DNA of 64,000 nucleotides from Candidatus Hadarchaeales archaeon (GCA_038872135.1 JAVZGN010000002.1:32001-96000); one strand, 5' to 3'. Positions 1 through 64,000 are shown, numbered from the stretch's first letter. Notes: a model not told the origin generated them from the letters alone. Made by a program: numbers and translations.

Positions 1-385
1 CTTTCGCAGAGTTTCTAACAGCGCGGACAATTTCATCAAGCTCCCAAAGCATTTGATAAGCCGAGCGCCCAGATCTTACCAGCGCCTCCACCTCTTTAGC
101 CTGCCGAACTGCTTTCTTGACATCGAACAGGCTGGTTCTGAGGCGCAAACGCTCACACTCACGGAAGGTGGCAAGATATTTTTCTCCCAGCTTCGTTAGG
201 CGAACTATCCTCCTTGGCCTACCGGGGCCGTGTGGTGCCTCCAGCTTGGATTCCACGAGCCCCTCTCGTTCTAACTTACTCAGTTTAACCAAAACTCTTG
301 CGGGTTTCCAGCCGGTGGCCCCTATCAGCTCTCTTATTCCGCGTTCTCTTTCGCTTATCTTTTCCATGAGCACAACATCATCCAT
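1..385 (-). CDS. Winged helix-turn-helix protein (MarR/PadR-like), runs off the left edge of the window
   Basis: My translation from ATG at 385 (alternative TTG at 394): MDDVVLMEKISERERGIRELIGATGWKPARVLVKLSKLEREGLVESKLEAPHGPGRPRRIVRLTKLGEKYL...; typical wHTH wing GRPRR...LT..G; open to position 2; not in the ORF track. Confidence 0.7.
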   Translation of the reverse strand, partial: MDDVVLMEKISERERGIRELIGATGWKPARVLVKLSKLEREGLVESKLEAPHGPGRPRRIVRLTKLGEKYLATFRECERLRLRTSLFDVKKAVRQAKEVEALVRSGRSAYQMLWELDEIVRAVRNSAK

Positions 386-631
386 GTTTTCCAATTTGTT
401 TCCTTAAAGTCAACAAATATAAATGTTTTGGGGGTATTATTTGAACCAAACACTAGCGGAAGCAACTATACGGGACAAAGAGGAATTGAAACTCAAGCAT
501 CCTTGAGTGCTCGAGCGACTCGGACAGTCACCTGCGAGCCATCATACACAATCGGCCATGAGTTTCTTCAGATTAGAAACATCATTTCTATATGTTTATA
601 AATCATTAGAAGTGCAATTCTATCCTATAAA

Positions 632-754
632 GTGGAGTGCATTGCTGGAGATCTAAAAGTAGAAGTGAAGGCTGGAAAGCCACATAGGAAGTATCCAAGA
701 AATGTGAAAATATTGAATGAAAACACCCTGCAGATATTCTTGGCCGCAATCTAG
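632..754 (+). pseudogene. C-terminal remnant of an archaeal AAA+/DUF4143-type ATPase
   Basis: Translates as VECIAGDLKVEVKAGKPHRKYPRNVKILNENTLQIFLAAI*, resembling the E-V-K containing C-terminus of archaeal ATPases; no Walker A part upstream. Confidence 0.5.
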
Positions 755-885
755 GCGCCCGTTATTTCAGCCAGACCTAAGACGATGCTTGTTTATGAAC
801 CACGCAATTTTGTATAGGGGCTGCTTATTTTCGATGCCTGCTCAGATCTTCGCTCATGTACTAACAAATTGACTCAGCGGGTCTG

Positions 886-2187
886 TCAAGCGAGGGACTC
901 GTACAGCCGCTGGAACTTTAGCGCTATTTTCTTCCACGAGAATTTTTTCACAACATATTTTCTGGCATTGGCTCCCCAGGTCTTCCTATTCGCCACAGCT
1001 TCTGAAAGAGCCTTTGCCAAAAGCTCCGGAGACCTCGCATCCACGCGCACGCCAACCTTTCTGTTCACAGAGTCATCGACAACTTCCCTCAAACCGCCAA
1101 CATCCCCCACAACCACAGGGCTCCCGGAAGCCATGGCCTCCAGCGCCACTATGCCGAAAGCTTCCTCGGTGGAGGGGAAGCAGCAGATATCTGCAGCCCT
1201 GTAAAGGAGGGGAAGGTCCTGCCTCAAGTCTGCGCTCCTTATGACAACCCTCTTCCTAATGTTTTCTGGCATTGCCTCCCTTATTTTAACAAGTTCATCA
1301 TAGGTGTAGCCATCGAAGCCAAGGATGGCCAGGGAATAATCTTGGTTCTTCTCTGCAAATATCTGGAATGCTTTCAGAAGTCCCTTGTGGTTCTTCTCCG
1401 CCACAAACCTTCCAGTGGAGAGGATGAACGGCTTTGTTATCCCATATTTCTTCAGGACTGTGGCGATCCTCTCTGTATCTGCCTCTGTGGGCGGGGTGTA
1501 GAGGTTTGTGTCTACTCCATTGTAGATCACTTTCACTTTTTTCCTCGGTATCCCATATGCATTTATCACAGACTCGGCAGTCGCTTTAGAAACACAGTGA
1601 ACAATATCAGCATTCTCACACCCCTCTGCCTCCAGCAGCAGCCTCCTGTCCAGAGATCCTAGCCTCGCCCTGACCTCAGTCGACAACCCATGCCTCTCTA
1701 TCTCTTTGAGCAACTCGAGATAATCCACCCCAACTGGCCTCGAGACACTTATGTGGACGGAAAAGACACTCTTGATATCTGGATACTCCTCCTTCAGAAT
1801 TGTTATGGCCTTGGCATTCATCCAATCATGTGCGTGGAGGATTAAATTTTTCCTATTCATGAGAGGCATGAGGGGGAGAACCCTTTCATAAACAACTGTA
1901 CTCACAAAGTCGAATGCATCAATCATGTCAAATGAATGCTCTGCAACCCTGAACATCCGATCATCTTTGCTCCTCCACCTCTCAACCGGAACAGCGTGGA
2001 CATGAACATTCTTCGCGTAATTGAAAGAGATGGTTCGAGGAGAATTCAATGCCCTCACAAAAATCACGCTTTCATGGGGGAGCAGCGGATAGAGATATGT
2101 GACGACTATATCTAATCCACCTGTGTAGAGAACATTTGGGATTGGCGACTGGAACCCGAGCCCCATAACCAACAGAGTTTGCTTCAT
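886..2187 (-). CDS. GT4 family glycosyltransferase (glycogen synthase-like N-terminus)
   Basis: TGGLD, HAHDW, IYNGVD, GRFVAEKN, EAFGIVALEAMASG motifs. Confidence 0.9.
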   Translation of the reverse strand: MKQTLLVMGLGFQSPIPNVLYTGGLDIVVTYLYPLLPHESVIFVRALNSPRTISFNYAKNVHVHAVPVERWRSKDDRMFRVAEHSFDMIDAFDFVSTVVYERVLPLMPLMNRKNLILHAHDWMNAKAITILKEEYPDIKSVFSVHISVSRPVGVDYLELLKEIERHGLSTEVRARLGSLDRRLLLEAEGCENADIVHCVSKATAESVINAYGIPRKKVKVIYNGVDTNLYTPPTEADTERIATVLKKYGITKPFILSTGRFVAEKNHKGLLKAFQIFAEKNQDYSLAILGFDGYTYDELVKIREAMPENIRKRVVIRSADLRQDLPLLYRAADICCFPSTEEAFGIVALEAMASGSPVVVGDVGGLREVVDDSVNRKVGVRVDARSPELLAKALSEAVANRKTWGANARKYVVKKFSWKKIALKFQRLYESLA

Positions 2188-2270
2188 GACGATACAAAAT
2201 TGTATTTGCTCAATTTAAACTCTTGGAAAAGCGTAAAAGAAATATCCCGGGCGTGCCAGATGACTATGAT

Positions 2271-2346
2271 AGCCCCGTGGTGTAGTGGTCAAGCATCCGG
2301 GCCTTTGGAGCCCGTGACGGCGGTTCGAATCCGCCCGGGGCTACCA
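2271..2346 (+). tRNA. tRNA-Gln(UUG), CCA encoded
   Basis: Acceptor AGCCCC/GGGGCT, anticodon arm CGGGC-CTTTGGA-GCCCG, T arm GGCGG-TTCGAAT-CCGCC, 3' ACCA. Confidence 0.95.
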
Positions 2347-3024
2347 CTATTCTAACGCAAGCCTCGCAAGCATCTCAAGGTTCCTTATACGCACGAGAGG
2401 CAAATCTTTAGATGGCGTGAAATTTACTGGCTGGGTTTCTGCTATTACGAAGCTGGTAAATCTTCCATCCGCCTTGACCGCCTCGTATTTCTCCTTGAGA
2501 TCCCCGACGGCCCCAAGCCTCCCAGTGGAATCTATCTTGGCGCTAATGACGATATCCTGTCTGACACTGCTCTCCCCGATGTTTTCTTCTTCTCTCACGG
2601 CGGCCAGCATCAGAAGGGCAACTGAAGCGCCCATCGACGGACCAGCAATGCTTGAAGCCATCCCTAGATTTTCCAGACCGATTACAAAATCAACTCTTCC
2701 GAGCCTCTTTCCAACCAACGCTTCTACAGCAGCTCTTGCATCCATCGCTGCTTTTTGAGTGTCCTCATTTTCAAAAGGAGGGACGGCAAAAAGCACCTTT
2801 CCACTGCCATCTCTCATCTCCAGCCACAAACTTCCGAGCCTCCCCCTTCCTGTCATCTGCTCCACCCCAACAATCGTGATCTCTTTTCTTCTCGCTTCAT
2901 TGCCTGAAAGGAGAAGCTCCTCGGGAGGCTCCAGAAGGCTGGTGGCAAATATAGCTCCCACAATCACACCGACGGAGAAGAATGAAACTACAAACATTGC
3001 CAGCGGAGATTTCCTTTTCCTCAT
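2347..3024 (-). CDS. Membrane-anchored Lon-type (S16) serine protease domain protein, no ATPase domain
   Basis: N-terminal TM helix; GPSMG serine motif and VGDLKEK lysine of the Ser-Lys dyad; alternative start 3027. Confidence 0.75.
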   Translation of the reverse strand: MRKRKSPLAMFVVSFFSVGVIVGAIFATSLLEPPEELLLSGNEARRKEITIVGVEQMTGRGRLGSLWLEMRDGSGKVLFAVPPFENEDTQKAAMDARAAVEALVGKRLGRVDFVIGLENLGMASSIAGPSMGASVALLMLAAVREEENIGESSVRQDIVISAKIDSTGRLGAVGDLKEKYEAVKADGRFTSFVIAETQPVNFTPSKDLPLVRIRNLEMLARLALE

Positions 3025-3098
3025 CACCCTAGATTTGTATCATGAAGGTTAAAACCGCCACACCATTAAAAAGCCGCAGGGATAGAGATTTGAGATAG

Positions 3099-3596
3099 AT
3101 GGAGATCCTAGGAATTCTGGCGGTGGCGGTGTGGTTCATTCTCCCGGCCTATGTGGCAAATGCGACACCGGTTGTCCTTGGAGGGGGAAGGCCAATCGAT
3201 GGGGGAAGGAAGTTCATCGACGGGCGCCCAATTTTTGGACCTGGAAAAACCATAAGAGGTTTCATCGCCGGGCTCATAGCTGGCTCCCTTGTTGGGCTTG
3301 TACAGGCTATTTTTGATCGGCCTGGGATGGCCACTGCCGGCTTTCTTCTTTCTCTCGGGGCCCTAGTAGGTGATCTTCTCGGAAGCTTCATTAAACGCCG
3401 ACTGGGACTTCCTAGGGGTGCCGCAGCGCCGGGGCTAGACCAGCTTGGCTTTCTTCTCGTCGCCATCGCATTTGCCTCTCCAATTGTCCTACCAGCACTT
3501 GAGACCTTTGTTGCTCTTCTCATAATCACACCAATCCTCCACCTGGGCACAAACTACTGCGGATATCTGCTTAAGCTGAAGGACAGGCCCTACTGA
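3099..3596 (+). CDS. carS: CDP-archaeol synthase
   Basis: PAYVANATPV, PIDGG...DGRPIFGPGKT, GDLLGSFIKRR, LDQL motifs; hydrophobic. Confidence 0.92.
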   Translation: MEILGILAVAVWFILPAYVANATPVVLGGGRPIDGGRKFIDGRPIFGPGKTIRGFIAGLIAGSLVGLVQAIFDRPGMATAGFLLSLGALVGDLLGSFIKRRLGLPRGAAAPGLDQLGFLLVAIAFASPIVLPALETFVALLIITPILHLGTNYCGYLLKLKDRPY

Positions 3597-3605
3597 GGCG
3601 ACAAC

Positions 3606-4574
3606 ATGAATTATGATGTTCTTGGCATCGGGACGGCACTCTTGGACCACTTTGTTAAGGTAAATGATGCCTTCCTCGTTGAGCATGGGTTGATAAAAGG
3701 GGCCACAAATTTTCTCCCATGGAAAAGATTCGATGAAATTTATGAAAAACTTGAAGGCGAAATTTTCCTCACCCTCCCAGGAGACAACGCAAGAAATGTC
3801 TGCGAGGGCATCGCATACCTTGGCGACACTCCATGCTATCTTGGCTGCGTGGGGAGGGACAGAGAGGGTGATTTTCTTTTGAGAGAGCTGAAGGTCCAAG
3901 GAATTCGCAGCATCGTGGAAAGGAAGGCTGGAAGAACCGGCAGGATAATAGTCGCCGTGACGCCCGATGGAGAGAGAACATTTCTGGTTAATCTTGGAGT
4001 CGGGGTGAACTGCACTCGCCTTCCGGAGAGAGAAATCTGCCACTCAAAATTCCTCTATCTGACCTCCATAACCTTGGCTGCCAGAGGAATGATAAAAAGA
4101 ATTGCGAAAGAGGCGATCTCGGTAGCGGAAAGAAAAGGTACAAGAGTGGCGCTGTCGCTGGAAAGCCCCCCAACCGTGGCCAGAAACAGACAAACATTGA
4201 TCAAGCTTTTGAATTCTGTAGATGTGCTTTTTTCCAACGAGGATGAGTTGCGGGCCCTGGGAAAACCCGTCCAGTGGTTGCTCCAAAAAGTTGAACTTCT
4301 CTACCTGAAAAGGGGTGGAAAAGGATCAACCGTCTTCACCGGGGGAAAAAGATGGCAGATCCCCTCTTTCTCTAGAAAAACTGTGGATACCACTGGGGCC
4401 GGGGACTTCTATGCTGCGGGGGTCCTACACGGGCTGCTCCACGGAAAACCACCAGAAAAAGCCGGGGAGATCGGGGCGAGAATGGCTGGAAAGGTTGTGG
4501 AGCATTTCGGGGCAACCATCAGAAATCTCACTTTTCCCAGGGAAAAACAATCCACCTATCGGTCTCAAAGATGA
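3606..4574 (+). CDS. PfkB family carbohydrate/nucleoside kinase
   Basis: DGERTF, NEDE, VDTTGAGDFYAAG PfkB signature. Confidence 0.9.
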   Translation: MNYDVLGIGTALLDHFVKVNDAFLVEHGLIKGATNFLPWKRFDEIYEKLEGEIFLTLPGDNARNVCEGIAYLGDTPCYLGCVGRDREGDFLLRELKVQGIRSIVERKAGRTGRIIVAVTPDGERTFLVNLGVGVNCTRLPEREICHSKFLYLTSITLAARGMIKRIAKEAISVAERKGTRVALSLESPPTVARNRQTLIKLLNSVDVLFSNEDELRALGKPVQWLLQKVELLYLKRGGKGSTVFTGGKRWQIPSFSRKTVDTTGAGDFYAAGVLHGLLHGKPPEKAGEIGARMAGKVVEHFGATIRNLTFPREKQSTYRSQR

Positions 4575-4962
4575 AGTAATCGGGCTTCATGGAAGAATGG
4601 GGTTTATGCGCCAGGGCTGCCGTCCTCACCTCCTTCGCACCCTTCTTTTTGAGGTGGGAAATCACAAAAGAGAGGCTAGTGCCGGTATCAACAACATCAT
4701 CAACCACCAGAACCTTTCCTTTGATTTTTCCTATGTCTTCGACCAGAACCGGCTTTTTCGCGCGCCTGCATCCCACATAATATTTCACATCGATTGCCCT
4801 GAACTGGCTAATGCCGAGAAGATGGGCTATTCTGACCGCTGGGACGAGCCCTCCCCTGGCAACACCGATGATAATGTCCGGACGAAAATTCTTCTTTATC
4901 TTCTTCGCAAGGGCCACAGACATTCTGTCAACTTCTTCCCAGCCAAGAAGGAGCTTCCTCAT
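4528..4962 (-). CDS. Purine phosphoribosyltransferase (type I PRTase)
   Basis: GVARGGLVPA, VLVVDDVVDTGTS PRPP loop, WIVFPWE; likely start ATG 4962 (track start 5016). Confidence 0.9.
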   Translation of the reverse strand: MRKLLLGWEEVDRMSVALAKKIKKNFRPDIIIGVARGGLVPAVRIAHLLGISQFRAIDVKYYVGCRRAKKPVLVEDIGKIKGKVLVVDDVVDTGTSLSFVISHLKKKGAKEVRTAALAHKPHSSMKPDYFIFETDRWIVFPWEK

Positions 4963-5056
4963 CCATCCACAATAGAAAATTTCGCTCTTCTCTAAAATAG
5001 TTTCCCGAGCTGGCACAATTCCGCTAATTTTTAAACTTCTCCTGCAAGTTTAATTG

Positions 5057-5350
5057 ATGGCAAAAAGGCCAAATCTGGTATACATAAAGCGACTCGTCCT
5101 AGATGTCCTCAAGCCACACCAGCCGATCCTTCCCGAGTTCGCCACATCCCTTGCATCCATCCCCGGGGTCACAAATGTAAATGTTACGCTTATTGAGATC
5201 GACAAGGAAACGGAGACGCTGAAGCTGATAATTGAGGGGGATCTAGACTTTCCCACCATAAGGATGGCGATAGAGGAGAAGGGCGGAGTTATTCACAGCG
5301 TTGATGAAGTGGCCGCAGGGGTTGTCCCAAAGAAAAAATCTCAGGGATGA
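5057..5350 (+). CDS. DUF211 family protein
   Basis: RLVLDVLKPHQP and GGVIHSVDEV motifs. Confidence 0.88.
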   Translation: MAKRPNLVYIKRLVLDVLKPHQPILPEFATSLASIPGVTNVNVTLIEIDKETETLKLIIEGDLDFPTIRMAIEEKGGVIHSVDEVAAGVVPKKKSQG

Positions 5351-6138
5351 AGGAAGCATTCTTTTCTAGTGCAGCTGGAGCACGCCGGTTCAACTTTCAA
5401 TGGCCTTTCTCCCTCGATCTCCTTCAAAATTGACTTAACCTTCATGAGCTGTGGCCTCGACCCCTCTATCAAAAGAGTGACGCTCCCCTCAGCCCCCGAA
5501 ATCCCTCCCTTTCCCATGACCTGCGCCTCTGCCCCTGTCAAAATTTTCACGGCTTCGATTTCAGTTATAATTTTACCTTTTACCGGCATTATCCCCACCG
5601 CACATCCCCTTGCATAATCAAACCTGAGAATTCCGGCTTTTCTCGAAATCTCGCTCACAGACCCTGGAACAAACTTCTCCAGTCCTACAGGGATTATCAG
5701 ATCGACTCCTCTTGCGGCGATGTGGCCGAGGAGCCGGCCTATCGTTCCTCCACGCTTTGACGCTAGAAAAATTCCTGCAGTGCCACTTGCGTCGATGGCG
5801 TTGGCACCTTTTATCACTATGTCTCCCGGCTGCAGGAGATCTGCCGCCTCCTCCAACCTCATGTCAACAACTTTTCCCCTCCTGATTATCACTTGAGGAA
5901 GCCTCACCTCCTCGGGCACAACGCATGTACCCCTTGGGAGGACAACACCGGCCAGAAATCTTTCCTTCTCGATTTTATTTCCAAACAGTTCTTCAACAAC
6001 ATATGCGTTTGTGGAGCCCACGCCGATTATTACTAATCCACGCCTGAATGCTCTCTTCACCTCTGGAAGGGCAGCTACCGCTTTTCCTATTAATCTCTTC
6101 GACTCCGGAGGGGTGAGGGTGATCTGAATCTTGGGCAT
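5341..6138 (-). CDS. Conserved uncharacterised protein, possible NagB/RpiA/CoA-transferase-like fold with C-terminal Cys cluster
   Basis: LTPPESKRLIGKAV, GSTNAYV, KGANAID, GGTIG, IPVGLEK, terminal CSSCTRKEC; likely start ATG 6138. Confidence 0.6.
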   Translation of the reverse strand: MPKIQITLTPPESKRLIGKAVAALPEVKRAFRRGLVIIGVGSTNAYVVEELFGNKIEKERFLAGVVLPRGTCVVPEEVRLPQVIIRRGKVVDMRLEEAADLLQPGDIVIKGANAIDASGTAGIFLASKRGGTIGRLLGHIAARGVDLIIPVGLEKFVPGSVSEISRKAGILRFDYARGCAVGIMPVKGKIITEIEAVKILTGAEAQVMGKGGISGAEGSVTLLIEGSRPQLMKVKSILKEIEGERPLKVEPACSSCTRKECFLHP

Positions 6139-6221
6139 CAAAAAACTTCTCCCTGGACCTGATAAAAGGCTTGAGCAATTCCCCGCCGGATTAATAACAA
6201 CCGGTGTCGATAGTTCACTGG

Positions 6222-7022
6222 ATGGAAAGATTCTGCTACATCTGCGGGGAAAAGGAAAAACCCAGTTCACCGCTCATTGAAGGCCTTTGCCAGAAGTGTT
6301 TTGCAGATAGATTCAAGATGCTGGTTGTGCCGAAGAAGATCTCTCTGACCGTGTGTAAAGGGTGCGGGATGTATTTTTGGAAAGGGGCGTGGATAAAGCC
6401 AAGTGATGTTGAAGACATTGTGAGGAGTGCTGTGCTTCAAGAAGTGTCAGTTGCCAATCTCGTGGATGGCGAAAGAGTGTTAGTACCCCTTTGCTCCGCG
6501 GATGTCGAGGCAACGGTTATCCCTCGCCCTAAAGCGGGTGTCGCAGAAGTTGAGGTGAGAGGCAAGAGTCATAAAAATCAGGCGGAGCCGAAAACTGAAA
6601 AAGCTGAGATAAAAGTTGAGATTTTCCGCAAGCTTTGCAAAACCTGCTCCCTCAAGGCAGCTGGGAGGTATGAAGCAGTTCTTCAGCTGAGGGGCGTGAG
6701 GGGGGATGAGCCGATCGAAGAGGCTGCAGGCATCATTCAAGGGGTAATAGCAACCATGGAAAGAGCAAGTCCACAGGACTTCCTCGTTAGAATTGAGAAG
6801 GAGGGAGAGGGCCTGAACCTCTACCTTGGATCGCTGAATCTTGGTAAGAGACTTTCTGAATTGCTTAGAAAAAGCGGCGCAAGAGTTGTGGAAACCGCAA
6901 AGCTAATCGGGCAGACAAAGGATGGAAGGAAAAAATATAGGGTGACAATTCTGGCAAAAATCTCAGAGGAGGCAATAAGAAGACTTGTGAAGCATTCGGG
7001 ATTTAAAGGCGGGGAAAGATAA
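6222..7022 (+). CDS. NMD3 family ribosome biogenesis protein
   Basis: Four CxxC pairs (CYIC, CQKC, CKGC, CKTC), YEAVLQLR, KLIGQTKDGRKKYRVTI. Confidence 0.9.
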   Translation: MERFCYICGEKEKPSSPLIEGLCQKCFADRFKMLVVPKKISLTVCKGCGMYFWKGAWIKPSDVEDIVRSAVLQEVSVANLVDGERVLVPLCSADVEATVIPRPKAGVAEVEVRGKSHKNQAEPKTEKAEIKVEIFRKLCKTCSLKAAGRYEAVLQLRGVRGDEPIEEAAGIIQGVIATMERASPQDFLVRIEKEGEGLNLYLGSLNLGKRLSELLRKSGARVVETAKLIGQTKDGRKKYRVTILAKISEEAIRRLVKHSGFKGGER

Positions 7023-7038
7023 CTTTAGGGTTGAAAGA

Positions 7039-8718
7039 ATGGAGCTTCCAGGCGCCAAAATCCTTCTAGAAGCTCTAAAGGCCGAGGGGGTCAGGCACAT
7101 CTTTGGGATACCTGGGGGAGCGATAATCCCAATCTATGACGCCCTTTACGACGAGAAGGAAATCACCCACATCCTGACCCGCCACGAGCAGGCTGCCGCC
7201 CACGCCGCAGATGGCTATGCAAGGGCTTCGGGGAAGGTCGGGGTGTGCATGACAACATCGGGGCCCGGAGCAACAAATCTCACCACAGGCATCCTGAACG
7301 CATACATGGACAGCTCGCCGGTGGTGGCCATCTCGGGGCAGGTCACAATGCCGGCGATAGGTACCGATGCCTTTCAGGAGGCCGACATGCTGAGCGTGAT
7401 GCTGCCGATAACAAAGCATAACTTCATCGTCAAAAGCCCAGGGGATCTCCCAAAGATTGTCCGTCTGGCATTTACAATCGCCACGACGGGAAGGCCCGGG
7501 CCGGTCCACATAGATATCCCAAAAAATGTTCAGGTGGAAAAGGCCGATGTGAAGATACCTGCTGAGATAAAATATGAAAAGATTCCAAAGCTGGAGCCCA
7601 CCCAAACTGAAGTTACGCGGGCGGTGGAACTTCTTGTCCACGCCAGACAACCCGTAATATATGCGGGGGGCGGGGTAGTCCTATCTGGGGCATCGCCTGA
7701 GCTAATTTCACTTGCCGAGACCCTTCAGGCCCCGGTTGTGACCTCGCTGCTCGGGAAGGGGGTCATCCCTGAAACCCATCCCCTCTCCCTCGGGATGTTA
7801 GGAATGCATGGGAGAATTGCCGCAAACCTAGCAGTTACCGAGTGTGACCTGCTTCTAGCCGTTGGGGTGAGGTTCAGCGACCGCGCCACCGGGGATGTTC
7901 GCCATTTCGCCCCGAGGGCAAAAATCATTCACATAGACATTGATCCAGTGGAGATAGGCAAAAATGTGCGCGTGGATTTATCCATTGCTGCCGACGCAAA
8001 GCTGGCCCTGAGGAAAATACTTGAGGGATTGAAAATTCATGCCCAGAAGGGGAGGACAAGTGAGTGGCTATCGCGAATAAAGAAGCTGAAAGAGGAGCTT
8101 GCCCCAAAGATGGACTACGATGAAGTTCCTACAAAGCCTCAGAGGGCTATAAAGGAGATCATGAATGTGCTGGGCGATGAAGCAATCGTTACAACAGAGG
8201 TTGGGCAGTGCCAGATGTGGGCGGCCCACTTCTTCCTCGTGAAGAAACCCAGGCATTTCATAAGCTCTGGGGGTCTCGGGACGATGGGATTTGGATTCCC
8301 GGCTGCAATCGGAGCAAAAGTTGCACGCCCGGATGCAACAGTGGTAAACATTGCTGGAGATGGGAGCTTTCTGATGAACTCTCAGGAGCTTGCGACCGCT
8401 GTTGAAAATGGGATAAATGTTGTCTCATGCATATTCAACAACAGATATCTGGGAATGGTGAAGCAGTGGCAGGATATTTTCTACTCAAAGAGGAGGTCTG
8501 CGGTGAGTCTCGGGAACTCTCCAGATTTTGTGAAGCTCGCGGAGGCCTATGGGGCGTGGGGGGACAGGGCATCCAGACCCAGCGAGATCGGTCCAAAGCT
8601 TAAGGAGGCTATAAACTCTGGAAAACCCGCTGTGCTGGACATCCCAATAGACCCGGACGAGCATGTGCTCCCGATGGTGCCGGCGGGTGGGAGGCTAGAC
8701 GAGCCGATCTTGACCTGA
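7039..8718 (+). CDS. ilvB: Acetolactate synthase large subunit
   Basis: FGIPGG, RHEQAAAHAADGYAR, TSGPGATN, GDGSF...NN TPP motif, LGMVKQWQ. Confidence 0.95.
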   Translation: MELPGAKILLEALKAEGVRHIFGIPGGAIIPIYDALYDEKEITHILTRHEQAAAHAADGYARASGKVGVCMTTSGPGATNLTTGILNAYMDSSPVVAISGQVTMPAIGTDAFQEADMLSVMLPITKHNFIVKSPGDLPKIVRLAFTIATTGRPGPVHIDIPKNVQVEKADVKIPAEIKYEKIPKLEPTQTEVTRAVELLVHARQPVIYAGGGVVLSGASPELISLAETLQAPVVTSLLGKGVIPETHPLSLGMLGMHGRIAANLAVTECDLLLAVGVRFSDRATGDVRHFAPRAKIIHIDIDPVEIGKNVRVDLSIAADAKLALRKILEGLKIHAQKGRTSEWLSRIKKLKEELAPKMDYDEVPTKPQRAIKEIMNVLGDEAIVTTEVGQCQMWAAHFFLVKKPRHFISSGGLGTMGFGFPAAIGAKVARPDATVVNIAGDGSFLMNSQELATAVENGINVVSCIFNNRYLGMVKQWQDIFYSKRRSAVSLGNSPDFVKLAEAYGAWGDRASRPSEIGPKLKEAINSGKPAVLDIPIDPDEHVLPMVPAGGRLDEPILT

Positions 8719-8728
8719 AGGTGACATC

Positions 8729-9208
8729 ATGAAGAAGAGAATATTCTCGATTCTCTGCCAGAACATCCCGGGGGTGATGATGAGGATAACGAGGGACTTC
8801 ACGAGAAGGCAGATAAACCTCGACTCAATAACCGTGGGTCTAGAGCCCTCTGGGCTGGCGAGAATCATCTTGATGTTCAACGCAGACGACAAAATGGCAG
8901 AATTCATGAGGAAAATAATTGCAAGGCTTGAGCCGATAGTTTCTGTTGAGGTGATCGATCCAGAAAAAAGTGTTGTCAGGGAAGTGGCCCTCCTGAAAAC
9001 AAGGAGACTAGACAATGAAAAGCACTGGAAGGTTGTGGATCAGATAGAGCGGGCTGGGGGAAAAATAATCGATTCCAGCGAGGGGGCGATTATCGCTGAG
9101 ATAAGTGGAGATCATGATCTAATAGAGAATTTGATTAGCTCGCTTGGGGCAAATGTGATAAAAGAAATCGCTCGCTCCGGGCAGGTCTACATCTCCAAAG
9201 AGCTTTGA
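8729..9208 (+). CDS. ilvH: Acetolactate synthase small (ACT) subunit
   Basis: NIPGV..RI...F.RR.IN.DSITVG, REVALLK, EIARSG; directly downstream of ilvB. Confidence 0.85.
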   Translation: MKKRIFSILCQNIPGVMMRITRDFTRRQINLDSITVGLEPSGLARIILMFNADDKMAEFMRKIIARLEPIVSVEVIDPEKSVVREVALLKTRRLDNEKHWKVVDQIERAGGKIIDSSEGAIIAEISGDHDLIENLISSLGANVIKEIARSGQVYISKEL

Positions 9209-9210
9209 GA

Positions 9211-9684
9211 CTAGAGGTATGGCTTGTCCAGCTCCAGGAGCCTCCTCAACTTCTCAACTTCCGACCTCAGCTTCTCATCTGCCTTTCTCATCGATTTTGG
9301 GAAATGCTCCTTCAGTGGCTCTGTTTCCTCCCGGTAGCTGCTTACCCCGGCTGCAAGAATTGCCCTGTCTTTATGCTTTGGATGGGGCGCCATTAGGCCA
9401 AAGGGAACTGGGATTCCCCCCATCATCTTTGCGATTATCTCATCGTCGATTCTTCTAGCTGGAATTCTCGCACCCTTCCCAACTATCTCATAGGGGGACT
9501 TCCTCTCTCCCTTTATCTCCCAGAGCCCGATTCCCGGAGCAAAGAAATAGAACTCGTCAAACCCATAATCGTCCCTTCCGATGACGGCCCTCCATTTTGA
9601 CCTGAGGTTTGGGTGCTTCTGGTATAATTTTCTCATCTCCTCCATGACTTCCGCGAGAGAAAGAATCTTCATCTCCTCACCCAT
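9211..9684 (-). CDS. Hypothetical protein
   Basis: 157-aa ORF overlapping the acylphosphatase stop; protein-like composition; family not recognised. Confidence 0.6.
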   Translation of the reverse strand: MGEEMKILSLAEVMEEMRKLYQKHPNLRSKWRAVIGRDDYGFDEFYFFAPGIGLWEIKGERKSPYEIVGKGARIPARRIDDEIIAKMMGGIPVPFGLMAPHPKHKDRAILAAGVSSYREETEPLKEHFPKSMRKADEKLRSEVEKLRRLLELDKPYL

Positions 9685-9955
9685 ATCTTATTTTGAAACC
9701 GGAGAATTCGCCCGTGTATTTTTCCATCTTCACCTCAACGTTGGAGACGACGGCGGCCGGAGGCCCTCTCCTGCAAAATTTTATCATCTCCTCCACCTTT
9801 TCTTTCTCTCCCTCAAAAACTGCCTCCACCCTTCCATCTGGAGTGTTCCTTACCCATCCACTCACGCCTAGTCTCTCCGCCAGCTCCTTGACATGGGCCC
9901 TGAAGAAGACCCCGGTTACCTCTCCGCTCACATAAACATGCGCCCTTGTCTTCAT
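9677..9955 (-). CDS. acyP: Acylphosphatase
   Basis: VSGEVTGVFFR, GWVRNTPDGRVEAVFEG, GPPAAVV. Confidence 0.93.
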   Translation of the reverse strand: MKTRAHVYVSGEVTGVFFRAHVKELAERLGVSGWVRNTPDGRVEAVFEGEKEKVEEMIKFCRRGPPAAVVSNVEVKMEKYTGEFSGFKIRYG

Positions 9956-9982
9956 CAAATCATCTTTTGCGGAAAAAGTTTT

Positions 9983-11041
9983 CTAACTTACGGTTATTAT
10001 CTGCCCGCCCGCAGCCTTCCTGAGGCGGTTCATTATCGCAAGCCCGATCCCTTTCGCCTCAATCCCTTCGACGGCGATGAAGGAAACCCCTGCCGCATCA
10101 AGGGCTCTGAGGGCCCCAAAGAGATTTTTGGCTATCGACCTTAGGTCCTCTCTTCTTCCCAGAACCCTGATCTCGTCCGCGCGGTAGAGGTCGGCTGTTT
10201 CTGCTGTGGCGATCACCGCTGTCTTCTTTCCATTTATTTTCTTGAGATCCACGAGCTGCTGGATTTTCTCCACGACCTTTGATATTTCGCCCTCCACCAC
10301 CACAACCTCCGCGGCGGGGGCATAGTGGCGGTATTTCATCCCAGGAGATCTAGCCACTGCCTCCTCTTCATCCACCCTCGCCTCGGCTACAGGGTGAACC
10401 ATAACCTCTCCCACCACCTCTTTCAGCTCCTCAACCGAGATCGGTCCGGGCCTCAGAAGCACCGGGGGAGTGGAGGTGACATCGAGGACCGTCGATTCTA
10501 TGCCGTGGGTGATTTCCCCGCCATCGATGATGATGTCCACCCTTCCCCAGAGGTCCTCCACAACATGCTGGGCTGTCGTTGGACTGGGCCTACCGGAGAG
10601 GTTGGCGCTTGGGGCGGCCACAGGTACCTCTGCCTTTTTTATCAGAAGGTGAGATATCGGGTGAGACGGCATTCTTACCGCCACCGTCTCGAGGCCAGCA
10701 GTAACAGCTTTTGGGACCGCTTCTGATCTCGGGAGGATGAGGGTTAGAGGGCCCGGCCAGAAGCGCTGGATGAGGGGGGTTGCTATTTCTGGGACCTCCT
10801 CGGCTAGGAGATGGATGTCCTCCTTCTCAGCTATGTGGACGATGATGGGGTTGTCGGGGGGCCTTCCCTTCGCCGCAAATATTTTTTTCACAGCAGTTTC
10901 ATCAACGGCGTTTGCCCCCAAGCCATAAACAGTTTCAGTTGGAAATGCCACAAGCCCTCCTCTCCTTATCACCCCTGCCGCGAGCTCCACCTTCTCGATA
11001 TCTGGATTTGTGGGGTCTATCTTCAGGAGGATGGTGGTCAT
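9983..11041 (-). CDS. sua5: Threonylcarbamoyl-AMP synthase (Sua5)
   Basis: AFPTETVYGLGANA, KGRPPDNP, APSANLSGRPSPT, SPGMKYRHYAP, AIMNRLRKAA. Confidence 0.95.
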   Translation of the reverse strand: MTTILLKIDPTNPDIEKVELAAGVIRRGGLVAFPTETVYGLGANAVDETAVKKIFAAKGRPPDNPIIVHIAEKEDIHLLAEEVPEIATPLIQRFWPGPLTLILPRSEAVPKAVTAGLETVAVRMPSHPISHLLIKKAEVPVAAPSANLSGRPSPTTAQHVVEDLWGRVDIIIDGGEITHGIESTVLDVTSTPPVLLRPGPISVEELKEVVGEVMVHPVAEARVDEEEAVARSPGMKYRHYAPAAEVVVVEGEISKVVEKIQQLVDLKKINGKKTAVIATAETADLYRADEIRVLGRREDLRSIAKNLFGALRALDAAGVSFIAVEGIEAKGIGLAIMNRLRKAAGGQIITVS

Positions 11042-11104
11042 CTTTTCACCTAACACTCTCAAACAACCCTTAAATCATGAAGAGGATATTTCTTGGGGAA
11101 GGAT

Positions 11105-11494
11105 ATGGAGAACCAGCTGATAGGAAAGAGCGTCAATGCACCGAAATTTCTCGGGATTCTTGAGAAGGAGTTTGGATGGTTCATATCCTATACTATCCTC
11201 CTGGCCGAAAAACACTTTGAAGACCCGGAGACGAAAAAGATCTATGTTGCCGTGGTGCTTCTCGGGGATTATCTGTGGAACATTCAGACGGTGAGGTTTG
11301 AGGAAGTCGTCTATGAAGCCGAGAGAACTAGGAGGAAGAAGGTTGACCGGCCCCCCCAAGCCATCCTGGAGAAAGCAATGAGCGACCTCATGTCTGCATA
11401 TGAGAAGGCCAAGGAGCTGCCTCTGAAGATAAAGAAAAGGCTGGCCGAAACCCAGGAAGTCCACGAGGGGGCACCGGAGGAGCTACCCCGCTGA
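11105..11494 (+). CDS. Hypothetical helical protein
   Basis: ~130-aa ORF filling the gap between sua5 and proC; family not recognised. Confidence 0.55.
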   Translation: MENQLIGKSVNAPKFLGILEKEFGWFISYTILLAEKHFEDPETKKIYVAVVLLGDYLWNIQTVRFEEVVYEAERTRRKKVDRPPQAILEKAMSDLMSAYEKAKELPLKIKKRLAETQEVHEGAPEELPR

Positions 11495-12268
11495 CAGCTC
11501 CCTGGCTCTCCTGATTGCAGCCTCAACTGCCCCCTTCACTGCCTCCGCAACCTTCCTTTCCTCCAGAACCTTCATCCCCTCAATGGTTGTGCCCTTCGGT
11601 GTGCAGATCTTCTGGATTATCTCTTCTGGGGAGCTCTCGGAAGAAATTGCCAGGACTCCCGCCCCAATAGCAGTCTGCGCCGCCAGCTTGAGGGAAACTT
11701 CTTCAGGGAGCCCCGCTTCCTTCCCGGCGGCTGCCATCGCCTGGATCACATGGAGGAGAAAGGCTGGCCCACTCCCGCTGACCCCTGTGACGGCGTCCAT
11801 GAGCTTTTCATCGATTTTTAAAAACAGGCCGAGGGGGGAGAAGAGCTTTTTTGCCACCTCCTCATCCTTCTTCCCCGCCCTTTTCCCCAGAGAATAACAG
11901 GCTGCCATCTCCCCCACCCCCGCGCAGAGGTTTGGCATCACCCTGATTGCCCTCCCGGAGGAGTTTTTCTCTATGAATGATGTTGAGATGCCGGCGGCGA
12001 TGGAGATGAGAAGCTTGTTTTTTGCCGGCTTCAGCTCCTCTAGGACCTCCTTGACATTTGCTGGCTTGACGGCGATGATGATCACATCTGAGTTTTTTGC
12101 CAGCTCCTGGATGGTGGTTGGGGTGGCGCCGAGTCTTTTCACCTGTTTTGCTTTTTCTGGGTCCTTTTCTGCAACCAAGATGTTTTTTGGGGGAAGGGCG
12201 TTGGTGAGAAGGAATCCTCTGATAAGGGCCTGCCCCATGTTTCCCGCGCCGATTATCCCAACTTTCAT
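11483..12268 (-). CDS. proC: Pyrroline-5-carboxylate reductase
   Basis: GAGNMG, AVKP, ISIAAG, RVMPN, SGSGPAF, TPKGTT. Confidence 0.95.
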   Translation of the reverse strand: MKVGIIGAGNMGQALIRGFLLTNALPPKNILVAEKDPEKAKQVKRLGATPTTIQELAKNSDVIIIAVKPANVKEVLEELKPAKNKLLISIAAGISTSFIEKNSSGRAIRVMPNLCAGVGEMAACYSLGKRAGKKDEEVAKKLFSPLGLFLKIDEKLMDAVTGVSGSGPAFLLHVIQAMAAAGKEAGLPEEVSLKLAAQTAIGAGVLAISSESSPEEIIQKICTPKGTTIEGMKVLEERKVAEAVKGAVEAAIRRARELSAG

Positions 12269-12350
12269 CTTCCCAAATTCTATTGAAGCCGAGGGTTAAA
12301 TCGCTGCCGAAGGGGAAAGTTTTAGAGTTTGAGGGGAGAAGTTGGTTTGG

Positions 12351-12427
12351 GCCTCGGTAGCTCAGTCGGTTAGAGCGCACGCTTGGTAAGCGTGAGGTCG
12401 CGGGTTCAATCCCCGCCCGGGGCTCCA
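12351..12427 (+). tRNA. tRNA-Thr(GGU), CCA encoded
   Basis: GCCTCGG acceptor, anticodon arm CACGC-TTGGTAA-GCGTG, T loop TTCAATC, 3' TCCA. Confidence 0.95.
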
Positions 12428-12648
12428 CTTCTCGAGCCTCTTGTGCAGGCCCCTCTCTAGGTGTGCCCAGGCTATTCACTATGCAAAAAAACAAACTAAT
12501 CTCAGGGCACAAATGAAGGGATGCCTTTAACCTACCACCCGGCTCGGCATTTGTCTGAAACTTTTTCGGCAAACTCTGGCATTTCGAAAGGTATTTAACC
12601 GCCGCCCCAAACTAATTGGAGGAAAAATAACAAAGGAGGCGAGAATGC

Positions 12649-12939
12649 ATGGCTGAAGCAAAAGGTGCCGCGGAAAATACCGTCTTCATAGGGACGAAGC
12701 CGGTGATGAACTATGTGCTGGCAGCGATAACCCAGTTCAACTCTGGGGCAAACTCAGTGACCCTGAAGGCACGCGGTAGGGCCATCAGCAGAGCTGTCGA
12801 TGTTGCAGAGATCCTCAGGAACAGGTTCTTGCAGAATGTGAGTGTGAGCAACATAGCAATCGGGACCGAGCAGGTCCAAGGTGAAGGCGGCACGGCAAAT
12901 GTGTCAATAATTGAAATAACGCTGGGCAAGGGCAAATAA
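12649..12939 (+). CDS. albA: Chromatin protein Alba
   Basis: [44 protein letters not shown] upstream. Confidence 0.96.
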
Positions 12940-12963
12940 ACTTGCCCCATTTTTTTATTTTTT
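12924..12963 (+). terminator. Hairpin plus oligo-T terminator after alba
   Basis: GGGCAAG...CTTGCCC stem followed by TTTTTTTATTTTTT. Confidence 0.6.
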
Positions 12964-13016
12964 GACGGCATTTCCAAAATCTCTAAATAACTGCTGCCGG
13001 AGTCTCTGGTGAAACG

Positions 13017-14336
13017 ATGGAGCTGGATGAGCTAGGCTCACTTCGGAGAACTCATCTCTCCCGGGAAATCGATGGAAGCTTGGCGGGGAGAGAAGTTGTG
13101 GTCATGGGGAGAGTGGGGGCGATCAGAGATCTCGGTGGGGTAAAATTCTTCGTTCTTCACGATGTGAGCGGGACAATTCAAATCACTGCTCATGAGAATA
13201 GGGTTGAGAGAAAAACTTTTGAAAAAATCTCCGCCCTCACCCAGGAGTCCTCGGTGGCGGTAAGGGGAGTTGTTGTAAAAGCTGCACAGGCCCCAAGAGG
13301 AATAGAAATCGTCCCATCTGAGATTAGAATATTAAATCTCGCCGAGGCCCCTCTCCCGCTCGACCCTCTAGGGAAGGTGAAGGCAAACCTGGACACAAGG
13401 CTGGATGCCAGAGCCATCGACCTGAGGAGAAAAGAAGCCCTGGCTATCTTCAGGATAAGAAATGAAGCACTTCAGGCGGCAAGAAATTACCTCCTTTCAA
13501 AAGGATTCATAGAAGTCCACACACCAAAGATAGTCGCCACGGCAACTGAAAGTGGGGCGGCCCTTTTTCCAATCTCATATTTTGAAAGGGAGGCATTCCT
13601 CAGCCAGAGCCCCCAGCTCTACAAAGAGGTTTTGACCGGAGCTTTTGAAAAGGTCTTTGAGGTGGGGCCGATTTTCAGGGCTGAGGAGCACGACACTCCT
13701 CGCCATCTCAACGAGGCGATTTCAATTGACATTGAAATGGCCTATGCCGCCGCGGAGGATGTGATGAAGATCCTGGAGGAAATTCTGAGGGAAGCCTTCA
13801 AAAGGGTGGTGGAGAACTGCAGGGAAGAGCTTGAAGCTCTGAATGTAAAGTTGGAGGTCCCTTCACTTCCCCTCCCAAGAATCCCCTACTCGAAGGCTTT
13901 GGAGATGCTGGAGAAGGAGGGAGTGAAAGTCCCCTGGGGCGAGGACCTCCCAACGCCGGCTGAGAAAAAGCTGGCGGAGCTTGTGGATGGGGCCTATTTC
14001 ATCACCGAGTGGCCGATTAAAATAAAGCCCTTCTACACAATGCCGAAGAGCGACAACCCTGAGCTGGCGGAAGCCTTCGACCTCATGTACAAGGAGATAG
14101 AGCTGGCGTCCGGGGGGCAGAGGATCCACCAGCCAGACCTCCTGGTGAGGCAGCTAAAGGCAAAAGGACTGAACCCAAAAAATTTTGAGCATCACCTCCT
14201 CAGCTTCAGGTTCGGGCTGCCCCCCCACAGCGGCTGGGGTCTCGGCCTCGACAGGCTGACGATGGTGATGACCGGGAGCGACAACATCAGGGAATGCGTG
14301 CTTTTCCCCCGGGACAGACGGCGGCTTACCCCCTAG
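13017..14336 (+). CDS. aspS: Aspartyl-tRNA synthetase, probably non-discriminating
   Basis: OB fold RDLGG, QSPQLYK, FRAE...[27 protein letters not shown]. Confidence 0.95.
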
Positions 14337-15052
14337 AAAAACTGCTCCAGGCCGACCTTCATCGGAAGATCTACCACTGTCACCCTCCCCGTCGCTGGAA
14401 GGGAAACATTGAAAATTGCTGTTTTTCCCATCATCGCCTTCAACCTGGTGCTGTTGTGGGCATGACCGTGAAACCATGCGTCTGGCTGTCTTCTCTTTAT
14501 GACCTCCTCCATCTTCCTGCAGCCCATCTCTTCAAACACCCTTCTCTTTTCCCCCTCGAGCGTCTGGTAGGTGGGGGAGTAGTGGGTGACGACCATTTTT
14601 ATCTCAGAGGCAAGGGATGAGAGAAGAGAATCTATTTTCCCAACCCTATCCTCGTAAATCTTCGAGATATTTGGGATGTGCGTGCGCTGCCAGAAGGTTG
14701 GCCTGTCCAGGGAGCCGCGGGAAATAACCACTCCCACCCTGACCCCCGCAATCTCAAGCTCCACGGCATCATCATTTATCCATCTTATGTCCTTGAAGCC
14801 GCGGAATATCTCCCAGTGATCGTCATACTCCTCGTTTCCAAAGCAGGCAAGGATTTCTCCCCGATGGCGGCTTCTGATGGCCTCAATCACCGGCGGCAGA
14901 CTCCTCCAGTCGTTCCTCTCCACCAGATCCCCCGCCAGAAGAAAAATATCGCAGTTTGATATCTCTTCCATCGCTTTCCTGAAGAGCTCTATGCCGAGGG
15001 GGGAGTGGATGTCTGAAACTGCTGCTACCCTCACCACAGCCAGCGTCACCAT
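14333..15052 (-). CDS. Calcineurin-like metallophosphoesterase
   Basis: SDIH, AGDL, FGNEE, THY, HGHAH motifs; true start likely ATG 15052 (track extends to 15334). Confidence 0.88.
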   Translation of the reverse strand: MVTLAVVRVAAVSDIHSPLGIELFRKAMEEISNCDIFLLAGDLVERNDWRSLPPVIEAIRSRHRGEILACFGNEEYDDHWEIFRGFKDIRWINDDAVELEIAGVRVGVVISRGSLDRPTFWQRTHIPNISKIYEDRVGKIDSLLSSLASEIKMVVTHYSPTYQTLEGEKRRVFEEMGCRKMEEVIKRRQPDAWFHGHAHNSTRLKAMMGKTAIFNVSLPATGRVTVVDLPMKVGLEQFF

Positions 15053-15054
15053 CT

Positions 15055-16659
15055 CTATTTTTTCTTCTTCAGCAGCTCCCGGTAGGTTTCGATGATGTAG
15101 GGCTCTCTTTCGAAAAGCTGCCGCTTGATTGTATCCAGCGCAGCCATGTGCATTTCTCTCACCCTTGGTGGAACGCGTTCGATTTTCTTCTCTTTCTTCC
15201 AGGTGCGGTAGATGTCCTCCAGCCTCCTGAGAATCTCGATCCTCTCGGCTTCCTCGGCTTTCTTCATCGCCTCTATGTTCACGATGATTCCGCGAACGCC
15301 GATAAATTTCCCATCCACCACAATCGGCCTGCACCGGATGAGCGCCGGGAATTTTGTCCCATTTTTCCTCACGGCTGTGAACTCTCCTTCCCAGGTCTTG
15401 GGCTTCCTCAGGAGGGACTTCAGCCGGCCCTGATCCCTTTTTGCCAAAAGCCTTGAAATTGACATCCCAGCAATTTCTCTGTCGGAAAATCCAAACTCCT
15501 TCTGGCCGGTGGAGTTAAGAAAAGTCAGCTTTCCATCGGCCCCCACCTCGAACACAGTTTCTGGAAGGAGATCAACTAGCTCCCGGTACCTCCTCTCACT
15601 CTCCCTCAGCCTCCACTCTGCTTCTTTTAACTCAGCAACCGTCTTTTCCAGCTCGGCTGTTCTTTCTCTGACCATCTCCCCCAGCTCCTCCCTGGAAGCC
15701 GCCCTGAACTTTTCATCCTCGAGAAGTCCCGGGGGAAGGCCAACCGCCAGCCTGGAAAATGCTTCCGCCCCCACCGCCTGCTCCTTCACCCTGTAGTAGA
15801 TCTGAGAAAACTTTTTTTCTGCAAATTTTGGAGAGGTGAGCGCCCCAAGGAGATATATCAGCCTTGAGTTCAAAAGTGAGAATGCCGGCGCCAGTTTTTC
15901 CATCGCTTCCTCCAGCCCCATCTTTGAAACCTTTGGCGCAAGCCTGCTGCAGTCCAGCCTCCCTCTTTCTGTTATCTCACAATCCTCGAACACGTTGTGG
16001 TCGCGCGAGCACTCAATAAATATCTCTCTGACAGGTTTGATGCCGGAAATCTTTGCGATGACGCTCAAAAACATGTTTGTGAGCTCGGTGTAGGCGCGCA
16101 GAAGTCCCACGCTATCCTTGAGAAGCAGTTTCTCCTTCGGGAGCAGAATTGCGCCACCTATTTTACTGTGAAGTTTCCTTTCCCCAAAAGCGATGCCCCC
16201 AAGGCCAAAGCTGAGGAGCACCTGTGCAACCGCTCCATGGGGATATACCTCTGAAGCAGGAAGAAAGAGGATCAAAAAGGGCAGCGCCAGAAGGAGGGAG
16301 AGTGCTCCCACGAGCCTATATTTTCCATGCTCAAAGGCACGGAGCATTGTCAACCACGGAATCTTCTTAACCTTCCTTACCACAACGCCTGAATAGACCA
16401 GCCCTGAGAGGGTGACCGCAAAAGCTGCTAAAAACAGGAAAAATGCGAGATACTTTCCACCGATGACCGTTAAAAAGATGTAGCCTATGAAAGGTGCAAC
16501 CGCCGAAAGGACAAAAAGGATTGAGCCGGCAGAAATCATATACTCGGCGTATGCTCCTTTCAGAAGGGTGGAATTCTTCCAGGCAAAGTACACGCATAAA
16601 ACCGCGAGAAGGGAGTCCACCGCGGCGAAAAACACAAAAACTAATGCAGCAACATCCAT
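15055..16659 (-). CDS. Multi-TM membrane protein with coiled coil and PAS domain, no recognisable output domain
   Basis: About 5 TM helices, VRERTAEL...AEWRLRESERRYRELVDLLPE linker, PAS/PAC (RKNGTKFP...GIIVNI). Confidence 0.8.
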   Translation of the reverse strand: MDVAALVFVFFAAVDSLLAVLCVYFAWKNSTLLKGAYAEYMISAGSILFVLSAVAPFIGYIFLTVIGGKYLAFFLFLAAFAVTLSGLVYSGVVVRKVKKIPWLTMLRAFEHGKYRLVGALSLLLALPFLILFLPASEVYPHGAVAQVLLSFGLGGIAFGERKLHSKIGGAILLPKEKLLLKDSVGLLRAYTELTNMFLSVIAKISGIKPVREIFIECSRDHNVFEDCEITERGRLDCSRLAPKVSKMGLEEAMEKLAPAFSLLNSRLIYLLGALTSPKFAEKKFSQIYYRVKEQAVGAEAFSRLAVGLPPGLLEDEKFRAASREELGEMVRERTAELEKTVAELKEAEWRLRESERRYRELVDLLPETVFEVGADGKLTFLNSTGQKEFGFSDREIAGMSISRLLAKRDQGRLKSLLRKPKTWEGEFTAVRKNGTKFPALIRCRPIVVDGKFIGVRGIIVNIEAMKKAEEAERIEILRRLEDIYRTWKKEKKIERVPPRVREMHMAALDTIKRQLFEREPYIIETYRELLKKKK

Positions 16660-16737
16660 CTACTTTGCCTCCCAAACAGGCATTCTCTCATCCTCTGTTA
16701 AAAATTTATGATTAAAAAACTGCCGCTCCTAAACGCT

Positions 16738-17931
16738 TCAAATCAGCCCTTTCAGCTTCCAGAGAAGCTTCGGGTGGGCCTTCATGAGAACCTTGAGCAT
16801 GTCTGTGAGACTGATCCTGTCGAAATCTACGCTGCTGAGGACTTTTGCCAATTTGTCCAGCTCCTCATCACTCAGCTCCAGCAAGACATCCTTTGCCTTG
16901 AGATATCGCTCGAGCCTCTTCCCAATAGCCTCCCGCCACCTCTTCTCATATTCCTTCAACCTCTTCTCCGAGGTGTTGCCCTCCCTCACCGCCTTGGCGG
17001 CGACTTCCCCAGCGATGTTTCCGGCCCTCATCGCAGAGTCTATGCCGCCCCCCGTGAGTGGATTCACCTGCCTCGCCGCATCCCCGACTATCAGGAGATT
17101 ATCCCCAACCGTCTTCTTAGCCGGGCCGCAGACTGGGACGCCCCCAACATTTATTTCCACCACCCTTCCCTTCGAGAGGTTGGGCATCCGCGCCACAAAA
17201 TCCTTGAGATACTCCAGCGGCCTGCGCTCGGCCCTGCTCCCGATAACTCCAAGACCAACATTTGCATAATCCTCTCCCTTCGGGAAAACCCATGCATAGC
17301 CTCCAGGAGAAATCCTGCTCCCCAGGTAGAACTCCAGCAGTTCCGGTGACTCTAGGTCAACATCAACCATCTGAAACTGGGCGCACGTTTCGATGTCTGA
17401 GGGGCGAACCGTTGTGTTTATTCCCGCCCATCTCGCCACCCTCGAACCAACACCGTCGGCGGCGATTATCACCTTGGCTCCAACTTCTATTTTCCCGTGG
17501 ATTCCAGCTCCCCTCACCCCCGCCGGCTTCCTATCCTTGAAGATGATGCCGTTCACATAAGTGCCCACCATCATGTCCGCCCCCGCTTCCACTGCTCTCA
17601 ACGCCAGAAACTTGTCAAACTGCTTCCTGTTCAGAAGGTATCCAACCTTCCCCCCGGCCCTCTCCGCAATTTTTATTTCTATGCCCCCCGGAGAAACTAT
17701 CTTCACAGCTCTAGTCCTGTTTACCGCCCAGATCTCGTCTGGTTTTATCTTCAGCTCCTTCAGGACATCCTCGGCGAGAGCCTCCCCACATTGAACCGGA
17801 ACTCCAAGCTCCCGCCGCCTGTCTATCATCAACACGCTCGCTCCATTCTTCACGGCAGCATAGGCCGCCGTGGACCCGGCAGGCCCTGCCCCCACAACCA
17901 CAACATCATAATCTTTTCCTTGCAATTTCAA
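16738..17931 (-). CDS. Digeranylgeranylglycerophospholipid (geranylgeranyl) reductase
   Basis: GAGPAGS, VQCGE, PGGYAWVFPK, GDAARQVNPLTGGGI; likely TTG start at 17931 or 17925. Confidence 0.92.
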   Translation of the reverse strand: MKLQGKDYDVVVVGAGPAGSTAAYAAVKNGASVLMIDRRRELGVPVQCGEALAEDVLKELKIKPDEIWAVNRTRAVKIVSPGGIEIKIAERAGGKVGYLLNRKQFDKFLALRAVEAGADMMVGTYVNGIIFKDRKPAGVRGAGIHGKIEVGAKVIIAADGVGSRVARWAGINTTVRPSDIETCAQFQMVDVDLESPELLEFYLGSRISPGGYAWVFPKGEDYANVGLGVIGSRAERRPLEYLKDFVARMPNLSKGRVVEINVGGVPVCGPAKKTVGDNLLIVGDAARQVNPLTGGGIDSAMRAGNIAGEVAAKAVREGNTSEKRLKEYEKRWREAIGKRLERYLKAKDVLLELSDEELDKLAKVLSSVDFDRISLTDMLKVLMKAHPKLLWKLKGLI

Positions 17932-18082
17932 TCGCCCCCACAGGGCATATCCTGGCGCACAACCCACACTCTGTGCACTTCTCCGTAGCCCAGACCGAGC
18001 CGTCAGTGGCCTCTATCGCATCCACGGGGCAGACGCTCACGCACGCCCCGCACCTCAGACAGAGCTGACCGTTAACCTTCAT
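17906..18082 (-). CDS. 2x[4Fe-4S] ferredoxin (58 aa, absent from ORF track)
   Basis: MKVNGQLCLRCGACVSVCPVDAI...CTECGLCARICPVGAIEIARKRL*; two CxxCxxCxxxCP motifs; immediately upstream of the reductase. Confidence 0.92.
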   Translation of the reverse strand: MKVNGQLCLRCGACVSVCPVDAIEATDGSVWATEKCTECGLCARICPVGAIEIARKRL

Positions 18083-19319
18083 CTTCCCAGAACTCCGTCA
18101 GTTTTTTCTGGACGCCTCCGACCACTTTTGGCATCCCAGGAAGTTCAATGTGACCATACTTTCCGCCTCCACCTGCGACAACCTTTAGATTTCCCTCCCT
18201 AAATGCCTTTATAACTTCCGCCACGCCATCCCCCGCCACTTCTCTCAGCTCCTCCAGCTGGGCGTTCACCAAGACTGAGATCTCGCTGCCAAACCTCGTG
18301 ACAAGACTCCGCCACGTAGCCTGCACCTCCTCATCGTGCGGGTCTTTCCCACCTTTGGAGAGCGCAATGATCTCCGCCAGGGGAACTACTCTGAAATACC
18401 TTGGCCTGTGGGGTGGGTGCCTCGGCTCCGGGTAGCTTGCAAGCTCATTCACCCTGTCCCACACACCCTTCTTTATCCATCCCCCGCAGCTCTCGCACCT
18501 CCACTTCAGAGCTCTTGCCCTTTCAATGGAATACTGGTTAAAGCATCTTGAGCATGCAGTTCGGTGATATTTTCCCAGCCTCGGGTCGAAGCCGACATTG
18601 AGAGAGATGCGCCTGCCTTCCTTCCTGAGAATCGCCATTTTCACCTCATCGAAGGTTGGCTCCTGCAGCTCCATTCTATTGAACTCCCTCCCAAGCTTGT
18701 CTGGCCAGGGGCTGTGGGCATCGGAGCATGAGAGGAAGGTGACCTCCTGAAGCTCCGCTATCCTGTCAGCCATGTCTGAATCTGCGCTCAGCCCGAGCTC
18801 CAAGAAGCTCACCCGATCGCGCATATCCCCATAGCAATCGCCCATTGAATCAAACTCTTTGTAAAGGCTGGTCCAAGGGGTAAAAGCATGCGCTGGACCT
18901 ATGAGGCAACCGGCAGATGTGACAATTTCAGCTATTTCTGGGGCGCTCAACCCAACGGTGGCCCTTCCATCGGTGGCAATGTCCGGGGAGTGGCTCGAAA
19001 ATTTTTCCCTCACAGTGTCCACCGCGCTCAAAGATGGAAAAATTATGAGATGGTGAACGCGGCTTGCGTCCTCAACCTCAGCCGTGAGAAGAAACCTGAT
19101 TCCTGTCTCCTCATGCTCAAGTGTTCCGTCATCCACCAACCGCAGGGTCTCCTCAACCTCCTCGCGCCAGGAGGGGTGGAAGATATCCCCGGTTCCGACT
19201 ATCTCCAGCCCCTTGAGCCTCGCCTGTCGGGCAATTGTCTCTATATCCATCCTTGAGGAGGTTGCGCCGGAAAACCTTGAATGGATGTGGAGATCTGCAT
19301 TGAATGGCTGGAGGTCCAA
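18072..19319 (-). CDS. endoQ: Endonuclease Q (PHP domain, Zn finger, PIP box)
   Basis: DLHIHSRFS, GTGD, GPAHAFTPW, SDAHS, GKYHRTACSRC...CESC, C-terminal QKKLTEFW. Confidence 0.88.
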   Translation of the reverse strand: MDLQPFNADLHIHSRFSGATSSRMDIETIARQARLKGLEIVGTGDIFHPSWREEVEETLRLVDDGTLEHEETGIRFLLTAEVEDASRVHHLIIFPSLSAVDTVREKFSSHSPDIATDGRATVGLSAPEIAEIVTSAGCLIGPAHAFTPWTSLYKEFDSMGDCYGDMRDRVSFLELGLSADSDMADRIAELQEVTFLSCSDAHSPWPDKLGREFNRMELQEPTFDEVKMAILRKEGRRISLNVGFDPRLGKYHRTACSRCFNQYSIERARALKWRCESCGGWIKKGVWDRVNELASYPEPRHPPHRPRYFRVVPLAEIIALSKGGKDPHDEEVQATWRSLVTRFGSEISVLVNAQLEELREVAGDGVAEVIKAFREGNLKVVAGGGGKYGHIELPGMPKVVGGVQKKLTEFWEDEG

Positions 19320-19323
19320 GCTA

Positions 19324-20088
19324 TCATCCTATGTAGGGAGTCTCCTCACCCGCTCTTTTTTCCTCCTCCCTTGCCCTTCTCTCCATCTCTTTCTTGAGCT
19401 TTTCCATCAGCTGCTCTGTGGCTCTGGCCTTCTCTTCAAGATTCTGCATGCTTATCTTCAACTTTAAAACTCCCATCAGGATTTCAAGAACCTCTTTGGC
19501 CGCCCTGGGATCAACCATCATCCCGTGGGTCTCGCCGAGAAGGCAGAGCCCCTTCATGCCCCTGAGCCTTCCCTTGGCGATGAGAAGGCCCGCCGCCCCT
19601 ATGATGGGCCCTCCTGTGATCTCCGAGGATATTGCACCGTAGGCCTCCGCCTCCCTCACAAGATCGATGTCGCCTAGAGCTATTACCTTCGGCTTCTCGG
19701 GAGTGTATCTTCCTGTTGCAAAGCCTCCGAGGGTGAAGAGGTACTGTGTCTTCATCTCCCAGACAAAATCTAGGACCCTCTCGACGATCTCATAGTGGCC
19801 CTCGGGAGTGGCAGACTGGACATCCCCAACCCAGATAAGGAGATCCCTTCCATCGACCTGGACGTGATAGATTTCATTTCTAAGGGGCCTCATTATCCCT
19901 CCTGCGCCAATAGAAACGTGATGGGGGAAATGGGGGGAGTAAAGCTCTGCAATCACCTTCCCCCTGAACTGTGAGAGAATGTGCTCCGCAGCAAGCTTTC
20001 CCACATAACCCATTCCCGGGAGCCCTTCGATCAGCACAGGTTGGGTGAGCTTCGGCTTCTCAAGCACCCTTAGAATTGTCGTCTTCAT
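19324..20088 (-). CDS. PAC2 family proteasome assembly chaperone
   Basis: [41 protein letters not shown]-terminal YIG; start ATG 20088. Confidence 0.9.
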
Positions 20089-20249
20089 TGATAAACACCA
20101 GCCTCCGCCTTCATCCTCCTCCTGTATTTCCCATAGGGATCCTGCGGTGAGAATCTTGGTGGGTGGGGCTGTCCTGTGGGGCTCTTGCAGGAGGGACAGA
20201 GTTCTTTGAAGGTGTAGATGTTGCAGGACTTGCACTTCCTCATCTTCAT
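20085..20249 (-). CDS. nop10: H/ACA RNP protein Nop10 (absent from ORF track)
   Basis: [47 protein letters not shown]; conserved position after eIF2-alpha. Confidence 0.93.
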
Positions 20250-21037
20250 TCCTCTCCCCTCACCAGCTCCCCTTTTCCGCCACTTTTCGAGATTTCTTCT
20301 ATTGCTGTCTCCGCAAACCTCTTCAGCTGCGCCTCCCCAACCTTGTAAGAGGGTGCAACAATCTTTATCATGTATCTTGGAGCCCCGAGATATTGGATCT
20401 CCACCTTGACGCTCTCATCGCTCACAGCTTTCTCGGCCATCATCAGAGAAGATTTTATTAATTCAATGCCGTTGGGAGCAAAAGAGGTCAGCGAGAGTGT
20501 GCCGCTCACCATGAACCTTGGCTTTTCCACAGTTGCCGCGGCCTGTTCCTCTATCAGCTTTGCCCACTTCTTACCGACGACCTCCTCGAGGGAGCCTGGC
20601 CTCTGAATTGCGGCCTCAAGAGCAGCATAGAGGTCGCCGAACTTCTCCTGGAGGGGGAATCCAGCCTCGGCATAAGCCTCATCCAAGGTTTTCCCAAGCT
20701 TCTGAGCCACTAGCTCCAGGAGCTTCTCCGCGCGCTGCTCAAGCTTCAGACGCTCCACCTTCCACCTTCTCTCGCTGTCCTTCACCCTCCTGATCGAGAG
20801 ATCAACGCTCCTCCTCTCAGGGTCGGAGAAGAGAACCTTGCAAACCACCTTCTGCCCCTCCTTGATGTGATCGCGGATGTTCTTTATCCACCCAGATGCC
20901 ACCTCTGAGATGTGCACCATCCCCTCCTTTCCCCCATACTCATCCAGGGAAACAAAGGCCCCTTGGGGGAAAATTTTAGTCACGGTGCAGAGAACTAGCT
21001 CTCCGGCTGATGGCCACTCAGCCCTACGCCTTACCAA
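20246..21037 (-). CDS. eif2a: Translation initiation factor 2 alpha subunit
   Basis: S1 domain ([31 protein letters not shown]), LGAPRY. Confidence 0.95.
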
Positions 21038-21212
21038 AAGGCTCAGCCTCCCCGATCACTATCCCCTTCACCTTCGCTTTCCCTCCCGCCGGAACTGCCA
21101 GAGTCTTCTCGCACACCCTACATCTCACGACAGTTGTGGCGTGGCTGAAGATCACCTGCTCATTGCCGCAGCCGGTGCATCTCACCTTGATGAACCTTCC
21201 TCCCAAGGCCAT
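21024..21212 (-). CDS. rps27e: 30S ribosomal protein S27e
   Basis: [19 protein letters not shown]...CRVC...PAGGKAK. Confidence 0.95.
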
Positions 21213-21490
21213 CACTCCTCAAACTTTATCGCCTTGCTCCTGAACCCCTTCCTTGGGTGGGATTTCCCGCAAACAGAGCATTTCAGGAGGAGGGATATTT
21301 TCTTCGCCGTCTTGAAGAATTTTCTCTGCTCCGACCTTGGCTGGCTCCCGTAGCCCCTCATGACCCTCATGAACTGGCGCTGCCCCCAGCTTAGAGGGCT
21401 CGCCGAGCGCTTCTTCACCTGGGAGACGGTGTGCTCGGTGTGCCTTTTGCATGTGGGGCAGTATGTTTTGATTTTTTTCGGGACCTTCAT
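21212..21490 (-). CDS. rpl44e: 50S ribosomal protein L44e
   Basis: [31 protein letters not shown]. Confidence 0.95.
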
Positions 21491-21598
21491 CGATATCACC
21501 CAGACTTCTCAATCCTGGGGATAAAAACTCTTCTTCATCGGAAGCTTTCAAGCTCTGGACTGCCCGCATTCTCCTGAAAATTTATGGAATCTAGTCGC

Positions 21599-22153
21599 TC
21601 AAGTCTTTATCTTTATCCTCTTCAAATACCCGTGCCTTTCGAGGAAGCTCACATTCCACTCAGGCAGATTGACCAGGTCCCCCTTCTTGAATGGCCCGTA
21701 GAATTTGGCATCTGCTCCAGCAATTTTCTCCTGAAGATCTGTTAGGAAGATGGCGGGGGCTCTCGTCTTTGTCGGTGGTGCAGAAAGATCTATTGCTCCG
21801 CTCAGGGCCGGCTCAAGAGTCTTCGCAGTCAGACCCTCCAGGATCTCTCTTATTCCCATGAAGCTCGCCCTTTCCTGCTCAAGAGCTGCTGGAGGAATTT
21901 TGCCCGCTGCGATTTCCTTCAGAGCTTTCGAGACCCTGACCACATGGATTCCCCTGAGGAAAAATGATGCTGCCCTCAGCTCTCTATCCGCAAGCTCCTT
22001 CTGGAGAAGCTCCCCCCTGGCCAGCTCCTGCCTGAGATATGCTATGAGCTTTGCCGCATCCCGGTAGAAATGCTCGGGAAGCTCCGTGAGGTCCTTCGAG
22101 GAGAGCTCCCGGTTGTAAACTTCAATCAAGGTTTCGATTGTTATTTCCGTCAT
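21599..22153 (-). CDS. GINS complex subunit (Gins51/15-like)
   Basis: LTELPEHFY helical A domain, C-terminal YGPFKKGDLVNLP B domain; directly downstream of priS; start ATG 22153. Confidence 0.8.
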   Translation of the reverse strand: MTEITIETLIEVYNRELSSKDLTELPEHFYRDAAKLIAYLRQELARGELLQKELADRELRAASFFLRGIHVVRVSKALKEIAAGKIPPAALEQERASFMGIREILEGLTAKTLEPALSGAIDLSAPPTKTRAPAIFLTDLQEKIAGADAKFYGPFKKGDLVNLPEWNVSFLERHGYLKRIKIKT

Positions 22154-23103
22154 TCTCTCCTCTCCTTCACAAATTTTGGGATGGCGTCCTCGAGCCTGAA
22201 GCTTTCGAGATTCTTCACAACAATGCACTTCATGCTGACTCCTGAGTGGAGGGAAGATGGAAGGCGCAGAATTCTCTTTGTGTCGACAGTGACCTTTCCA
22301 TCTGTGAACTCTGAGTTGAGCCTCGCCAGAGCAGAAAGGAGCTTTGTGATCGTTTCCGCGCCAAGGCCCTTCAGGCTGAAAATCTCATCGGTGTTGCCAC
22401 TTCTGAGACAGTTTATGATGTGCTGCTTTTCCTCCAGGAGCCTAGCAAGAGTTCTCCTGACACCCACCTCCGCCGCCAGCCTCTTCTCATCCATCTTCTC
22501 AAGGGTTCTCGCCGCCCTCTCCCTGAAGACCTTTGAATATCCAAGGAGAAGGGAGAGATTTGACGGGACCACCCCGCCAGCTACATATGTCACAAACTGG
22601 CTCCTCTCCGTGGTCTCAAGATGCATGGCTGCCTCATCCAGAATCCTTATGTGAAAGCCCCTGCCTGAATAGGAGGTCACGATGTTTCTGAATCCCAGGT
22701 CGCCCTTTAAGGTATCGATGAACTCCAGCGCCACATCCCTCGCCTGGTAGATGCATGACTCGCACACCTTTCCCTCGGCGCAGCCGCAGGATTTGACGGG
22801 GAGATCTTTTGCATCTATGTCCAGGGCCAGCTCCGCCTTCAGCCACCCCTCGCGCTTTGTGGGCCTTTCATAGAGGGCGACGCTGGTGTAGGCGGAGTAG
22901 GGGGCCATGTTTTTCAAAAATTCCTCAAGCTGCTCGACCGTCATGAACTGGTTGTATCTGTGGCTGGGGCCGCTCCCGTCAAGGTCAAAACCGAACTCTC
23001 TGAGGGAAAGGGTCTGACGGACGAAATCTGGGAGGTCCCGCTTGTTCCACTCTTCCCTGTAGAAAATCTGCCGCTCATCTCTCGTTGCCTCCCTCATCAG
23101 CAT
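22150..23103 (-). CDS. priS: DNA primase catalytic subunit
   Basis: REFGFD, ELALDIDAKD, YSGRGFH, DGKVTVDTKRILRLPSSLH. Confidence 0.95.
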   Translation of the reverse strand: MLMREATRDERQIFYREEWNKRDLPDFVRQTLSLREFGFDLDGSGPSHRYNQFMTVEQLEEFLKNMAPYSAYTSVALYERPTKREGWLKAELALDIDAKDLPVKSCGCAEGKVCESCIYQARDVALEFIDTLKGDLGFRNIVTSYSGRGFHIRILDEAAMHLETTERSQFVTYVAGGVVPSNLSLLLGYSKVFRERAARTLEKMDEKRLAAEVGVRRTLARLLEEKQHIINCLRSGNTDEIFSLKGLGAETITKLLSALARLNSEFTDGKVTVDTKRILRLPSSLHSGVSMKCIVVKNLESFRLEDAIPKFVKERRE

Positions 23104-23253
23104 GATGTCCCCATCTAAGTTAAGGTGCGAAGGAAAAAAGCATCACTATTTGGGGGGCCACGGTCATCACCACATCATCCTGCAAAGGCAACCGGTCGGG
23201 ACAGGCGACCACCCTCTATTTTAACCCGGTCTGCGACTTTCTTACGGTGGGGC

Positions 23254-24132
23254 ATGAAAATCTCCGAGACAAGCGCAAGGGATGTGGGGCTGGCGATCCC
23301 CCAGCGAAAGCCAGAGGCTCACAAAGGGGACTTTGGGAGGTTGCTTGTGATCGGTGGCAGCCCTAGATATGTGGGCGCCCCAGCCCTAGCGGCTTTAGCT
23401 GCCCTCAGAAGCGGGGTGGACCTCGCGATTGTCGCCGCCCCGGAGAAGGTAGCCTGGATGATAAACTCCTTTTCCCCAGATCTCATCACGGTAAAGTTGC
23501 CCTGCGAGGAGCTGGAGCCCTCAGTCATTCCCTCCTTAAAAGAAGAACTCGCAAAAGCCACAGCTCTTGTCATCGGGCCTGGGCTCTCTGGCTCACAAAA
23601 AGTTTTGTCGGCCGTCCGCGAGATCATCGAGATCCTAAAGGGAGAATTCTCATCGTTGCCCGCGGTCTTCGACGCAGACGCCCTGAAACCATTTGCAGAA
23701 ATTAAACAGCGCCTCGAGATGCCCTGGATTTTAACCCCTCACGCAGGAGAGTTTAGGTTGCTCACCGGTGAAGAACTCCCTGGCTCCACTCAGGAAAGGG
23801 CAGAAGCTGTTGCCGCCCTCTCTCAGAGGATGGGAGTTACCGTTCTCTTGAAGGGCCATGCGGACATCATTGTATCTCCAGATGGGAGGGTAAAAATAAA
23901 CAGGACTGGGAATCCGGGGATGACCGTCGGTGGTACCGGGGATGTCCTTGCGGGGGTGGTTGGGGCCTTCCTCGCCCAGAAGAACCTTCCATTTGCCGCG
24001 GCTGCCGCCGGGGCGTGGGCCTGCGGAAGGGCGGGCGACCTCTGCCTCAAAGAAATCGGATATGAGTTCACAGCCTCAGATGTAATAAATATGCTCCCGT
24101 ATGTCTTTAGAGAGATTAGGAGGCGGAGATGA
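23254..24132 (+). CDS. nnrD: ADP-dependent NAD(P)HX dehydratase (stand-alone YjeF-C)
   Basis: [39 protein letters not shown]; likely start ATG 23254. Confidence 0.92.
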
Positions 24133-24278
24133 TGGCTAGGTTTGAGGTGGCCGAAAAGAGGCTCTTCAATGTGCTGATATGCATGAAGTGCAATGCCAGA
24201 AATCCCATCAAGGCTACAAAATGCCGGAAGTGTGGATACAAGGGGCTCAGGCCAAAATCGAAGGAGCCGAAGGGATAA
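24132..24278 (+). CDS. rpl40e: 50S ribosomal protein L40e (absent from ORF track)
   Basis: [48 protein letters not shown]. Confidence 0.95.
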
Positions 24279-24282
24279 ACCC

Positions 24283-25050
24283 ATGACTGAGAAACCTGTT
24301 GAAAAACACCTGAAAGATGTTATCAAAAGGGATGGAGTGGCTCACCTCACGCTGATAGACCCTGCAAAGCAGAAGCCCGAGGTGGCCGGGGAGATGGCCA
24401 GAGATGCTGAGATAGCCGGCACAAATGGAATAATGGTCGGGGGATCCACGAAAGCTACAGGGAAGATCCTCGACGAAACTGTCCTAGCAATCAAGCGCAG
24501 GAGCAGCCTGCCGGTCATCCTCTTCCCAGCCAGCGAAGGGGGAATAACTCACTATGCTGATGCAATCTTTTTCATGAGCCTCCTGAACTCCCGAGATCCC
24601 TATTTCATCACAGGGGCGCAGATGAGGGGAGCACCTCTGGTGAAGAAGTTTGGGCTGGAGCCGATTCCGATGGCCTACATTCTGATTGAGCCTGGGGGAA
24701 CTGCCGGGAAAGTTGGGAAGGCTGAGCTAATTCCCCGCGACTCCCCCGAAACCGCTGCTGCCTATGCTCTCGCCGCCCAGTATCTTGGAATGAGCTTTGT
24801 CTATCTTGAAGCCGGGTCGGGGGCGGAGGAACCGGTCCCAGTCGAGATGGTCAGGGCTGTGAAGAAGGAGATAGAAATCCCGCTGATAGTTGGAGGGGGG
24901 ATAAGAGAGCCTGAGGCCGCGGAAGAGATAGTGAAAGCTGGAGCAGACATCATAGTTACTGGGACTGTTGTTGAAAAGGCGACGGACAGGGCCACAGAGC
25001 TGAAGAGGATCATAGACGCTGCAAAGAAGGTCGGAAGGAAGCCTACTTGA
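24283..25050 (+). CDS. Geranylgeranylglyceryl phosphate synthase
   Basis: HLTLIDP, MVGGS, FMSLLNS, YLEAGSGA, VGGGIR, GADIIVTG; start ATG 24283. Confidence 0.93.
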   Translation: MTEKPVEKHLKDVIKRDGVAHLTLIDPAKQKPEVAGEMARDAEIAGTNGIMVGGSTKATGKILDETVLAIKRRSSLPVILFPASEGGITHYADAIFFMSLLNSRDPYFITGAQMRGAPLVKKFGLEPIPMAYILIEPGGTAGKVGKAELIPRDSPETAAAYALAAQYLGMSFVYLEAGSGAEEPVPVEMVRAVKKEIEIPLIVGGGIREPEAAEEIVKAGADIIVTGTVVEKATDRATELKRIIDAAKKVGRKPT

Positions 25051-25267
25051 TGAGCCCCCTGTGCTTTGCGCAGGAGATGCAGGCGTAAGCCTTCTGGTAG
25101 GGGAGAAAAACCCTTCTCCTGTCGATGCCCGGGATATTTTTCAAATCTATTCCAGGGCCCCGTCTCACCTCAACTGCCTTCACCCTCGGGGTGAGGCGCC
25201 CGCAGTAGACACATGAGACCGGTTGGCTCCTTCCACCCACCTTGTAAAGTCCCCATTTCTTTCCCAT
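25043..25267 (-). CDS. rps26e: Ribosomal protein S26e-like protein
   Basis: GRSQPVSCVYCGRLTPRVKAV and YACISCAKHRGLIK match the two Zn-binding halves of eS26. Confidence 0.75.
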   Translation of the reverse strand: MGKKWGLYKVGGRSQPVSCVYCGRLTPRVKAVEVRRGPGIDLKNIPGIDRRRVFLPYQKAYACISCAKHRGLIK

Positions 25268-25436
25268 GACTATCGCTACCTCTCTTCTTTTGCCGCTATA
25301 ACTGTTGTGCTTTGAGAAGAATCATCAGCTATTATAACCCTGAGAGTTTCACAGACTCCATTCTGAAAAAAGCCTGAAATTTAGTGATGCACAAAGATGT
25401 TATAGAGCCGCAGACAAAGGTTCATCTGGGAAATCA

Positions 25437-27533
25437 ATGCAGGGGTCTCCAGACATCCTCAGCAATCCCCTCCTCAGAAAAGAGCTACTGGAGAAAAGGG
25501 AGTACCAGGTGAATGTCGCGAGAGAGGCCATAAGAAAAAACACCCTCGTGGTTCTCCCGACTGCCCTGGGAAAAACCATCATCGCTGTTTTAACCGCCGC
25601 CCACTTCCTCTACAACTACAGAAAAATGAAGGTCCTAGTAATGGCCCCAACAAAACCTCTAGTCCTCCAGCACAGAAACACCTTCCTGAGACTCCTCAAG
25701 CTTAGATCAGAAGATGTTGAGGTCCTCACTGGAAAATCTCCCCCGGCCTACAGGCTCAAGGCGTGGGAGGGGAACGCAAAGGTCTACTTCGCCACTCCCC
25801 AGGTTGTGAACAACGATCATGAAAAAGGGCTGAGACTCGACAAATTCAGCCTCCTCGTCTTCGACGAGTGCCACAGGGCCAGGAAAAACTACGCCTACAC
25901 CAAAGTCGCTCAGGCCTACGTCTCTGAATCTCCCCATCCGATGATCCTTGCCATGACTGCGAGTCCTGGAGCCGAAAGGAAAAAGATAGAAGAGCTCTGC
26001 AGGGCCCTTTTCATCGAGCATGTAGAGATGAGAAGCGAGGAGGATCCCGATGTTCAGCCCTATGTTGGGAAGATCGGGCTGGAGTGGAAGATTCTCCCCT
26101 TCCCCCAATCCTACCGGGAAATCCACCAAAAAATCAAGGAAATGCTCGAGAATAGGCTGACCTCCCTCTCCTCCATGGGGGTGATAAAAAAGCATCCAAA
26201 ATTCATCTTCAGAAATGATCTGCTGGAGGCCGGGGAGAAACTCAGAGAAATGCTCGCCTCAGCGCACGGTCCTGAGAGGGGCAAAATCTTTGGAGCAATC
26301 TTGCTGCAGTCTTCGGCCATGACCCTCTACCATGCTCTCGAACTCCTGGAGAGCCAAGGGCTTCACACCTTCGCCAGCTTTCTGGAAAAGCTGAGGAAAA
26401 GCGGGAAGAGAAGCCACCGCTCGATTGTGAATGAGATGGAGAGGGCCGGGATCTTTCAGAAACTTGAGGAAAAGGAGGAGCACCCGAAAATAAAAATCCT
26501 GGAGTCGGAGGTCAGGCAGCAACTCCTCGCCAACCCCTCCTCAAAAGTCATTGTCTTCACCCAGTACCGGGACACCTCCTCCTGGATCGTGGAGAGGCTC
26601 AGAAAGCTGGGGATATGGGCGGAGAGATTCGTGGGGCAGGCCGACAGGGAGGAGGAAAGGGGAATGAGCCAGGATGAGCAGGCGAGGCTCTTGGAGAAGT
26701 TCAGAGAAGGCAAGGTGAGGGTCTTGGTGGCCACCAGCATTGCCGAGGAAGGCCTTGACATCCCAAATGTTGACCTTGTGGTCTTCTATGAGCCTGTCCC
26801 AAGCGAGATAAGATACATCCAGAGGAAGGGGAGGACGGGAAGGGGGAAGTTTGGAAGGGTTGTGATCCTCGCGACCGAGAATTCCCTAGACACCACCTAC
26901 CTGAGGAGCAGCAGGAAAAAGGTGGAGAGAATGAGAAGAATGATCAAACGGCTGAACATGGAGCTTTCGCCGATCATGAGGTTTGGGCCCCAGCCCCCTC
27001 TAGATCCAATGACACCGGATGAAATTGCGGAGGCCGAAAAACTAGCACCGCCCGAGGAGATGGGAAGGGAGGATTTCGAGGAGTTGGAGGATCTGAAGCT
27101 CAAAGAGTTCAACCGGGAGGTGAACAGGGCAGCGAGGAAGCTCCTCACCACCGTGCTGAAGAGCGGGCGTGAAGGAGTCCAGGTGGAGGAGCTTGAAAAG
27201 GAGATGCCGCCTGCGATCGTGAGGGAGGCAACGGGAAGGCTTCTTTCTAGCAACCTGGTGGAAGAAATCGATGGGAAAATCCTGCCGGCTGGAATCGGGG
27301 GAGAGAAATGGCCGGAGAGCAAGCTCCACACCTTTGAGGTGGAGAAGATTCTTCCCGGGATGGCAATTCTTCTCGTCGACGAGAAGTGGAGGGCGATTCT
27401 CACCCCCGATAGTTATGAGGGGCCAAGAGATCTTCTGAAAAAAGGCATAAGGTTCAGGGCTGCCGCTGACCTTTATAAAAGAGAGGGGCGGCTGCATGCC
27501 AGGGTCTGGGGAATCGAGTCTGTGCTCAGCTAG
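25437..27533 (+). CDS. Hef/FANCM-like SF2 helicase lacking the ERCC4 nuclease domain
   Basis: REYQ, PTALGKT, APTKPLV, DECHRA, TASPG, TSIAEEGLDIP, YIQRKGRTGR. Confidence 0.9.
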   Translation: MQGSPDILSNPLLRKELLEKREYQVNVAREAIRKNTLVVLPTALGKTIIAVLTAAHFLYNYRKMKVLVMAPTKPLVLQHRNTFLRLLKLRSEDVEVLTGKSPPAYRLKAWEGNAKVYFATPQVVNNDHEKGLRLDKFSLLVFDECHRARKNYAYTKVAQAYVSESPHPMILAMTASPGAERKKIEELCRALFIEHVEMRSEEDPDVQPYVGKIGLEWKILPFPQSYREIHQKIKEMLENRLTSLSSMGVIKKHPKFIFRNDLLEAGEKLREMLASAHGPERGKIFGAILLQSSAMTLYHALELLESQGLHTFASFLEKLRKSGKRSHRSIVNEMERAGIFQKLEEKEEHPKIKILESEVRQQLLANPSSKVIVFTQYRDTSSWIVERLRKLGIWAERFVGQADREEERGMSQDEQARLLEKFREGKVRVLVATSIAEEGLDIPNVDLVVFYEPVPSEIRYIQRKGRTGRGKFGRVVILATENSLDTTYLRSSRKKVERMRRMIKRLNMELSPIMRFGPQPPLDPMTPDEIAEAEKLAPPEEMGREDFEELEDLKLKEFNREVNRAARKLLTTVLKSGREGVQVEELEKEMPPAIVREATGRLLSSNLVEEIDGKILPAGIGGEKWPESKLHTFEVEKILPGMAILLVDEKWRAILTPDSYEGPRDLLKKGIRFRAAADLYKREGRLHARVWGIESVLS

Positions 27534-27573
27534 CGGGAGATTCAAAGAATATCATTTTCTCCCAAAGAAGGTT

Positions 27574-28398
27574 TTGCTCCTGACCCAAGCTGTGGCCGAA
27601 AAAATAATTGAGGCGAATGCAAGGGGTGACAAAAGCGTCTACATTACTCTCGATCTTGGAAGATCCATCTCAAAAGTCTTTTTGCGGGAAGGGCGCGTGG
27701 AGCTTGAGGGTATCTCCCTGCCAATGAAGGAGCTTGAGAGAATAAAAGAGAAGGACATTTATCAGGTGGGTTCAGAGGGAATCAAAAAAGTTGCATTTTT
27801 CGCAGGTGGAAATTACTACCGGCTAGTGAATGTCTACCAAAACTGCGCCCCAACCCTGGAGATAAACGGCATCCACATGCACAGGATAAAAAACATCACC
27901 CCATGGGACGATGCCAGCGAAAAGGTGAAGTTGGCGAAAATTTTCCCGGGAGCAAAAGTCCTGGACATCTGCACCGGGCTTGGATACACAGCCATCCTGT
28001 CTCTCAAGCGCGGGGCTTCCGTCGTAACTGTGGAGAAGGATGAAAATGTTCTGAGGATGGCGGAGATAAACCCGTGGTCAAAAGAGCTTGAAAGCCCAAA
28101 GGTGAAGATGATTCTGGGGGATGCCACAGAAGTGATCCATGAATTTGAGAAATCTTCTTTCGACAGAATAATTCATGATCCACCCAGATTGGCGATGGCT
28201 GGGGAGCTCTACAGCGGGGATTTCTACTCATCTCTTTTTGAAGTTCTCAAGCCAGGCGGAACCCTCTTTCACTATACCGGAGAGCCGGGAAAAATGCGGA
28301 GAAAGGATGTTCCCCGAGGCGTTTGCGAGAGATTGAAAGCGAGCGGTTTTGAGATCCTGAGAAAGACCGCCACGGGTGTGGTGGCCAGGAAACCATAG
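27574..28398 (+). CDS. Archaeal SAM-dependent methyltransferase (COG2521-like)
   Basis: PTLEINGIHMHR, VLDICTGLGYTA, IIHDPPR, GELYS; start uncertain (27496 or TTG 27574). Confidence 0.8.
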   Translation: MLLTQAVAEKIIEANARGDKSVYITLDLGRSISKVFLREGRVELEGISLPMKELERIKEKDIYQVGSEGIKKVAFFAGGNYYRLVNVYQNCAPTLEINGIHMHRIKNITPWDDASEKVKLAKIFPGAKVLDICTGLGYTAILSLKRGASVVTVEKDENVLRMAEINPWSKELESPKVKMILGDATEVIHEFEKSSFDRIIHDPPRLAMAGELYSGDFYSSLFEVLKPGGTLFHYTGEPGKMRRKDVPRGVCERLKASGFEILRKTATGVVARKP

Positions 28399-28400
28399 AC

Positions 28401-28435
28401 AGTTCCAATTTTAAGACGAGTTCCATTTTTGGAAA
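28401..28435 (+). promoter_or_regulatory. Candidate tandem operator upstream of the rib operon
   Basis: AGTTCCAATTTTAAGAC (28401-28417) and AGTTCCATTTTTGGAAA (28419-28435), 18-bp period, adjacent to TATA-like CTTAAAAG. Confidence 0.5.
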
Positions 28436-28474
28436 AGCTTAAAAGCTGGACAAATCACGTGAAAGGGGAGAGCT

Positions 28475-29112
28475 GTGAAAACTGAAAGATTGCTCTTGGC
28501 TCTAGCAAAGCTTGGAGGATGCAGGAGAGAGGTAAAGGTTTCGCTGAGCCTGCTAGCAAAGGAGCTTGGAACATCAAAGCAGACGGTGGGGAGAGAGCTG
28601 GAAAAACTCCAAAAAGATGGGCTGATTGCAAGAAGTTATTCCCCTGACGGACAGAAGATAAAGGTAACGGAAACTGGGACTGCGAAGCTGAAAAATCTCT
28701 ACCGCCAGCTCCAGGAAATTTTTGAAAAGCAGGCCCCCCTGAAATTTGTGGGGGAAGTTGTCAGCGGGCTTGGAGAGGGCGCCTACTACATGCGGCAGCC
28801 GGGCTACACTAGGCAGATAGAAGAGGCACTGGGTTTTGTCCCCTATCCAGGAACCCTCGACATCAGGCTCGGTGAGGAGGCGGTGAGGGAGATAAAGGAA
28901 CTTCCAAGCATCGAGATCTCCGGCTTCACAACCAGAGAGAGGTCTTTTGGAGGGGTGAAGCTGTACCCGGCGAAAATAGGGGGGATTAAAGGGGCAATCG
29001 TCTATCCCCTCAGAAGCCACCACCGAGACATCGCCGAATTCATAGCCCCGAAAAACCTTAGACGAAGCCTCAAGCTGAAGGACGGCGACACCGTGGAGGT
29101 TGAGGTGATGGG

Positions 29113-29116
<4 letters not shown>
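28475..29116 (+). CDS. ribK: CTP-dependent riboflavin kinase with N-terminal HTH (RbkR-type)
   Basis: N-terminal wHTH (SKQTVGREL), GEVVSGLGEGAYY, PYPGTLD, LKDGD. Confidence 0.92.
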
Positions 29117-30257
<1,141 letters not shown>

Positions 30258-30261
30258 GAAA

Positions 30262-30675
30262 TTGGTGAAGTTGGGAATAGTCGTCAGTGAGTTCAACGCA
30301 GAGGTAACGCTGCCAATGCTGGAGTTTGCAAAGAACCATGCAGAATTCCTCGGCGCCCAGATCTCAACGACCATGATGGTTCCAGGGGTCTTTGAGATTC
30401 CGCTGGCCGTGAAGAAGATCGCCCAGCGCCAGGATGTGGATGCCGTGGTGACCCTTGGAGCAGTGATCGAGGGGGGAACCGAGCATGACGAAATAGTGAT
30501 GCAGCATGCGGTCAGAAAACTCCTGGATGTTTCGCTGGAGACCGGGAAGCCTGTTGGTCTAGGGATCTCTGGGCCGGGGATGACGAGAATCCAGGCGCTC
30601 GAGAGGGTCAACGACTATGCACGGAGAGCCGTTGAGGCAGCGGTGAAGATGGCGAGAAAACTGGAGAAGGTGTAG
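30262..30675 (+). CDS. ribH: Lumazine synthase
   Basis: VSEFN, VPGVFEIP, GAVIEGGTEHD, KPVGLGISGPG. Confidence 0.95.
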   Translation: MVKLGIVVSEFNAEVTLPMLEFAKNHAEFLGAQISTTMMVPGVFEIPLAVKKIAQRQDVDAVVTLGAVIEGGTEHDEIVMQHAVRKLLDVSLETGKPVGLGISGPGMTRIQALERVNDYARRAVEAAVKMARKLEKV

Positions 30676-30763
30676 AGCACAGAGGGGGCTGAAATCGGCG
30701 GAAGAAGGTAAATAGAGACACCACAGTTATTAATCTCGGCACTAAAGGAAGAAATGTGATCAA

Positions 30764-31411
30764 GTGCTCCCGGAAGAAATAGGAGTTATCGCAATGGGCT
30801 CCCACAAGGAAAGGCATGGCGCGGCTCTCCCCCAGGACATTGATGCAAAACTCGCATCCTATGTTGCTCAGGAGGCTGCAAGGAAAACGGGGGCAAAATT
30901 CCTCGGCGTCATTTACTCTTCCTATGAGCTTCCGGGAATAGACACCGGGGAGCACCATCCGATGGAGGTGGTGCTGGAGGAGTTGAGCAGTGCCCTCTGG
31001 GATGCCAAGCAGATTTTGGGGATAAAAGCGGCGGTGATAGTCAACGGTCATGGAGGGAACAACCCAATCAAGGAAAAGCTTCCGGCCATTGAAAAGAAGC
31101 TGGGGATAAAGCTTGTCTTCAACAGCACCCTTGTGGAGCTGGAAGGCCCCCACGCAGCTACAGGAGAATTGAGCATGGGGCTCGCCATCGGCGTGACCAA
31201 CACCTCAAAATTACCCGAACACACAAACTTCTCCCTATACCCTGAAGTTGGTTTTGTTGGGCTGGAGGAAGCAAAAAGGAAATATCGCTGGGCAGAAGAG
31301 CAGGCGAGAGAAGTTCAAAAATTTGGAATAAAGGTAAGCCACTTTGTCGGAGAGAAGCTCCTCCAATGCGCGGTGGCCGATGTCATCAACGATATAAAGG
31401 AAATCTCGTAA
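30764..31411 (+). CDS. arfB: Creatininase-family FAPy deformylase
   Basis: GSHKERHGAALPQDID, NGHGGN, HAATGELS; adjacent to the rib operon. Confidence 0.8.
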   Translation: MLPEEIGVIAMGSHKERHGAALPQDIDAKLASYVAQEAARKTGAKFLGVIYSSYELPGIDTGEHHPMEVVLEELSSALWDAKQILGIKAAVIVNGHGGNNPIKEKLPAIEKKLGIKLVFNSTLVELEGPHAATGELSMGLAIGVTNTSKLPEHTNFSLYPEVGFVGLEEAKRKYRWAEEQAREVQKFGIKVSHFVGEKLLQCAVADVINDIKEIS

Positions 31412-31425
31412 GCAATTCTTTGGCG

Positions 31426-31728
31426 TCACTTCCGCACGACGACGACAAAAGCCGCTGGAACTTCTTTCTTTGGCGTTGCTGCAACCACTAGGAAAGAATA
31501 TGTCGCTGGTCTCACTCCATCTGAAACTGAAACTTCCATCACAGATGTCAGGGGGGGCTTTCCTGCCGGTGGCATAAACTCAACTTTAATCCCTTCTGGA
31601 AGCCCCTCTCCTTCAGCAGAATTTGCCGACAGAGAGATATCGTCGCCCTCTCCTTTCACCTTCACCATCACCCTAACCTTATCTCCAGGCGCCATCACTG
31701 AAAAAGCCGGCTGAAGTTCAACGGCCAT
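31426..31728 (-). CDS. Small beta-rich (Ig-like) hypothetical protein
   Basis: GLPEGIKVEF.P, V.PATYSFLVVA pattern typical of Ig-like strands; no signal peptide. Confidence 0.55.
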   Translation of the reverse strand: MAVELQPAFSVMAPGDKVRVMVKVKGEGDDISLSANSAEGEGLPEGIKVEFMPPAGKPPLTSVMEVSVSDGVRPATYSFLVVAATPKKEVPAAFVVVVRK

Positions 31729-31765
31729 TGGTTCAACTTTTTTTCTCCCAAAAAGAGGCAGTCAT

Positions 31766-32689
31766 TCACCCCACAAAATCTAGCCAGGCAAAATACTTCC
31801 GCACATTTCCTCTCACGGCTTCAAAGAAGATCCGCTGGAGTTTTGTAGTTATCGGCCCACGCCGACCGTCGCCTATTTTCCTCCCATCAACCTCTCTGAT
31901 GGGCGTCACCTCCGCTGCTGTTCCTGTGAAAAATGCCTCATCGGCTGAGTAGAGATCTTTTGGAGAGATTTTTTTCTCCCTAAACGGAATTCTTTCATCC
32001 TTTGCTATTCTGATTATTGAGTCTCTCGTTATTCCAGAAAGCGCTCCAGAAGATATGGGAGGAGTCATCAGCACCCCATTTTTGACAATAAAAACATTCT
32101 CTCCCGGTCCCTCAGCAATGTCCCCATCAATGTTGAGCAGGATTGCCTCCTCATAGCCTGATCTCAGGGCATCAACCTTCGCCAGGATCGAATTTGCATA
32201 GTTGGCAACCAGCTTTGCATGAGGTGGAAGGATGCTGGGGTGAATCCTTCTCCAAGGGGAGATTTTGACCCTCACCCCCTTCTCCAGTCCCTCCTCCCCG
32301 AGATATGTTCCCCAGGGCCAAACAGCAATCGCTACATCCACCGGGGCCCCGGCAGGATTGAGCCCCATAACTCCATATCCATAAAAAGCAATCGGGCGGA
32401 TGTAGCATTCCTCAATCCTGTTCTTTTTTATCGTCTCCTTCACCGCCTTGATCAAAACTTCTCTGGAGTATGGGAGCTTCATTCCCACAAGCTTCGCGGA
32501 GTTCTCGAGCCTGGCTATGTGGTCTTTAAGCCTGAAAACTGCCGGGCCCTCTTTTGTTTTATAGCATCTTATTCCCTCAAAAACCCCAAGCCCGTAGTGG
32601 AGAGTGTGGGTGAGAACGTGAATTTTAGCTTTTTCCCACCTAACAAACTTTCCATTCATCCAGATGTATTTTGTGGGAGTTAACCCCAT
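31766..32689 (-). CDS. ilvE: Branched-chain amino acid aminotransferase
   Basis: [38 protein letters not shown]. Confidence 0.95.
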
Positions 32690-32718
32690 CCTCTCAGAAG
32701 AGGATTTTTCCGGAAAAT

Positions 32719-33801
32719 TTAAAGATTCCCCTTCCTTCCTTTCAAGACCTCCCCGAGAGCCCCGAGCATCCCTTCGATATCCTCAAAGAGAATGTATCCC
32801 ATGTTTCCGATTCTGAAGGTCTTCTCCTTTAAAGTCCCGTAGCCCTTAGCCAGCTCAAATCCTCGCTTTCTCATCTCCTGATAGACCTCCAGACCGCTCA
32901 TGCCCTCAGGGGCGTTAACGCAGGTAACAGTCGGGCTCTCATAGCCTTCCCTCGGGAAGAGCCTTAACCCAAGCTCCTCAATCCCCCTTCTTATCCTCTC
33001 CGCCCTTCTCCGGTAGAGGTCCAGCCTCTTCTGCTTGCCCCCCTCTTCTTCGATTATCTCCAGCTCCTTCTTCAGGGCAGCTATCTGGGGAATTGGAGGG
33101 GTCATGTGGGTGCTCCACTCTTTCTGCTGGTATTTCTCATAAAGCTTGAAATCGAAATACCATCCCTTGTCCTTCATCATCTCTGATTTTTCGAGTGCAG
33201 CCTGGCTAATGCTCGCCATCGCCAGCCCCGGGGGGATCCCAAAACACTTCTGGGAGCTTGAAAAGCAAACATCTATCCCCCACTCATCAACCTTTATCTC
33301 GACTCCCCCCATAGCGCTGACGGCATCAACAAAAAGGAGTTTTCCATGCTCTTTCACTATTTTCGCCAGCTCCTCGAGTGGATTGAGGAGCCCAACGCTG
33401 GTTTCATTGTAGGTGATTGAAACTGCCTCAACATCTGGATTTGCCCTCAATGCATCTTCCAACAGCTCAGGTGTAACCGGGTCGCCGAGGGAGGTCTCCA
33501 GCGCTACAACTTCTTTTCCATTGGCTCGCCCGACCTCAGCATACCTCTTCCCAAACTCTCCCGAGATGCAGCAGAGAAATTTTCTCTCAACGCAGTTTCT
33601 CACAGTTCCTTCCATTACCCCTGAGCCTGAGCTGGGAAAGAGAAACACCTGATTTTTTGTCTCGAGGAATTTCTGGAGGAGCTCAACGGTTTTTCTGTGG
33701 ATTTCCTGATATTCAACGCTGCGGTGGCTGAACATCTGCCTCCTCATTTCCTCCAGGACCTCGGGCCTGCATGCCACCGGGCCAACTGTAAACAGCTTCA
33801 T
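32719..33801 (-). CDS. Class V aminotransferase (serine-pyruvate/alanine-glyoxylate type)
   Basis: [38 protein letters not shown]. Confidence 0.9.
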
Positions 33802-33900
33802 CAAACAACCTCTTTTTAAAGCATTTAAAAAGGTGCCCGGAGCAGCCTATTCCCCCTCACAACATCCTTTTATGGCTGCCGCCCAAGTTTAAGTGATAGT

Positions 33901-35019
33901 ATGGTGAAAACGACGATTTCGATAATAAAGTGTGACGTGGGGTCTTTGGCAGGCCACCACACAGTCCCAGAACCTCTCCTGAGAATTGCCGAGAAAAACC
34001 TCCAGAGGGCAGAGAAAGAGGGGCTCATCAACAGCCACTTCGTCTTTCACGCCGGGGATGATCTTGAACTCCTGATGGTCCACCAGAGAGGCGAGAACAA
34101 CCCAGAAATACACAAGCTGGCCTGGGATACTTTCCAGGAGGCTGCGAAGAAGTCTGTGGAGCTGAAGCTCTACGCCGCAGGACAGGACATCCTGAAGACG
34201 GCGTTCAGCGGCAATGTCAAGGGGATGGGCCCGGGGGTTGCGGAAATGGAGATCGAGGAACGTGGCTCAGACCCGATAATAGTTTTTGCCGCAGACAAGA
34301 CGGAGCCGGGAGCCTTTAACTACCCCCTCTTCCGCATTTTCGCAGATCCATTCAACACCGCAGGACTGGTGATTGACCCAGCCATGACAGGTGGGTTTAA
34401 ATTTGAGGTCTTGAACGTCTTTGAAAACAAAAAAGTTGTGCTAAAGTGCCCAGAGGAAATGTATGACCTTATTGCCCTAATAGGGACGCCGGGGGAGTAT
34501 GTTATCTCCCATGTATGGCGGGCAAGCGACAACCAAATAGCTGCAGCAACCAGTACAACACGGCTCTCTTTGATAGCGGGGAAATATGTTGGGAAGGATG
34601 ATCCTGTATCGATAGTCAGATGCCAGCATGGATTGCCCGCTGTCGGTGAAGCCCTTGCGCCCTTCATGCACAGCTACTTCGTTGAGGGGTGGATGAGGGG
34701 AAGCCACTGGGGACCGCTGATGCCTGTTGGCCTCAAGGATGCGAGATGCTGCGCTTTTGATGGGCCACCGCGGATAGTCGCCCTCGGATTTCAGGTGTGC
34801 AATGGAAGGATAGCCGCAGATGACGATGGAAAACCAATGATCAGCGATCTGTTTGATGACCCATCCTTCGATCTCGCCAGGCGCGAGGCAACAGAGCTGA
34901 TGGCGGTGATAAGAAGGATGGGAGAGTTCGAGCCAGCGAGGCTTGGAAAGGAGTCAATGGAATATACCACGCTACCAAAGGTCCTAGAAAAATTGAAAAA
35001 CAGGTTTGAGCCTGCTTAA
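33901..35019 (+). CDS. fbp: Bifunctional fructose-1,6-bisphosphate aldolase/phosphatase
   Basis: DVGSLAGH, GDDL, GQD, DKTEPGAFN, KYVGKDDP, GWMRGSH, FDGPP, MEYTTL. Confidence 0.96.
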   Translation: MVKTTISIIKCDVGSLAGHHTVPEPLLRIAEKNLQRAEKEGLINSHFVFHAGDDLELLMVHQRGENNPEIHKLAWDTFQEAAKKSVELKLYAAGQDILKTAFSGNVKGMGPGVAEMEIEERGSDPIIVFAADKTEPGAFNYPLFRIFADPFNTAGLVIDPAMTGGFKFEVLNVFENKKVVLKCPEEMYDLIALIGTPGEYVISHVWRASDNQIAAATSTTRLSLIAGKYVGKDDPVSIVRCQHGLPAVGEALAPFMHSYFVEGWMRGSHWGPLMPVGLKDARCCAFDGPPRIVALGFQVCNGRIAADDDGKPMISDLFDDPSFDLARREATELMAVIRRMGEFEPARLGKESMEYTTLPKVLEKLKNRFEPA

Positions 35020-35041
35020 AGGCCTGCCTTCTTTCTCTTTT

Positions 35042-35605
35042 TTACAGATATTTCTTGGCTAGCTTTTCCCAGTCGATTTTCAACATTGCAGCAATGACGA
35101 TAAGGAGCAGGACCCCGGTAATGGCCGCTGCCTCCCAGCTCTCGGCTATTCCCGCCCCGATGAACCCTCCAAAGTGAGCGATTATCAAGGCCATGCAGAG
35201 CTTTCCCGCAACCGCCGCCGCAAAGATTTTCAGAAGAGGACACCGGGAGAGACCCAGGGGAATGAAGAGAAGATCGTCGGGGAGGGGTGTTAAAGCAAAG
35301 ATGAAAACTGCCGGCGCCCCGTATCTCTCAAAAATTTTTGCAGAGGCCTCCATTTTCCCTGCATACTTTTTGCCCACAAATCGTCTCCCCGCATATCCCA
35401 CCATATAGCCGGTTAGTTCTCCGACAGCCGCGCCTATACCGAATGCCACCGCGAGGAGGGTTGGATCGAAGACTTGCAAGGTGGCCATCGTCAAAAGTGC
35501 CACGGTGGTTGGAACCGGCACTATTATCGTCGCGGAACCTAGAAGACCTAGAAAAAATGCCCCGGGATATCCAAGGGCAATGAATGCCTCTGTCCACCCA
35601 CCCAT
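35042..35605 (-). CDS. DedA/VTT family membrane protein
   Basis: GAAVGELTGY.VG, FALTPLPDD; hydrophobic. Confidence 0.85.
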   Translation of the reverse strand: MGGWTEAFIALGYPGAFFLGLLGSATIIVPVPTTVALLTMATLQVFDPTLLAVAFGIGAAVGELTGYMVGYAGRRFVGKKYAGKMEASAKIFERYGAPAVFIFALTPLPDDLLFIPLGLSRCPLLKIFAAAVAGKLCMALIIAHFGGFIGAGIAESWEAAAITGVLLLIVIAAMLKIDWEKLAKKYL

Positions 35606-35610
35606 AAAAA

Positions 35611-36525
35611 TCAGGCCTTCGCTCGCACCAGCTCTTTCACCTGCAGCCTTATTCCCTCTTCAATGGAGATCGTGGGCTCAAAACCTAGGAGTCTTTTTGC
35701 TTTTGAAATATCGGCGCAGGTGTGATAAACATAGTTCTTCACCGGGTTTTCAACATACTTTAGTTTCGGTTCTTTCCCCAGTTCCCTGCTGATGAGCTCC
35801 ACCACCCGATTGAAGGTAGTTGCTATCCCAGTTCCGACATTCACGACCTCACAGCAAGGGGGGAGTTCTGCCGCCCGGATGCAAGCATTTACAACATCTT
35901 TCACGTGGATGAAATCTCTGGTCTGGGTGCCATCTCCATATATCTCCAGTGGCTCGCCCTTGCTAATAGCCCAGATGAATTGAGTAATCATATTTGCATA
36001 TTTTCCCTTGGCTTCCTCGTGGGGACCGTAGACCGAGAAAAATCTCAGTCCAACAGATGGGGCCCCGCTCAGCTGATGGTAGACCTGAGCCAGCCGCTCC
36101 ATCGCCAATCTCGCCTCAGTATAAAAATCAAATGGCACAAGTGGTAGATCCTCGTGATGGGGAGGGGGAGACATTCCATAGAGGCTAGAAGTGGAGGCAT
36201 AAACAACATTTGCCCCGTTAATCTTCGCCAACTCAAAAACCCTCATGAAATCAGCTATGGCCTCGCCAACAAGGATTGGGTTTCTCCTGTACATCGGGGA
36301 GCTGGAGGGAATTCCGAGATGAAAAATCTTGCTAACTTTGAGCCCCAGCTCCAGGAGTTTTGAGCAGGGGGCTTCTATCAGCTTAATTTTCTCGATCACT
36401 CCTCTGAGGTTTTCTCTTGATCCAGTGTGATAGTTGTCCACCACAACGACATTCTCTCCCCGGCGGACGAGCTCCTCCACCAGATTTGAGCCGATGAAGC
36501 CTGCACCACCAGTTACCAGAATCAT
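35611..36525 (-). CDS. NAD-dependent nucleotide-sugar epimerase/dehydratase
   Basis: VTGGAGFIGS, YASTSSLYG, RFFSVYGP, GDGTQTRDFIHV; catalytic YxxxK appears as YTEAR; start ATG 36525. Confidence 0.9.
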   Translation of the reverse strand: MILVTGGAGFIGSNLVEELVRRGENVVVVDNYHTGSRENLRGVIEKIKLIEAPCSKLLELGLKVSKIFHLGIPSSSPMYRRNPILVGEAIADFMRVFELAKINGANVVYASTSSLYGMSPPPHHEDLPLVPFDFYTEARLAMERLAQVYHQLSGAPSVGLRFFSVYGPHEEAKGKYANMITQFIWAISKGEPLEIYGDGTQTRDFIHVKDVVNACIRAAELPPCCEVVNVGTGIATTFNRVVELISRELGKEPKLKYVENPVKNYVYHTCADISKAKRLLGFEPTISIEEGIRLQVKELVRAKA

Positions 36526-36665
36526 TTGCTGCCTCCAATCGCTTTTATCAAATGAGTTTATTATTCTATTGGAGGTTATGCCCGAAGCGGTTTTAGTCAA
36601 GCAAGATAGCGGAAAGATTCCCATTAAACCTAAGAGAGGTGTTCAATCATCCGTGAGGGAAGTAG

Positions 36666-37757
36666 ATGAGGATAGGATTTTTCACTGACACCTTTCTCCC
36701 CCAAACAAACGGTGTTGTCACCTCAATCCTGAGTTCTGGGACAGCACTAACGGAACGTGGTCATGAGGTGCACGTTTTCTGTCCAAAAACTAAATTGAAA
36801 GAGTATCGTGGCATTCACATTCACTCATATCCTGCTGTTCCCTTCAGGCCATACCCAGAGTTCAAGATAGCAGTTCCACAGGGGAGGGAGAAGGTCCCGC
36901 CGCTGGATATCGTGCACACCCACTCTCCTTTCACGATGGGTTTTTTTGGCTGGAGAGTATCCAGATTTCAGAAAATTCCCAGAGTCTCCACTTTCCACAC
37001 GCTCCTTTCAGAATATGTGAAGTATGTGAAGCTGGGTGGTCCATTTGCAAAATTTCTCACTTGGAAACTTTGCACTTTCTTTTACAATGGGCACAGAAAG
37101 GTGGTCGCACCCAGTCGCTCCCTCAAAAAGCTTCTGAAGGAAAAAGGGGTGAAAAAACCAATTGAAGTGATTCCAAATGGCATAGACCTGCGTCTATACC
37201 ATCCGATAGATAAGAAACTCGCAAGAAAAAAACTTGGGCTCCAAAATGGAAGAATTTTCCTCAGTCTCGGAAGACTGAGCTATGAGAAGAATCTAGATGT
37301 GATCATCAGGGCAATGGAAAAGGCGGATGGAACACTTCTCATTGCTGGGAGGGGCCCGGCTAAACCCAAGCTCCAGAAGCTTGTGAAAAAGATTGGATTG
37401 GAGAAAAAGGTTCGATTTGTAGGATATATCCCAAATGCATATAAAAAATATTATTTCTCCGCGGCGGATGGATTCCTCATAGCTTCAACAAGCGAGACCC
37501 AAGCAATAGTAGTCGCAGAAGCCATGGCTTGTGGCTGCCCAGTAATCGGAGCAAAATCTCTTGCTATTCCAGAATTTGTCGTAAATGGAAAAAATGGATA
37601 TCTCTTTGAGCCCAATAACATCGATGAGCTCTCAGAGATTATTGCAGAATTTGAGCCCTCGGAAAAAATGTCTCGAGCAGCAATAGAAACCGCAAAGAAA
37701 TTCCGGCTGGAAAACTGCGTCATTCGGCTCGAAAAATTTTACGCCTCGGTTCTGTGA
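36666..37757 (+). CDS. GT4 glycosyltransferase
   Basis: TDTFLPQTNGV, IPNGID, GRLSYEKN, ETQAIVVAEAMACG. Confidence 0.92.
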   Translation: MRIGFFTDTFLPQTNGVVTSILSSGTALTERGHEVHVFCPKTKLKEYRGIHIHSYPAVPFRPYPEFKIAVPQGREKVPPLDIVHTHSPFTMGFFGWRVSRFQKIPRVSTFHTLLSEYVKYVKLGGPFAKFLTWKLCTFFYNGHRKVVAPSRSLKKLLKEKGVKKPIEVIPNGIDLRLYHPIDKKLARKKLGLQNGRIFLSLGRLSYEKNLDVIIRAMEKADGTLLIAGRGPAKPKLQKLVKKIGLEKKVRFVGYIPNAYKKYYFSAADGFLIASTSETQAIVVAEAMACGCPVIGAKSLAIPEFVVNGKNGYLFEPNNIDELSEIIAEFEPSEKMSRAAIETAKKFRLENCVIRLEKFYASVL

Positions 37758-38462
37758 TCAGTGAAACAGTCGATATTCCTTCTGCTTTTTCCCGAGCAGG
37801 AATTGGACTGTTGTCCTGCTCCAATCGTCGATCAGTCCCCCCAGCCCAAGCGCCTCCAGCCTTCTCCTGGATGTTCTTACGACGATGTGCCGGAAAAACA
37901 CTACCTTTCCCTTTCTTGAAATTCTTATGCAAAGATCAAAATCTTCCGATGCCGCCATCTCCTCATCAAAACCTCCAACCTCCATGAACGGCTTTTTCTT
38001 GTAGGCAACGCATGTGCCGGCTAGAACTGGTCTCCCATAGAGAAATGACAACATTATGAGAATGTTAAAAAAGTAAAATACTATCTCAGTTATTACATCT
38101 GTTTTCATTGGCATTATCATCCCGCCGGTGCCGACAACTTCCGGTACCCGCATGTATTTCAATGTTTCATCAACAAACTCCTTCGTGAGTATCGTGTCGG
38201 CGTCCAAGAAGAGAAGAATGTCGCCTTTTGCATTTTTTGCCCCTATATTCCTTGCCGTGGCGATCGTCCCCCGGCTGTAAAAAACTCTCGCATATTTCTT
38301 TGCTATCTCAACTGTCCTGTCTTTAGAGCCGCCGTCAACCACGATGATTTCGGCTTCTGGCGCTGCCTCTCTCGCTTTTACGAGAGTTCGCTCAATCAAT
38401 TTTTCTTCATTCAATGTCGGGATTACTATCGAGATCTTTGGTTTTTCTGGTATCTGGTACAT
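37758..38462 (-). CDS. GT2 glycosyltransferase
   Basis: IPTLNEE, VVDGGSKD, ARNIGA, FLDAD, GGFDE...EDFD, TSRRR. Confidence 0.92.
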   Translation of the reverse strand: MYQIPEKPKISIVIPTLNEEKLIERTLVKAREAAPEAEIIVVDGGSKDRTVEIAKKYARVFYSRGTIATARNIGAKNAKGDILLFLDADTILTKEFVDETLKYMRVPEVVGTGGMIMPMKTDVITEIVFYFFNILIMLSFLYGRPVLAGTCVAYKKKPFMEVGGFDEEMAASEDFDLCIRISRKGKVVFFRHIVVRTSRRRLEALGLGGLIDDWSRTTVQFLLGKKQKEYRLFH

Positions 38463-38512
38463 GAATCAACCCTCACTTCTATACTCTTGAGGCTAAAAAA
38501 TCACTTCGTCGA

Positions 38513-39670
38513 TTAATGAGAATATTTTTCCAGATATCTCTGATAACTCCTCTCTACCTTACTCGCTATAACATCAAAATCAAAAACTCTCTCGGCCCTC
38601 CTCCTCGCATTTCTCCCGAGCCTTTTTCTCAGGTTGCTATCAGAAAGAAGTTGATTTGCTGCTTCCGCTATTTGCTCGGAATTCCTCGGCTCAACGAGAA
38701 TTCCGCAGTCGGGAGTGACAACTTCTGGAATTCCTCCAGCTCTTGTGGCAATAATTGGATTTTCGCATGCCATCGCCTCTATCAGCACTATCCCAAACGG
38801 CTCCCACAGGGAGGGGAGGACAAAGAAATCGCTTGCAGAATAATACCGGATAAGCTCTGGTTCCGGGACAACTTCTGAAATAAACTTCACCCTTTTCTCA
38901 ACGCCAACCTTCTCTGCGATGCCTTTGAGCCTCCCTAGTTCAGGCCCCCTCCCGATTATCACTGCCTTGAAATCCCCTTCGATCTCTTTTACCGCTCTAA
39001 CCCAGTATTCGACTCCCTTCTGGGGGATGAGCCTGCAAACCGTGGTCGAGATGTGCTCACATCCCAGCTTCTCTTTGATATCGCTTTTAACCCTCCTGAA
39101 TTTTTTTGTGTCCACACCATTGAAAATGACCTCGGTTCTTTCCCTGGGGTATTCCTTTGGGAGGGTTATATCCAAAGTCCATCTGCTGTTAGCTATGATC
39201 CAGTCGCATCTGAGCATTATCTCCCTTCCCGCCAAGTCATCGTAAAGCTGGCCCCAGAAATCGATTTCCTCACTTATTCCAACTGGTCTCGCGTTGTGAA
39301 GGGTGAGAAAAAGAGGCACCCCAATCGATTTTTTCCAGAAGGCCACGGCGGCAAAGTTGAAAAAGAATCGATTGTGAAGATGAATTATGTCTGGCCGCTC
39401 CCTTTTGCATATCTCAGTCAGATTTTTCCTGAAGGAAAGCGGGACAGACAGCGGCGGAGGAAGGAATGCCGGAAGCTTTTTCAAAACCAGAGCCTTTAAC
39501 CGGTAAATCCTCGTTCCTTCTACATCCTCTATTTCTTTCGTGTTCGGGAGCCGTGAGGTCACAACACTCACTGAGTGTTTTTTGGAAAGCCTCTTGCACA
39601 GCTCGTAGAGATAGTTCTCTGTTCCCCCCTGGTAGGGGTAGAAGAATGGGTTTATGTGGAGGATTCTCAT
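38513..39670 (-). CDS. GT4 glycosyltransferase
   Basis: GGTE, IFNGVD, RLIPQKG, EPFGIVLIEAMAC. Confidence 0.92.
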   Translation of the reverse strand: MRILHINPFFYPYQGGTENYLYELCKRLSKKHSVSVVTSRLPNTKEIEDVEGTRIYRLKALVLKKLPAFLPPPLSVPLSFRKNLTEICKRERPDIIHLHNRFFFNFAAVAFWKKSIGVPLFLTLHNARPVGISEEIDFWGQLYDDLAGREIMLRCDWIIANSRWTLDITLPKEYPRERTEVIFNGVDTKKFRRVKSDIKEKLGCEHISTTVCRLIPQKGVEYWVRAVKEIEGDFKAVIIGRGPELGRLKGIAEKVGVEKRVKFISEVVPEPELIRYYSASDFFVLPSLWEPFGIVLIEAMACENPIIATRAGGIPEVVTPDCGILVEPRNSEQIAEAANQLLSDSNLRKRLGRNARRRAERVFDFDVIASKVERSYQRYLEKYSH

Positions 39671-39902
39671 GGGACCAAGATTCTCTCTATCCCCAGATTT
39701 TATGGGTTTGGGTAAATGGCAAGTGTAAAATGAAGCTGGCCGAGCGGGGAAGAGGGGCGTGAAAAAATCACGTGTGGGCTGGGCTCGGCACAGCTTCGAT
39801 TTCTCTCACCTACCTCACCTTAAAAATTTTACTGTTCCATTTTTTGAGTCATTAAAAGATGGACATGATTTTAACCAAGACGGAGAAAGTATCTCCGATG
39901 AG

Positions 39903-40373
39903 ATGGAGATAGAGCTGGGTGGGATAGGGTTCTCGGCGGCTCATTTCGTGATTGGCCACACCAAGTGTGAGCATCTCCACGGCCACAACTGGAGCATTAA
40001 AGTCGTGGTAGATGGTTACGAGGATGAGCGGGGATTAATAGTTGATTTCATAGAGCTGAAAAAAATTTTAGCAGACATCTGCGCGGGGTTTGACCATCAT
40101 CTCCTCCTTCCTACCAACAACCCATCTTTAGAAGTAGTGAAGAAGGCGGGGACAACGGAAGTTCACGTCCACGGCAGAAGATATGAGTTTCCCGATGAAG
40201 ATATCGTTTGGGTGCCTGCAATCAACATCACCGTTGAAGAGCTGGCAAGGGTGATAGCAGAAAAGCTGAAGGAAACCCTCAAAAAATATGAAAATGTCTA
40301 CAGAATCACGGTTGAAGCTGAGGAGGCGAAGGGGGAGAGCGCTAGAGCAACCGTTGAGCTGAGGAGAACTTGA
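39903..40373 (+). CDS. 6-pyruvoyl/6-carboxy-tetrahydropterin synthase family protein
   Basis: FSAAHF, CEHLHGHNW, VDF..LK, FDH, TVEELA; likely start ATG 39903. Confidence 0.88.
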   Translation: MEIELGGIGFSAAHFVIGHTKCEHLHGHNWSIKVVVDGYEDERGLIVDFIELKKILADICAGFDHHLLLPTNNPSLEVVKKAGTTEVHVHGRRYEFPDEDIVWVPAINITVEELARVIAEKLKETLKKYENVYRITVEAEEAKGESARATVELRRT

Positions 40374-40374
40374 G

Positions 40375-40803
40375 ATGAGAAGTGGAGTTTATGTCCTTCT
40401 GATCCACGTCCCCTATTCCTTTTCAACGAAAGTTGGGGAGCTTGGGAACATTGAGTTTGAGCAAGGTTACTATGCATACATTGGCTCCGCGATGGGCGGT
40501 CTGGAGAAAAGAGTTGGGCGGCACATGAAGGGTGAAAAAAAGCTTCACTGGCACATAGACTATCTACTGCTCCACTCCCGCCCAGTGGATGTCTTCATCG
40601 CTGAGACCAACGAGAAGTGCGAGTGTAAAATTGCTGAAGAGCTGTGCAGGAGATTCTCCTCAATCGAGGGATTTGGTTCAAGCGATTGTGGATGCAAAAG
40701 CCATCTGGTTTACTCCAAAGATCCAAATGAACTCACAAAAAGCGTAATCTCCGCTTTCAAGAACGCTGGTCTCAAGCTGGAGAAGAGGGACAGATATGGT
40801 TAA
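40375..40803 (+). CDS. GIY-YIG (DUF123/Uri) family nuclease
   Basis: GVYVL, GYYAYIGSA, KKLHWHIDYL, GFGSSDCGCKSHL. Confidence 0.9.
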   Translation: MRSGVYVLLIHVPYSFSTKVGELGNIEFEQGYYAYIGSAMGGLEKRVGRHMKGEKKLHWHIDYLLLHSRPVDVFIAETNEKCECKIAEELCRRFSSIEGFGSSDCGCKSHLVYSKDPNELTKSVISAFKNAGLKLEKRDRYG

Positions 40804-41407
40804 AAGCAGACGGAAGGACGAAGACGGATACTATAGAATGGCTAAGAAGCTGGGATACCGCTCCCGGGCCGCATTTAAGCTTCTCCAGCTTGATGAACGG
40901 TATTCTTTGATTAAGAAGGGGGATGTCGTTGTAGATCTGGGAGCTGCTCCGGGGGGATGGATGCAGGTTGCCGCGGAGAAGGTTGGAAGCGCCGGCTTTG
41001 TCCTGGGAGTAGATGTGCAGCAGATAGAGAAATTCCCTGAACCAAATGTTGTAACACTCATCGCCGACATAACAAAAGAAAACACTGCTGCTGAGATATT
41101 GAAGATTCTCCCGCGGCAGGCAGATGTTGTTCTTTCAGATGTCTCTCCAAAGATCACCGGGGTGTGGAGCATAGATCATTCAAGGTCAATAGAGCTAACC
41201 AGAGCTTCAGTTGACATTGCAGAAAAAATCCTCGCCCCGGGCGGCAACATCCTCATGAAGGTCTTTCAGGGGGATCTCCTTCAGGATTTCCTGGCGGAGG
41301 TAAAAGAAAAATTCACATTTTTTAAGGCTTCTAAACCGAGAGCTTCAAGAAAAGAGAGCGCAGAGGTTTATTTAATCGGAAAGGGGTTCATTTCAACTAA
41401 TAACTGA
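40796..41407 (+). CDS. rlmE: 23S rRNA Um2552 methyltransferase
   Basis: GYRSRAAFKL, VDLGAAPGGW, LSD..P, KVFQG, KPRASRKESAEVY. Confidence 0.93.
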   Translation: MVKSRRKDEDGYYRMAKKLGYRSRAAFKLLQLDERYSLIKKGDVVVDLGAAPGGWMQVAAEKVGSAGFVLGVDVQQIEKFPEPNVVTLIADITKENTAAEILKILPRQADVVLSDVSPKITGVWSIDHSRSIELTRASVDIAEKILAPGGNILMKVFQGDLLQDFLAEVKEKFTFFKASKPRASRKESAEVYLIGKGFISTNN

Positions 41408-41417
41408 TGAAAAAATT

Positions 41418-42056
41418 TTATTCCTGCTCCCGTTTCAAAGCTTTTGCCACTTCCTCCACAGTTTTCGCCGTCACTGCCGCCAGCTTCCTTTCAAGGCTGT
41501 CAACAAACCTGCTCGCCGGAGCCCCAAGCTGCCAGAGATCGACATAGGCCTGAACTATTGGAACCACACCATTCTCGCTCATCGCCCTCAAGTGCTCGTC
41601 CTGTTCTAGCACAAAGATGTTTCTCTTTTTTGCTCGGCTCGGGCGGAACTTCCTCTCAACCAACTCTGAGTTTGCGTAGACGAAAACCTGGGAGTATTCT
41701 GCTGGTGTTACACCAAAAGTGAACCTGTAGGCGGAATAAGCGGTGAGCTGACCGATTTTTCTCAGCTCCTCCTCAATTTTCTCGACCTTGGCCGGCGAAA
41801 ATGTCGTGTATCTGATATCCTTGCCAAGCTCTCTCGTGGCCGCCCAGTAGAGGAGGAGCCGCTTCGGGTCGACAAGCCTGAAGCCTAGGGGTCGCCTCTC
41901 AACTGCCCCTATCTGTTCAAACTTTATGATGATTGGATTAACTGTCCCCAGCGAGAGGGAGCAGGTTTTAGCGATGCTCTTCTGGTTGAAAAACCTTATG
42001 CCCTGGGAGTAGTACCTATGGAGAATTTCTCTCATCACACGGTCGATTTTTCTCAT
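41418..42056 (-). CDS. wHTH protein resembling type IV TA antitoxin AbiEi; no cognate toxin adjacent
   Basis: N-terminal wHTH (QKSIAKTCSLSLGTVN), LVDPKRLLLYWA, LTAYSA, VFVY, VPIVQAYVDLW motifs of AbiEi-like proteins. Confidence 0.7.
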   Translation of the reverse strand: MRKIDRVMREILHRYYSQGIRFFNQKSIAKTCSLSLGTVNPIIIKFEQIGAVERRPLGFRLVDPKRLLLYWAATRELGKDIRYTTFSPAKVEKIEEELRKIGQLTAYSAYRFTFGVTPAEYSQVFVYANSELVERKFRPSRAKKRNIFVLEQDEHLRAMSENGVVPIVQAYVDLWQLGAPASRFVDSLERKLAAVTAKTVEEVAKALKREQE

Positions 42057-42061
42057 GTTAC

Positions 42062-42108
42062 CGATTATAAGTCACATATTTTATTTATATTTGTTTCGCT
42101 TATAATCG
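42062..42108. promoter_or_regulatory. Bidirectional promoter bracketed by a perfect 10-bp inverted repeat (candidate operator)
   Basis: CGATTATAAG (42062-42071) and CTTATAATCG (42099-42108) flank AT-rich TATTTTATTTATATTT between the divergent genes. Confidence 0.65.
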
Positions 42109-42171
42109 AAACTTTTCCCTAAGGAAAAACCGGCGAAAGTTGAAAGGTGGCATAGGTCTCTTTGAAAAGCT

Positions 42172-45100
42172 ATGGTGGCCACCATAGGCAAATTTAGAGA
42201 TGGGGATTGGCCCCCTGCCAACTATTCTGGGACAGTTGAAGACAGGCGGGGGGCCCACTCTCCCCAATCCCGAATCACTAATGCTAAATTAAATGACGTT
42301 CCTTTATCTGAAAAAGCCCTTTCTATATCCATGGTGATTTTAATTCTCCTCTCAACATTTTCCCCAATGCTTCATCTGCCGCTGGCTTCTGCCGGAAGTC
42401 TAGTCGATAATTCAACGGAAAACTTTGCTCTGGGAGTCCACGAGAACACAGAAAACATCGCAAATAGGATAAGGCTCAAATCTGGGTACACTTCCGGCCA
42501 GTTCACCTCTCAGATTTTCGATGCTGGCGTCTGGGCCCATTGGGAGACCATGAACTGGGTGGAGAACGAGCCATTCCTACTTATCCAAGAGAATGACGAT
42601 GTGGGGGCCGAGCCGGAAACTCTGGCTGACGGAAGTTTGAGAAGAGGAGAGATCCTAGGCGGTTCGATCACAGATGTGAGGGTGTTGGACGGAGTTTATG
42701 AAAACATTGGGGAGAACACCGAGGACAACTGTCTGAATTGGGAACACAAGATCGAGAACATTACCTTCGGCTTTGAGAACTATGTGTTGAAGATCAGGGG
42801 ATACACTGGAGGGGATTATGAGAATGTAGGCATTTACATCTGGGAAAATCAAGGAGCAACATGGGGGTGGAGGTTTATCGACAATTTAACCTCCACCGAA
42901 AAGACAATCGAGTGGACAATTCCCAGAACTTCCATAGAAAATTACTTAGTCAGCGGCGCTATTTTAATCAGATATTTCGAAAACAACACCGATGCCACTC
43001 AGACTTGGGTTGTCGTCGATCTCTGCATCCTCTCTGGGGAGAACAGGATTTTTTCAGAAGTGAAGATTCAGGTTAGGGTTAGCTCAGACAACGTGGTGTG
43101 GACTGGGTGGGCTGGCCCAAGCGGAGACGACACAACATTTTTCACTTCTTCCCCGGCAAATCTCACACCAATTCTCGACAGAAGATATATCCAGTACAGA
43201 GTTTACTTCACCAGTCCCTCTCCATCCCTCAGCGGAGGAGATGGGCCAACTTTCGGTGAGGTGGTGATAAACTACTCCCCGGTCAGCCCACCATCTCTTC
43301 AATCGCCCTCCAATGGCTCCTGGACAAACGACAACACCCCAACATTTGATTGGAGTGATGTAGAGGATGCCACAGAATATCATCTTCTGGTGGACAACGA
43401 CTCCAACTTTTCATCCCCAGAGATAAATGTCTTAGTGGCCTCAAGCCAATTCACCTCAGCCACCGAGCTGCCAGATGCAACATACTACTGGAAGGTCAGA
43501 GCAAAAGTTGGCAGCGACCTCTCAACCGCCTTCTCCGCACCCTGGACGGTCAACATCGCCACAGCTCCACCGACCCCACCATCTCTCATCTCGCCGGACA
43601 ACGATGTTACCCTCTTCGTCGACCAGCCACTCTTCAGATGGACCATCTCAACTGGCGTGGGTGCAATTACCTACTGGCTTGTCATAGACAATGATCAGGA
43701 TTTCTCCTCCCCGATCTACAACAAAACTGGAATCTCGGAGAACTCTCATGTAATTGAAAACAAACTTCCGGAGAACTTCACTCCCTACTACTGGAAGGTT
43801 GCCGCAGTGGACAACATCGGAAACCTGAGCTGGTCTGAGTGGAGGAAGTTTGAACTGAAGGTTTTCCCGTCTTCAGTTGTCGGCCAGATCTCTCCCTACT
43901 GGCAAACAGCGCCTGTAAGCATCTCAGTGACGGCAAGTGACAACGATGGAACAATTGAAAATGTCGAGCTGTGGTACAGGTACTCGGTGGACAACTCTGA
44001 GTGGGGCCCGTGGACCTTTTATGAAAACCGCTCCTCCCCGCCCTACTCCTTTACCTTCAACTTCCCAAATGGCCAGGGCCTTTATGAGTTTTACTCGATA
44101 GCCTGGGACTCTCGCGGGAACCGGGAAAATACCCCGCCGACCCCGGACACTGCCTGTGGATTTGACAACGCTGCCCCGCCCGCCCCAACTCTGATTCAGC
44201 CGGAAAACGATGCTGTGATCGAAACACGGAAACCAACTTTCCGGTGGACCTCTGTGACCGATCTCTCCGGCGTCACCTACAATTTGATTGTGGATAACGA
44301 AAATACTCTAGCTCCCCCACATATTTACTTTAAGACAGGAATAACGGAAAACTCTCACACAACAGAAAACTCTCTCGACATTGGGGTATATTGGTGGAAG
44401 ATTGTAGCGAGGGATGCTGTGGGAAATGAAAATTCTGAGAATGTTTTTATCTTCACGCTTAGACTCTGGAACAACGTTGAGAGATGGTCTGGGGTGATAA
44501 AAACAATTTCTGGGTGGATGACAGCCGAAGTTTGGTCTGTAACAATAAATGCACCTTATGGTGTTTATGGATATCTGCTTGTAGAAGAATGGTCGGCTGT
44601 TGTTAATGCTCCACCACCTGTTTTCACAATTGTAGAGAGCTGGACTACCACTGTTGCTAGTGAAATCTCTGAATGGAAAGTTGTGGAATCATGGACGGCC
44701 AGCATCGGGAGTGGTGGGGGATGGATGCTAGCAGAGAGTTGGATGAGTACAGTGACGGCTCTCCCGCATATTGGGTGGTCGCAGGTTGAAACCTGGAGTT
44801 TCACAGCGGTAACACTTGCAAGATGGGAACTCGTAGAGGGATGGAATGCTTCAATCACGGCTGCTGCGTATCTCGGCTGGCCGCAGGTAGAAATGTGGTC
44901 GGTGACAGTAGATGCCCTCCCCTATGTTGAATGGGTGCAAGCTGAGATCTGGGCGGAAACATTGACAACCTCAGCCCAATGGTTTGTATGTGAGAGCTTC
45001 GCTGCGGATATCGTCGCTAATGTGGTCTCGGGATGGACATTTGTGGAAACTTGGACCCCCACCCTAACCTCGGTAGTGTTGAGTGGATGGACACTGGACG

Positions 45101-48100
45101 AAAGCTGGATTGCTACGATTACCGCGGAGATCCTTCAACCGGTTCTCCTCCTGCCCCTAGACGGGGAGAACACCAACAACACAAACCCAACTTTCGACTG
45201 GGAGGACAACACCCTCCCGATAGACAACTTCGAGATTCAGATAGACGATGACCAGGACTTCTCGCCCCCGCTTGTGAGATGGGAAAACACTGGGGCGACG
45301 AGCCAGTACAGCCCCGGCTTCCTTCCTGATAACCTCTACTGGTGGAGGGTTAGGATGTGGAGGGGAGGGGTGCCGGGGGCCTGGGCTCAGAGAACTGTAA
45401 GAGTTGATACACTGCCACCAGAGAAACCATCTCTCCTCTCCCCCCTAGATGGAGAAAACGAAAATGACAGCGCACCTAATCTCCGGTGGAGCGCCCCGCC
45501 CGAGAACTCCTTCCCGCTCACTTATTTTGTCCAAATCTCCAACTCCAAATACTTCGAGCCGGAAAACATTGCCACAAGCGCTTGGGTGATGGAAGAGAAC
45601 TGGGAGGTGCCACCGGTGCTTCAGGAGAATGTATGGTACTGGTGGAGGGTGCTTGTGAAAGACAATGCTGGAAACACAGGGGACTATTCATCTGCCAGAA
45701 AATTCAAGATAGACACCATAGCACCGCCACCGCCCACCGTCATCTGGCCGGAGAACGACGGGTGGACGACTACCCTGCCGAACCTAGACTGGGCGCCGGT
45801 GGTTGAAAATTCCCTCCCGGTGGTCTACTTCGGAGAAATTTCACTTTTCCCAGACTTCTCCGGCAGCCCGCTCAGAACCATTTCAACGCTGGACGACAAC
45901 TGGAGCGTTTCACCGGAACTCTCAGAGGGCACATACTTCTGGAGGCTTAAGGTCAGGGACAATGCAGGGAACTTGGGAAGCTGGTCGCAGGGATTTGTCT
46001 TCAAAGTTGACAACACGCCACCAACCGCACCACAGCCACCCTTCACGCCACCAAACAACGGCTCAGCGCCCACTGGGTTGGTTCAATTCCAGTGGGCGGC
46101 GGCCTCCGACAGTGGCTCGGGCGTTGCAAAATACGCGATTCAGATAGATGATGAACCTAACTTCAACCCACCGCTTGTGCATGAAAATGACAACGTTGTT
46201 GGAACTGCATACTCTTGCCTACTTGAATTTCCGAAGACATATTACTGGAAGGTAAAAGCCATTGATAACGTTGGCAACGAAGGGGAGTGGTCTGAGACCC
46301 TCAGTTTCTTTGCCACCACCGTCTGGAGGTCCATTGAGAGCTGGACGGGCACAATAGCTACCTCTGCCGCCTATCAACAGGCCGAGTCTTGGGTAGCCAC
46401 CATCATAACTGTTGCTCAGTGGACGCCAATTGAATTTTGTGTAGGAACGATCGCCACCAGCGCTTCCTGGAAGTCTGTTGAGAGCTGGACGGCAACAATA
46501 ACCACTACAGCCACATGGCAGTTTACTGAAACATGGAGTGGTATAATTGCTACCGCAGCTGCTTGGCGGTTTGCTGAGACATGGGCTGGTACAATTGCTA
46601 CTGCTGCTCAGTGGCAGCTAGTTGAATCATGGCAGGTAACCATTACAACATCGGCTCAGTGGCAGGTTGTCGAGAGTTGGACTGGAACGATAACGACTTC
46701 TGCTTCATGGCAGCAGGTTGAATCGTGGACTGCCACAATCGCTACTGCGGCCGTCTGGCAGGTTGTTGAATCCTGGATATGCACGATAAAGGTTGGTGGA
46801 GAATGGAAACTAGCAGAAAGCTGGTCCGTTAATATTGCCCCGCCTGCCGACTGGAACTACATTGAAACTTGGGCGGCAAAAATTATCGCTATCATTCCCG
46901 CTCCAATCCCAGTTTCCCCGCGTAATGGAGAGAACAAAAACACGCTTCCAACCCTCCGCTGGGACAACCTTCTCCCTGCAGACAACTTCCAGCTCCAGAT
47001 AGACAACAACCCAGACTTTTCCTCACCAGAAAACGACCTTACAGTCTTTGAGAACTTCTACACACCGCCAGCCCTCCAAGACAACCTCTGGTACTGGAGA
47101 GTTAGGACATTCAGGAACAACGAGAACTCTGCTTGGTCCACTGTGTGGAAGTTCAGGATCGACAGGCTTGCTCCTGGAAAACCTGTGCTCGTTTCACCGA
47201 GCGATGGGGAGAACATCAACGACAACACTCCACTCTTCCGCTGGCAGGCCCCACCAGAAAACTCCTTCCCGCTCGTCTACACCATCCAGATATCCACAAC
47301 TTCAACATTCGCTCCCGGAACATACAACGAGTTCGCCGTTACCTCTTACGAGCAGGAAGTGGGCTGGATGGTTCCGCAAGAAAACCCCTTGGCCGACAAC
47401 ATCTACTACTGGAGGGTAAAGGCAAGAGACAACGCAGGCAACGAGGGAGCATTCTCTACACCCAGAAAGTTCAGGGTTGACACTGTTTCGCCAGTCATTA
47501 CCCTCATCTCGCCGGCAAACGGTGAAACCGTCAGCTCGAGACCAACTCTGAGCTGGTCCCTCGTTTATGCCGAAAATACCTTGCCCGTCGTCTATAACGC
47601 TTTGATCTCTGACACCAGCACCTTCGAATTCAGCTATGAAAATGTGAAAATAACCGAGAACTCATACACCACCCAGCCACTCGACGAAAGCGTTGGAACA
47701 TATTACTGGAAGGTTTGCGCATGGGACAATGCAGGAAACTGGAGCGGATGGTCCGAGACGAGGTGGTTCACAGTCAGAACTGCGTGGAGACAGGCTGAGA
47801 GCTGGAACCTCATGCTGACTACTTCTAGCCAGTGGAATCTGGCTGAAAGCTGGTCTGCCGCTGCTACGACTTCGGCCGAGTGGAGACAAGTTGAAGCATG
47901 GGGTACAGTGCTCAGTACAACTGCTAAGTGGTCGCAGGTTGAAACATGGCAAGCAACAATGGTCGCTTCTGCTAGCTGGCAACAGGTTGATGGCTGGGCT
48001 GTAACTCTAATAACCGCCGCAAACTGGCTCCTCGCTGAAACATGGCAGGGGATTGCAACGACTACCGCAAAGTGGTTCTCAACAGAATCTTGGACAGGGG

Positions 48101-51100
48101 CAGTAGCCACTGTCTCTATCTGGCAAACTATAGAGAACTGGTGGGCTATGGTAACTGCTCCAGTTTATCATGGATGGATTAACGCTGAAAGTTGGAGCGG
48201 ATACGTATCGTCTGGGGGTGGCTGGGTCCCCGCCGAATTCTGGAGCGCAACTATCGAAGGATGGGCTTTTTGGAAGATTGTTGAAAGCTGGTCAGACACG
48301 ATAAACGCTAGCGCAGGTTGGAAAACCACTGAAACATGGCAAGTTCAAATATACTCGCCAATCCCAGCACCTGTTCTCATCTTCCCGCCAGATGGCTATA
48401 ACTTCAGCCCAAGTGTCGGAGAGCTTGTGCTTAAGTGGGACAACTCGCAGCCGGCAGACAACTTTGAGATTCAAATAGACAACGATTTCGACTTTTCTTC
48501 CCCAGAAGTAGACGATTTCACCTCTACCGAAAACTTTGTGGTCCCGTCCCTGCCTGACAACCTCTACTGGTGGAGAGTAAGGACCTTCAGAACTGGCGAG
48601 AATTCTCAGTGGTCCGAGGTTTGGAGGTTCCGCATCGATAACATTCCCCCAGCTGTTCCTTCCCTCCTCGCTCCTTCAGAAGGGGAGAACATCAACGATA
48701 ACACTCCGCTTCTTAGGTGGCAGGCCCCGCCCGAGAACTCCTTCCCGCTCAGATATAGGGTTCAGGTTGCTACCGACAAATTCTTCACAAACATTGTGAG
48801 GGAGGCTCTCTGGACGGTCACGGCGGAGAACTGGGAGATCCCGGCCGAAAACTCGCTGCCAGACAACATGTACTACTGGAGAGTCGCGGCAAAAGATAAC
48901 GCGGGCAACTACAGCATGTTCTCCTCCTATAGAAGCTTCAGGGTCGACACCCTCAAGCCCGCGGTTCCATCTCTCACTTCTCCACCCCATGGAGCTTGGA
49001 TCGCCTTCCCATCTCTCACGTGGAGCAAAGTAACCGATATCTCTCTCCCGCTTCTCTATAACCTTCAGATAGCCTATGACAACGACTTCTCCCATCTCGT
49101 TGTGAACGTGGAGCTTCTGGATAACTCCTGGAGCGGGCCACTGGATGAGGGGTTATACTGGTGGAAAGTTCAGGCGAAAGATGGAGCCGGCAACCTGAGC
49201 GGATGGTCGGAAAACCGGAAGTTCATCGTTGACAACGCCCCGCCGACAAAGCCGGTTCTCTCTACACCTGAAAACAGCACAGATGTGAATATAGGGACAA
49301 TAACATTTGGATGGCAGGCTTCTGATCCTGGAGCTGGAATTTCAAAATACTGGATTCAGATAGATAATGAACCTGACTTTGATAACACCTTTTTCGTGCA
49401 CGAAAATCAGATGGTCACAGAAAATACCTATCAGTACATCATCTCAGTGAGCGGAAGATATTATTGGAGGGTAAGGGCAATAGACGGGGCTGGAAACATC
49501 GGTGAATGGTCGGACAACTGGAACTTCTTCGTATATGGCTGGAGCTCCATTGAAAGCTGGATGGCAATGATCAGTGGGCCGAGCCAGTGGAGAAATGTTG
49601 AGAGCTGGAATGCAACTATCAAAACTAGGGCTTATATCTGGGAAAAGCTGGAGAACTGGAGCGCCAGCATTCAGGCCCCATTTTTGGCAGGGTGGAGTTT
49701 TGTGGAAAGCTGGCAGGTAGAATTCATTTCCGTTACAGTATCTTGGAGAGGTGTTGAAAGCTGGAGAGCGATTATAACTGGAAGAGTGATTGCTCCGGTA
49801 CTTCTCTCCCCCTCGAATGGCCTGAACACATCTCAGAACCCACTCACATTCAGGTGGGAGAATGTCCATCTCGCTGACAACTACAGGATCCAGATAGATA
49901 ACAAGTCCCCGGTGGTTGCTTACGAAAATGACAATGTGGGGGCCGAGCCGGAAACCCTGGTTGACGGAAGCTTGAGAAGAGGAGAGATCCTAGGCGGCTC
50001 GATCACAGATGTAATGGTTCTGGACGGAGTTTATGAAAATATTGGAGAGAACACCGAGGACAACTGTCTGAATTGGGAACACAAGATCGAGAACATTACC
50101 TCCGGCTTTGAGAACTATGTGTTGAAAATTAAGGGATACACTGAAGGAGACAATGAAAACATCTTTGTGTACATCTGGGAGAATGACTTTGGGACTTGGA
50201 GATGGCGAGAAATTGGAACCATCACCTCAAATGAAACAACAATCGTCTGGGAAATGAAATACACAAACATCGAGAAATATTTGATGGATGGCTCGATTTA
50301 TGTCAGATATCTTGAAAACACTCCAGACTTGGTGCAAACGGTTCTTCACATAGATCTCTGCGTGCTGATGGAAAATCTCGAGAATCTGACTCCACCATTT
50401 TTAGTTGACGCAACGAGCACTGACAACTTCTACACCTACACATTCCCCGAGAATGGGAGATACTGGTGGAGAGTAATGGCAATGGTCCAGGGGATTGTCG
50501 GAGATTGGTCAAACATCTGGACGGTTCGAGCCGATACTGTTGCTCCACAGCCGCCAATCCTGATATCCCCAATCCACCATGAAAATGTTAATGATACTAC
50601 TCCACTTCTCCGCTGGCAGGCCCCGCCCGAGAATTCTCTTCCCGTGAAATTCTTTGTTCAGGTAGCAACCGATCCAACATTCAATACTATCATTAGAGAA
50701 AACTGGGTTGTTGGAGAGCAATGGGAGGTGTATCCGCCACTACAGGAAAATGTTTACTACTGGATGGTGCTTGCGGTTGACAATGCAGGAAATTCCAGTC
50801 CTCCCTCTCCAACCTGGGAGTTTAGGGTTGACATAACATCTCCCGCCACGCCTGAACCCAAAGCCCCCCGTGATGGAGAAAATCTGAATGACAACACCCC
50901 AGAACTAGTGTGGACTAGTGTTTGGGATGATTCTCGGCCAGTAGTCTATCGCATTCAAGTAGCTTATGATGAGGCATTCCAGTTTATGGTTCCTGGATGC
51001 GATGTTTATGTCTATGAAAACACTTGGACAACTCCCGAGCTTCCCAGCGAGAGAGTGTATCGATGGAGAGTCAAGGCCATAGACAATGCTGGAAATGAAA

Positions 51101-53757
51101 GTGGATGGTCTCCAACTCAAAGATTCAGGTTCGACTGCAGCCCGCCACTCCCCCCATCTCTTATCTCCCCAATGCCTGGCGAAAATGTTGGTAGCTCGAC
51201 TCCAACCTTCTCTTGGGCGGCCCCATTCGAAAACTCAACCCCGATAAAATACTATCTTTCCATCAGCGATAATGAAGACTTCCCATACGAGAACGAAAAC
51301 TCTGGATGGATCTCCTCAACTTCTTGGATAGTACAATCTCCTCTCTCAGACGGCATCTGGTACTGGAGGGTGAAGGCAAGAGACAACGCCGGCAACGAGG
51401 GAGCATTCTCTACACCCAGAAAGTTCAGGGTTGATACGCTTCCACCCGAGAATGTTTCTCTGCTGGAGCCGGAAAATGGCACGACGGTAGGTGATAACAC
51501 TCCACTGCTGAAGTGGTCTAGTGCGGTAGACAACTCCCTTCCGGTAAAGTATGTTGTGGTTGTAGCTCGCGACCCCGCCTTCGCAGATAATGTCATCTCC
51601 TCTCCTTGGCTCGACAATGAAAATTGGGAAATCCCACTGGGGCTCTTGGACAACACATACTATTGGAAGGTGAGGGCGAGAGATAACGCAGGAAACATCT
51701 TTGAAACGCCATCTTGGTGGTTCATCGTTGAAAATGCCTCGCCCTTCATGCCACAGCTCGTCAGGCCTGCAAACGGAGCATGGGAAAACGACAACACCCC
51801 GACCTTCAAATGGGAAAACGCATGGGACATTTCACAACCAGTGGAATATTTTGTGTGGCTCTCCACCGACAACCTCTTTGAAAACATTGTACTCACCAGT
51901 GGCTGGGTGGAGAACGAGAACTGGACGGTTCCGGCGGAAAATTCCCTCTCGGATAATGTAAAATATTACTGGAGGGTTCAGGCAAAAGACAACACCGGAA
52001 AGCTCAGCGAGAATTCTGAGACATGGTGGTTCATCGTCGACGTGGTGGTTCCGCCAAGGATAAACCTCTGGTCGCCGCCTAACGACGCCGTCTTCGAGAA
52101 GCTCACGATCACCTTCACTTGGGAAAGTGTGACCGATAATTCTGGAGTAACCTATCACATAGAAATAGATAATGAGCCCAGCTTCTCTAGCCCACTTGTG
52201 GATAGTAGATATACCACCAACGCCGTCCTGCCAAGTTACACCTTCCAAAAAACAGGGTGGTACTACTGGAGGGTAAGGACGATAGACGGAGCTGGAAATA
52301 TCGGTGAATGGTCGGACAACTGGGTGATTTTGATTGGTAGATGGACTTTTCTAGAGCGCTGGAACGAGATAACAATCATTAGCCAGCCCACGGCGTGGAA
52401 ATGGATAGAATCATGGGGATTAACTATAAAGGCTCCAAGCGGCTGGACCTTGGTCGAGAGCTGGCAGGCCACAGCCGTCGGAGCAATCCGATGGAGAGTT
52501 GCCGAAAGCTGGTCACTGAGCATTAGGACTAGGCCCTACTACTGGACTAAGGTTGAGGCATGGGAGAATGTGGCAACATTGAGAGGATACCCGATTCCAG
52601 TTTGGAGATTTGCTGAAAACTGGGGAGGGATATCAATCATTTCTCTCCCACGTGAATTTAGATTTGTTGAAACTTTCAATGCTCAGATAAGGGCTCCGGC
52701 GGAAATAATTGACTTCCTCACCGCCATTGAGCGGCCACCGCCAAAGTGGGAGGAAATAGAGAAGATGCATGCGACCTTTAGGGCAAAAGAGCCGCTGCCA
52801 GGAATCCCTGTGACCGTCGGAAGGGTGATGCCCGGAACTACTTCAACGGCAGATTTTTCCGCCTTCGACATCCCAGTGATCAAGATTGAAATAACTCTTA
52901 AGCCAGACGCCCCTGCCACAGAGATCGCTCCGATCGTCCTCTCAGCCAAGGCCGTTGACAACATCCCAGGAATATCTGGTCCTCCGGGCGAAACATACAA
53001 ATTCTTGGAATTTGGTGTGGATGGGATACCACCGGAATACATTCAGAACTTCAGGGTGCGGTTCAGGGTTGAAAAGAGGTGGCTTCTCGGGATGGATGAG
53101 AAAACTCTCGAGGTGGTGAGGCTGAGCGGCAATTGGGTGCGAGTACCTTTTGAACTAATTAGCTCAACTGAAGATTACAACATATATGAAATGGCTGGCG
53201 ATGTCTATTCGACCTTTGCGATAATAGCGCAGAAAAAGACGCTACCACTTCAAGCCCCGCCGGTCGTCTTGATTCCAACTGGAGAAGCCCCATCCCCAAG
53301 TCCCATTGGATTATTTGTGCTTCTCGGCATAGGCGGGATAGCAGTGGGGCTGATGTTCTATCGTTCTGTCGCGAAAATAAGAATTGGCGGACTTGAGAAA
53401 GAGCTTGAGAAGCTCCAAAAGGCGCCTCCGACAAAAAAGGTGGCGGTGAGAGGTGTAAGGATAACGCTTCCCAAAGTGGAAAAAATGGAGATTAAGAGGA
53501 TTGCCAGAGCGATTTGGGGTCCACCGCCAATCCCGAGAGTTCCTCCGCCTGAAAGACGCCTGGCCCCGCCAGAAATCGCGGCTGTGGAAACTCTCGAGAA
53601 GTTCATCGCTGAAAGGAGAAAGAAGGCGCCGAAAATAGCGGTTGAAAAAATTGAAGAGGTGAGAAAAAAGCTGAGCAAGGAGGAGATTGAGGTTTTCAAG
53701 ACCCTAGAAAAATTTGTTGGAAAGAGAAGGAAAGCCATGAAAAGAGGAGGTGGATGA
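42172..53757 (+). CDS. Giant (~3,800 aa) membrane-anchored cell-surface protein with FN3/Ig-like modules, Trp-rich 16-aa repeats, PGF-pre-PGF-like domain, TM helix and basic cytoplasmic tail
   Basis: Uninterrupted ORF; signal-like KALSISMVILILLSTF...ASA; about 21 modules of P.L.SP.NG...W...Y...D...F...YYWRV.A.DNAGN; FRVEKRW...YSTFAII then TM IGLFVLLGIGGIAVGLMF; start uncertain (42172 or 42331). Confidence 0.9.
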   Translation: MVATIGKFRDGDWPPANYSGTVEDRRGAHSPQSRITNAKLNDVPLSEKALSISMVILILLSTFSPMLHLPLASAGSLVDNSTENFALGVHENTENIANRIRLKSGYTSGQFTSQIFDAGVWAHWETMNWVENEPFLLIQENDDVGAEPETLADGSLRRGEILGGSITDVRVLDGVYENIGENTEDNCLNWEHKIENITFGFENYVLKIRGYTGGDYENVGIYIWENQGATWGWRFIDNLTSTEKTIEWTIPRTSIENYLVSGAILIRYFENNTDATQTWVVVDLCILSGENRIFSEVKIQVRVSSDNVVWTGWAGPSGDDTTFFTSSPANLTPILDRRYIQYRVYFTSPSPSLSGGDGPTFGEVVINYSPVSPPSLQSPSNGSWTNDNTPTFDWSDVEDATEYHLLVDNDSNFSSPEINVLVASSQFTSATELPDATYYWKVRAKVGSDLSTAFSAPWTVNIATAPPTPPSLISPDNDVTLFVDQPLFRWTISTGVGAITYWLVIDNDQDFSSPIYNKTGISENSHVIENKLPENFTPYYWKVAAVDNIGNLSWSEWRKFELKVFPSSVVGQISPYWQTAPVSISVTASDNDGTIENVELWYRYSVDNSEWGPWTFYENRSSPPYSFTFNFPNGQGLYEFYSIAWDSRGNRENTPPTPDTACGFDNAAPPAPTLIQPENDAVIETRKPTFRWTSVTDLSGVTYNLIVDNENTLAPPHIYFKTGITENSHTTENSLDIGVYWWKIVARDAVGNENSENVFIFTLRLWNNVERWSGVIKTISGWMTAEVWSVTINAPYGVYGYLLVEEWSAVVNAPPPVFTIVESWTTTVASEISEWKVVESWTASIGSGGGWMLAESWMSTVTALPHIGWSQVETWSFTAVTLARWELVEGWNASITAAAYLGWPQVEMWSVTVDALPYVEWVQAEIWAETLTTSAQWFVCESFAADIVANVVSGWTFVETWTPTLTSVVLSGWTLDESWIATITAEILQPVLLLPLDGENTNNTNPTFDWEDNTLPIDNFEIQIDDDQDFSPPLVRWENTGATSQYSPGFLPDNLYWWRVRMWRGGVPGAWAQRTVRVDTLPPEKPSLLSPLDGENENDSAPNLRWSAPPENSFPLTYFVQISNSKYFEPENIATSAWVMEENWEVPPVLQENVWYWWRVLVKDNAGNTGDYSSARKFKIDTIAPPPPTVIWPENDGWTTTLPNLDWAPVVENSLPVVYFGEISLFPDFSGSPLRTISTLDDNWSVSPELSEGTYFWRLKVRDNAGNLGSWSQGFVFKVDNTPPTAPQPPFTPPNNGSAPTGLVQFQWAAASDSGSGVAKYAIQIDDEPNFNPPLVHENDNVVGTAYSCLLEFPKTYYWKVKAIDNVGNEGEWSETLSFFATTVWRSIESWTGTIATSAAYQQAESWVATIITVAQWTPIEFCVGTIATSASWKSVESWTATITTTATWQFTETWSGIIATAAAWRFAETWAGTIATAAQWQLVESWQVTITTSAQWQVVESWTGTITTSASWQQVESWTATIATAAVWQVVESWICTIKVGGEWKLAESWSVNIAPPADWNYIETWAAKIIAIIPAPIPVSPRNGENKNTLPTLRWDNLLPADNFQLQIDNNPDFSSPENDLTVFENFYTPPALQDNLWYWRVRTFRNNENSAWSTVWKFRIDRLAPGKPVLVSPSDGENINDNTPLFRWQAPPENSFPLVYTIQISTTSTFAPGTYNEFAVTSYEQEVGWMVPQENPLADNIYYWRVKARDNAGNEGAFSTPRKFRVDTVSPVITLISPANGETVSSRPTLSWSLVYAENTLPVVYNALISDTSTFEFSYENVKITENSYTTQPLDESVGTYYWKVCAWDNAGNWSGWSETRWFTVRTAWRQAESWNLMLTTSSQWNLAESWSAAATTSAEWRQVEAWGTVLSTTAKWSQVETWQATMVASASWQQVDGWAVTLITAANWLLAETWQGIATTTAKWFSTESWTGAVATVSIWQTIENWWAMVTAPVYHGWINAESWSGYVSSGGGWVPAEFWSATIEGWAFWKIVESWSDTINASAGWKTTETWQVQIYSPIPAPVLIFPPDGYNFSPSVGELVLKWDNSQPADNFEIQIDNDFDFSSPEVDDFTSTENFVVPSLPDNLYWWRVRTFRTGENSQWSEVWRFRIDNIPPAVPSLLAPSEGENINDNTPLLRWQAPPENSFPLRYRVQVATDKFFTNIVREALWTVTAENWEIPAENSLPDNMYYWRVAAKDNAGNYSMFSSYRSFRVDTLKPAVPSLTSPPHGAWIAFPSLTWSKVTDISLPLLYNLQIAYDNDFSHLVVNVELLDNSWSGPLDEGLYWWKVQAKDGAGNLSGWSENRKFIVDNAPPTKPVLSTPENSTDVNIGTITFGWQASDPGAGISKYWIQIDNEPDFDNTFFVHENQMVTENTYQYIISVSGRYYWRVRAIDGAGNIGEWSDNWNFFVYGWSSIESWMAMISGPSQWRNVESWNATIKTRAYIWEKLENWSASIQAPFLAGWSFVESWQVEFISVTVSWRGVESWRAIITGRVIAPVLLSPSNGLNTSQNPLTFRWENVHLADNYRIQIDNKSPVVAYENDNVGAEPETLVDGSLRRGEILGGSITDVMVLDGVYENIGENTEDNCLNWEHKIENITSGFENYVLKIKGYTEGDNENIFVYIWENDFGTWRWREIGTITSNETTIVWEMKYTNIEKYLMDGSIYVRYLENTPDLVQTVLHIDLCVLMENLENLTPPFLVDATSTDNFYTYTFPENGRYWWRVMAMVQGIVGDWSNIWTVRADTVAPQPPILISPIHHENVNDTTPLLRWQAPPENSLPVKFFVQVATDPTFNTIIRENWVVGEQWEVYPPLQENVYYWMVLAVDNAGNSSPPSPTWEFRVDITSPATPEPKAPRDGENLNDNTPELVWTSVWDDSRPVVYRIQVAYDEAFQFMVPGCDVYVYENTWTTPELPSERVYRWRVKAIDNAGNESGWSPTQRFRFDCSPPLPPSLISPMPGENVGSSTPTFSWAAPFENSTPIKYYLSISDNEDFPYENENSGWISSTSWIVQSPLSDGIWYWRVKARDNAGNEGAFSTPRKFRVDTLPPENVSLLEPENGTTVGDNTPLLKWSSAVDNSLPVKYVVVVARDPAFADNVISSPWLDNENWEIPLGLLDNTYYWKVRARDNAGNIFETPSWWFIVENASPFMPQLVRPANGAWENDNTPTFKWENAWDISQPVEYFVWLSTDNLFENIVLTSGWVENENWTVPAENSLSDNVKYYWRVQAKDNTGKLSENSETWWFIVDVVVPPRINLWSPPNDAVFEKLTITFTWESVTDNSGVTYHIEIDNEPSFSSPLVDSRYTTNAVLPSYTFQKTGWYYWRVRTIDGAGNIGEWSDNWVILIGRWTFLERWNEITIISQPTAWKWIESWGLTIKAPSGWTLVESWQATAVGAIRWRVAESWSLSIRTRPYYWTKVEAWENVATLRGYPIPVWRFAENWGGISIISLPREFRFVETFNAQIRAPAEIIDFLTAIERPPPKWEEIEKMHATFRAKEPLPGIPVTVGRVMPGTTSTADFSAFDIPVIKIEITLKPDAPATEIAPIVLSAKAVDNIPGISGPPGETYKFLEFGVDGIPPEYIQNFRVRFRVEKRWLLGMDEKTLEVVRLSGNWVRVPFELISSTEDYNIYEMAGDVYSTFAIIAQKKTLPLQAPPVVLIPTGEAPSPSPIGLFVLLGIGGIAVGLMFYRSVAKIRIGGLEKELEKLQKAPPTKKVAVRGVRITLPKVEKMEIKRIARAIWGPPPIPRVPPPERRLAPPEIAAVETLEKFIAERRKKAPKIAVEKIEEVRKKLSKEEIEVFKTLEKFVGKRRKAMKRGGG
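42589..43044 (+). repeat. Duplicated ~150-aa domain, copy 1 (copy 2 at 49924-50376)
   Basis: END.VGAEPETL.DGSLRRGEILGGSITDV.VLDGVYENIGENTEDNCLNWEHKIENIT nearly identical at DNA level over the first ~260 nt. Confidence 0.9.
44464..45129 (+). repeat. Trp repeat block 1 (13 copies, 16-19 aa)
   Basis: WNNVERW..., WKVVESW..., WTLDESW... Confidence 0.85.
46321..46890 (+). repeat. Trp repeat block 2 (12 copies, strict 16 aa / 48 nt)
   Basis: e.g. WQVVESWTGTITTSAS WQQVESWTATIATAAV. Confidence 0.9.
47782..48357 (+). repeat. Trp repeat block 3 (12 copies)
   Basis: WRQAESWNLMLTTSSQ WNLAESWSAAATTSAE... Confidence 0.9.
49537..49782 (+). repeat. Trp repeat block 4 (5 copies)
   Basis: WSSIESW..., WRNVESW..., WRGVESW... 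Confidence 0.85.
49924..50376 (+). repeat. Duplicated ~150-aa domain, copy 2
   Basis: Same sequence as 42589-43044, inserted within an FN3-like module. Confidence 0.9.
52339..52695 (+). repeat. Trp repeat block 5 (7 copies)
   Basis: WTFLERW..., WKWIESW..., WRFAENW..., FRFVETF. Confidence 0.8.
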
Positions 53758-54400
53758 GGTGGAGCCAGAATTTCGCCTGACGAGGGCGGGAAAAATTAAA
53801 TGGAAGCTGAAGAAAAACTGGAAAGTTATCGCGGCAATTATTCTATCTATATCAATAGCGGTGGGAGTTTATCTCTCAACCCTCCAGCCATCCAAGATTT
53901 CCAGAAGAGCTAAGATTACTGCTCCCTATGTTGAATTTGAAAGTAGAAGGGGGTTCTTTGCCGTGCGTAAATACCAGGAGTCTGGAATCGAAAACATTTA
54001 CATCGTTAAATTTCCCAATTTTGACCCGACCAGGGATGCGATGTCTCAGCTGGAAAATGTTGATGCAATCATTTCGAGTAGCGGGCAAACTGTGGATGTT
54101 TCGGACAATGCCCTTTTTGCTATAGTTGTGGCCGTTAGAGCAAAGGCTCCAGACAACATCGCATATGTGGTCAAAGAGAATATGTGGGTCTGGCTCGGGG
54201 CTAGTGGAGCATTCACCATCCCGAACTCTCTGGCTCCAGACTGGAAAGAATATGTTTTTGAGAGTTCTGGATATGGAACTGCGAATGGTTACATGAGAGT
54301 AAATGTGATCTGGGACAACGATGGCGAGGGATATATACTGTACGCAGGGCAACATCTCTTCATAGACAACATCGTCTTGAAATTTTTCAGTCCAAGATAG
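53750..54400 (+). CDS. Hypothetical membrane-anchored protein (N-terminal TM, beta-rich external domain)
   Basis: Basic N-terminus, TM VIAAIILSISIAVGVYL; start overlaps the end of the giant gene by 8 nt; GGAGG RBS. Confidence 0.8.
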   Translation: MDEVEPEFRLTRAGKIKWKLKKNWKVIAAIILSISIAVGVYLSTLQPSKISRRAKITAPYVEFESRRGFFAVRKYQESGIENIYIVKFPNFDPTRDAMSQLENVDAIISSSGQTVDVSDNALFAIVVAVRAKAPDNIAYVVKENMWVWLGASGAFTIPNSLAPDWKEYVFESSGYGTANGYMRVNVIWDNDGEGYILYAGQHLFIDNIVLKFFSPR

Positions 54401-54463
54401 AAATTTCATAGCTTATAACCTCGGCCGCAATTAGAAAAGTGAGATAACTTGGCGGACCGAAAG

Positions 54464-55246
54464 ATGAAACAACCTTCAATACCTGAACTTTTGAGACCGA
54501 AGCGAGAAAGGGGAATAGAAATAAAACCGAAACATGGGAGAGTGGTTGGGCTTTTTTCCTGCAAGGGAGGTGTTGGAAAGACTACCACCACGGCAAATCT
54601 CAGTCTCGCCCTTTTGGAAAAACTTGGAACGAATATCTTGGCTTTCGACGCAAACATCGGTGCCCCTAACCTTGGACTGCATTTTGGCGAGCTAACTCCA
54701 AAAATAACAGTTCATGATGTCATCTCCGCGGAGCTTCCGGTGGAAAATGCTATTCTCACAGTTCAGGGGTTGAAGATGATTTTGGGATCGATAGCCTTTG
54801 AAGATGAAGTTCACCTGGTAGATCTCAGGGAGCTGATAAACCCCTTGAGAAAGATGTTCAAACTTGTCATCGTCGACTCTGCCCCGGGGATAGGAAGCGA
54901 GGTGGTCGCCGCCCTGAAGGCCTGTGACGAGATAATAATTGTCACGGACCCATATGTCCCAACGATCGCAAGCACATTGAAGACATTTCGGGCAGCAGAA
55001 AAATATAAGGTTCCAATCTTCGGTGTTGTTGTGAACAGGGTGGCGGGGGACCCGTTTGAGCTTCCGATCAAAGAAATAAGAAAGGCATTAGGGTGGCCTG
55101 TGGTGGCGGTGGTCCCGGAAGACAAGAAAGTGAGGGAAGCAACTGCTGCCGGCATCCCTGTAGTAAAATATGCGCCGAAGTCGCCGGCCGCCAAAGAGTT
55201 TGTTATGCTGGCGAACACTGTGTATGAACATCTCAGAAAGGGGTAG
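54464..55246 (+). CDS. minD: MinD/ParA family ATPase
   Basis: Deviant Walker A KGGVGKTTTTANL, DANIGAPNL, DSAPG, VVVNRV, VPED..VREA...G.PVV...P.SPAA; start 54464 or 54449. Confidence 0.88.
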   Translation: MKQPSIPELLRPKRERGIEIKPKHGRVVGLFSCKGGVGKTTTTANLSLALLEKLGTNILAFDANIGAPNLGLHFGELTPKITVHDVISAELPVENAILTVQGLKMILGSIAFEDEVHLVDLRELINPLRKMFKLVIVDSAPGIGSEVVAALKACDEIIIVTDPYVPTIASTLKTFRAAEKYKVPIFGVVVNRVAGDPFELPIKEIRKALGWPVVAVVPEDKKVREATAAGIPVVKYAPKSPAAKEFVMLANTVYEHLRKG

Positions 55247-55252
55247 CCGGCG

Positions 55253-56563
55253 TCACATGAACTCAAGGATTTTCTTCTGTGCTATTTCCTCTCTGATGAG
55301 CCTGCTGGCTGAAACCCACCTCTCCAGCGGCAATGTCAGCTTTTGAACAGCGTAATTTAAGGCCTCGCGAAATGTCGGAAAAGTCGAAGGCTGTGTGCGG
55401 AGCATTGCCCTGACAGACTCCCTTGTGAACCAAACGCCAAGAGGCAGGAGAAACCCAGGGTGAATTTCTCTGATGACAAGCGCTCCTGCCTGCCTTTTTT
55501 CCTCCCTCAGCTTTTCTGCCACCGCCAACCTGCATGCATAGTAACACCCCCCTATCTCTGGGTAGGTTGTCCTCCCCTGATATGGTTCCCAGTCGCCCAT
55601 GACGGCAGGTGAAGTGGCTGATCTCTGGTTCCAAGTGGTGTTTGGAAACCATGCTTCAATCCACTCAAACCTCCAATTTTCTGGCATCAGGATGGCCGCA
55701 AAGAGATTATTCATTCTCTGAAAGGTATATACTCTGAACTCGTTTATCGATGGAAATTGCTTTATTTCATCTATTAGTCTCTGTGAAATTATAGAATCCA
55801 CAGCAGTTATGCTCCAGCGGGTGGGCACCAGCCTCCTTCTGTTCCCCTCTCCAAACATTCCAAGGCTGAACGCTTTTTGGATTTTGGAAACCATGGTACC
55901 TAAGTTGTAAAGCTCTAGAACAGCGTCTGCGGCCTTTAAATCCTTATCATAAAATGCTTTCTCTATTCTTGGGTCTGCTTTGATGTTTGTGGCGGAAAAA
56001 CTCTTGAGTGGTGCCGATGGGCCAAAGGGCTGAACATCGTCACTGAAAATCAATCGGGGTGAAGGAATTTTTTCCAAAACTACCTCGGCGTCAATTGGGT
56101 GTTTTCCCATCGCCAGCTCCTGAAGGGCTTCAATATTTTTCCCACTGTTTGCTGCCTCATGGACATCAGCAGTAACTTTCCCCCTGATCAAGGAATACCT
56201 GAAATCGACAATCTCTTGGATTGTCTTGTCTCCCCATGCTTCCGGAGTATCGAGAATTTCTGTATCGCCGCGAAATGGGGGAACCATTGGCCCAACGCTC
56301 ACCCTTGGATAGCCTATCCTTCCCACAAAAACTGCTGGTGGACTTGAACCAAAGATGTAAGCTGATGTTATGAGGGGTTTTACTTTCGCGAGCGATTGGG
56401 CCCTTATGAGAACTGGACATCTCCGCCTGCCGCAGAGCATCCTGCTTCCCCTGCAGATGATGCAGAGGTTTTGTTGAGTAGCCCTTCCCGGGTACCTGCT
56501 TTGAATTGAAAGTTCTCTCAAAAAATTGTCGGGAACTATTCCTCTAAGCCACTCTGTTGCCAT
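55253..56563 (-). CDS. nreA: Nre family PCNA-interacting DNA repair protein
   Basis: CIICRG...CG...CP, GSSPPAVFVGR.GYP, LVPTRWSITAVD, GGCYYA.RLAV.E, C-terminal PIP QKKILEF; start ATG 56563. Confidence 0.9.
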   Translation of the reverse strand: MATEWLRGIVPDNFLRELSIQSRYPGRATQQNLCIICRGSRMLCGRRRCPVLIRAQSLAKVKPLITSAYIFGSSPPAVFVGRIGYPRVSVGPMVPPFRGDTEILDTPEAWGDKTIQEIVDFRYSLIRGKVTADVHEAANSGKNIEALQELAMGKHPIDAEVVLEKIPSPRLIFSDDVQPFGPSAPLKSFSATNIKADPRIEKAFYDKDLKAADAVLELYNLGTMVSKIQKAFSLGMFGEGNRRRLVPTRWSITAVDSIISQRLIDEIKQFPSINEFRVYTFQRMNNLFAAILMPENWRFEWIEAWFPNTTWNQRSATSPAVMGDWEPYQGRTTYPEIGGCYYACRLAVAEKLREEKRQAGALVIREIHPGFLLPLGVWFTRESVRAMLRTQPSTFPTFREALNYAVQKLTLPLERWVSASRLIREEIAQKKILEFM

Positions 56564-56640
56564 CGGATAACCATTCCTTTTAGAGAAATAAAGTTGGAGG
56601 TTCCCAAATGGTTTAATGTTTACAAACGATGGAAGTTTGT

Positions 56641-57618
56641 ATGGAATATGATTTTGAAGAAGAGCGAGTGAAAAAATTTCTGAGAGAGAATAGTGCGAAA
56701 AAAGCAGCGGTGCAGTTGCCATCTGGGCTGAAAAGTTACTGGAGAGAGATAGCAGAGACATTTCATTCTGCTGGCGTTGAGCCGGTTTTGATGGATAGCT
56801 GCTACGGGGGGTGTGATATCGCAGATGCCGCGGCAAAACAGATGGGGTGTGATGTTCTTGTCCACTATGGTCACGCGGATATCGGACTAAAGGCGTCTCT
56901 CCCAACGCTGTACATAGAGGCGAGAGTGGTTGGATGCGATATGGGTGGTGTAAGGAGCCTGCTGGAAAAAATGAATGGAGAGAAAGTGGGACTTCTGACC
57001 ACAGTTCAATTCATCGATTACCTCGACACCGTGAAAAAGATCGGCCGAGAATGTGGTGTTGAATTGCTTATCGGCGCCCCTGGATCCAGAACAAAATATC
57101 CTGGGCAGATCCTCGGATGCGACTTCAGCTCCGCTAGGAACTTGAAGGAAGAAGTGGGGGTCTACCTTTACATGGGGACCGGGGAGTTCCACCCACTTGG
57201 CGTCTCTATTGCAACAGGGAAAAAAGTCGTGGCGTTTGATCCAATATCTTCAGCTACAAAAGAAATCACCGGAGAAGAGTTTCTGAGAAAAAGAAAAGCG
57301 ACGATCACCATGGCTGCGATGGGGGAAAAGTTTGGTGTTGTCACCAGCACAAAACCTGGCCAATGGAGAATCGCAACAGCCAGAAGGGCTGTGGAGCAGC
57401 TGAGGAAAAGCGGAAAGCTGGCGGAGCTCCTTGTGGTGGATGAAATCACCCCCGAGACCGTGGGAGATTATCGCTTCGACTGCCTCGTCTGCGCCGCATG
57501 CCCCAGAATTCCGATAGACGACCAAGACAGGTTTGAGGTGCCCATCATCACTCCCTGGGAAATGAAGGTAATGCTGGGACAGGCACAATTTTCACCCTAC
57601 CAAATGGATGAGCTTTAG
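56641..57618 (+). CDS. dph2: Diphthamide biosynthesis radical SAM protein
   Basis: QLPSGLK, CYGGCD, HYGH, GQILGC, FHPLG, KPGQ, ACPRIPIDD. Confidence 0.93.
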   Translation: MEYDFEEERVKKFLRENSAKKAAVQLPSGLKSYWREIAETFHSAGVEPVLMDSCYGGCDIADAAAKQMGCDVLVHYGHADIGLKASLPTLYIEARVVGCDMGGVRSLLEKMNGEKVGLLTTVQFIDYLDTVKKIGRECGVELLIGAPGSRTKYPGQILGCDFSSARNLKEEVGVYLYMGTGEFHPLGVSIATGKKVVAFDPISSATKEITGEEFLRKRKATITMAAMGEKFGVVTSTKPGQWRIATARRAVEQLRKSGKLAELLVVDEITPETVGDYRFDCLVCAACPRIPIDDQDRFEVPIITPWEMKVMLGQAQFSPYQMDEL

Positions 57619-57672
57619 AGGATTGGGAGCTAAAAGGATTTAATACCTAACTGTTGAGGGGAATTGGTCTAT

Positions 57673-58251
57673 ATGGTAGAGGTGAAAACTGGCGACCTGG
57701 TTCTGCCCGGAGATCTTCTGGCCACTGTCGAAGAGTTTGTTCCGGGAGAGGGCGTTTACGAAGAGGATGGAAAAATCTACTCTGGAGTTGTGGGGATGGT
57801 CCTGATAGACATGAGAGCAAAGAAAATCTCCGTTTTTGTGGGACAGAATGCTCCCCCAGTTTTGAAAACTGGAGACATAGTGATCGGCAGGATCGATGAG
57901 GTAAGAGATCAGTTTGCCTCCGTTTTCCTTGTTGCGATGAGGGGAAAAGAAAACCGGGAACTTCCGGCACCAAAAACCGGAATAATCCACATCTCCAAGG
58001 CCCACACAACATATGTGAGAGACCTCGGGAGACTATTCAGGCCGGGGGATGTCATCAGGGCAAAAGTGGTGGGAGTTCAGCGGGAAAATATTCAGCTCAC
58101 GACTGCCGAGCGAGACCTTGGCGTTCTCGTGGCGTTGTGCTCTAGATGCAGAGACATTCTGAAGCGGGAGGGAGGGAAGCTCGTCTGCCCCAACTGCGGT
58201 AGCGTTGAGAGCAGGAAGATTGCTGCAGATTACAGGCAGGGGATGATTTAA
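57673..58251 (+). CDS. csl4: Exosome RNA-binding subunit Csl4
   Basis: VLPGD.L...EEF.PG.G, S1 domain IHISK, DLGV, CSRC...CPNCG..ESRKIA. Confidence 0.93.
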   Translation: MVEVKTGDLVLPGDLLATVEEFVPGEGVYEEDGKIYSGVVGMVLIDMRAKKISVFVGQNAPPVLKTGDIVIGRIDEVRDQFASVFLVAMRGKENRELPAPKTGIIHISKAHTTYVRDLGRLFRPGDVIRAKVVGVQRENIQLTTAERDLGVLVALCSRCRDILKREGGKLVCPNCGSVESRKIAADYRQGMI

Positions 58252-58265
58252 CGGTAAACAGAAAG

Positions 58266-58457
58266 GTGGAGATCAAGATTTCTGGATCAAAGGAACTTCT
58301 GGAGATGGTGAAAGTTTTGCAGGCTCTGAATGTGAATTTAGACGCGGAGTTCAAGGAAGGGAGAATGGAAGTTATTCTCCACGGCAAGAAGGAAAAGATA
58401 AATGAATCGCTGGAAAAGTTAAAGAAGCTTCAGCGGGGAATTAAGAAAGGGGTGTAA
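58266..58457 (+). CDS. Small protein, possibly the N-terminal part of the DUF2067 family
   Basis: 63-aa ORF between csl4 and rpoL, where Thermococcales carry DUF2067; similarity judged by eye only. Confidence 0.5.
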   Translation: MEIKISGSKELLEMVKVLQALNVNLDAEFKEGRMEVILHGKKEKINESLEKLKKLQRGIKKGV

Positions 58458-58460
58458 AAG

Positions 58461-58739
58461 ATGGAAGTCGAAATTCTGGAAAAAGAAAAGGACAGCCGCC
58501 TGCTCGGGATAACAGGTGAGGACCACACCCTAGCCAACCTCCTCAGGATAAAGCTTAATGAGGAGAAGGATGTGGCTGCATCATACACAATGGATCACCC
58601 ACTTTTGGGAAAGATAAAATTCTATGTGAGGAGTGAAGAGAGAAATCCGGATAAAGTTGTCATGGAAGCATGCGATAAAATTGTGATGGAGATCGAGGAG
58701 TTCAGAGATAATTTTGAGAAGGCCCTTAAAAAGAAATAG
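58461..58739 (+). CDS. rpoL: RNA polymerase subunit Rpo11 (L)
   Basis: GEDHTLANLLR, ASYTMDHPL. Confidence 0.93.
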   Translation: MEVEILEKEKDSRLLGITGEDHTLANLLRIKLNEEKDVAASYTMDHPLLGKIKFYVRSEERNPDKVVMEACDKIVMEIEEFRDNFEKALKKK

Positions 58740-58777
58740 GATTTTATCTTCCCGGAAATCTTTAATTCAGGATCAAG

Positions 58778-59380
58778 GTGAGAGAAGCAAAATTCTGGCA
58801 GATAAAACCCGAGATAAGAATTCTCGGGGTGGACGATGGATCCTTCGCTCCGCATATAAGAACCGTGCCTCTTGTTGCAACTGTTTTCAGGGGGGGAAAG
58901 TGGTTTGATGGAGTAATGAAGACAGATATTGCGAAGGATGGAGAGGATGTCACAGAAAAGCTGATTGCAATGGTGAGGAAGAGCCGCCATCTTGGCCAGC
59001 TCAGGGTGATAATGACAGATGGAATAACATTTGGTGGTTTCAATGTCCTCGACGCTAGGAGAGTTTTCAGGGAGCTGGGGCTTCCCGTAATAGCCGTTTC
59101 GAGGAGACGGCCGAACATGGTGGAAATAAAGAGAGCGATTAAGCACCTCCCTGGCTGGAAGAAAAGGTGGGAAATTCTAAGAAAGACGGGAAAGATCTAC
59201 AGCGTCAAGACGATGCACAGGGGTGGAGAGATATTCATCCAGCCCATCGGGATAAAAATCGGAGATGCGAGAAGGATAGTTGAGATGAGTTCTATTAGGA
59301 GCTTGATTCCCGAGCCGATAAGAGCGGCCCACATGATCGCCACAGCAATTGCGATGGGGGAGAGTCATGGTAGGGTTTAG
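58778..59380 (+). CDS. DUF99 family protein (endonuclease V-like fold)
   Basis: IRILGVDD, DG.DVT, DGITFGGFNV, PEPIRAAHMIA. Confidence 0.88.
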   Translation: MREAKFWQIKPEIRILGVDDGSFAPHIRTVPLVATVFRGGKWFDGVMKTDIAKDGEDVTEKLIAMVRKSRHLGQLRVIMTDGITFGGFNVLDARRVFRELGLPVIAVSRRRPNMVEIKRAIKHLPGWKKRWEILRKTGKIYSVKTMHRGGEIFIQPIGIKIGDARRIVEMSSIRSLIPEPIRAAHMIATAIAMGESHGRV

Positions 59381-59957
59381 AAAACTTTTGAAAGGATTTC
59401 TTGCTCATGGAACTGTAAGGTGGTTTTTGGAACTCCTTCTGACCCTAGGAGTTCTATACTTTGCCATGGCCGGGACGATGATTTTGATTTTCAGAACTAA
59501 TTCCTACTGGATGGGGGTGATCTCTGGGAGCATGAAACATGAAGGTGAAGGATGGAGGGAATATTTTGAAAATGGGAGGGTGAGAGAGGCCTTCTTGATA
59601 GCAGAAGGTGCCCCCGTCTTTTATCAGACGACCTACGACACAAAGAAATTTCCGATTCAGGGAGGTTTTGAACGCGGAGATCTCCTGATCATTCAGGGTG
59701 TGTCTTCTGTGGCCGAGATTTCCGTTGGAGATGTCATCATCATAGACAGGCGCCCGCGCAACCCTGTAGCCCTCACCCACAGGGTTCTGGGTGTGTGGCA
59801 GGAAAATGGGAAGGTGAGATTTACAACAAAGGGGGACCACAATCCATATCTAATAGAGCCTGATGATGTCGTCGTCCTGCCTGAAAAGATAGTTGGGAAG
59901 GTGATTTTCGTTGTCCCAAAGCTCGGATTCTTCTCCCTCTGGAGCCAGGGAAAATAA
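59367..59957 (+). CDS. Signal peptidase I (Sec11 type)
   Basis: TM then VISGSM, RGDL, THRV, TKGDHN...D, GKV...VPKLG. Confidence 0.88.
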   Translation: MVGFRKLLKGFLAHGTVRWFLELLLTLGVLYFAMAGTMILIFRTNSYWMGVISGSMKHEGEGWREYFENGRVREAFLIAEGAPVFYQTTYDTKKFPIQGGFERGDLLIIQGVSSVAEISVGDVIIIDRRPRNPVALTHRVLGVWQENGKVRFTTKGDHNPYLIEPDDVVVLPEKIVGKVIFVVPKLGFFSLWSQGK

Positions 59958-59961
59958 AAAG

Positions 59962-60345
59962 TTGCCTGTTGTCATGGTGGATGTCGTAATAGTTTCTCAG
60001 GATGGAGTTATCTTGGTGAAAAGAAAAAAGGAGCCTTTTAAAGGGAAGTGGGCAATTCCCGGGGGTTTTGTTGAGTATGGGGAAAGGGTTGAAGATGCTG
60101 CAAAGAGGGAGGCCAGGGAAGAAACTGGGCTTGAAGTTGAGATTCTGAGAATTCTCGGGGTCTACTCAGATCCAGATAGGGACCCGCGAGGGCACAGCGT
60201 GAGCGTATGCTATCTCGCAAAACCCGTGGGTGGAGAGCTGCGAGGCGGGAGTGATGCCGCAGATGCCAGGGTTTTTCGCAAAATTCCATGGAAAAAATTG
60301 GCTTTCGACCACGCAAAGATATTAAAGGATGCGGGCTTCAGATGA
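59962..60345 (+). CDS. Nudix hydrolase
   Basis: PGGFVEYGERVEDAAKREAREETG Nudix box, RDPRGH, LAFDH; start uncertain. Confidence 0.92.
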   Translation: MPVVMVDVVIVSQDGVILVKRKKEPFKGKWAIPGGFVEYGERVEDAAKREAREETGLEVEILRILGVYSDPDRDPRGHSVSVCYLAKPVGGELRGGSDAADARVFRKIPWKKLAFDHAKILKDAGFR

Positions 60346-60349
60346 AACG

Positions 60350-60679
60350 ATGGAATTCTGCAAGAAGTGTGGATCTCTGATGCTCCCGAGAAAAACCGAA
60401 GAAGGGATATTCCTAGAATGCACATCCTGTGGAAAAATTGAAAAAGCGAAAGATACCAAAAACTACAGGGCGATTGAAAAGAGTGTGGCGGCTGAAAAGG
60501 AGATTCCAGTCATTGAAGAGGAAGCTCCCGCCACCCTGCCCATAACAAAGGTTACATGCCCGAAGTGCGGAAACAACCGGGCATACTGGTGGATCAAACA
60601 AACCAGGGCAGCGGATGAACCCTCCACGAGATTCTACAAATGCACAAAATGCGGGAAGGTTTGGAGGGAGTATGCGTAG
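60350..60679 (+). CDS. tfs: Transcription factor S
   Basis: FCKKCGSLM...CTSCG; CPKCG...QTRAADEP.TRFYKCTKCG..WREY. Confidence 0.95.
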   Translation: MEFCKKCGSLMLPRKTEEGIFLECTSCGKIEKAKDTKNYRAIEKSVAAEKEIPVIEEEAPATLPITKVTCPKCGNNRAYWWIKQTRAADEPSTRFYKCTKCGKVWREYA

Positions 60680-60690
60680 GTGATTTTTCC

Positions 60691-61050
60691 ATGAGCTATC
60701 CCCTTTCAACGGCTCCGGCGATTCCAAAAAAGATATCAGAGATTACAGCCTCTTCTGAGAGGGTGAGGGTCTTCGGAGTTGTTGTCGCCAAGGGGGAGGG
60801 GGAGCTTTTGATTGATGATAGATCAGGACAGATAAATGTGGTTTTTGAGGATCCTCAGACGATAAAAGATGTAAAAGTTCAATCGATGGTGCGGGTCTTT
60901 GGCGTCCCAATGGTTACGGAAGAGGGGGTGGAGCTGAGGGGGGAAATCATTCAAAAGCTTGATGGACTAAAGATAGAGCTTTATGAAGAAGTGCAGAGGG
61001 AATGGAGGAGATTGGAGGAAGAAGTGAGGCGGTTGAGTGGTAAGAGTTAG
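60691..61050 (+). CDS. OB-fold protein, probable small RPA subunit
   Basis: RVRVFGVV, IDDRSGQI.V, VRVFG; located between tfs and pcna. Confidence 0.75.
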   Translation: MSYPLSTAPAIPKKISEITASSERVRVFGVVVAKGEGELLIDDRSGQINVVFEDPQTIKDVKVQSMVRVFGVPMVTEEGVELRGEIIQKLDGLKIELYEEVQREWRRLEEEVRRLSGKS

Positions 61051-61786
61051 AATGAAGAGCCCGGAAGTCTGGAAGACATTCGTGAAGTCGGTTGTGAACC
61101 TCATAGGAGAGGGGGCTATGAAATTTGAGAGCGATGGAGTGAAGATGAAGGCAATAGACCCCTCCCGCGCCGTCCTCGTTGACTTCCATCTCAAAAAAGA
61201 TGCTTTTGAAGCATATGAGGTGAAGGAATCTAAACTTGTGGGGGTGAAATTCGACGAGCTGGAAAAGGTTCTCTCTAGAGCAAAATCTGATGATGAGCTG
61301 ATAATGGAGCTGGATGAAACCCAAGGAAAGCTTGCGATAACCTTCAAGGGAGCCTCAACGAGAAAACTCAGCATCCCTTTGATCTCTGTGGATGAGAGGG
61401 AACTCCCTGAGCCGAAGATTCAGTTCACGGCGGAGGTTGAGGTTACTGGCGAAGTCATCCAGGATGGATTGAAGGATGCCGAGATGGTTGGAGAGACAAT
61501 AAAGTTCATTGTGGATAAAGATGAGTTCCAAATGATCGGGGAGGGAACAGAGGGGAGGTCTGAACTGAAGCTGTCCAAGGGGGACAAGGGGCTTGTGAAG
61601 ATATCGGTCCAGCAGCCGGCGAAATCGAAGTTTGGGCTGAAAAACATTGCAGAGATAACGAGGGGAGTGAAGGGGTCTGATGTCGTCAAAATAAGCCTTG
61701 GGACAGACATTCCCCTGCAGCTTGACCTCCCGCTGGAAAATGGAAAGCTGAGATTTTTTGTCGCCCCCTACATTGATGTTGAGTAG
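61037..61786 (+). CDS. pcn: DNA polymerase sliding clamp PCNA
   Basis: KAIDPSRAVLV...L.KDAFE.Y, LG.DIPL, LRFFVAP. Confidence 0.93.
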   Translation: MVRVRMKSPEVWKTFVKSVVNLIGEGAMKFESDGVKMKAIDPSRAVLVDFHLKKDAFEAYEVKESKLVGVKFDELEKVLSRAKSDDELIMELDETQGKLAITFKGASTRKLSIPLISVDERELPEPKIQFTAEVEVTGEVIQDGLKDAEMVGETIKFIVDKDEFQMIGEGTEGRSELKLSKGDKGLVKISVQQPAKSKFGLKNIAEITRGVKGSDVVKISLGTDIPLQLDLPLENGKLRFFVAPYIDVE

Positions 61787-61830
61787 TTCTGAAAGTTAAA
61801 AGCCGACCAGTAGATGATAATCGGGAGAAA

Positions 61831-63117
61831 ATGCTGCCGGGAGAATATCGGGCGGTCATAGATCCTTTTTCAGAAGAAGCTAGGGAGATTCTCAAGAGTG
61901 TCCCCTTGGAGAGCCTGCCAGCCGATGTTGTAGAGATGGCGGTGAAAAGGGTTGGATGGAGTGGAAGGGAGGGGATGATCGAAGCAAACATCGATGCAAT
62001 AAAAGCTGATGTTCTCTCCTTTCACCTCATGTGCATGGGGATAGCCTCGGTTTCCCATCCCTACTCGAGAGAGGTTGCCCTTGCCAGCGAAGCCACAAGA
62101 AATGTGATCAGATATAGGGTTTCCAAGCTTTTCGGGATGGGGGAGGAGAAGTTTTGCATAGAAACCATGGCAAAATATCTCAACCTGATTGATGTTGAAA
62201 AGGGAGAGAAATACAGGGTTGGGGATGCAGAGATTCCAGATGCAGATGTCTTTAGGATCAGAGACAAAAGGATGGAGAAAGATGGGAAGGAGGTTGATCC
62301 GGCATTTCTTTCCTGGTATTTTCCCCGATATGCTGTGAGATGGACAGATCTGGCGCCGATCATGAGGAGGGGGAAAATAGACCTAACGGACCTTTACCTG
62401 ATGAATGGATGGGCAGTGCTCACGACCAGAGACCTTTGGGATGTGTATGCCGACTTTATAAGCGTTAAAACTGAGGAGCATATCCAATCAATTTATGAGA
62501 AGATTCAGCCGGCGGGCGAAGGGGGAAGCGCTGGTGAATCTCTCTTCATAGAAGTGGGGGGAAGAATCTCTGCCCTAGTTCCGAAAACTTCGAGTGTTGG
62601 GGGGTGGTGGGCCGGAGCTGGAAAGCTAAGACCGGAGTTTTTCCCGCCCTGCATCTTGGCAACACTTGAGGGGGTTGGTAGTGGGATGAGGAACTTTGCT
62701 ATAACGATGCTGCTGACGACATTTCTCTCTTATGCGAGGGTTGCACCCTCAGGGAAGGTGGTTACAAAAATGGCTGATTTTATCGACGACATTTCGGTTG
62801 TAACAGAGGAGATTGCGCCGATCATCTTCCAGGCGGCCGAGAGATGCAATCCACCCCTGTTTAAAGATCAACCACAGGAGAAGGCAAACGTTTTTTACCA
62901 CATGGGGTTTGGGATGACTACTGCGCCCAAGCTCTCGGACTCTGGAAAATCGAAGTGGTACCGGGTGCCGAATTGCTCGAAAATTCAGATGTCGACGCCA
63001 ACGCTTTGTAGGCCGGATGAACTCTGCAGGAGGGTGAAGAATCCCCTCACCTACTACTTCAGGAAGAAAGCTGAGAGCTTCAGGAGGGGCAGTCAAACCA
63101 GTGGTGTCGGGGATTGA
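61831..63117 (+). CDS. priL: DNA primase large subunit
   Basis: IDPFSEEA, FFPPCI...L.GV.SG.RNFA, PNC.KI, C.PDELC..VKNPLTYY Fe-S domain. Confidence 0.9.
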   Translation: MLPGEYRAVIDPFSEEAREILKSVPLESLPADVVEMAVKRVGWSGREGMIEANIDAIKADVLSFHLMCMGIASVSHPYSREVALASEATRNVIRYRVSKLFGMGEEKFCIETMAKYLNLIDVEKGEKYRVGDAEIPDADVFRIRDKRMEKDGKEVDPAFLSWYFPRYAVRWTDLAPIMRRGKIDLTDLYLMNGWAVLTTRDLWDVYADFISVKTEEHIQSIYEKIQPAGEGGSAGESLFIEVGGRISALVPKTSSVGGWWAGAGKLRPEFFPPCILATLEGVGSGMRNFAITMLLTTFLSYARVAPSGKVVTKMADFIDDISVVTEEIAPIIFQAAERCNPPLFKDQPQEKANVFYHMGFGMTTAPKLSDSGKSKWYRVPNCSKIQMSTPTLCRPDELCRRVKNPLTYYFRKKAESFRRGSQTSGVGD

Positions 63118-63451
63118 GAAACTCCAGACGGCCTCTCGGTTTTTGTGGTCTTGGTGTCCACTGCGTGAAGTCTATATGTTTAACTGTGCCGCCCAATAAT
63201 CTCGGCTCGACCTCCAATCCATTCTGGAGGCTGGCTTGGGACGAGACTGGGTCAGAAGCCCACAGGAGATGATCAACCATGTCAGGAACTCGAAGAGTTC
63301 CTAACACGTTTCGTCCATACGTATTTGGGGGTGCAAAAAATCTGCGCTTGCGTTTTCTCTCCACCGTGGCCGATAACATCAACCAATGAGAGGGCCGCTA
63401 TCCTCTGACGCTGATGGATTAAGCTTTGGATGGGATGTGTATTTGTGCCTT

Positions 63452-63481
63452 TTAACATTAGTAAAATTTAAATAATGTTAA
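63452..63481 (+). promoter_or_regulatory. Inverted repeat around the TATA box of the ATPase gene
   Basis: TTAACATTA-N12-TAATGTTAA overlapping TTTAAATA. Confidence 0.5.
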
Positions 63482-63497
63482 TAATTCTAATATTATT

Positions 63498-64000
63498 GTG
63501 GAAAAACAAGAAATAATTCCAAGGGATATTTTAACAAAATTCGAGAAATTGCTAGAAAGACGAGAGGCTCTTGCGATAAAAGGTCCCCGACAATCGGGGA
63601 AGACAACTCTTTTGAAAATCTTGGCGAGAAGACTTGAGAACGCAGGCAAAGTCGTTTTTCTGAATTTCGAGGACCCCGATGTGCTCGAAGCCTTTGAGAG
63701 GGACCCCAAGGGTTATGTGCGGAGCTTCATGCTCGGTCCCGAAAGGCATTACTTCTTGATGGACGAGTTCCACTACATCAGTGAACCTGGAAAGAAACTC
63801 AAGTTACTCTACGACACCTTCGAGAATGCGAAGTTCATCGTCACCGGTAGTTCCTCCCTAGAACTCGGTGGGGCGATGGCGAAATTTTTGGTGGGTCGAG
63901 TGTTTTTCTTTGAGTTGCTTCCCTTCAGCTTCCACGAGTTCCTAGTGGCAAAAAACGAGAGATTGGCTAAGATTTATGAGAAAAAGAACGAAGCCATCAA
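63498..64000 (+). CDS. AAA+ ATPase (AAA_14/DUF4143 type), runs off the right edge
   Basis: My translation from GTG 63498: ...IKGPRQSGKTTLL...FLNFED...LMDEFH...VTGSSS...LVGR...LLPFSFHEF. Confidence 0.9.
   Translation, partial: MEKQEIIPRDILTKFEKLLERREALAIKGPRQSGKTTLLKILARRLENAGKVVFLNFEDPDVLEAFERDPKGYVRSFMLGPERHYFLMDEFHYISEPGKKLKLLYDTFENAKFIVTGSSSLELGGAMAKFLVGRVFFFELLPFSFHEFLVAKNERLAKIYEKKNEAI

Follow-up and report, generated by a model that had tools for sequence, protein, structure and literature searches.

A giant surface protein with a conserved basic tail beside a MinD-type ATPase gene in Candidatus Hadarchaeales: a candidate two-part module

MinD paralogues are common in archaea, and in bacteria the ParA/MinD ATPases FlhG, TadZ/CpaE and BcsQ place envelope machines. 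To our knowledge, MinE does not occur in Archaea. The archaeal systems with which the locus described here can best be compared are MinD4 and MinD2 of Haloferax, whose function, according to the excerpts of the two reports used here, depends on partner proteins (10.1101/2020.04.03.021790; PMC11588486); in the excerpt concerning MinD2 those partners are described as still unidentified (PMC11588486). Partners that activate the ATPase of ParA/MinD proteins act via short positively charged peptides, and in the peptides of MinE, ParB and PomX the Arg and Lys residues are essential for contact with the ATPase dimer (PMC7993993, in the sections drawn on here).

The locus lies in a stretch of 64,000 nucleotides (the window) from the genome of an uncultured hot-spring member of Candidatus Hadarchaeales. 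It resembles the MinD4 and MinD2 systems in that a MinD-family P-loop ATPase with a deviant Walker A motif is found beside, or acts on, a surface structure. The differences are that MinD4 needs a C-terminal membrane-targeting sequence whereas the MinD of the locus is without one, that the cargo, a giant anchored adhesin-like protein, is here proposed to supply the partner in its own cytoplasmic tail, and that archaellum, pilus and chemotaxis genes are missing from the locus. A Pfam scan of the four locus genes and eight flanking ORFs found no pilus ATPase, TadC, ArlJ platform, prepilin or archaellum families, in agreement with an earlier reading made from the sequence only, which had set the locus apart from standard type IV systems; the scan likewise found no chemotaxis genes in the locus. 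ORF calling recovered all four contiguous genes where the sequence-only reading had put them. The features are as follows, in window positions.

40796-41407, plus strand: FtsJ/RlmE methyltransferase gene, upstream flank (Pfam)
41418-42056, minus strand: winged helix-turn-helix (wHTH) regulator gene, 212 aa
42057-42171, no strand: divergent intergenic region with A/T-rich TATA-like elements read from the sequence; putative promoter role
42172-53757, plus strand: giant surface-protein gene, 3,861 aa, no internal stop
42316-42390, plus strand: N-terminal hydrophobic helix, residues 49-73 (hydropathy scan); predicted signal peptide or signal anchor
52822-53229, plus strand: PGF_pre_PGF domain, residues about 3551-3686, membrane-proximal stalk (TIGR04213)
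53296-53373, plus strand: C-terminal transmembrane helix, residues 3709-3734 (hydropathy scan, mean 2.27); aligns with the helices of orthologues
53374-53754, plus strand: predicted cytoplasmic tail, basic, 127 residues counted from the end of the helix window (132 in the sequence-only reading), conserved across 16 tails
53572-53625, plus strand: tail motif copy 1, residues 3801-3818 (regular expression; profile 63.6 bits); proposed MinD-binding helix
53683-53733, plus strand: tail motif copy 2, residues 3838-3854 (regular expression; profile 26 bits)
53745-53752, plus strand: Shine-Dalgarno-like AGGAGGTG in the final codons of the giant gene, before the 216-aa gene; putative function
53750-54400, plus strand: 216-aa membrane-protein gene (213 aa if the start is at 53759)
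54411-54417, plus strand: TATA-like CTTATAA before the MinD gene, read from the sequence; candidate promoter of its own
54449-55246, plus strand: MinD gene, 265 aa from TTG or 260 aa from ATG 54464
55253-56905, minus strand: Nre protein gene, downstream flank (Pfam)

The giant gene ends with a TGA at 53755-53757, and two starts can be proposed for the gene that follows. The GTG at 53750 gives the 8-nt overlap described earlier; the GTG at 53759, one base past the TGA, leaves none, sits 6 nt downstream of a perfect AGGAGGTG and yields the 213-aa form that is the version in the public collection. Under either start the two genes are tightly coupled. The gap before the MinD gene is 48 nt when counted to the TTG and 63 nt when counted to the ATG, so the earlier figure of about 60 nt holds for the second start. 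The TATA-like element that had been placed near 54412 is the CTTATAA heptamer in the list, and the same heptamer is repeated at 42099-42105, ahead of the giant gene. The flanking genes are rlmE and nreA as first described. The idea that the cluster was inserted between them was neither supported nor refuted by three genomes of the same genus, in which no rlmE, regulator or MinD gene lies within 1.5 kb of Nre; rlmE also adjoins the cluster in other relatives. All eight sequencing runs that contain the stretch or part of it, from three studies, are of hot-spring DNA, and no RNA runs were listed.

The giant protein begins with the N-terminal signal or anchor helix and continues through many Ig/Fn3-like domains and Trp repeats to the PGF_pre_PGF domain, the membrane helix and the tail. 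Pfam matched Ig_Rha78A_N (E = 3.3e-48, seven stretches) and Big_13 (E = 4.8e-36), and the 16-residue Trp repeat, which forms five arrays, is uncatalogued. The protein resembles fibrillar adhesins in that one ORF, 3,861 aa long, encodes numerous Ig/Fn3-like repeats with novel modules between them, and in that it has its anchor at one end; it differs from them in being archaeal and in having the five Trp-repeat arrays, a long conserved cytoplasmic tail and a neighbouring ATPase gene. The TIGR04213 model scored 44.8 bits (E = 1.2e-11) on the C-terminal fragment, over its curated cut-off of 28, and 45.3 bits on the giant in the whole-genome search. The domain is followed by a Pro-rich linker and the hydrophobic helix, and in this the giant is like the PGF_pre_PGF/PGF-CTERM surface proteins of Euryarchaeota. 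PGF-CTERM proteins have a short sorting signal, whereas in the Hadarchaeales type the helix leads into a 50-170-residue tail that bears a conserved motif. An assignment of the giant as a PGF-CTERM/archaeosortase substrate, which calls for a short PGF motif, a helix and few basic residues, was rejected because 127-132 residues come after its helix; the PGF-CTERM model was not listed for the C-terminal fragment at E ≤ 1.

The tail is basic, with 37 Lys and Arg residues against 17 Asp and Glu, and its length and charge bear out the earlier description of a basic tail of about 130 residues. A basic tail is expected in any case on the inner side of a membrane anchor. The tail contains two copies of a motif, E-L-x-A-V/L-x-x-L-E-K/R-F/I-x-x-E-R-R-K, for which the consensus is (R/K)L(A/S/T)(K/R)PE(L/R)(A/V)A(L/V)(E/K)xLE(R/K)(F/I)(I/M)RERR(K/R). 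Copy 1 is the best-conserved block of the tail alignment (A2), and copy 2 is the most amphipathic stretch of the tail, with a hydrophobic moment of 0.58. Among the 24 distinct instances of the motif in relatives the Leu is invariant, and E, A and RR are nearly so. The regular expression matched twice in the 763,577 residues of the six-frame ORFs of this genome, both times in the tail of the giant. When 185,579 species genomes were searched, 46 matches were obtained, of which five were confirmed, all five in Hadarchaeota. The pattern used in this wide search was built from six close motif windows, the broad tail alignment being too variable, and since it is strict, divergent variants outside Hadarchaeota may escape it.

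The motif is like the peptides of MinE, ParB and PomX in being a short conserved positive helix or peptide. In those proteins it is N-terminal on a soluble protein, whereas in Hadarchaeales a membrane protein carries one or two copies of the motif at its C-terminal end. We dropped homology to MinE, which was not above background, and retained the resemblance as an analogy. Single BLASTP comparisons of the tail with E. coli MinE gave E values of 0.03-0.2, the best local alignment covering MinE residues 16-36, and hhalign returned a probability of 1.2% (E = 0.046). The tail was not among the top matches when E. coli MinE was scanned over the 7,603 ORFs of this genome. The Pfam MinE model (PF03776) had no match in two tails at E ≤ 10, and its best match genome-wide reached 15.6 bits (cut-off 25) on contig C11, outside the locus. 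The MinE alignment consists of Enterobacterales only, at 85% identity or more to E. coli MinE, so the profile is narrow.

The ATPase itself has the deviant Walker A sequence CKGGVGKTT, of the form xKGGxGK[ST], which is invariant in an alignment of 19 orthologues. It matched the Pfam families ParA (E = 6.7e-19) and CbiA (E = 2.4e-18), both over cut-off, and the archaeal MinD model TIGR01969 with 187.3 bits (E = 2.7e-55), which is under the curated cut-off of 201.75; the match spans model positions 1-231 of 251, and the C-terminal 20 positions are missing. The N-terminus carries a conserved basic extension. A C-terminal membrane-targeting extension is absent in all 19 orthologues, whose sequences stop at most a few residues past the last core helix, and the missing amphipathic membrane-targeting sequence speaks against a MinD of the bacterial type. 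In the tree the MinD of the locus forms a clade of its own.

The MinD gene and the tailed protein were found together from whichever side the relatives were sampled. Starting from the surface protein, MinD was present within 1.5-kb flanks in 22 of the 30 best C-terminal-domain loci of the order; 17 of these MinDs were 59-100% identical to that of the window and five were 42-50% identical. Starting from MinD, 19 of 30 loci (18 and the window) had, ending within 700 nt, an ORF that encodes a membrane helix followed by a net-positive tail; two loci were unsure and nine were without a tailed neighbour, four of these nine being on stretches shorter than 2.5 kb. MinD of the locus type was present in 35 of 65 genomes, and all 14 of the genomes matched by the motif profile were among those 35. 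One family had neither the motif nor the locus-type MinD in any of its nine genomes (0/9 for each), and a 95%-complete genome of the same genus showed no match to the C-terminal domain, the locus-type MinD, the motif or the 216-aa protein. The arrangement of the pair varies. The two genes are co-directional in the window and convergent in most genera, which means that MinD and the giant are not co-transcribed there. In one family the MinD and tailed-giant pair lies about 50 kb from the pair of regulator and 216-aa protein. In one family (three of three genomes) and in one genus, MinD and the giant with the motif are on separate contigs or MinD has no tailed neighbour. All four kinds of gene occurred together in only one of 15 loci from relatives, with another MinD paralogue, which speaks against the four genes forming one unit as the sequence-only reading had supposed.

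Similar pairs are present among the paralogues in this genome, where five C-terminally complete PGF_pre_PGF proteins scored over the cut-off. The two with long basic tails are 695 and 352 nt from a MinD paralogue, and for the other three, whose tails are 4, 5 and 23 residues long, there is no MinD within 30 kb or on the contig. The genome carries two smaller paralogous modules of regulator and MinD (C3 and C1), one of them with a tailed PGF_pre_PGF protein. This module is on C3: the regulator paralogue lies divergently to the gene of a 234-aa protein made up of PGF_pre_PGF domain (TIGR04213, 60.5 bits), helix and tail, after which come a 99-aa protein and a MinD paralogue. Tails of the 'ISLxRLK' type go with the MinD clade of the C1 type (support 100/100).

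We propose, with a probability of about one half and on comparative sequence evidence, that the core of the locus is a two-part, Hadarchaeales-specific module of a tailed giant and a dedicated MinD, in which the tail would recruit MinD and MinD would position the giant. After export the giant would stay anchored in the membrane through its C-terminal helix, with the stalk of Ig-like domains and Trp repeats pointing outward in the manner of a fibrillar adhesin and the basic tail of 127-132 residues in the cytoplasm. MinD has the Walker A lysine for dimer formation and no membrane-targeting helix of its own; the conserved amphipathic basic helices, of which a tail has one or two, would bring the ATP-bound MinD dimer to the membrane. 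The tail would serve as a landmark or as an ATPase-activating partner, comparable to the peptides of MinE, ParB and PomX, and MinD, for its part, would determine how the giant is clustered, spaced or localised. A further step, which we consider possible but doubtful, is that the tail helix is the first recognisable archaeal MinD partner or activating peptide, borne by the cargo, with three paralogous MinD-tail pairs in a genome of 1.1 Mb as a small set of orthogonal systems that position surface proteins. Each giant would then have a MinE/ParB-like handle through which an anchor-less MinD, recruited by its cargo, would pattern the envelope.

The two proteins could instead be neighbours that make no contact, with MinD serving another cargo (division, the chromosome or another envelope machine), the gene order inherited, and the tail an ordinary positive-inside tail with a lineage-specific helix. 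The mostly convergent orientation, the candidate promoter of MinD and the unlinked pairs in one family and one genus agree with this explanation, and the compared genomes are close kin, among which adjacency can reflect inherited synteny. We regard it as unlikely, since the adjacency was kept through several arrangements and in three paralogous MinD lineages, the motif and the MinD type co-occurred in 14 of 14 genomes, MinD neighbours in this genome were limited to the long-tailed PGF_pre_PGF proteins, and the MinD of the locus has no membrane anchor. The same comparative evidence favours the coupling of tail and MinD that the sequence-only reading had suggested. Adjacency and motif would be explained equally well if MinD were a biogenesis factor that binds the tail during or after translation and aids insertion, export or turnover rather than positioning, and the existence of the gene pair for proteins of 234 aa and 3,861 aa alike fits such a role. 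We know of no MinD-family member that acts in membrane-protein biogenesis, and with an N-terminal export signal the C-terminal helix would be a stop-transfer sequence that needs no targeting factor, so we give this possibility little weight.

Next to the proposed pair of giant and MinD, the 216-aa protein and the regulator appear, from the gene neighbourhoods of relatives, to make up a second module that is often a neighbour of the first. The 216-aa protein is predicted to be of type II, with a basic N-terminus, a membrane helix (23-47), a strand (54-57), a linker and a beta-sandwich (79-212), and its model has a pLDDT of 86.5. It belongs to an orphan family confined to Hadarchaeota: Pfam and NCBIfam gave no match, the language-model atlas gave nothing at 0.9 or above, and among the fold matches listed the best VIA Z was 5.6, to generic Ig/CBM-like domains. 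Many of its paralogues have a zinc ribbon on the predicted cytoplasmic side, before the helix. An identity as an Spc3-like subunit of the signal peptidase complex was unsupported, with none among the best 50 VIA matches and no Pfam match. In 13 of 15 loci of relatives, the member of the 216-aa family is followed by genes for S26 signal-peptidase-like proteins, which the sequence-only reading had missed. Two of four candidates exceeded the PF10502 cut-off of 22.9 bits (23.5 and 26.0); the others gave 18.9 bits and no match. Where the higher scorers read S-S-M-E, which we take to be the Ser nucleophile motif, the low scorers read W-D-M-G; the W-D-M-G paralogue has presumably lost the nucleophile serine. 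The second module would comprise the regulator and the 216-aa protein and, in relatives, an active-looking and a Ser-less S26 gene, and it probably serves surface-protein processing or anchoring and transcriptional control.

In the tapA-sipW-tasA and archaeal bundling-pilus loci, too, a dedicated S26-type peptidase is found together with a wHTH regulator and small secreted beta-sandwich proteins (PMC9245690, in the sections drawn on here). By analogy, the 216-aa protein could be a donor-strand subunit released by S26 peptidase into a secreted fibre, with the giant as its anchor or tip adhesin and MinD placing the assembly site. The modelled strand, floppy linker and beta-sandwich do repeat the layout of the AbpA monomer (as given in the consulted parts of PMC9245690), and a separate S26 gene of housekeeping type is found at 59349-59957, in addition to those beside the family in relatives. 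The window's own four-gene locus has no S26 gene, however, and TasA, AbpA and TapA were absent, by sequence and by fold, from the matches listed for the 216-aa family: Pfam gave no Peptidase_M73 (TasA/camelysin, PF12389) match, Foldseek against PDB gave nothing at E ≤ 0.001, and neither TasA nor AbpA was among the VIA matches listed. A zinc ribbon before the helix would also be odd for a cleaved signal peptide, and the Hadarchaeales loci differ from the known ones in these zinc-ribbon N-termini and in the Ser-less state of one of the two peptidase paralogues. We judge such a fibre to be improbable, and the filament that the sequence-only reading had envisaged found no support.

The 212-aa regulator has a winged helix (residues 1-75) and an alpha/beta C-terminal domain (model pLDDT 92). 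Its Pfam matches to HTH_Crp_2 and MarR were weak, and its fold aligned with Crp/Fnr DNA-binding domains at a VIA Z of 12.0 (rmsd 1.8 over 73 residues). An identity as an AbiEi antitoxin, to which the earlier label 'AbiEi-like' points, was rejected: no Pfam AbiEi match was found at E ≤ 1 in four orthologues, and the neighbours are rlmE and the giant gene, with no adjacent AbiEii. A solved AbiEi chain (6y8q) ranked 12th in Foldseek (E = 0.025) and was not in the VIA top 50, and the language-model atlas listed AbiEi_2 clusters for the regulator at 0.94. The label 'AbiEi-like' can be taken as no more than a lead. Each of the three MinD paralogues in the genome has a 212-aa wHTH paralogue beside it or across the operon; the two outside the locus are the following.

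C3:65382-66017: regulator paralogue, beside a MinD paralogue
C1:79132-79770: regulator paralogue, beside a MinD paralogue

This constant company, and the centromere-binding protein AspA among the fold matches (VIA Z 9.0-9.1), would suit a ParA-like tether in which the wHTH protein is the DNA-binding adaptor of MinD, comparable to SegB or ParB, and the tail links the envelope with the nucleoid or with a plasmid-like element. We hold this to be very unlikely, as the wHTH gene in relatives goes with the 216-aa and S26 genes, being together with MinD in one of 15 loci, and the fold match is to generic winged helices.

A search of main texts, in which the word 'mind' clouded the keywords, found no paper on MinD linked to PGF_pre_PGF or giant surface proteins and none on Hadarchaeota surface proteins. 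With its pairing of a tailed giant and a MinD, the locus offers a candidate partner of an archaeal MinD that is open to test: a short, conserved and synthesisable motif lies in the tail of a defined cargo beside a dedicated MinD, so that two recombinant components suffice for an experiment. Should the proposal hold, it would show how giant adhesin-like proteins can be placed or spaced from inside the cell, and it would be a cargo-borne variant of the short-basic-peptide rule for ParA/MinD ATPases. More broadly, the comparisons define a surface-protein toolkit across Hadarchaeota that consists of a long-tailed PGF_pre_PGF anchor, the orphan family of beta-sandwich membrane proteins and pairs of S26 peptidases, one seemingly active and the other not.

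The locus that we analysed lies on contig C2 of a 1.08-Mb genome estimated to be 91% complete, and the sequencing runs containing this stretch were all hot-spring metagenomes. Proteins from it that are deposited publicly bear the label Candidatus Hadarchaeales. The four ORFs named by the sequence-only reading were all recovered at exactly the coordinates it gave, between a gene for an FtsJ/RlmE methyltransferase on one side and a gene for an Nre protein on the other. The ORF calls were as follows.

41418-42056, minus strand: gene for a 212-aa protein, regulator
42172-53757, plus strand: giant surface-protein gene, 3,861 codons, uninterrupted
53750-54400, plus strand: gene of 216 codons
54449-55246, plus strand: MinD-type gene

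The 216-codon gene has two possible starts. With GTG 53750 it overlaps the giant gene by 8 nt; with GTG 53759, the form found in the public collection, it begins one base past the giant's TGA. A perfect AGGAGGTG at 53745-53752, within the final codons of the giant gene, precedes GTG 53759 by 6 nt, the correct spacing, and suggests re-initiation on the 216-aa gene. Whichever start applies, the two genes are tightly coupled. The TATA-like element that had been proposed ahead of MinD was also present: CTTATAA lies 32 nt upstream of its TTG, so the MinD gene may have its own promoter, and an identical heptamer precedes the giant gene. Two genes for glycosyltransferases, of the GT2 and GT4/GT1 families, are found 2-4 kb upstream of the locus (37758-39670, minus strand) and may encode glycosylation enzymes for surface proteins.

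The giant protein contains Ig-like domains (Pfam Ig_Rha78A_N, E 3.3e-48, seven stretches; Big_13, E 4.8e-36), with a Trp repeat of 16 residues interspersed among them in five arrays. Its hydrophobic helices span residues 49-73 and 3709-3734, and directly ahead of the second comes PGF_pre_PGF (TIGR04213; 44.8 bits against a cut-off of 28). Haloarchaeal and methanogen proteins of the PGF_pre_PGF type end in a short PGF-CTERM signal, whereas the giant protein has in its place a membrane helix and a basic tail of 127-132 residues (37 K+R versus 17 D+E). A domain of about 150 residues belonging to no family occurs in two near-identical copies, one near the N-terminus (42589-43047) and one inserted late (about 49923-50379).

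A pattern search located two copies of a tail motif, E-L-x-A-V/L-x-x-L-E-K/R-F/I-x-x-E-R-R-K:

Giant protein residues 3801-3818: tail motif, first copy
Giant protein residues 3838-3854: tail motif, second copy

These were the only two matches in the 763,577 residues of the genome's six-frame ORFs. When 16 tails from three families were aligned, no other section of the tail was as well conserved as the motif block, and among the 24 distinct instances in all relatives' loci examined the Leu was invariant and the Glu, the Ala and the Arg-Arg pair nearly so. The strict pattern gave 46 matches in 185,579 species genomes; five were confirmed, all five of them in Hadarchaeota. We considered whether the motif is a MinE homologue. 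In local alignments with E. coli MinE, BLASTP and hhalign both matched the tail best to residues 16-44, the contact helix, with weak scores (single-pair E 0.03-0.2; probability 1.2% in hhalign). A family-model search found no MinE family member in the genome. Since the tail was not among the top matches when the genome's 7,603 ORFs were scanned with MinE or with MinE residues 10-35, homology was rejected and the likeness to the contact helix is an analogy at most.

In the MinD-type protein the Walker A is of the deviant kind, signature lysine included. The 19 orthologues have a mean column identity of 69% and share a conserved basic N-terminal extension; they stop directly behind the last core helix, which leaves no space for a C-terminal membrane-targeting sequence. 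Bacterial MinD and Haloferax MinD4 require such a sequence (10.1101/2020.04.03.021790). Against the archaeal MinD model, whose cut-off is 201.75, the window's MinD falls short at 187.3 bits because it lacks the final 20 model positions.

Relatives of the giant's C-terminal fragment were detected in 43 of the 65 genomes of the order, and a MinD gene lay inside the 1.5-kb flank at 22 of the 30 best C-terminal-domain loci; 17 of these MinDs were 59-100% identical to that of the window and five were 42-50% identical. We also sampled from the MinD side, so that loci were not picked by the feature being counted. The window's MinD type was present in 35 of the 65 genomes. At 18 of 30 loci sampled in this way, and at the window itself, an ORF ended no more than 700 nt away whose product has both a membrane helix and a tail of net positive charge; two loci were unsure and nine had no tailed neighbour, and in four of these nine the stretch was under 2.5 kb long. 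Most genera have the two genes in convergent orientation; in the window they run in the same direction, and in family f2 the pair is some 50 kb distant from the regulator locus. The motif profile matched 14 of the 65 genomes, all 14 among the 35 with the window's MinD type, and the counts overstate independence because the genomes compared are kin. Both the motif and the MinD type were absent from all nine genomes of family f4. A genome of the same genus (G003, 95% complete) gave no match to the C-terminal domain, the window's MinD type, the motif or the 216-aa protein.

Similar arrangements were found within the same genome, where the five C-terminally complete PGF_pre_PGF proteins above the cut-off served as a control set. 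Two of the five have long basic tails: the giant protein, 695 nt from MinD, and a 234-aa protein on contig C3, 352 nt from a MinD paralogue. The other three have tails of 4, 5 and 23 residues and no MinD-like gene within 30 kb or on their contig. The C3 cluster (63483-66017) is a small-scale version of the arrangement in the window: a regulator paralogue and the gene for the 234-aa protein lie divergently. The 234-aa protein carries a signal peptide, a PGF_pre_PGF domain scoring 60.5 bits, a membrane helix and a basic tail 49 residues long, and downstream of its gene follow a 99-aa winged-helix-like protein and the MinD paralogue (53% identity). On contig C1 (79132-81284) a regulator paralogue, a third MinD paralogue (47% identity) and a DUF835 protein (57 bits) are encoded in one direction, with MinD in the middle; this MinD itself ends in a tail rich in Lys/Arg. 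Window-type sequences make up one clade of the MinD tree (20 rows, support 83/87) and C1-type sequences another (4 rows, 100/100), and relatives' loci with C1-type MinD have a different, ISLxRLK-like tail motif.

The 216-aa protein, encoded by one of the two remaining genes of the locus, matched no Pfam or NCBIfam family, and a search of 5.8 billion proteins found only 11 relatives, the named ones from Hadarchaeales. In its model (pLDDT 86.5) a membrane helix leads through a short strand and a floppy linker to a beta-sandwich, for which only generic Ig/CBM-like folds were matched (best Z 5.6). Of 61 genomes, 31 have relatives, in many cases two paralogues, of which one type carries a cytoplasmic zinc ribbon, and in the genome studied here a further paralogue overlaps a 925-aa surface-protein gene just outside the window. 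S26 signal-peptidase-like genes, which the sequence-only reading missed, follow the 216-aa-family gene in 13 of 15 relatives' loci; two of four tested passed the Pfam cut-off. They are paired, one with what we take to be the serine motif and one without it. Such a tandem on contig C9 (237-2536) of the same genome has G-N-S-M-K-P-T in one gene and N-W-E-M-T-P-T replacing the serine motif in the other; the genes behind it encode a paralogue of the 216-aa protein with a zinc ribbon, and a membrane protein of 168 aa. The cluster adjoins a Trm1-like gene, so named by likeness to relatives' Trm1, and the contig begins 236 nt before the tandem. The window also encodes a 202-aa S26-type signal peptidase (59349-59957, plus strand) with a longer insert, distinct from the cluster-linked paralogues and probably a housekeeping enzyme. 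In a sister species of the same genus (G001, L043:1-5114) rlmE adjoins the regulator as in the window, and past it the place of the giant gene and MinD is taken by the 216-aa gene, which contains an in-gene TAA, together with S26-like genes and a paralogue of the zinc-ribbon type. At three further loci in relatives, L034:3-6626 (G012), L035:2-4399 (G019) and L042:1-2556 (G043), a very large protein stands beside 216-aa/S26/MinD genes, its C-terminal part a putative HerA/FtsK-type P-loop ATPase as judged by eye, together with a coiled-coil protein having a weak, below-cut-off MCPsignal match.

Its model places the 212-aa protein among winged-helix DNA-binding proteins: the match to Crp/Fnr domains has Z 12.0 and an rmsd of 1.8 across 73 residues. 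It also has an alpha/beta C-domain, and the proposed AbiEi identity is a lead only. Regulator genes occur together with 216-aa/S26 genes in seven of 15 relatives' loci and with MinD in one of 15. The four genes, taken earlier for one system, appear as two modules that are often but not always neighbours, and no evidence was found for the filament that had been suggested.

The link between tail and MinD put forward by the same reading is supported by the conserved adjacency, the conserved motif, the co-occurrence and the paralogous modules. We infer MinD-tail binding, activation and positioning along the following lines. The giant protein would be an anchored adhesin-like stalk whose tail has one or two helices, basic and amphipathic, on which the neighbouring MinD would dock as an ATP-bound dimer; this MinD is presumably unable to reach the membrane alone. 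The tail would act as a landmark or activating partner of MinD, and MinD would cluster or space the giant protein. The proposed mechanism is in line with the established rule that short positively charged peptides are the means by which partners of ParA/MinD ATPases act (PMC7993993). Our literature search found no published account of such a MinD/tailed-surface-protein module. ParA/MinD ATPases with peptide-bearing partners are a known theme, and the MinD/tailed-giant module is a new form of it.
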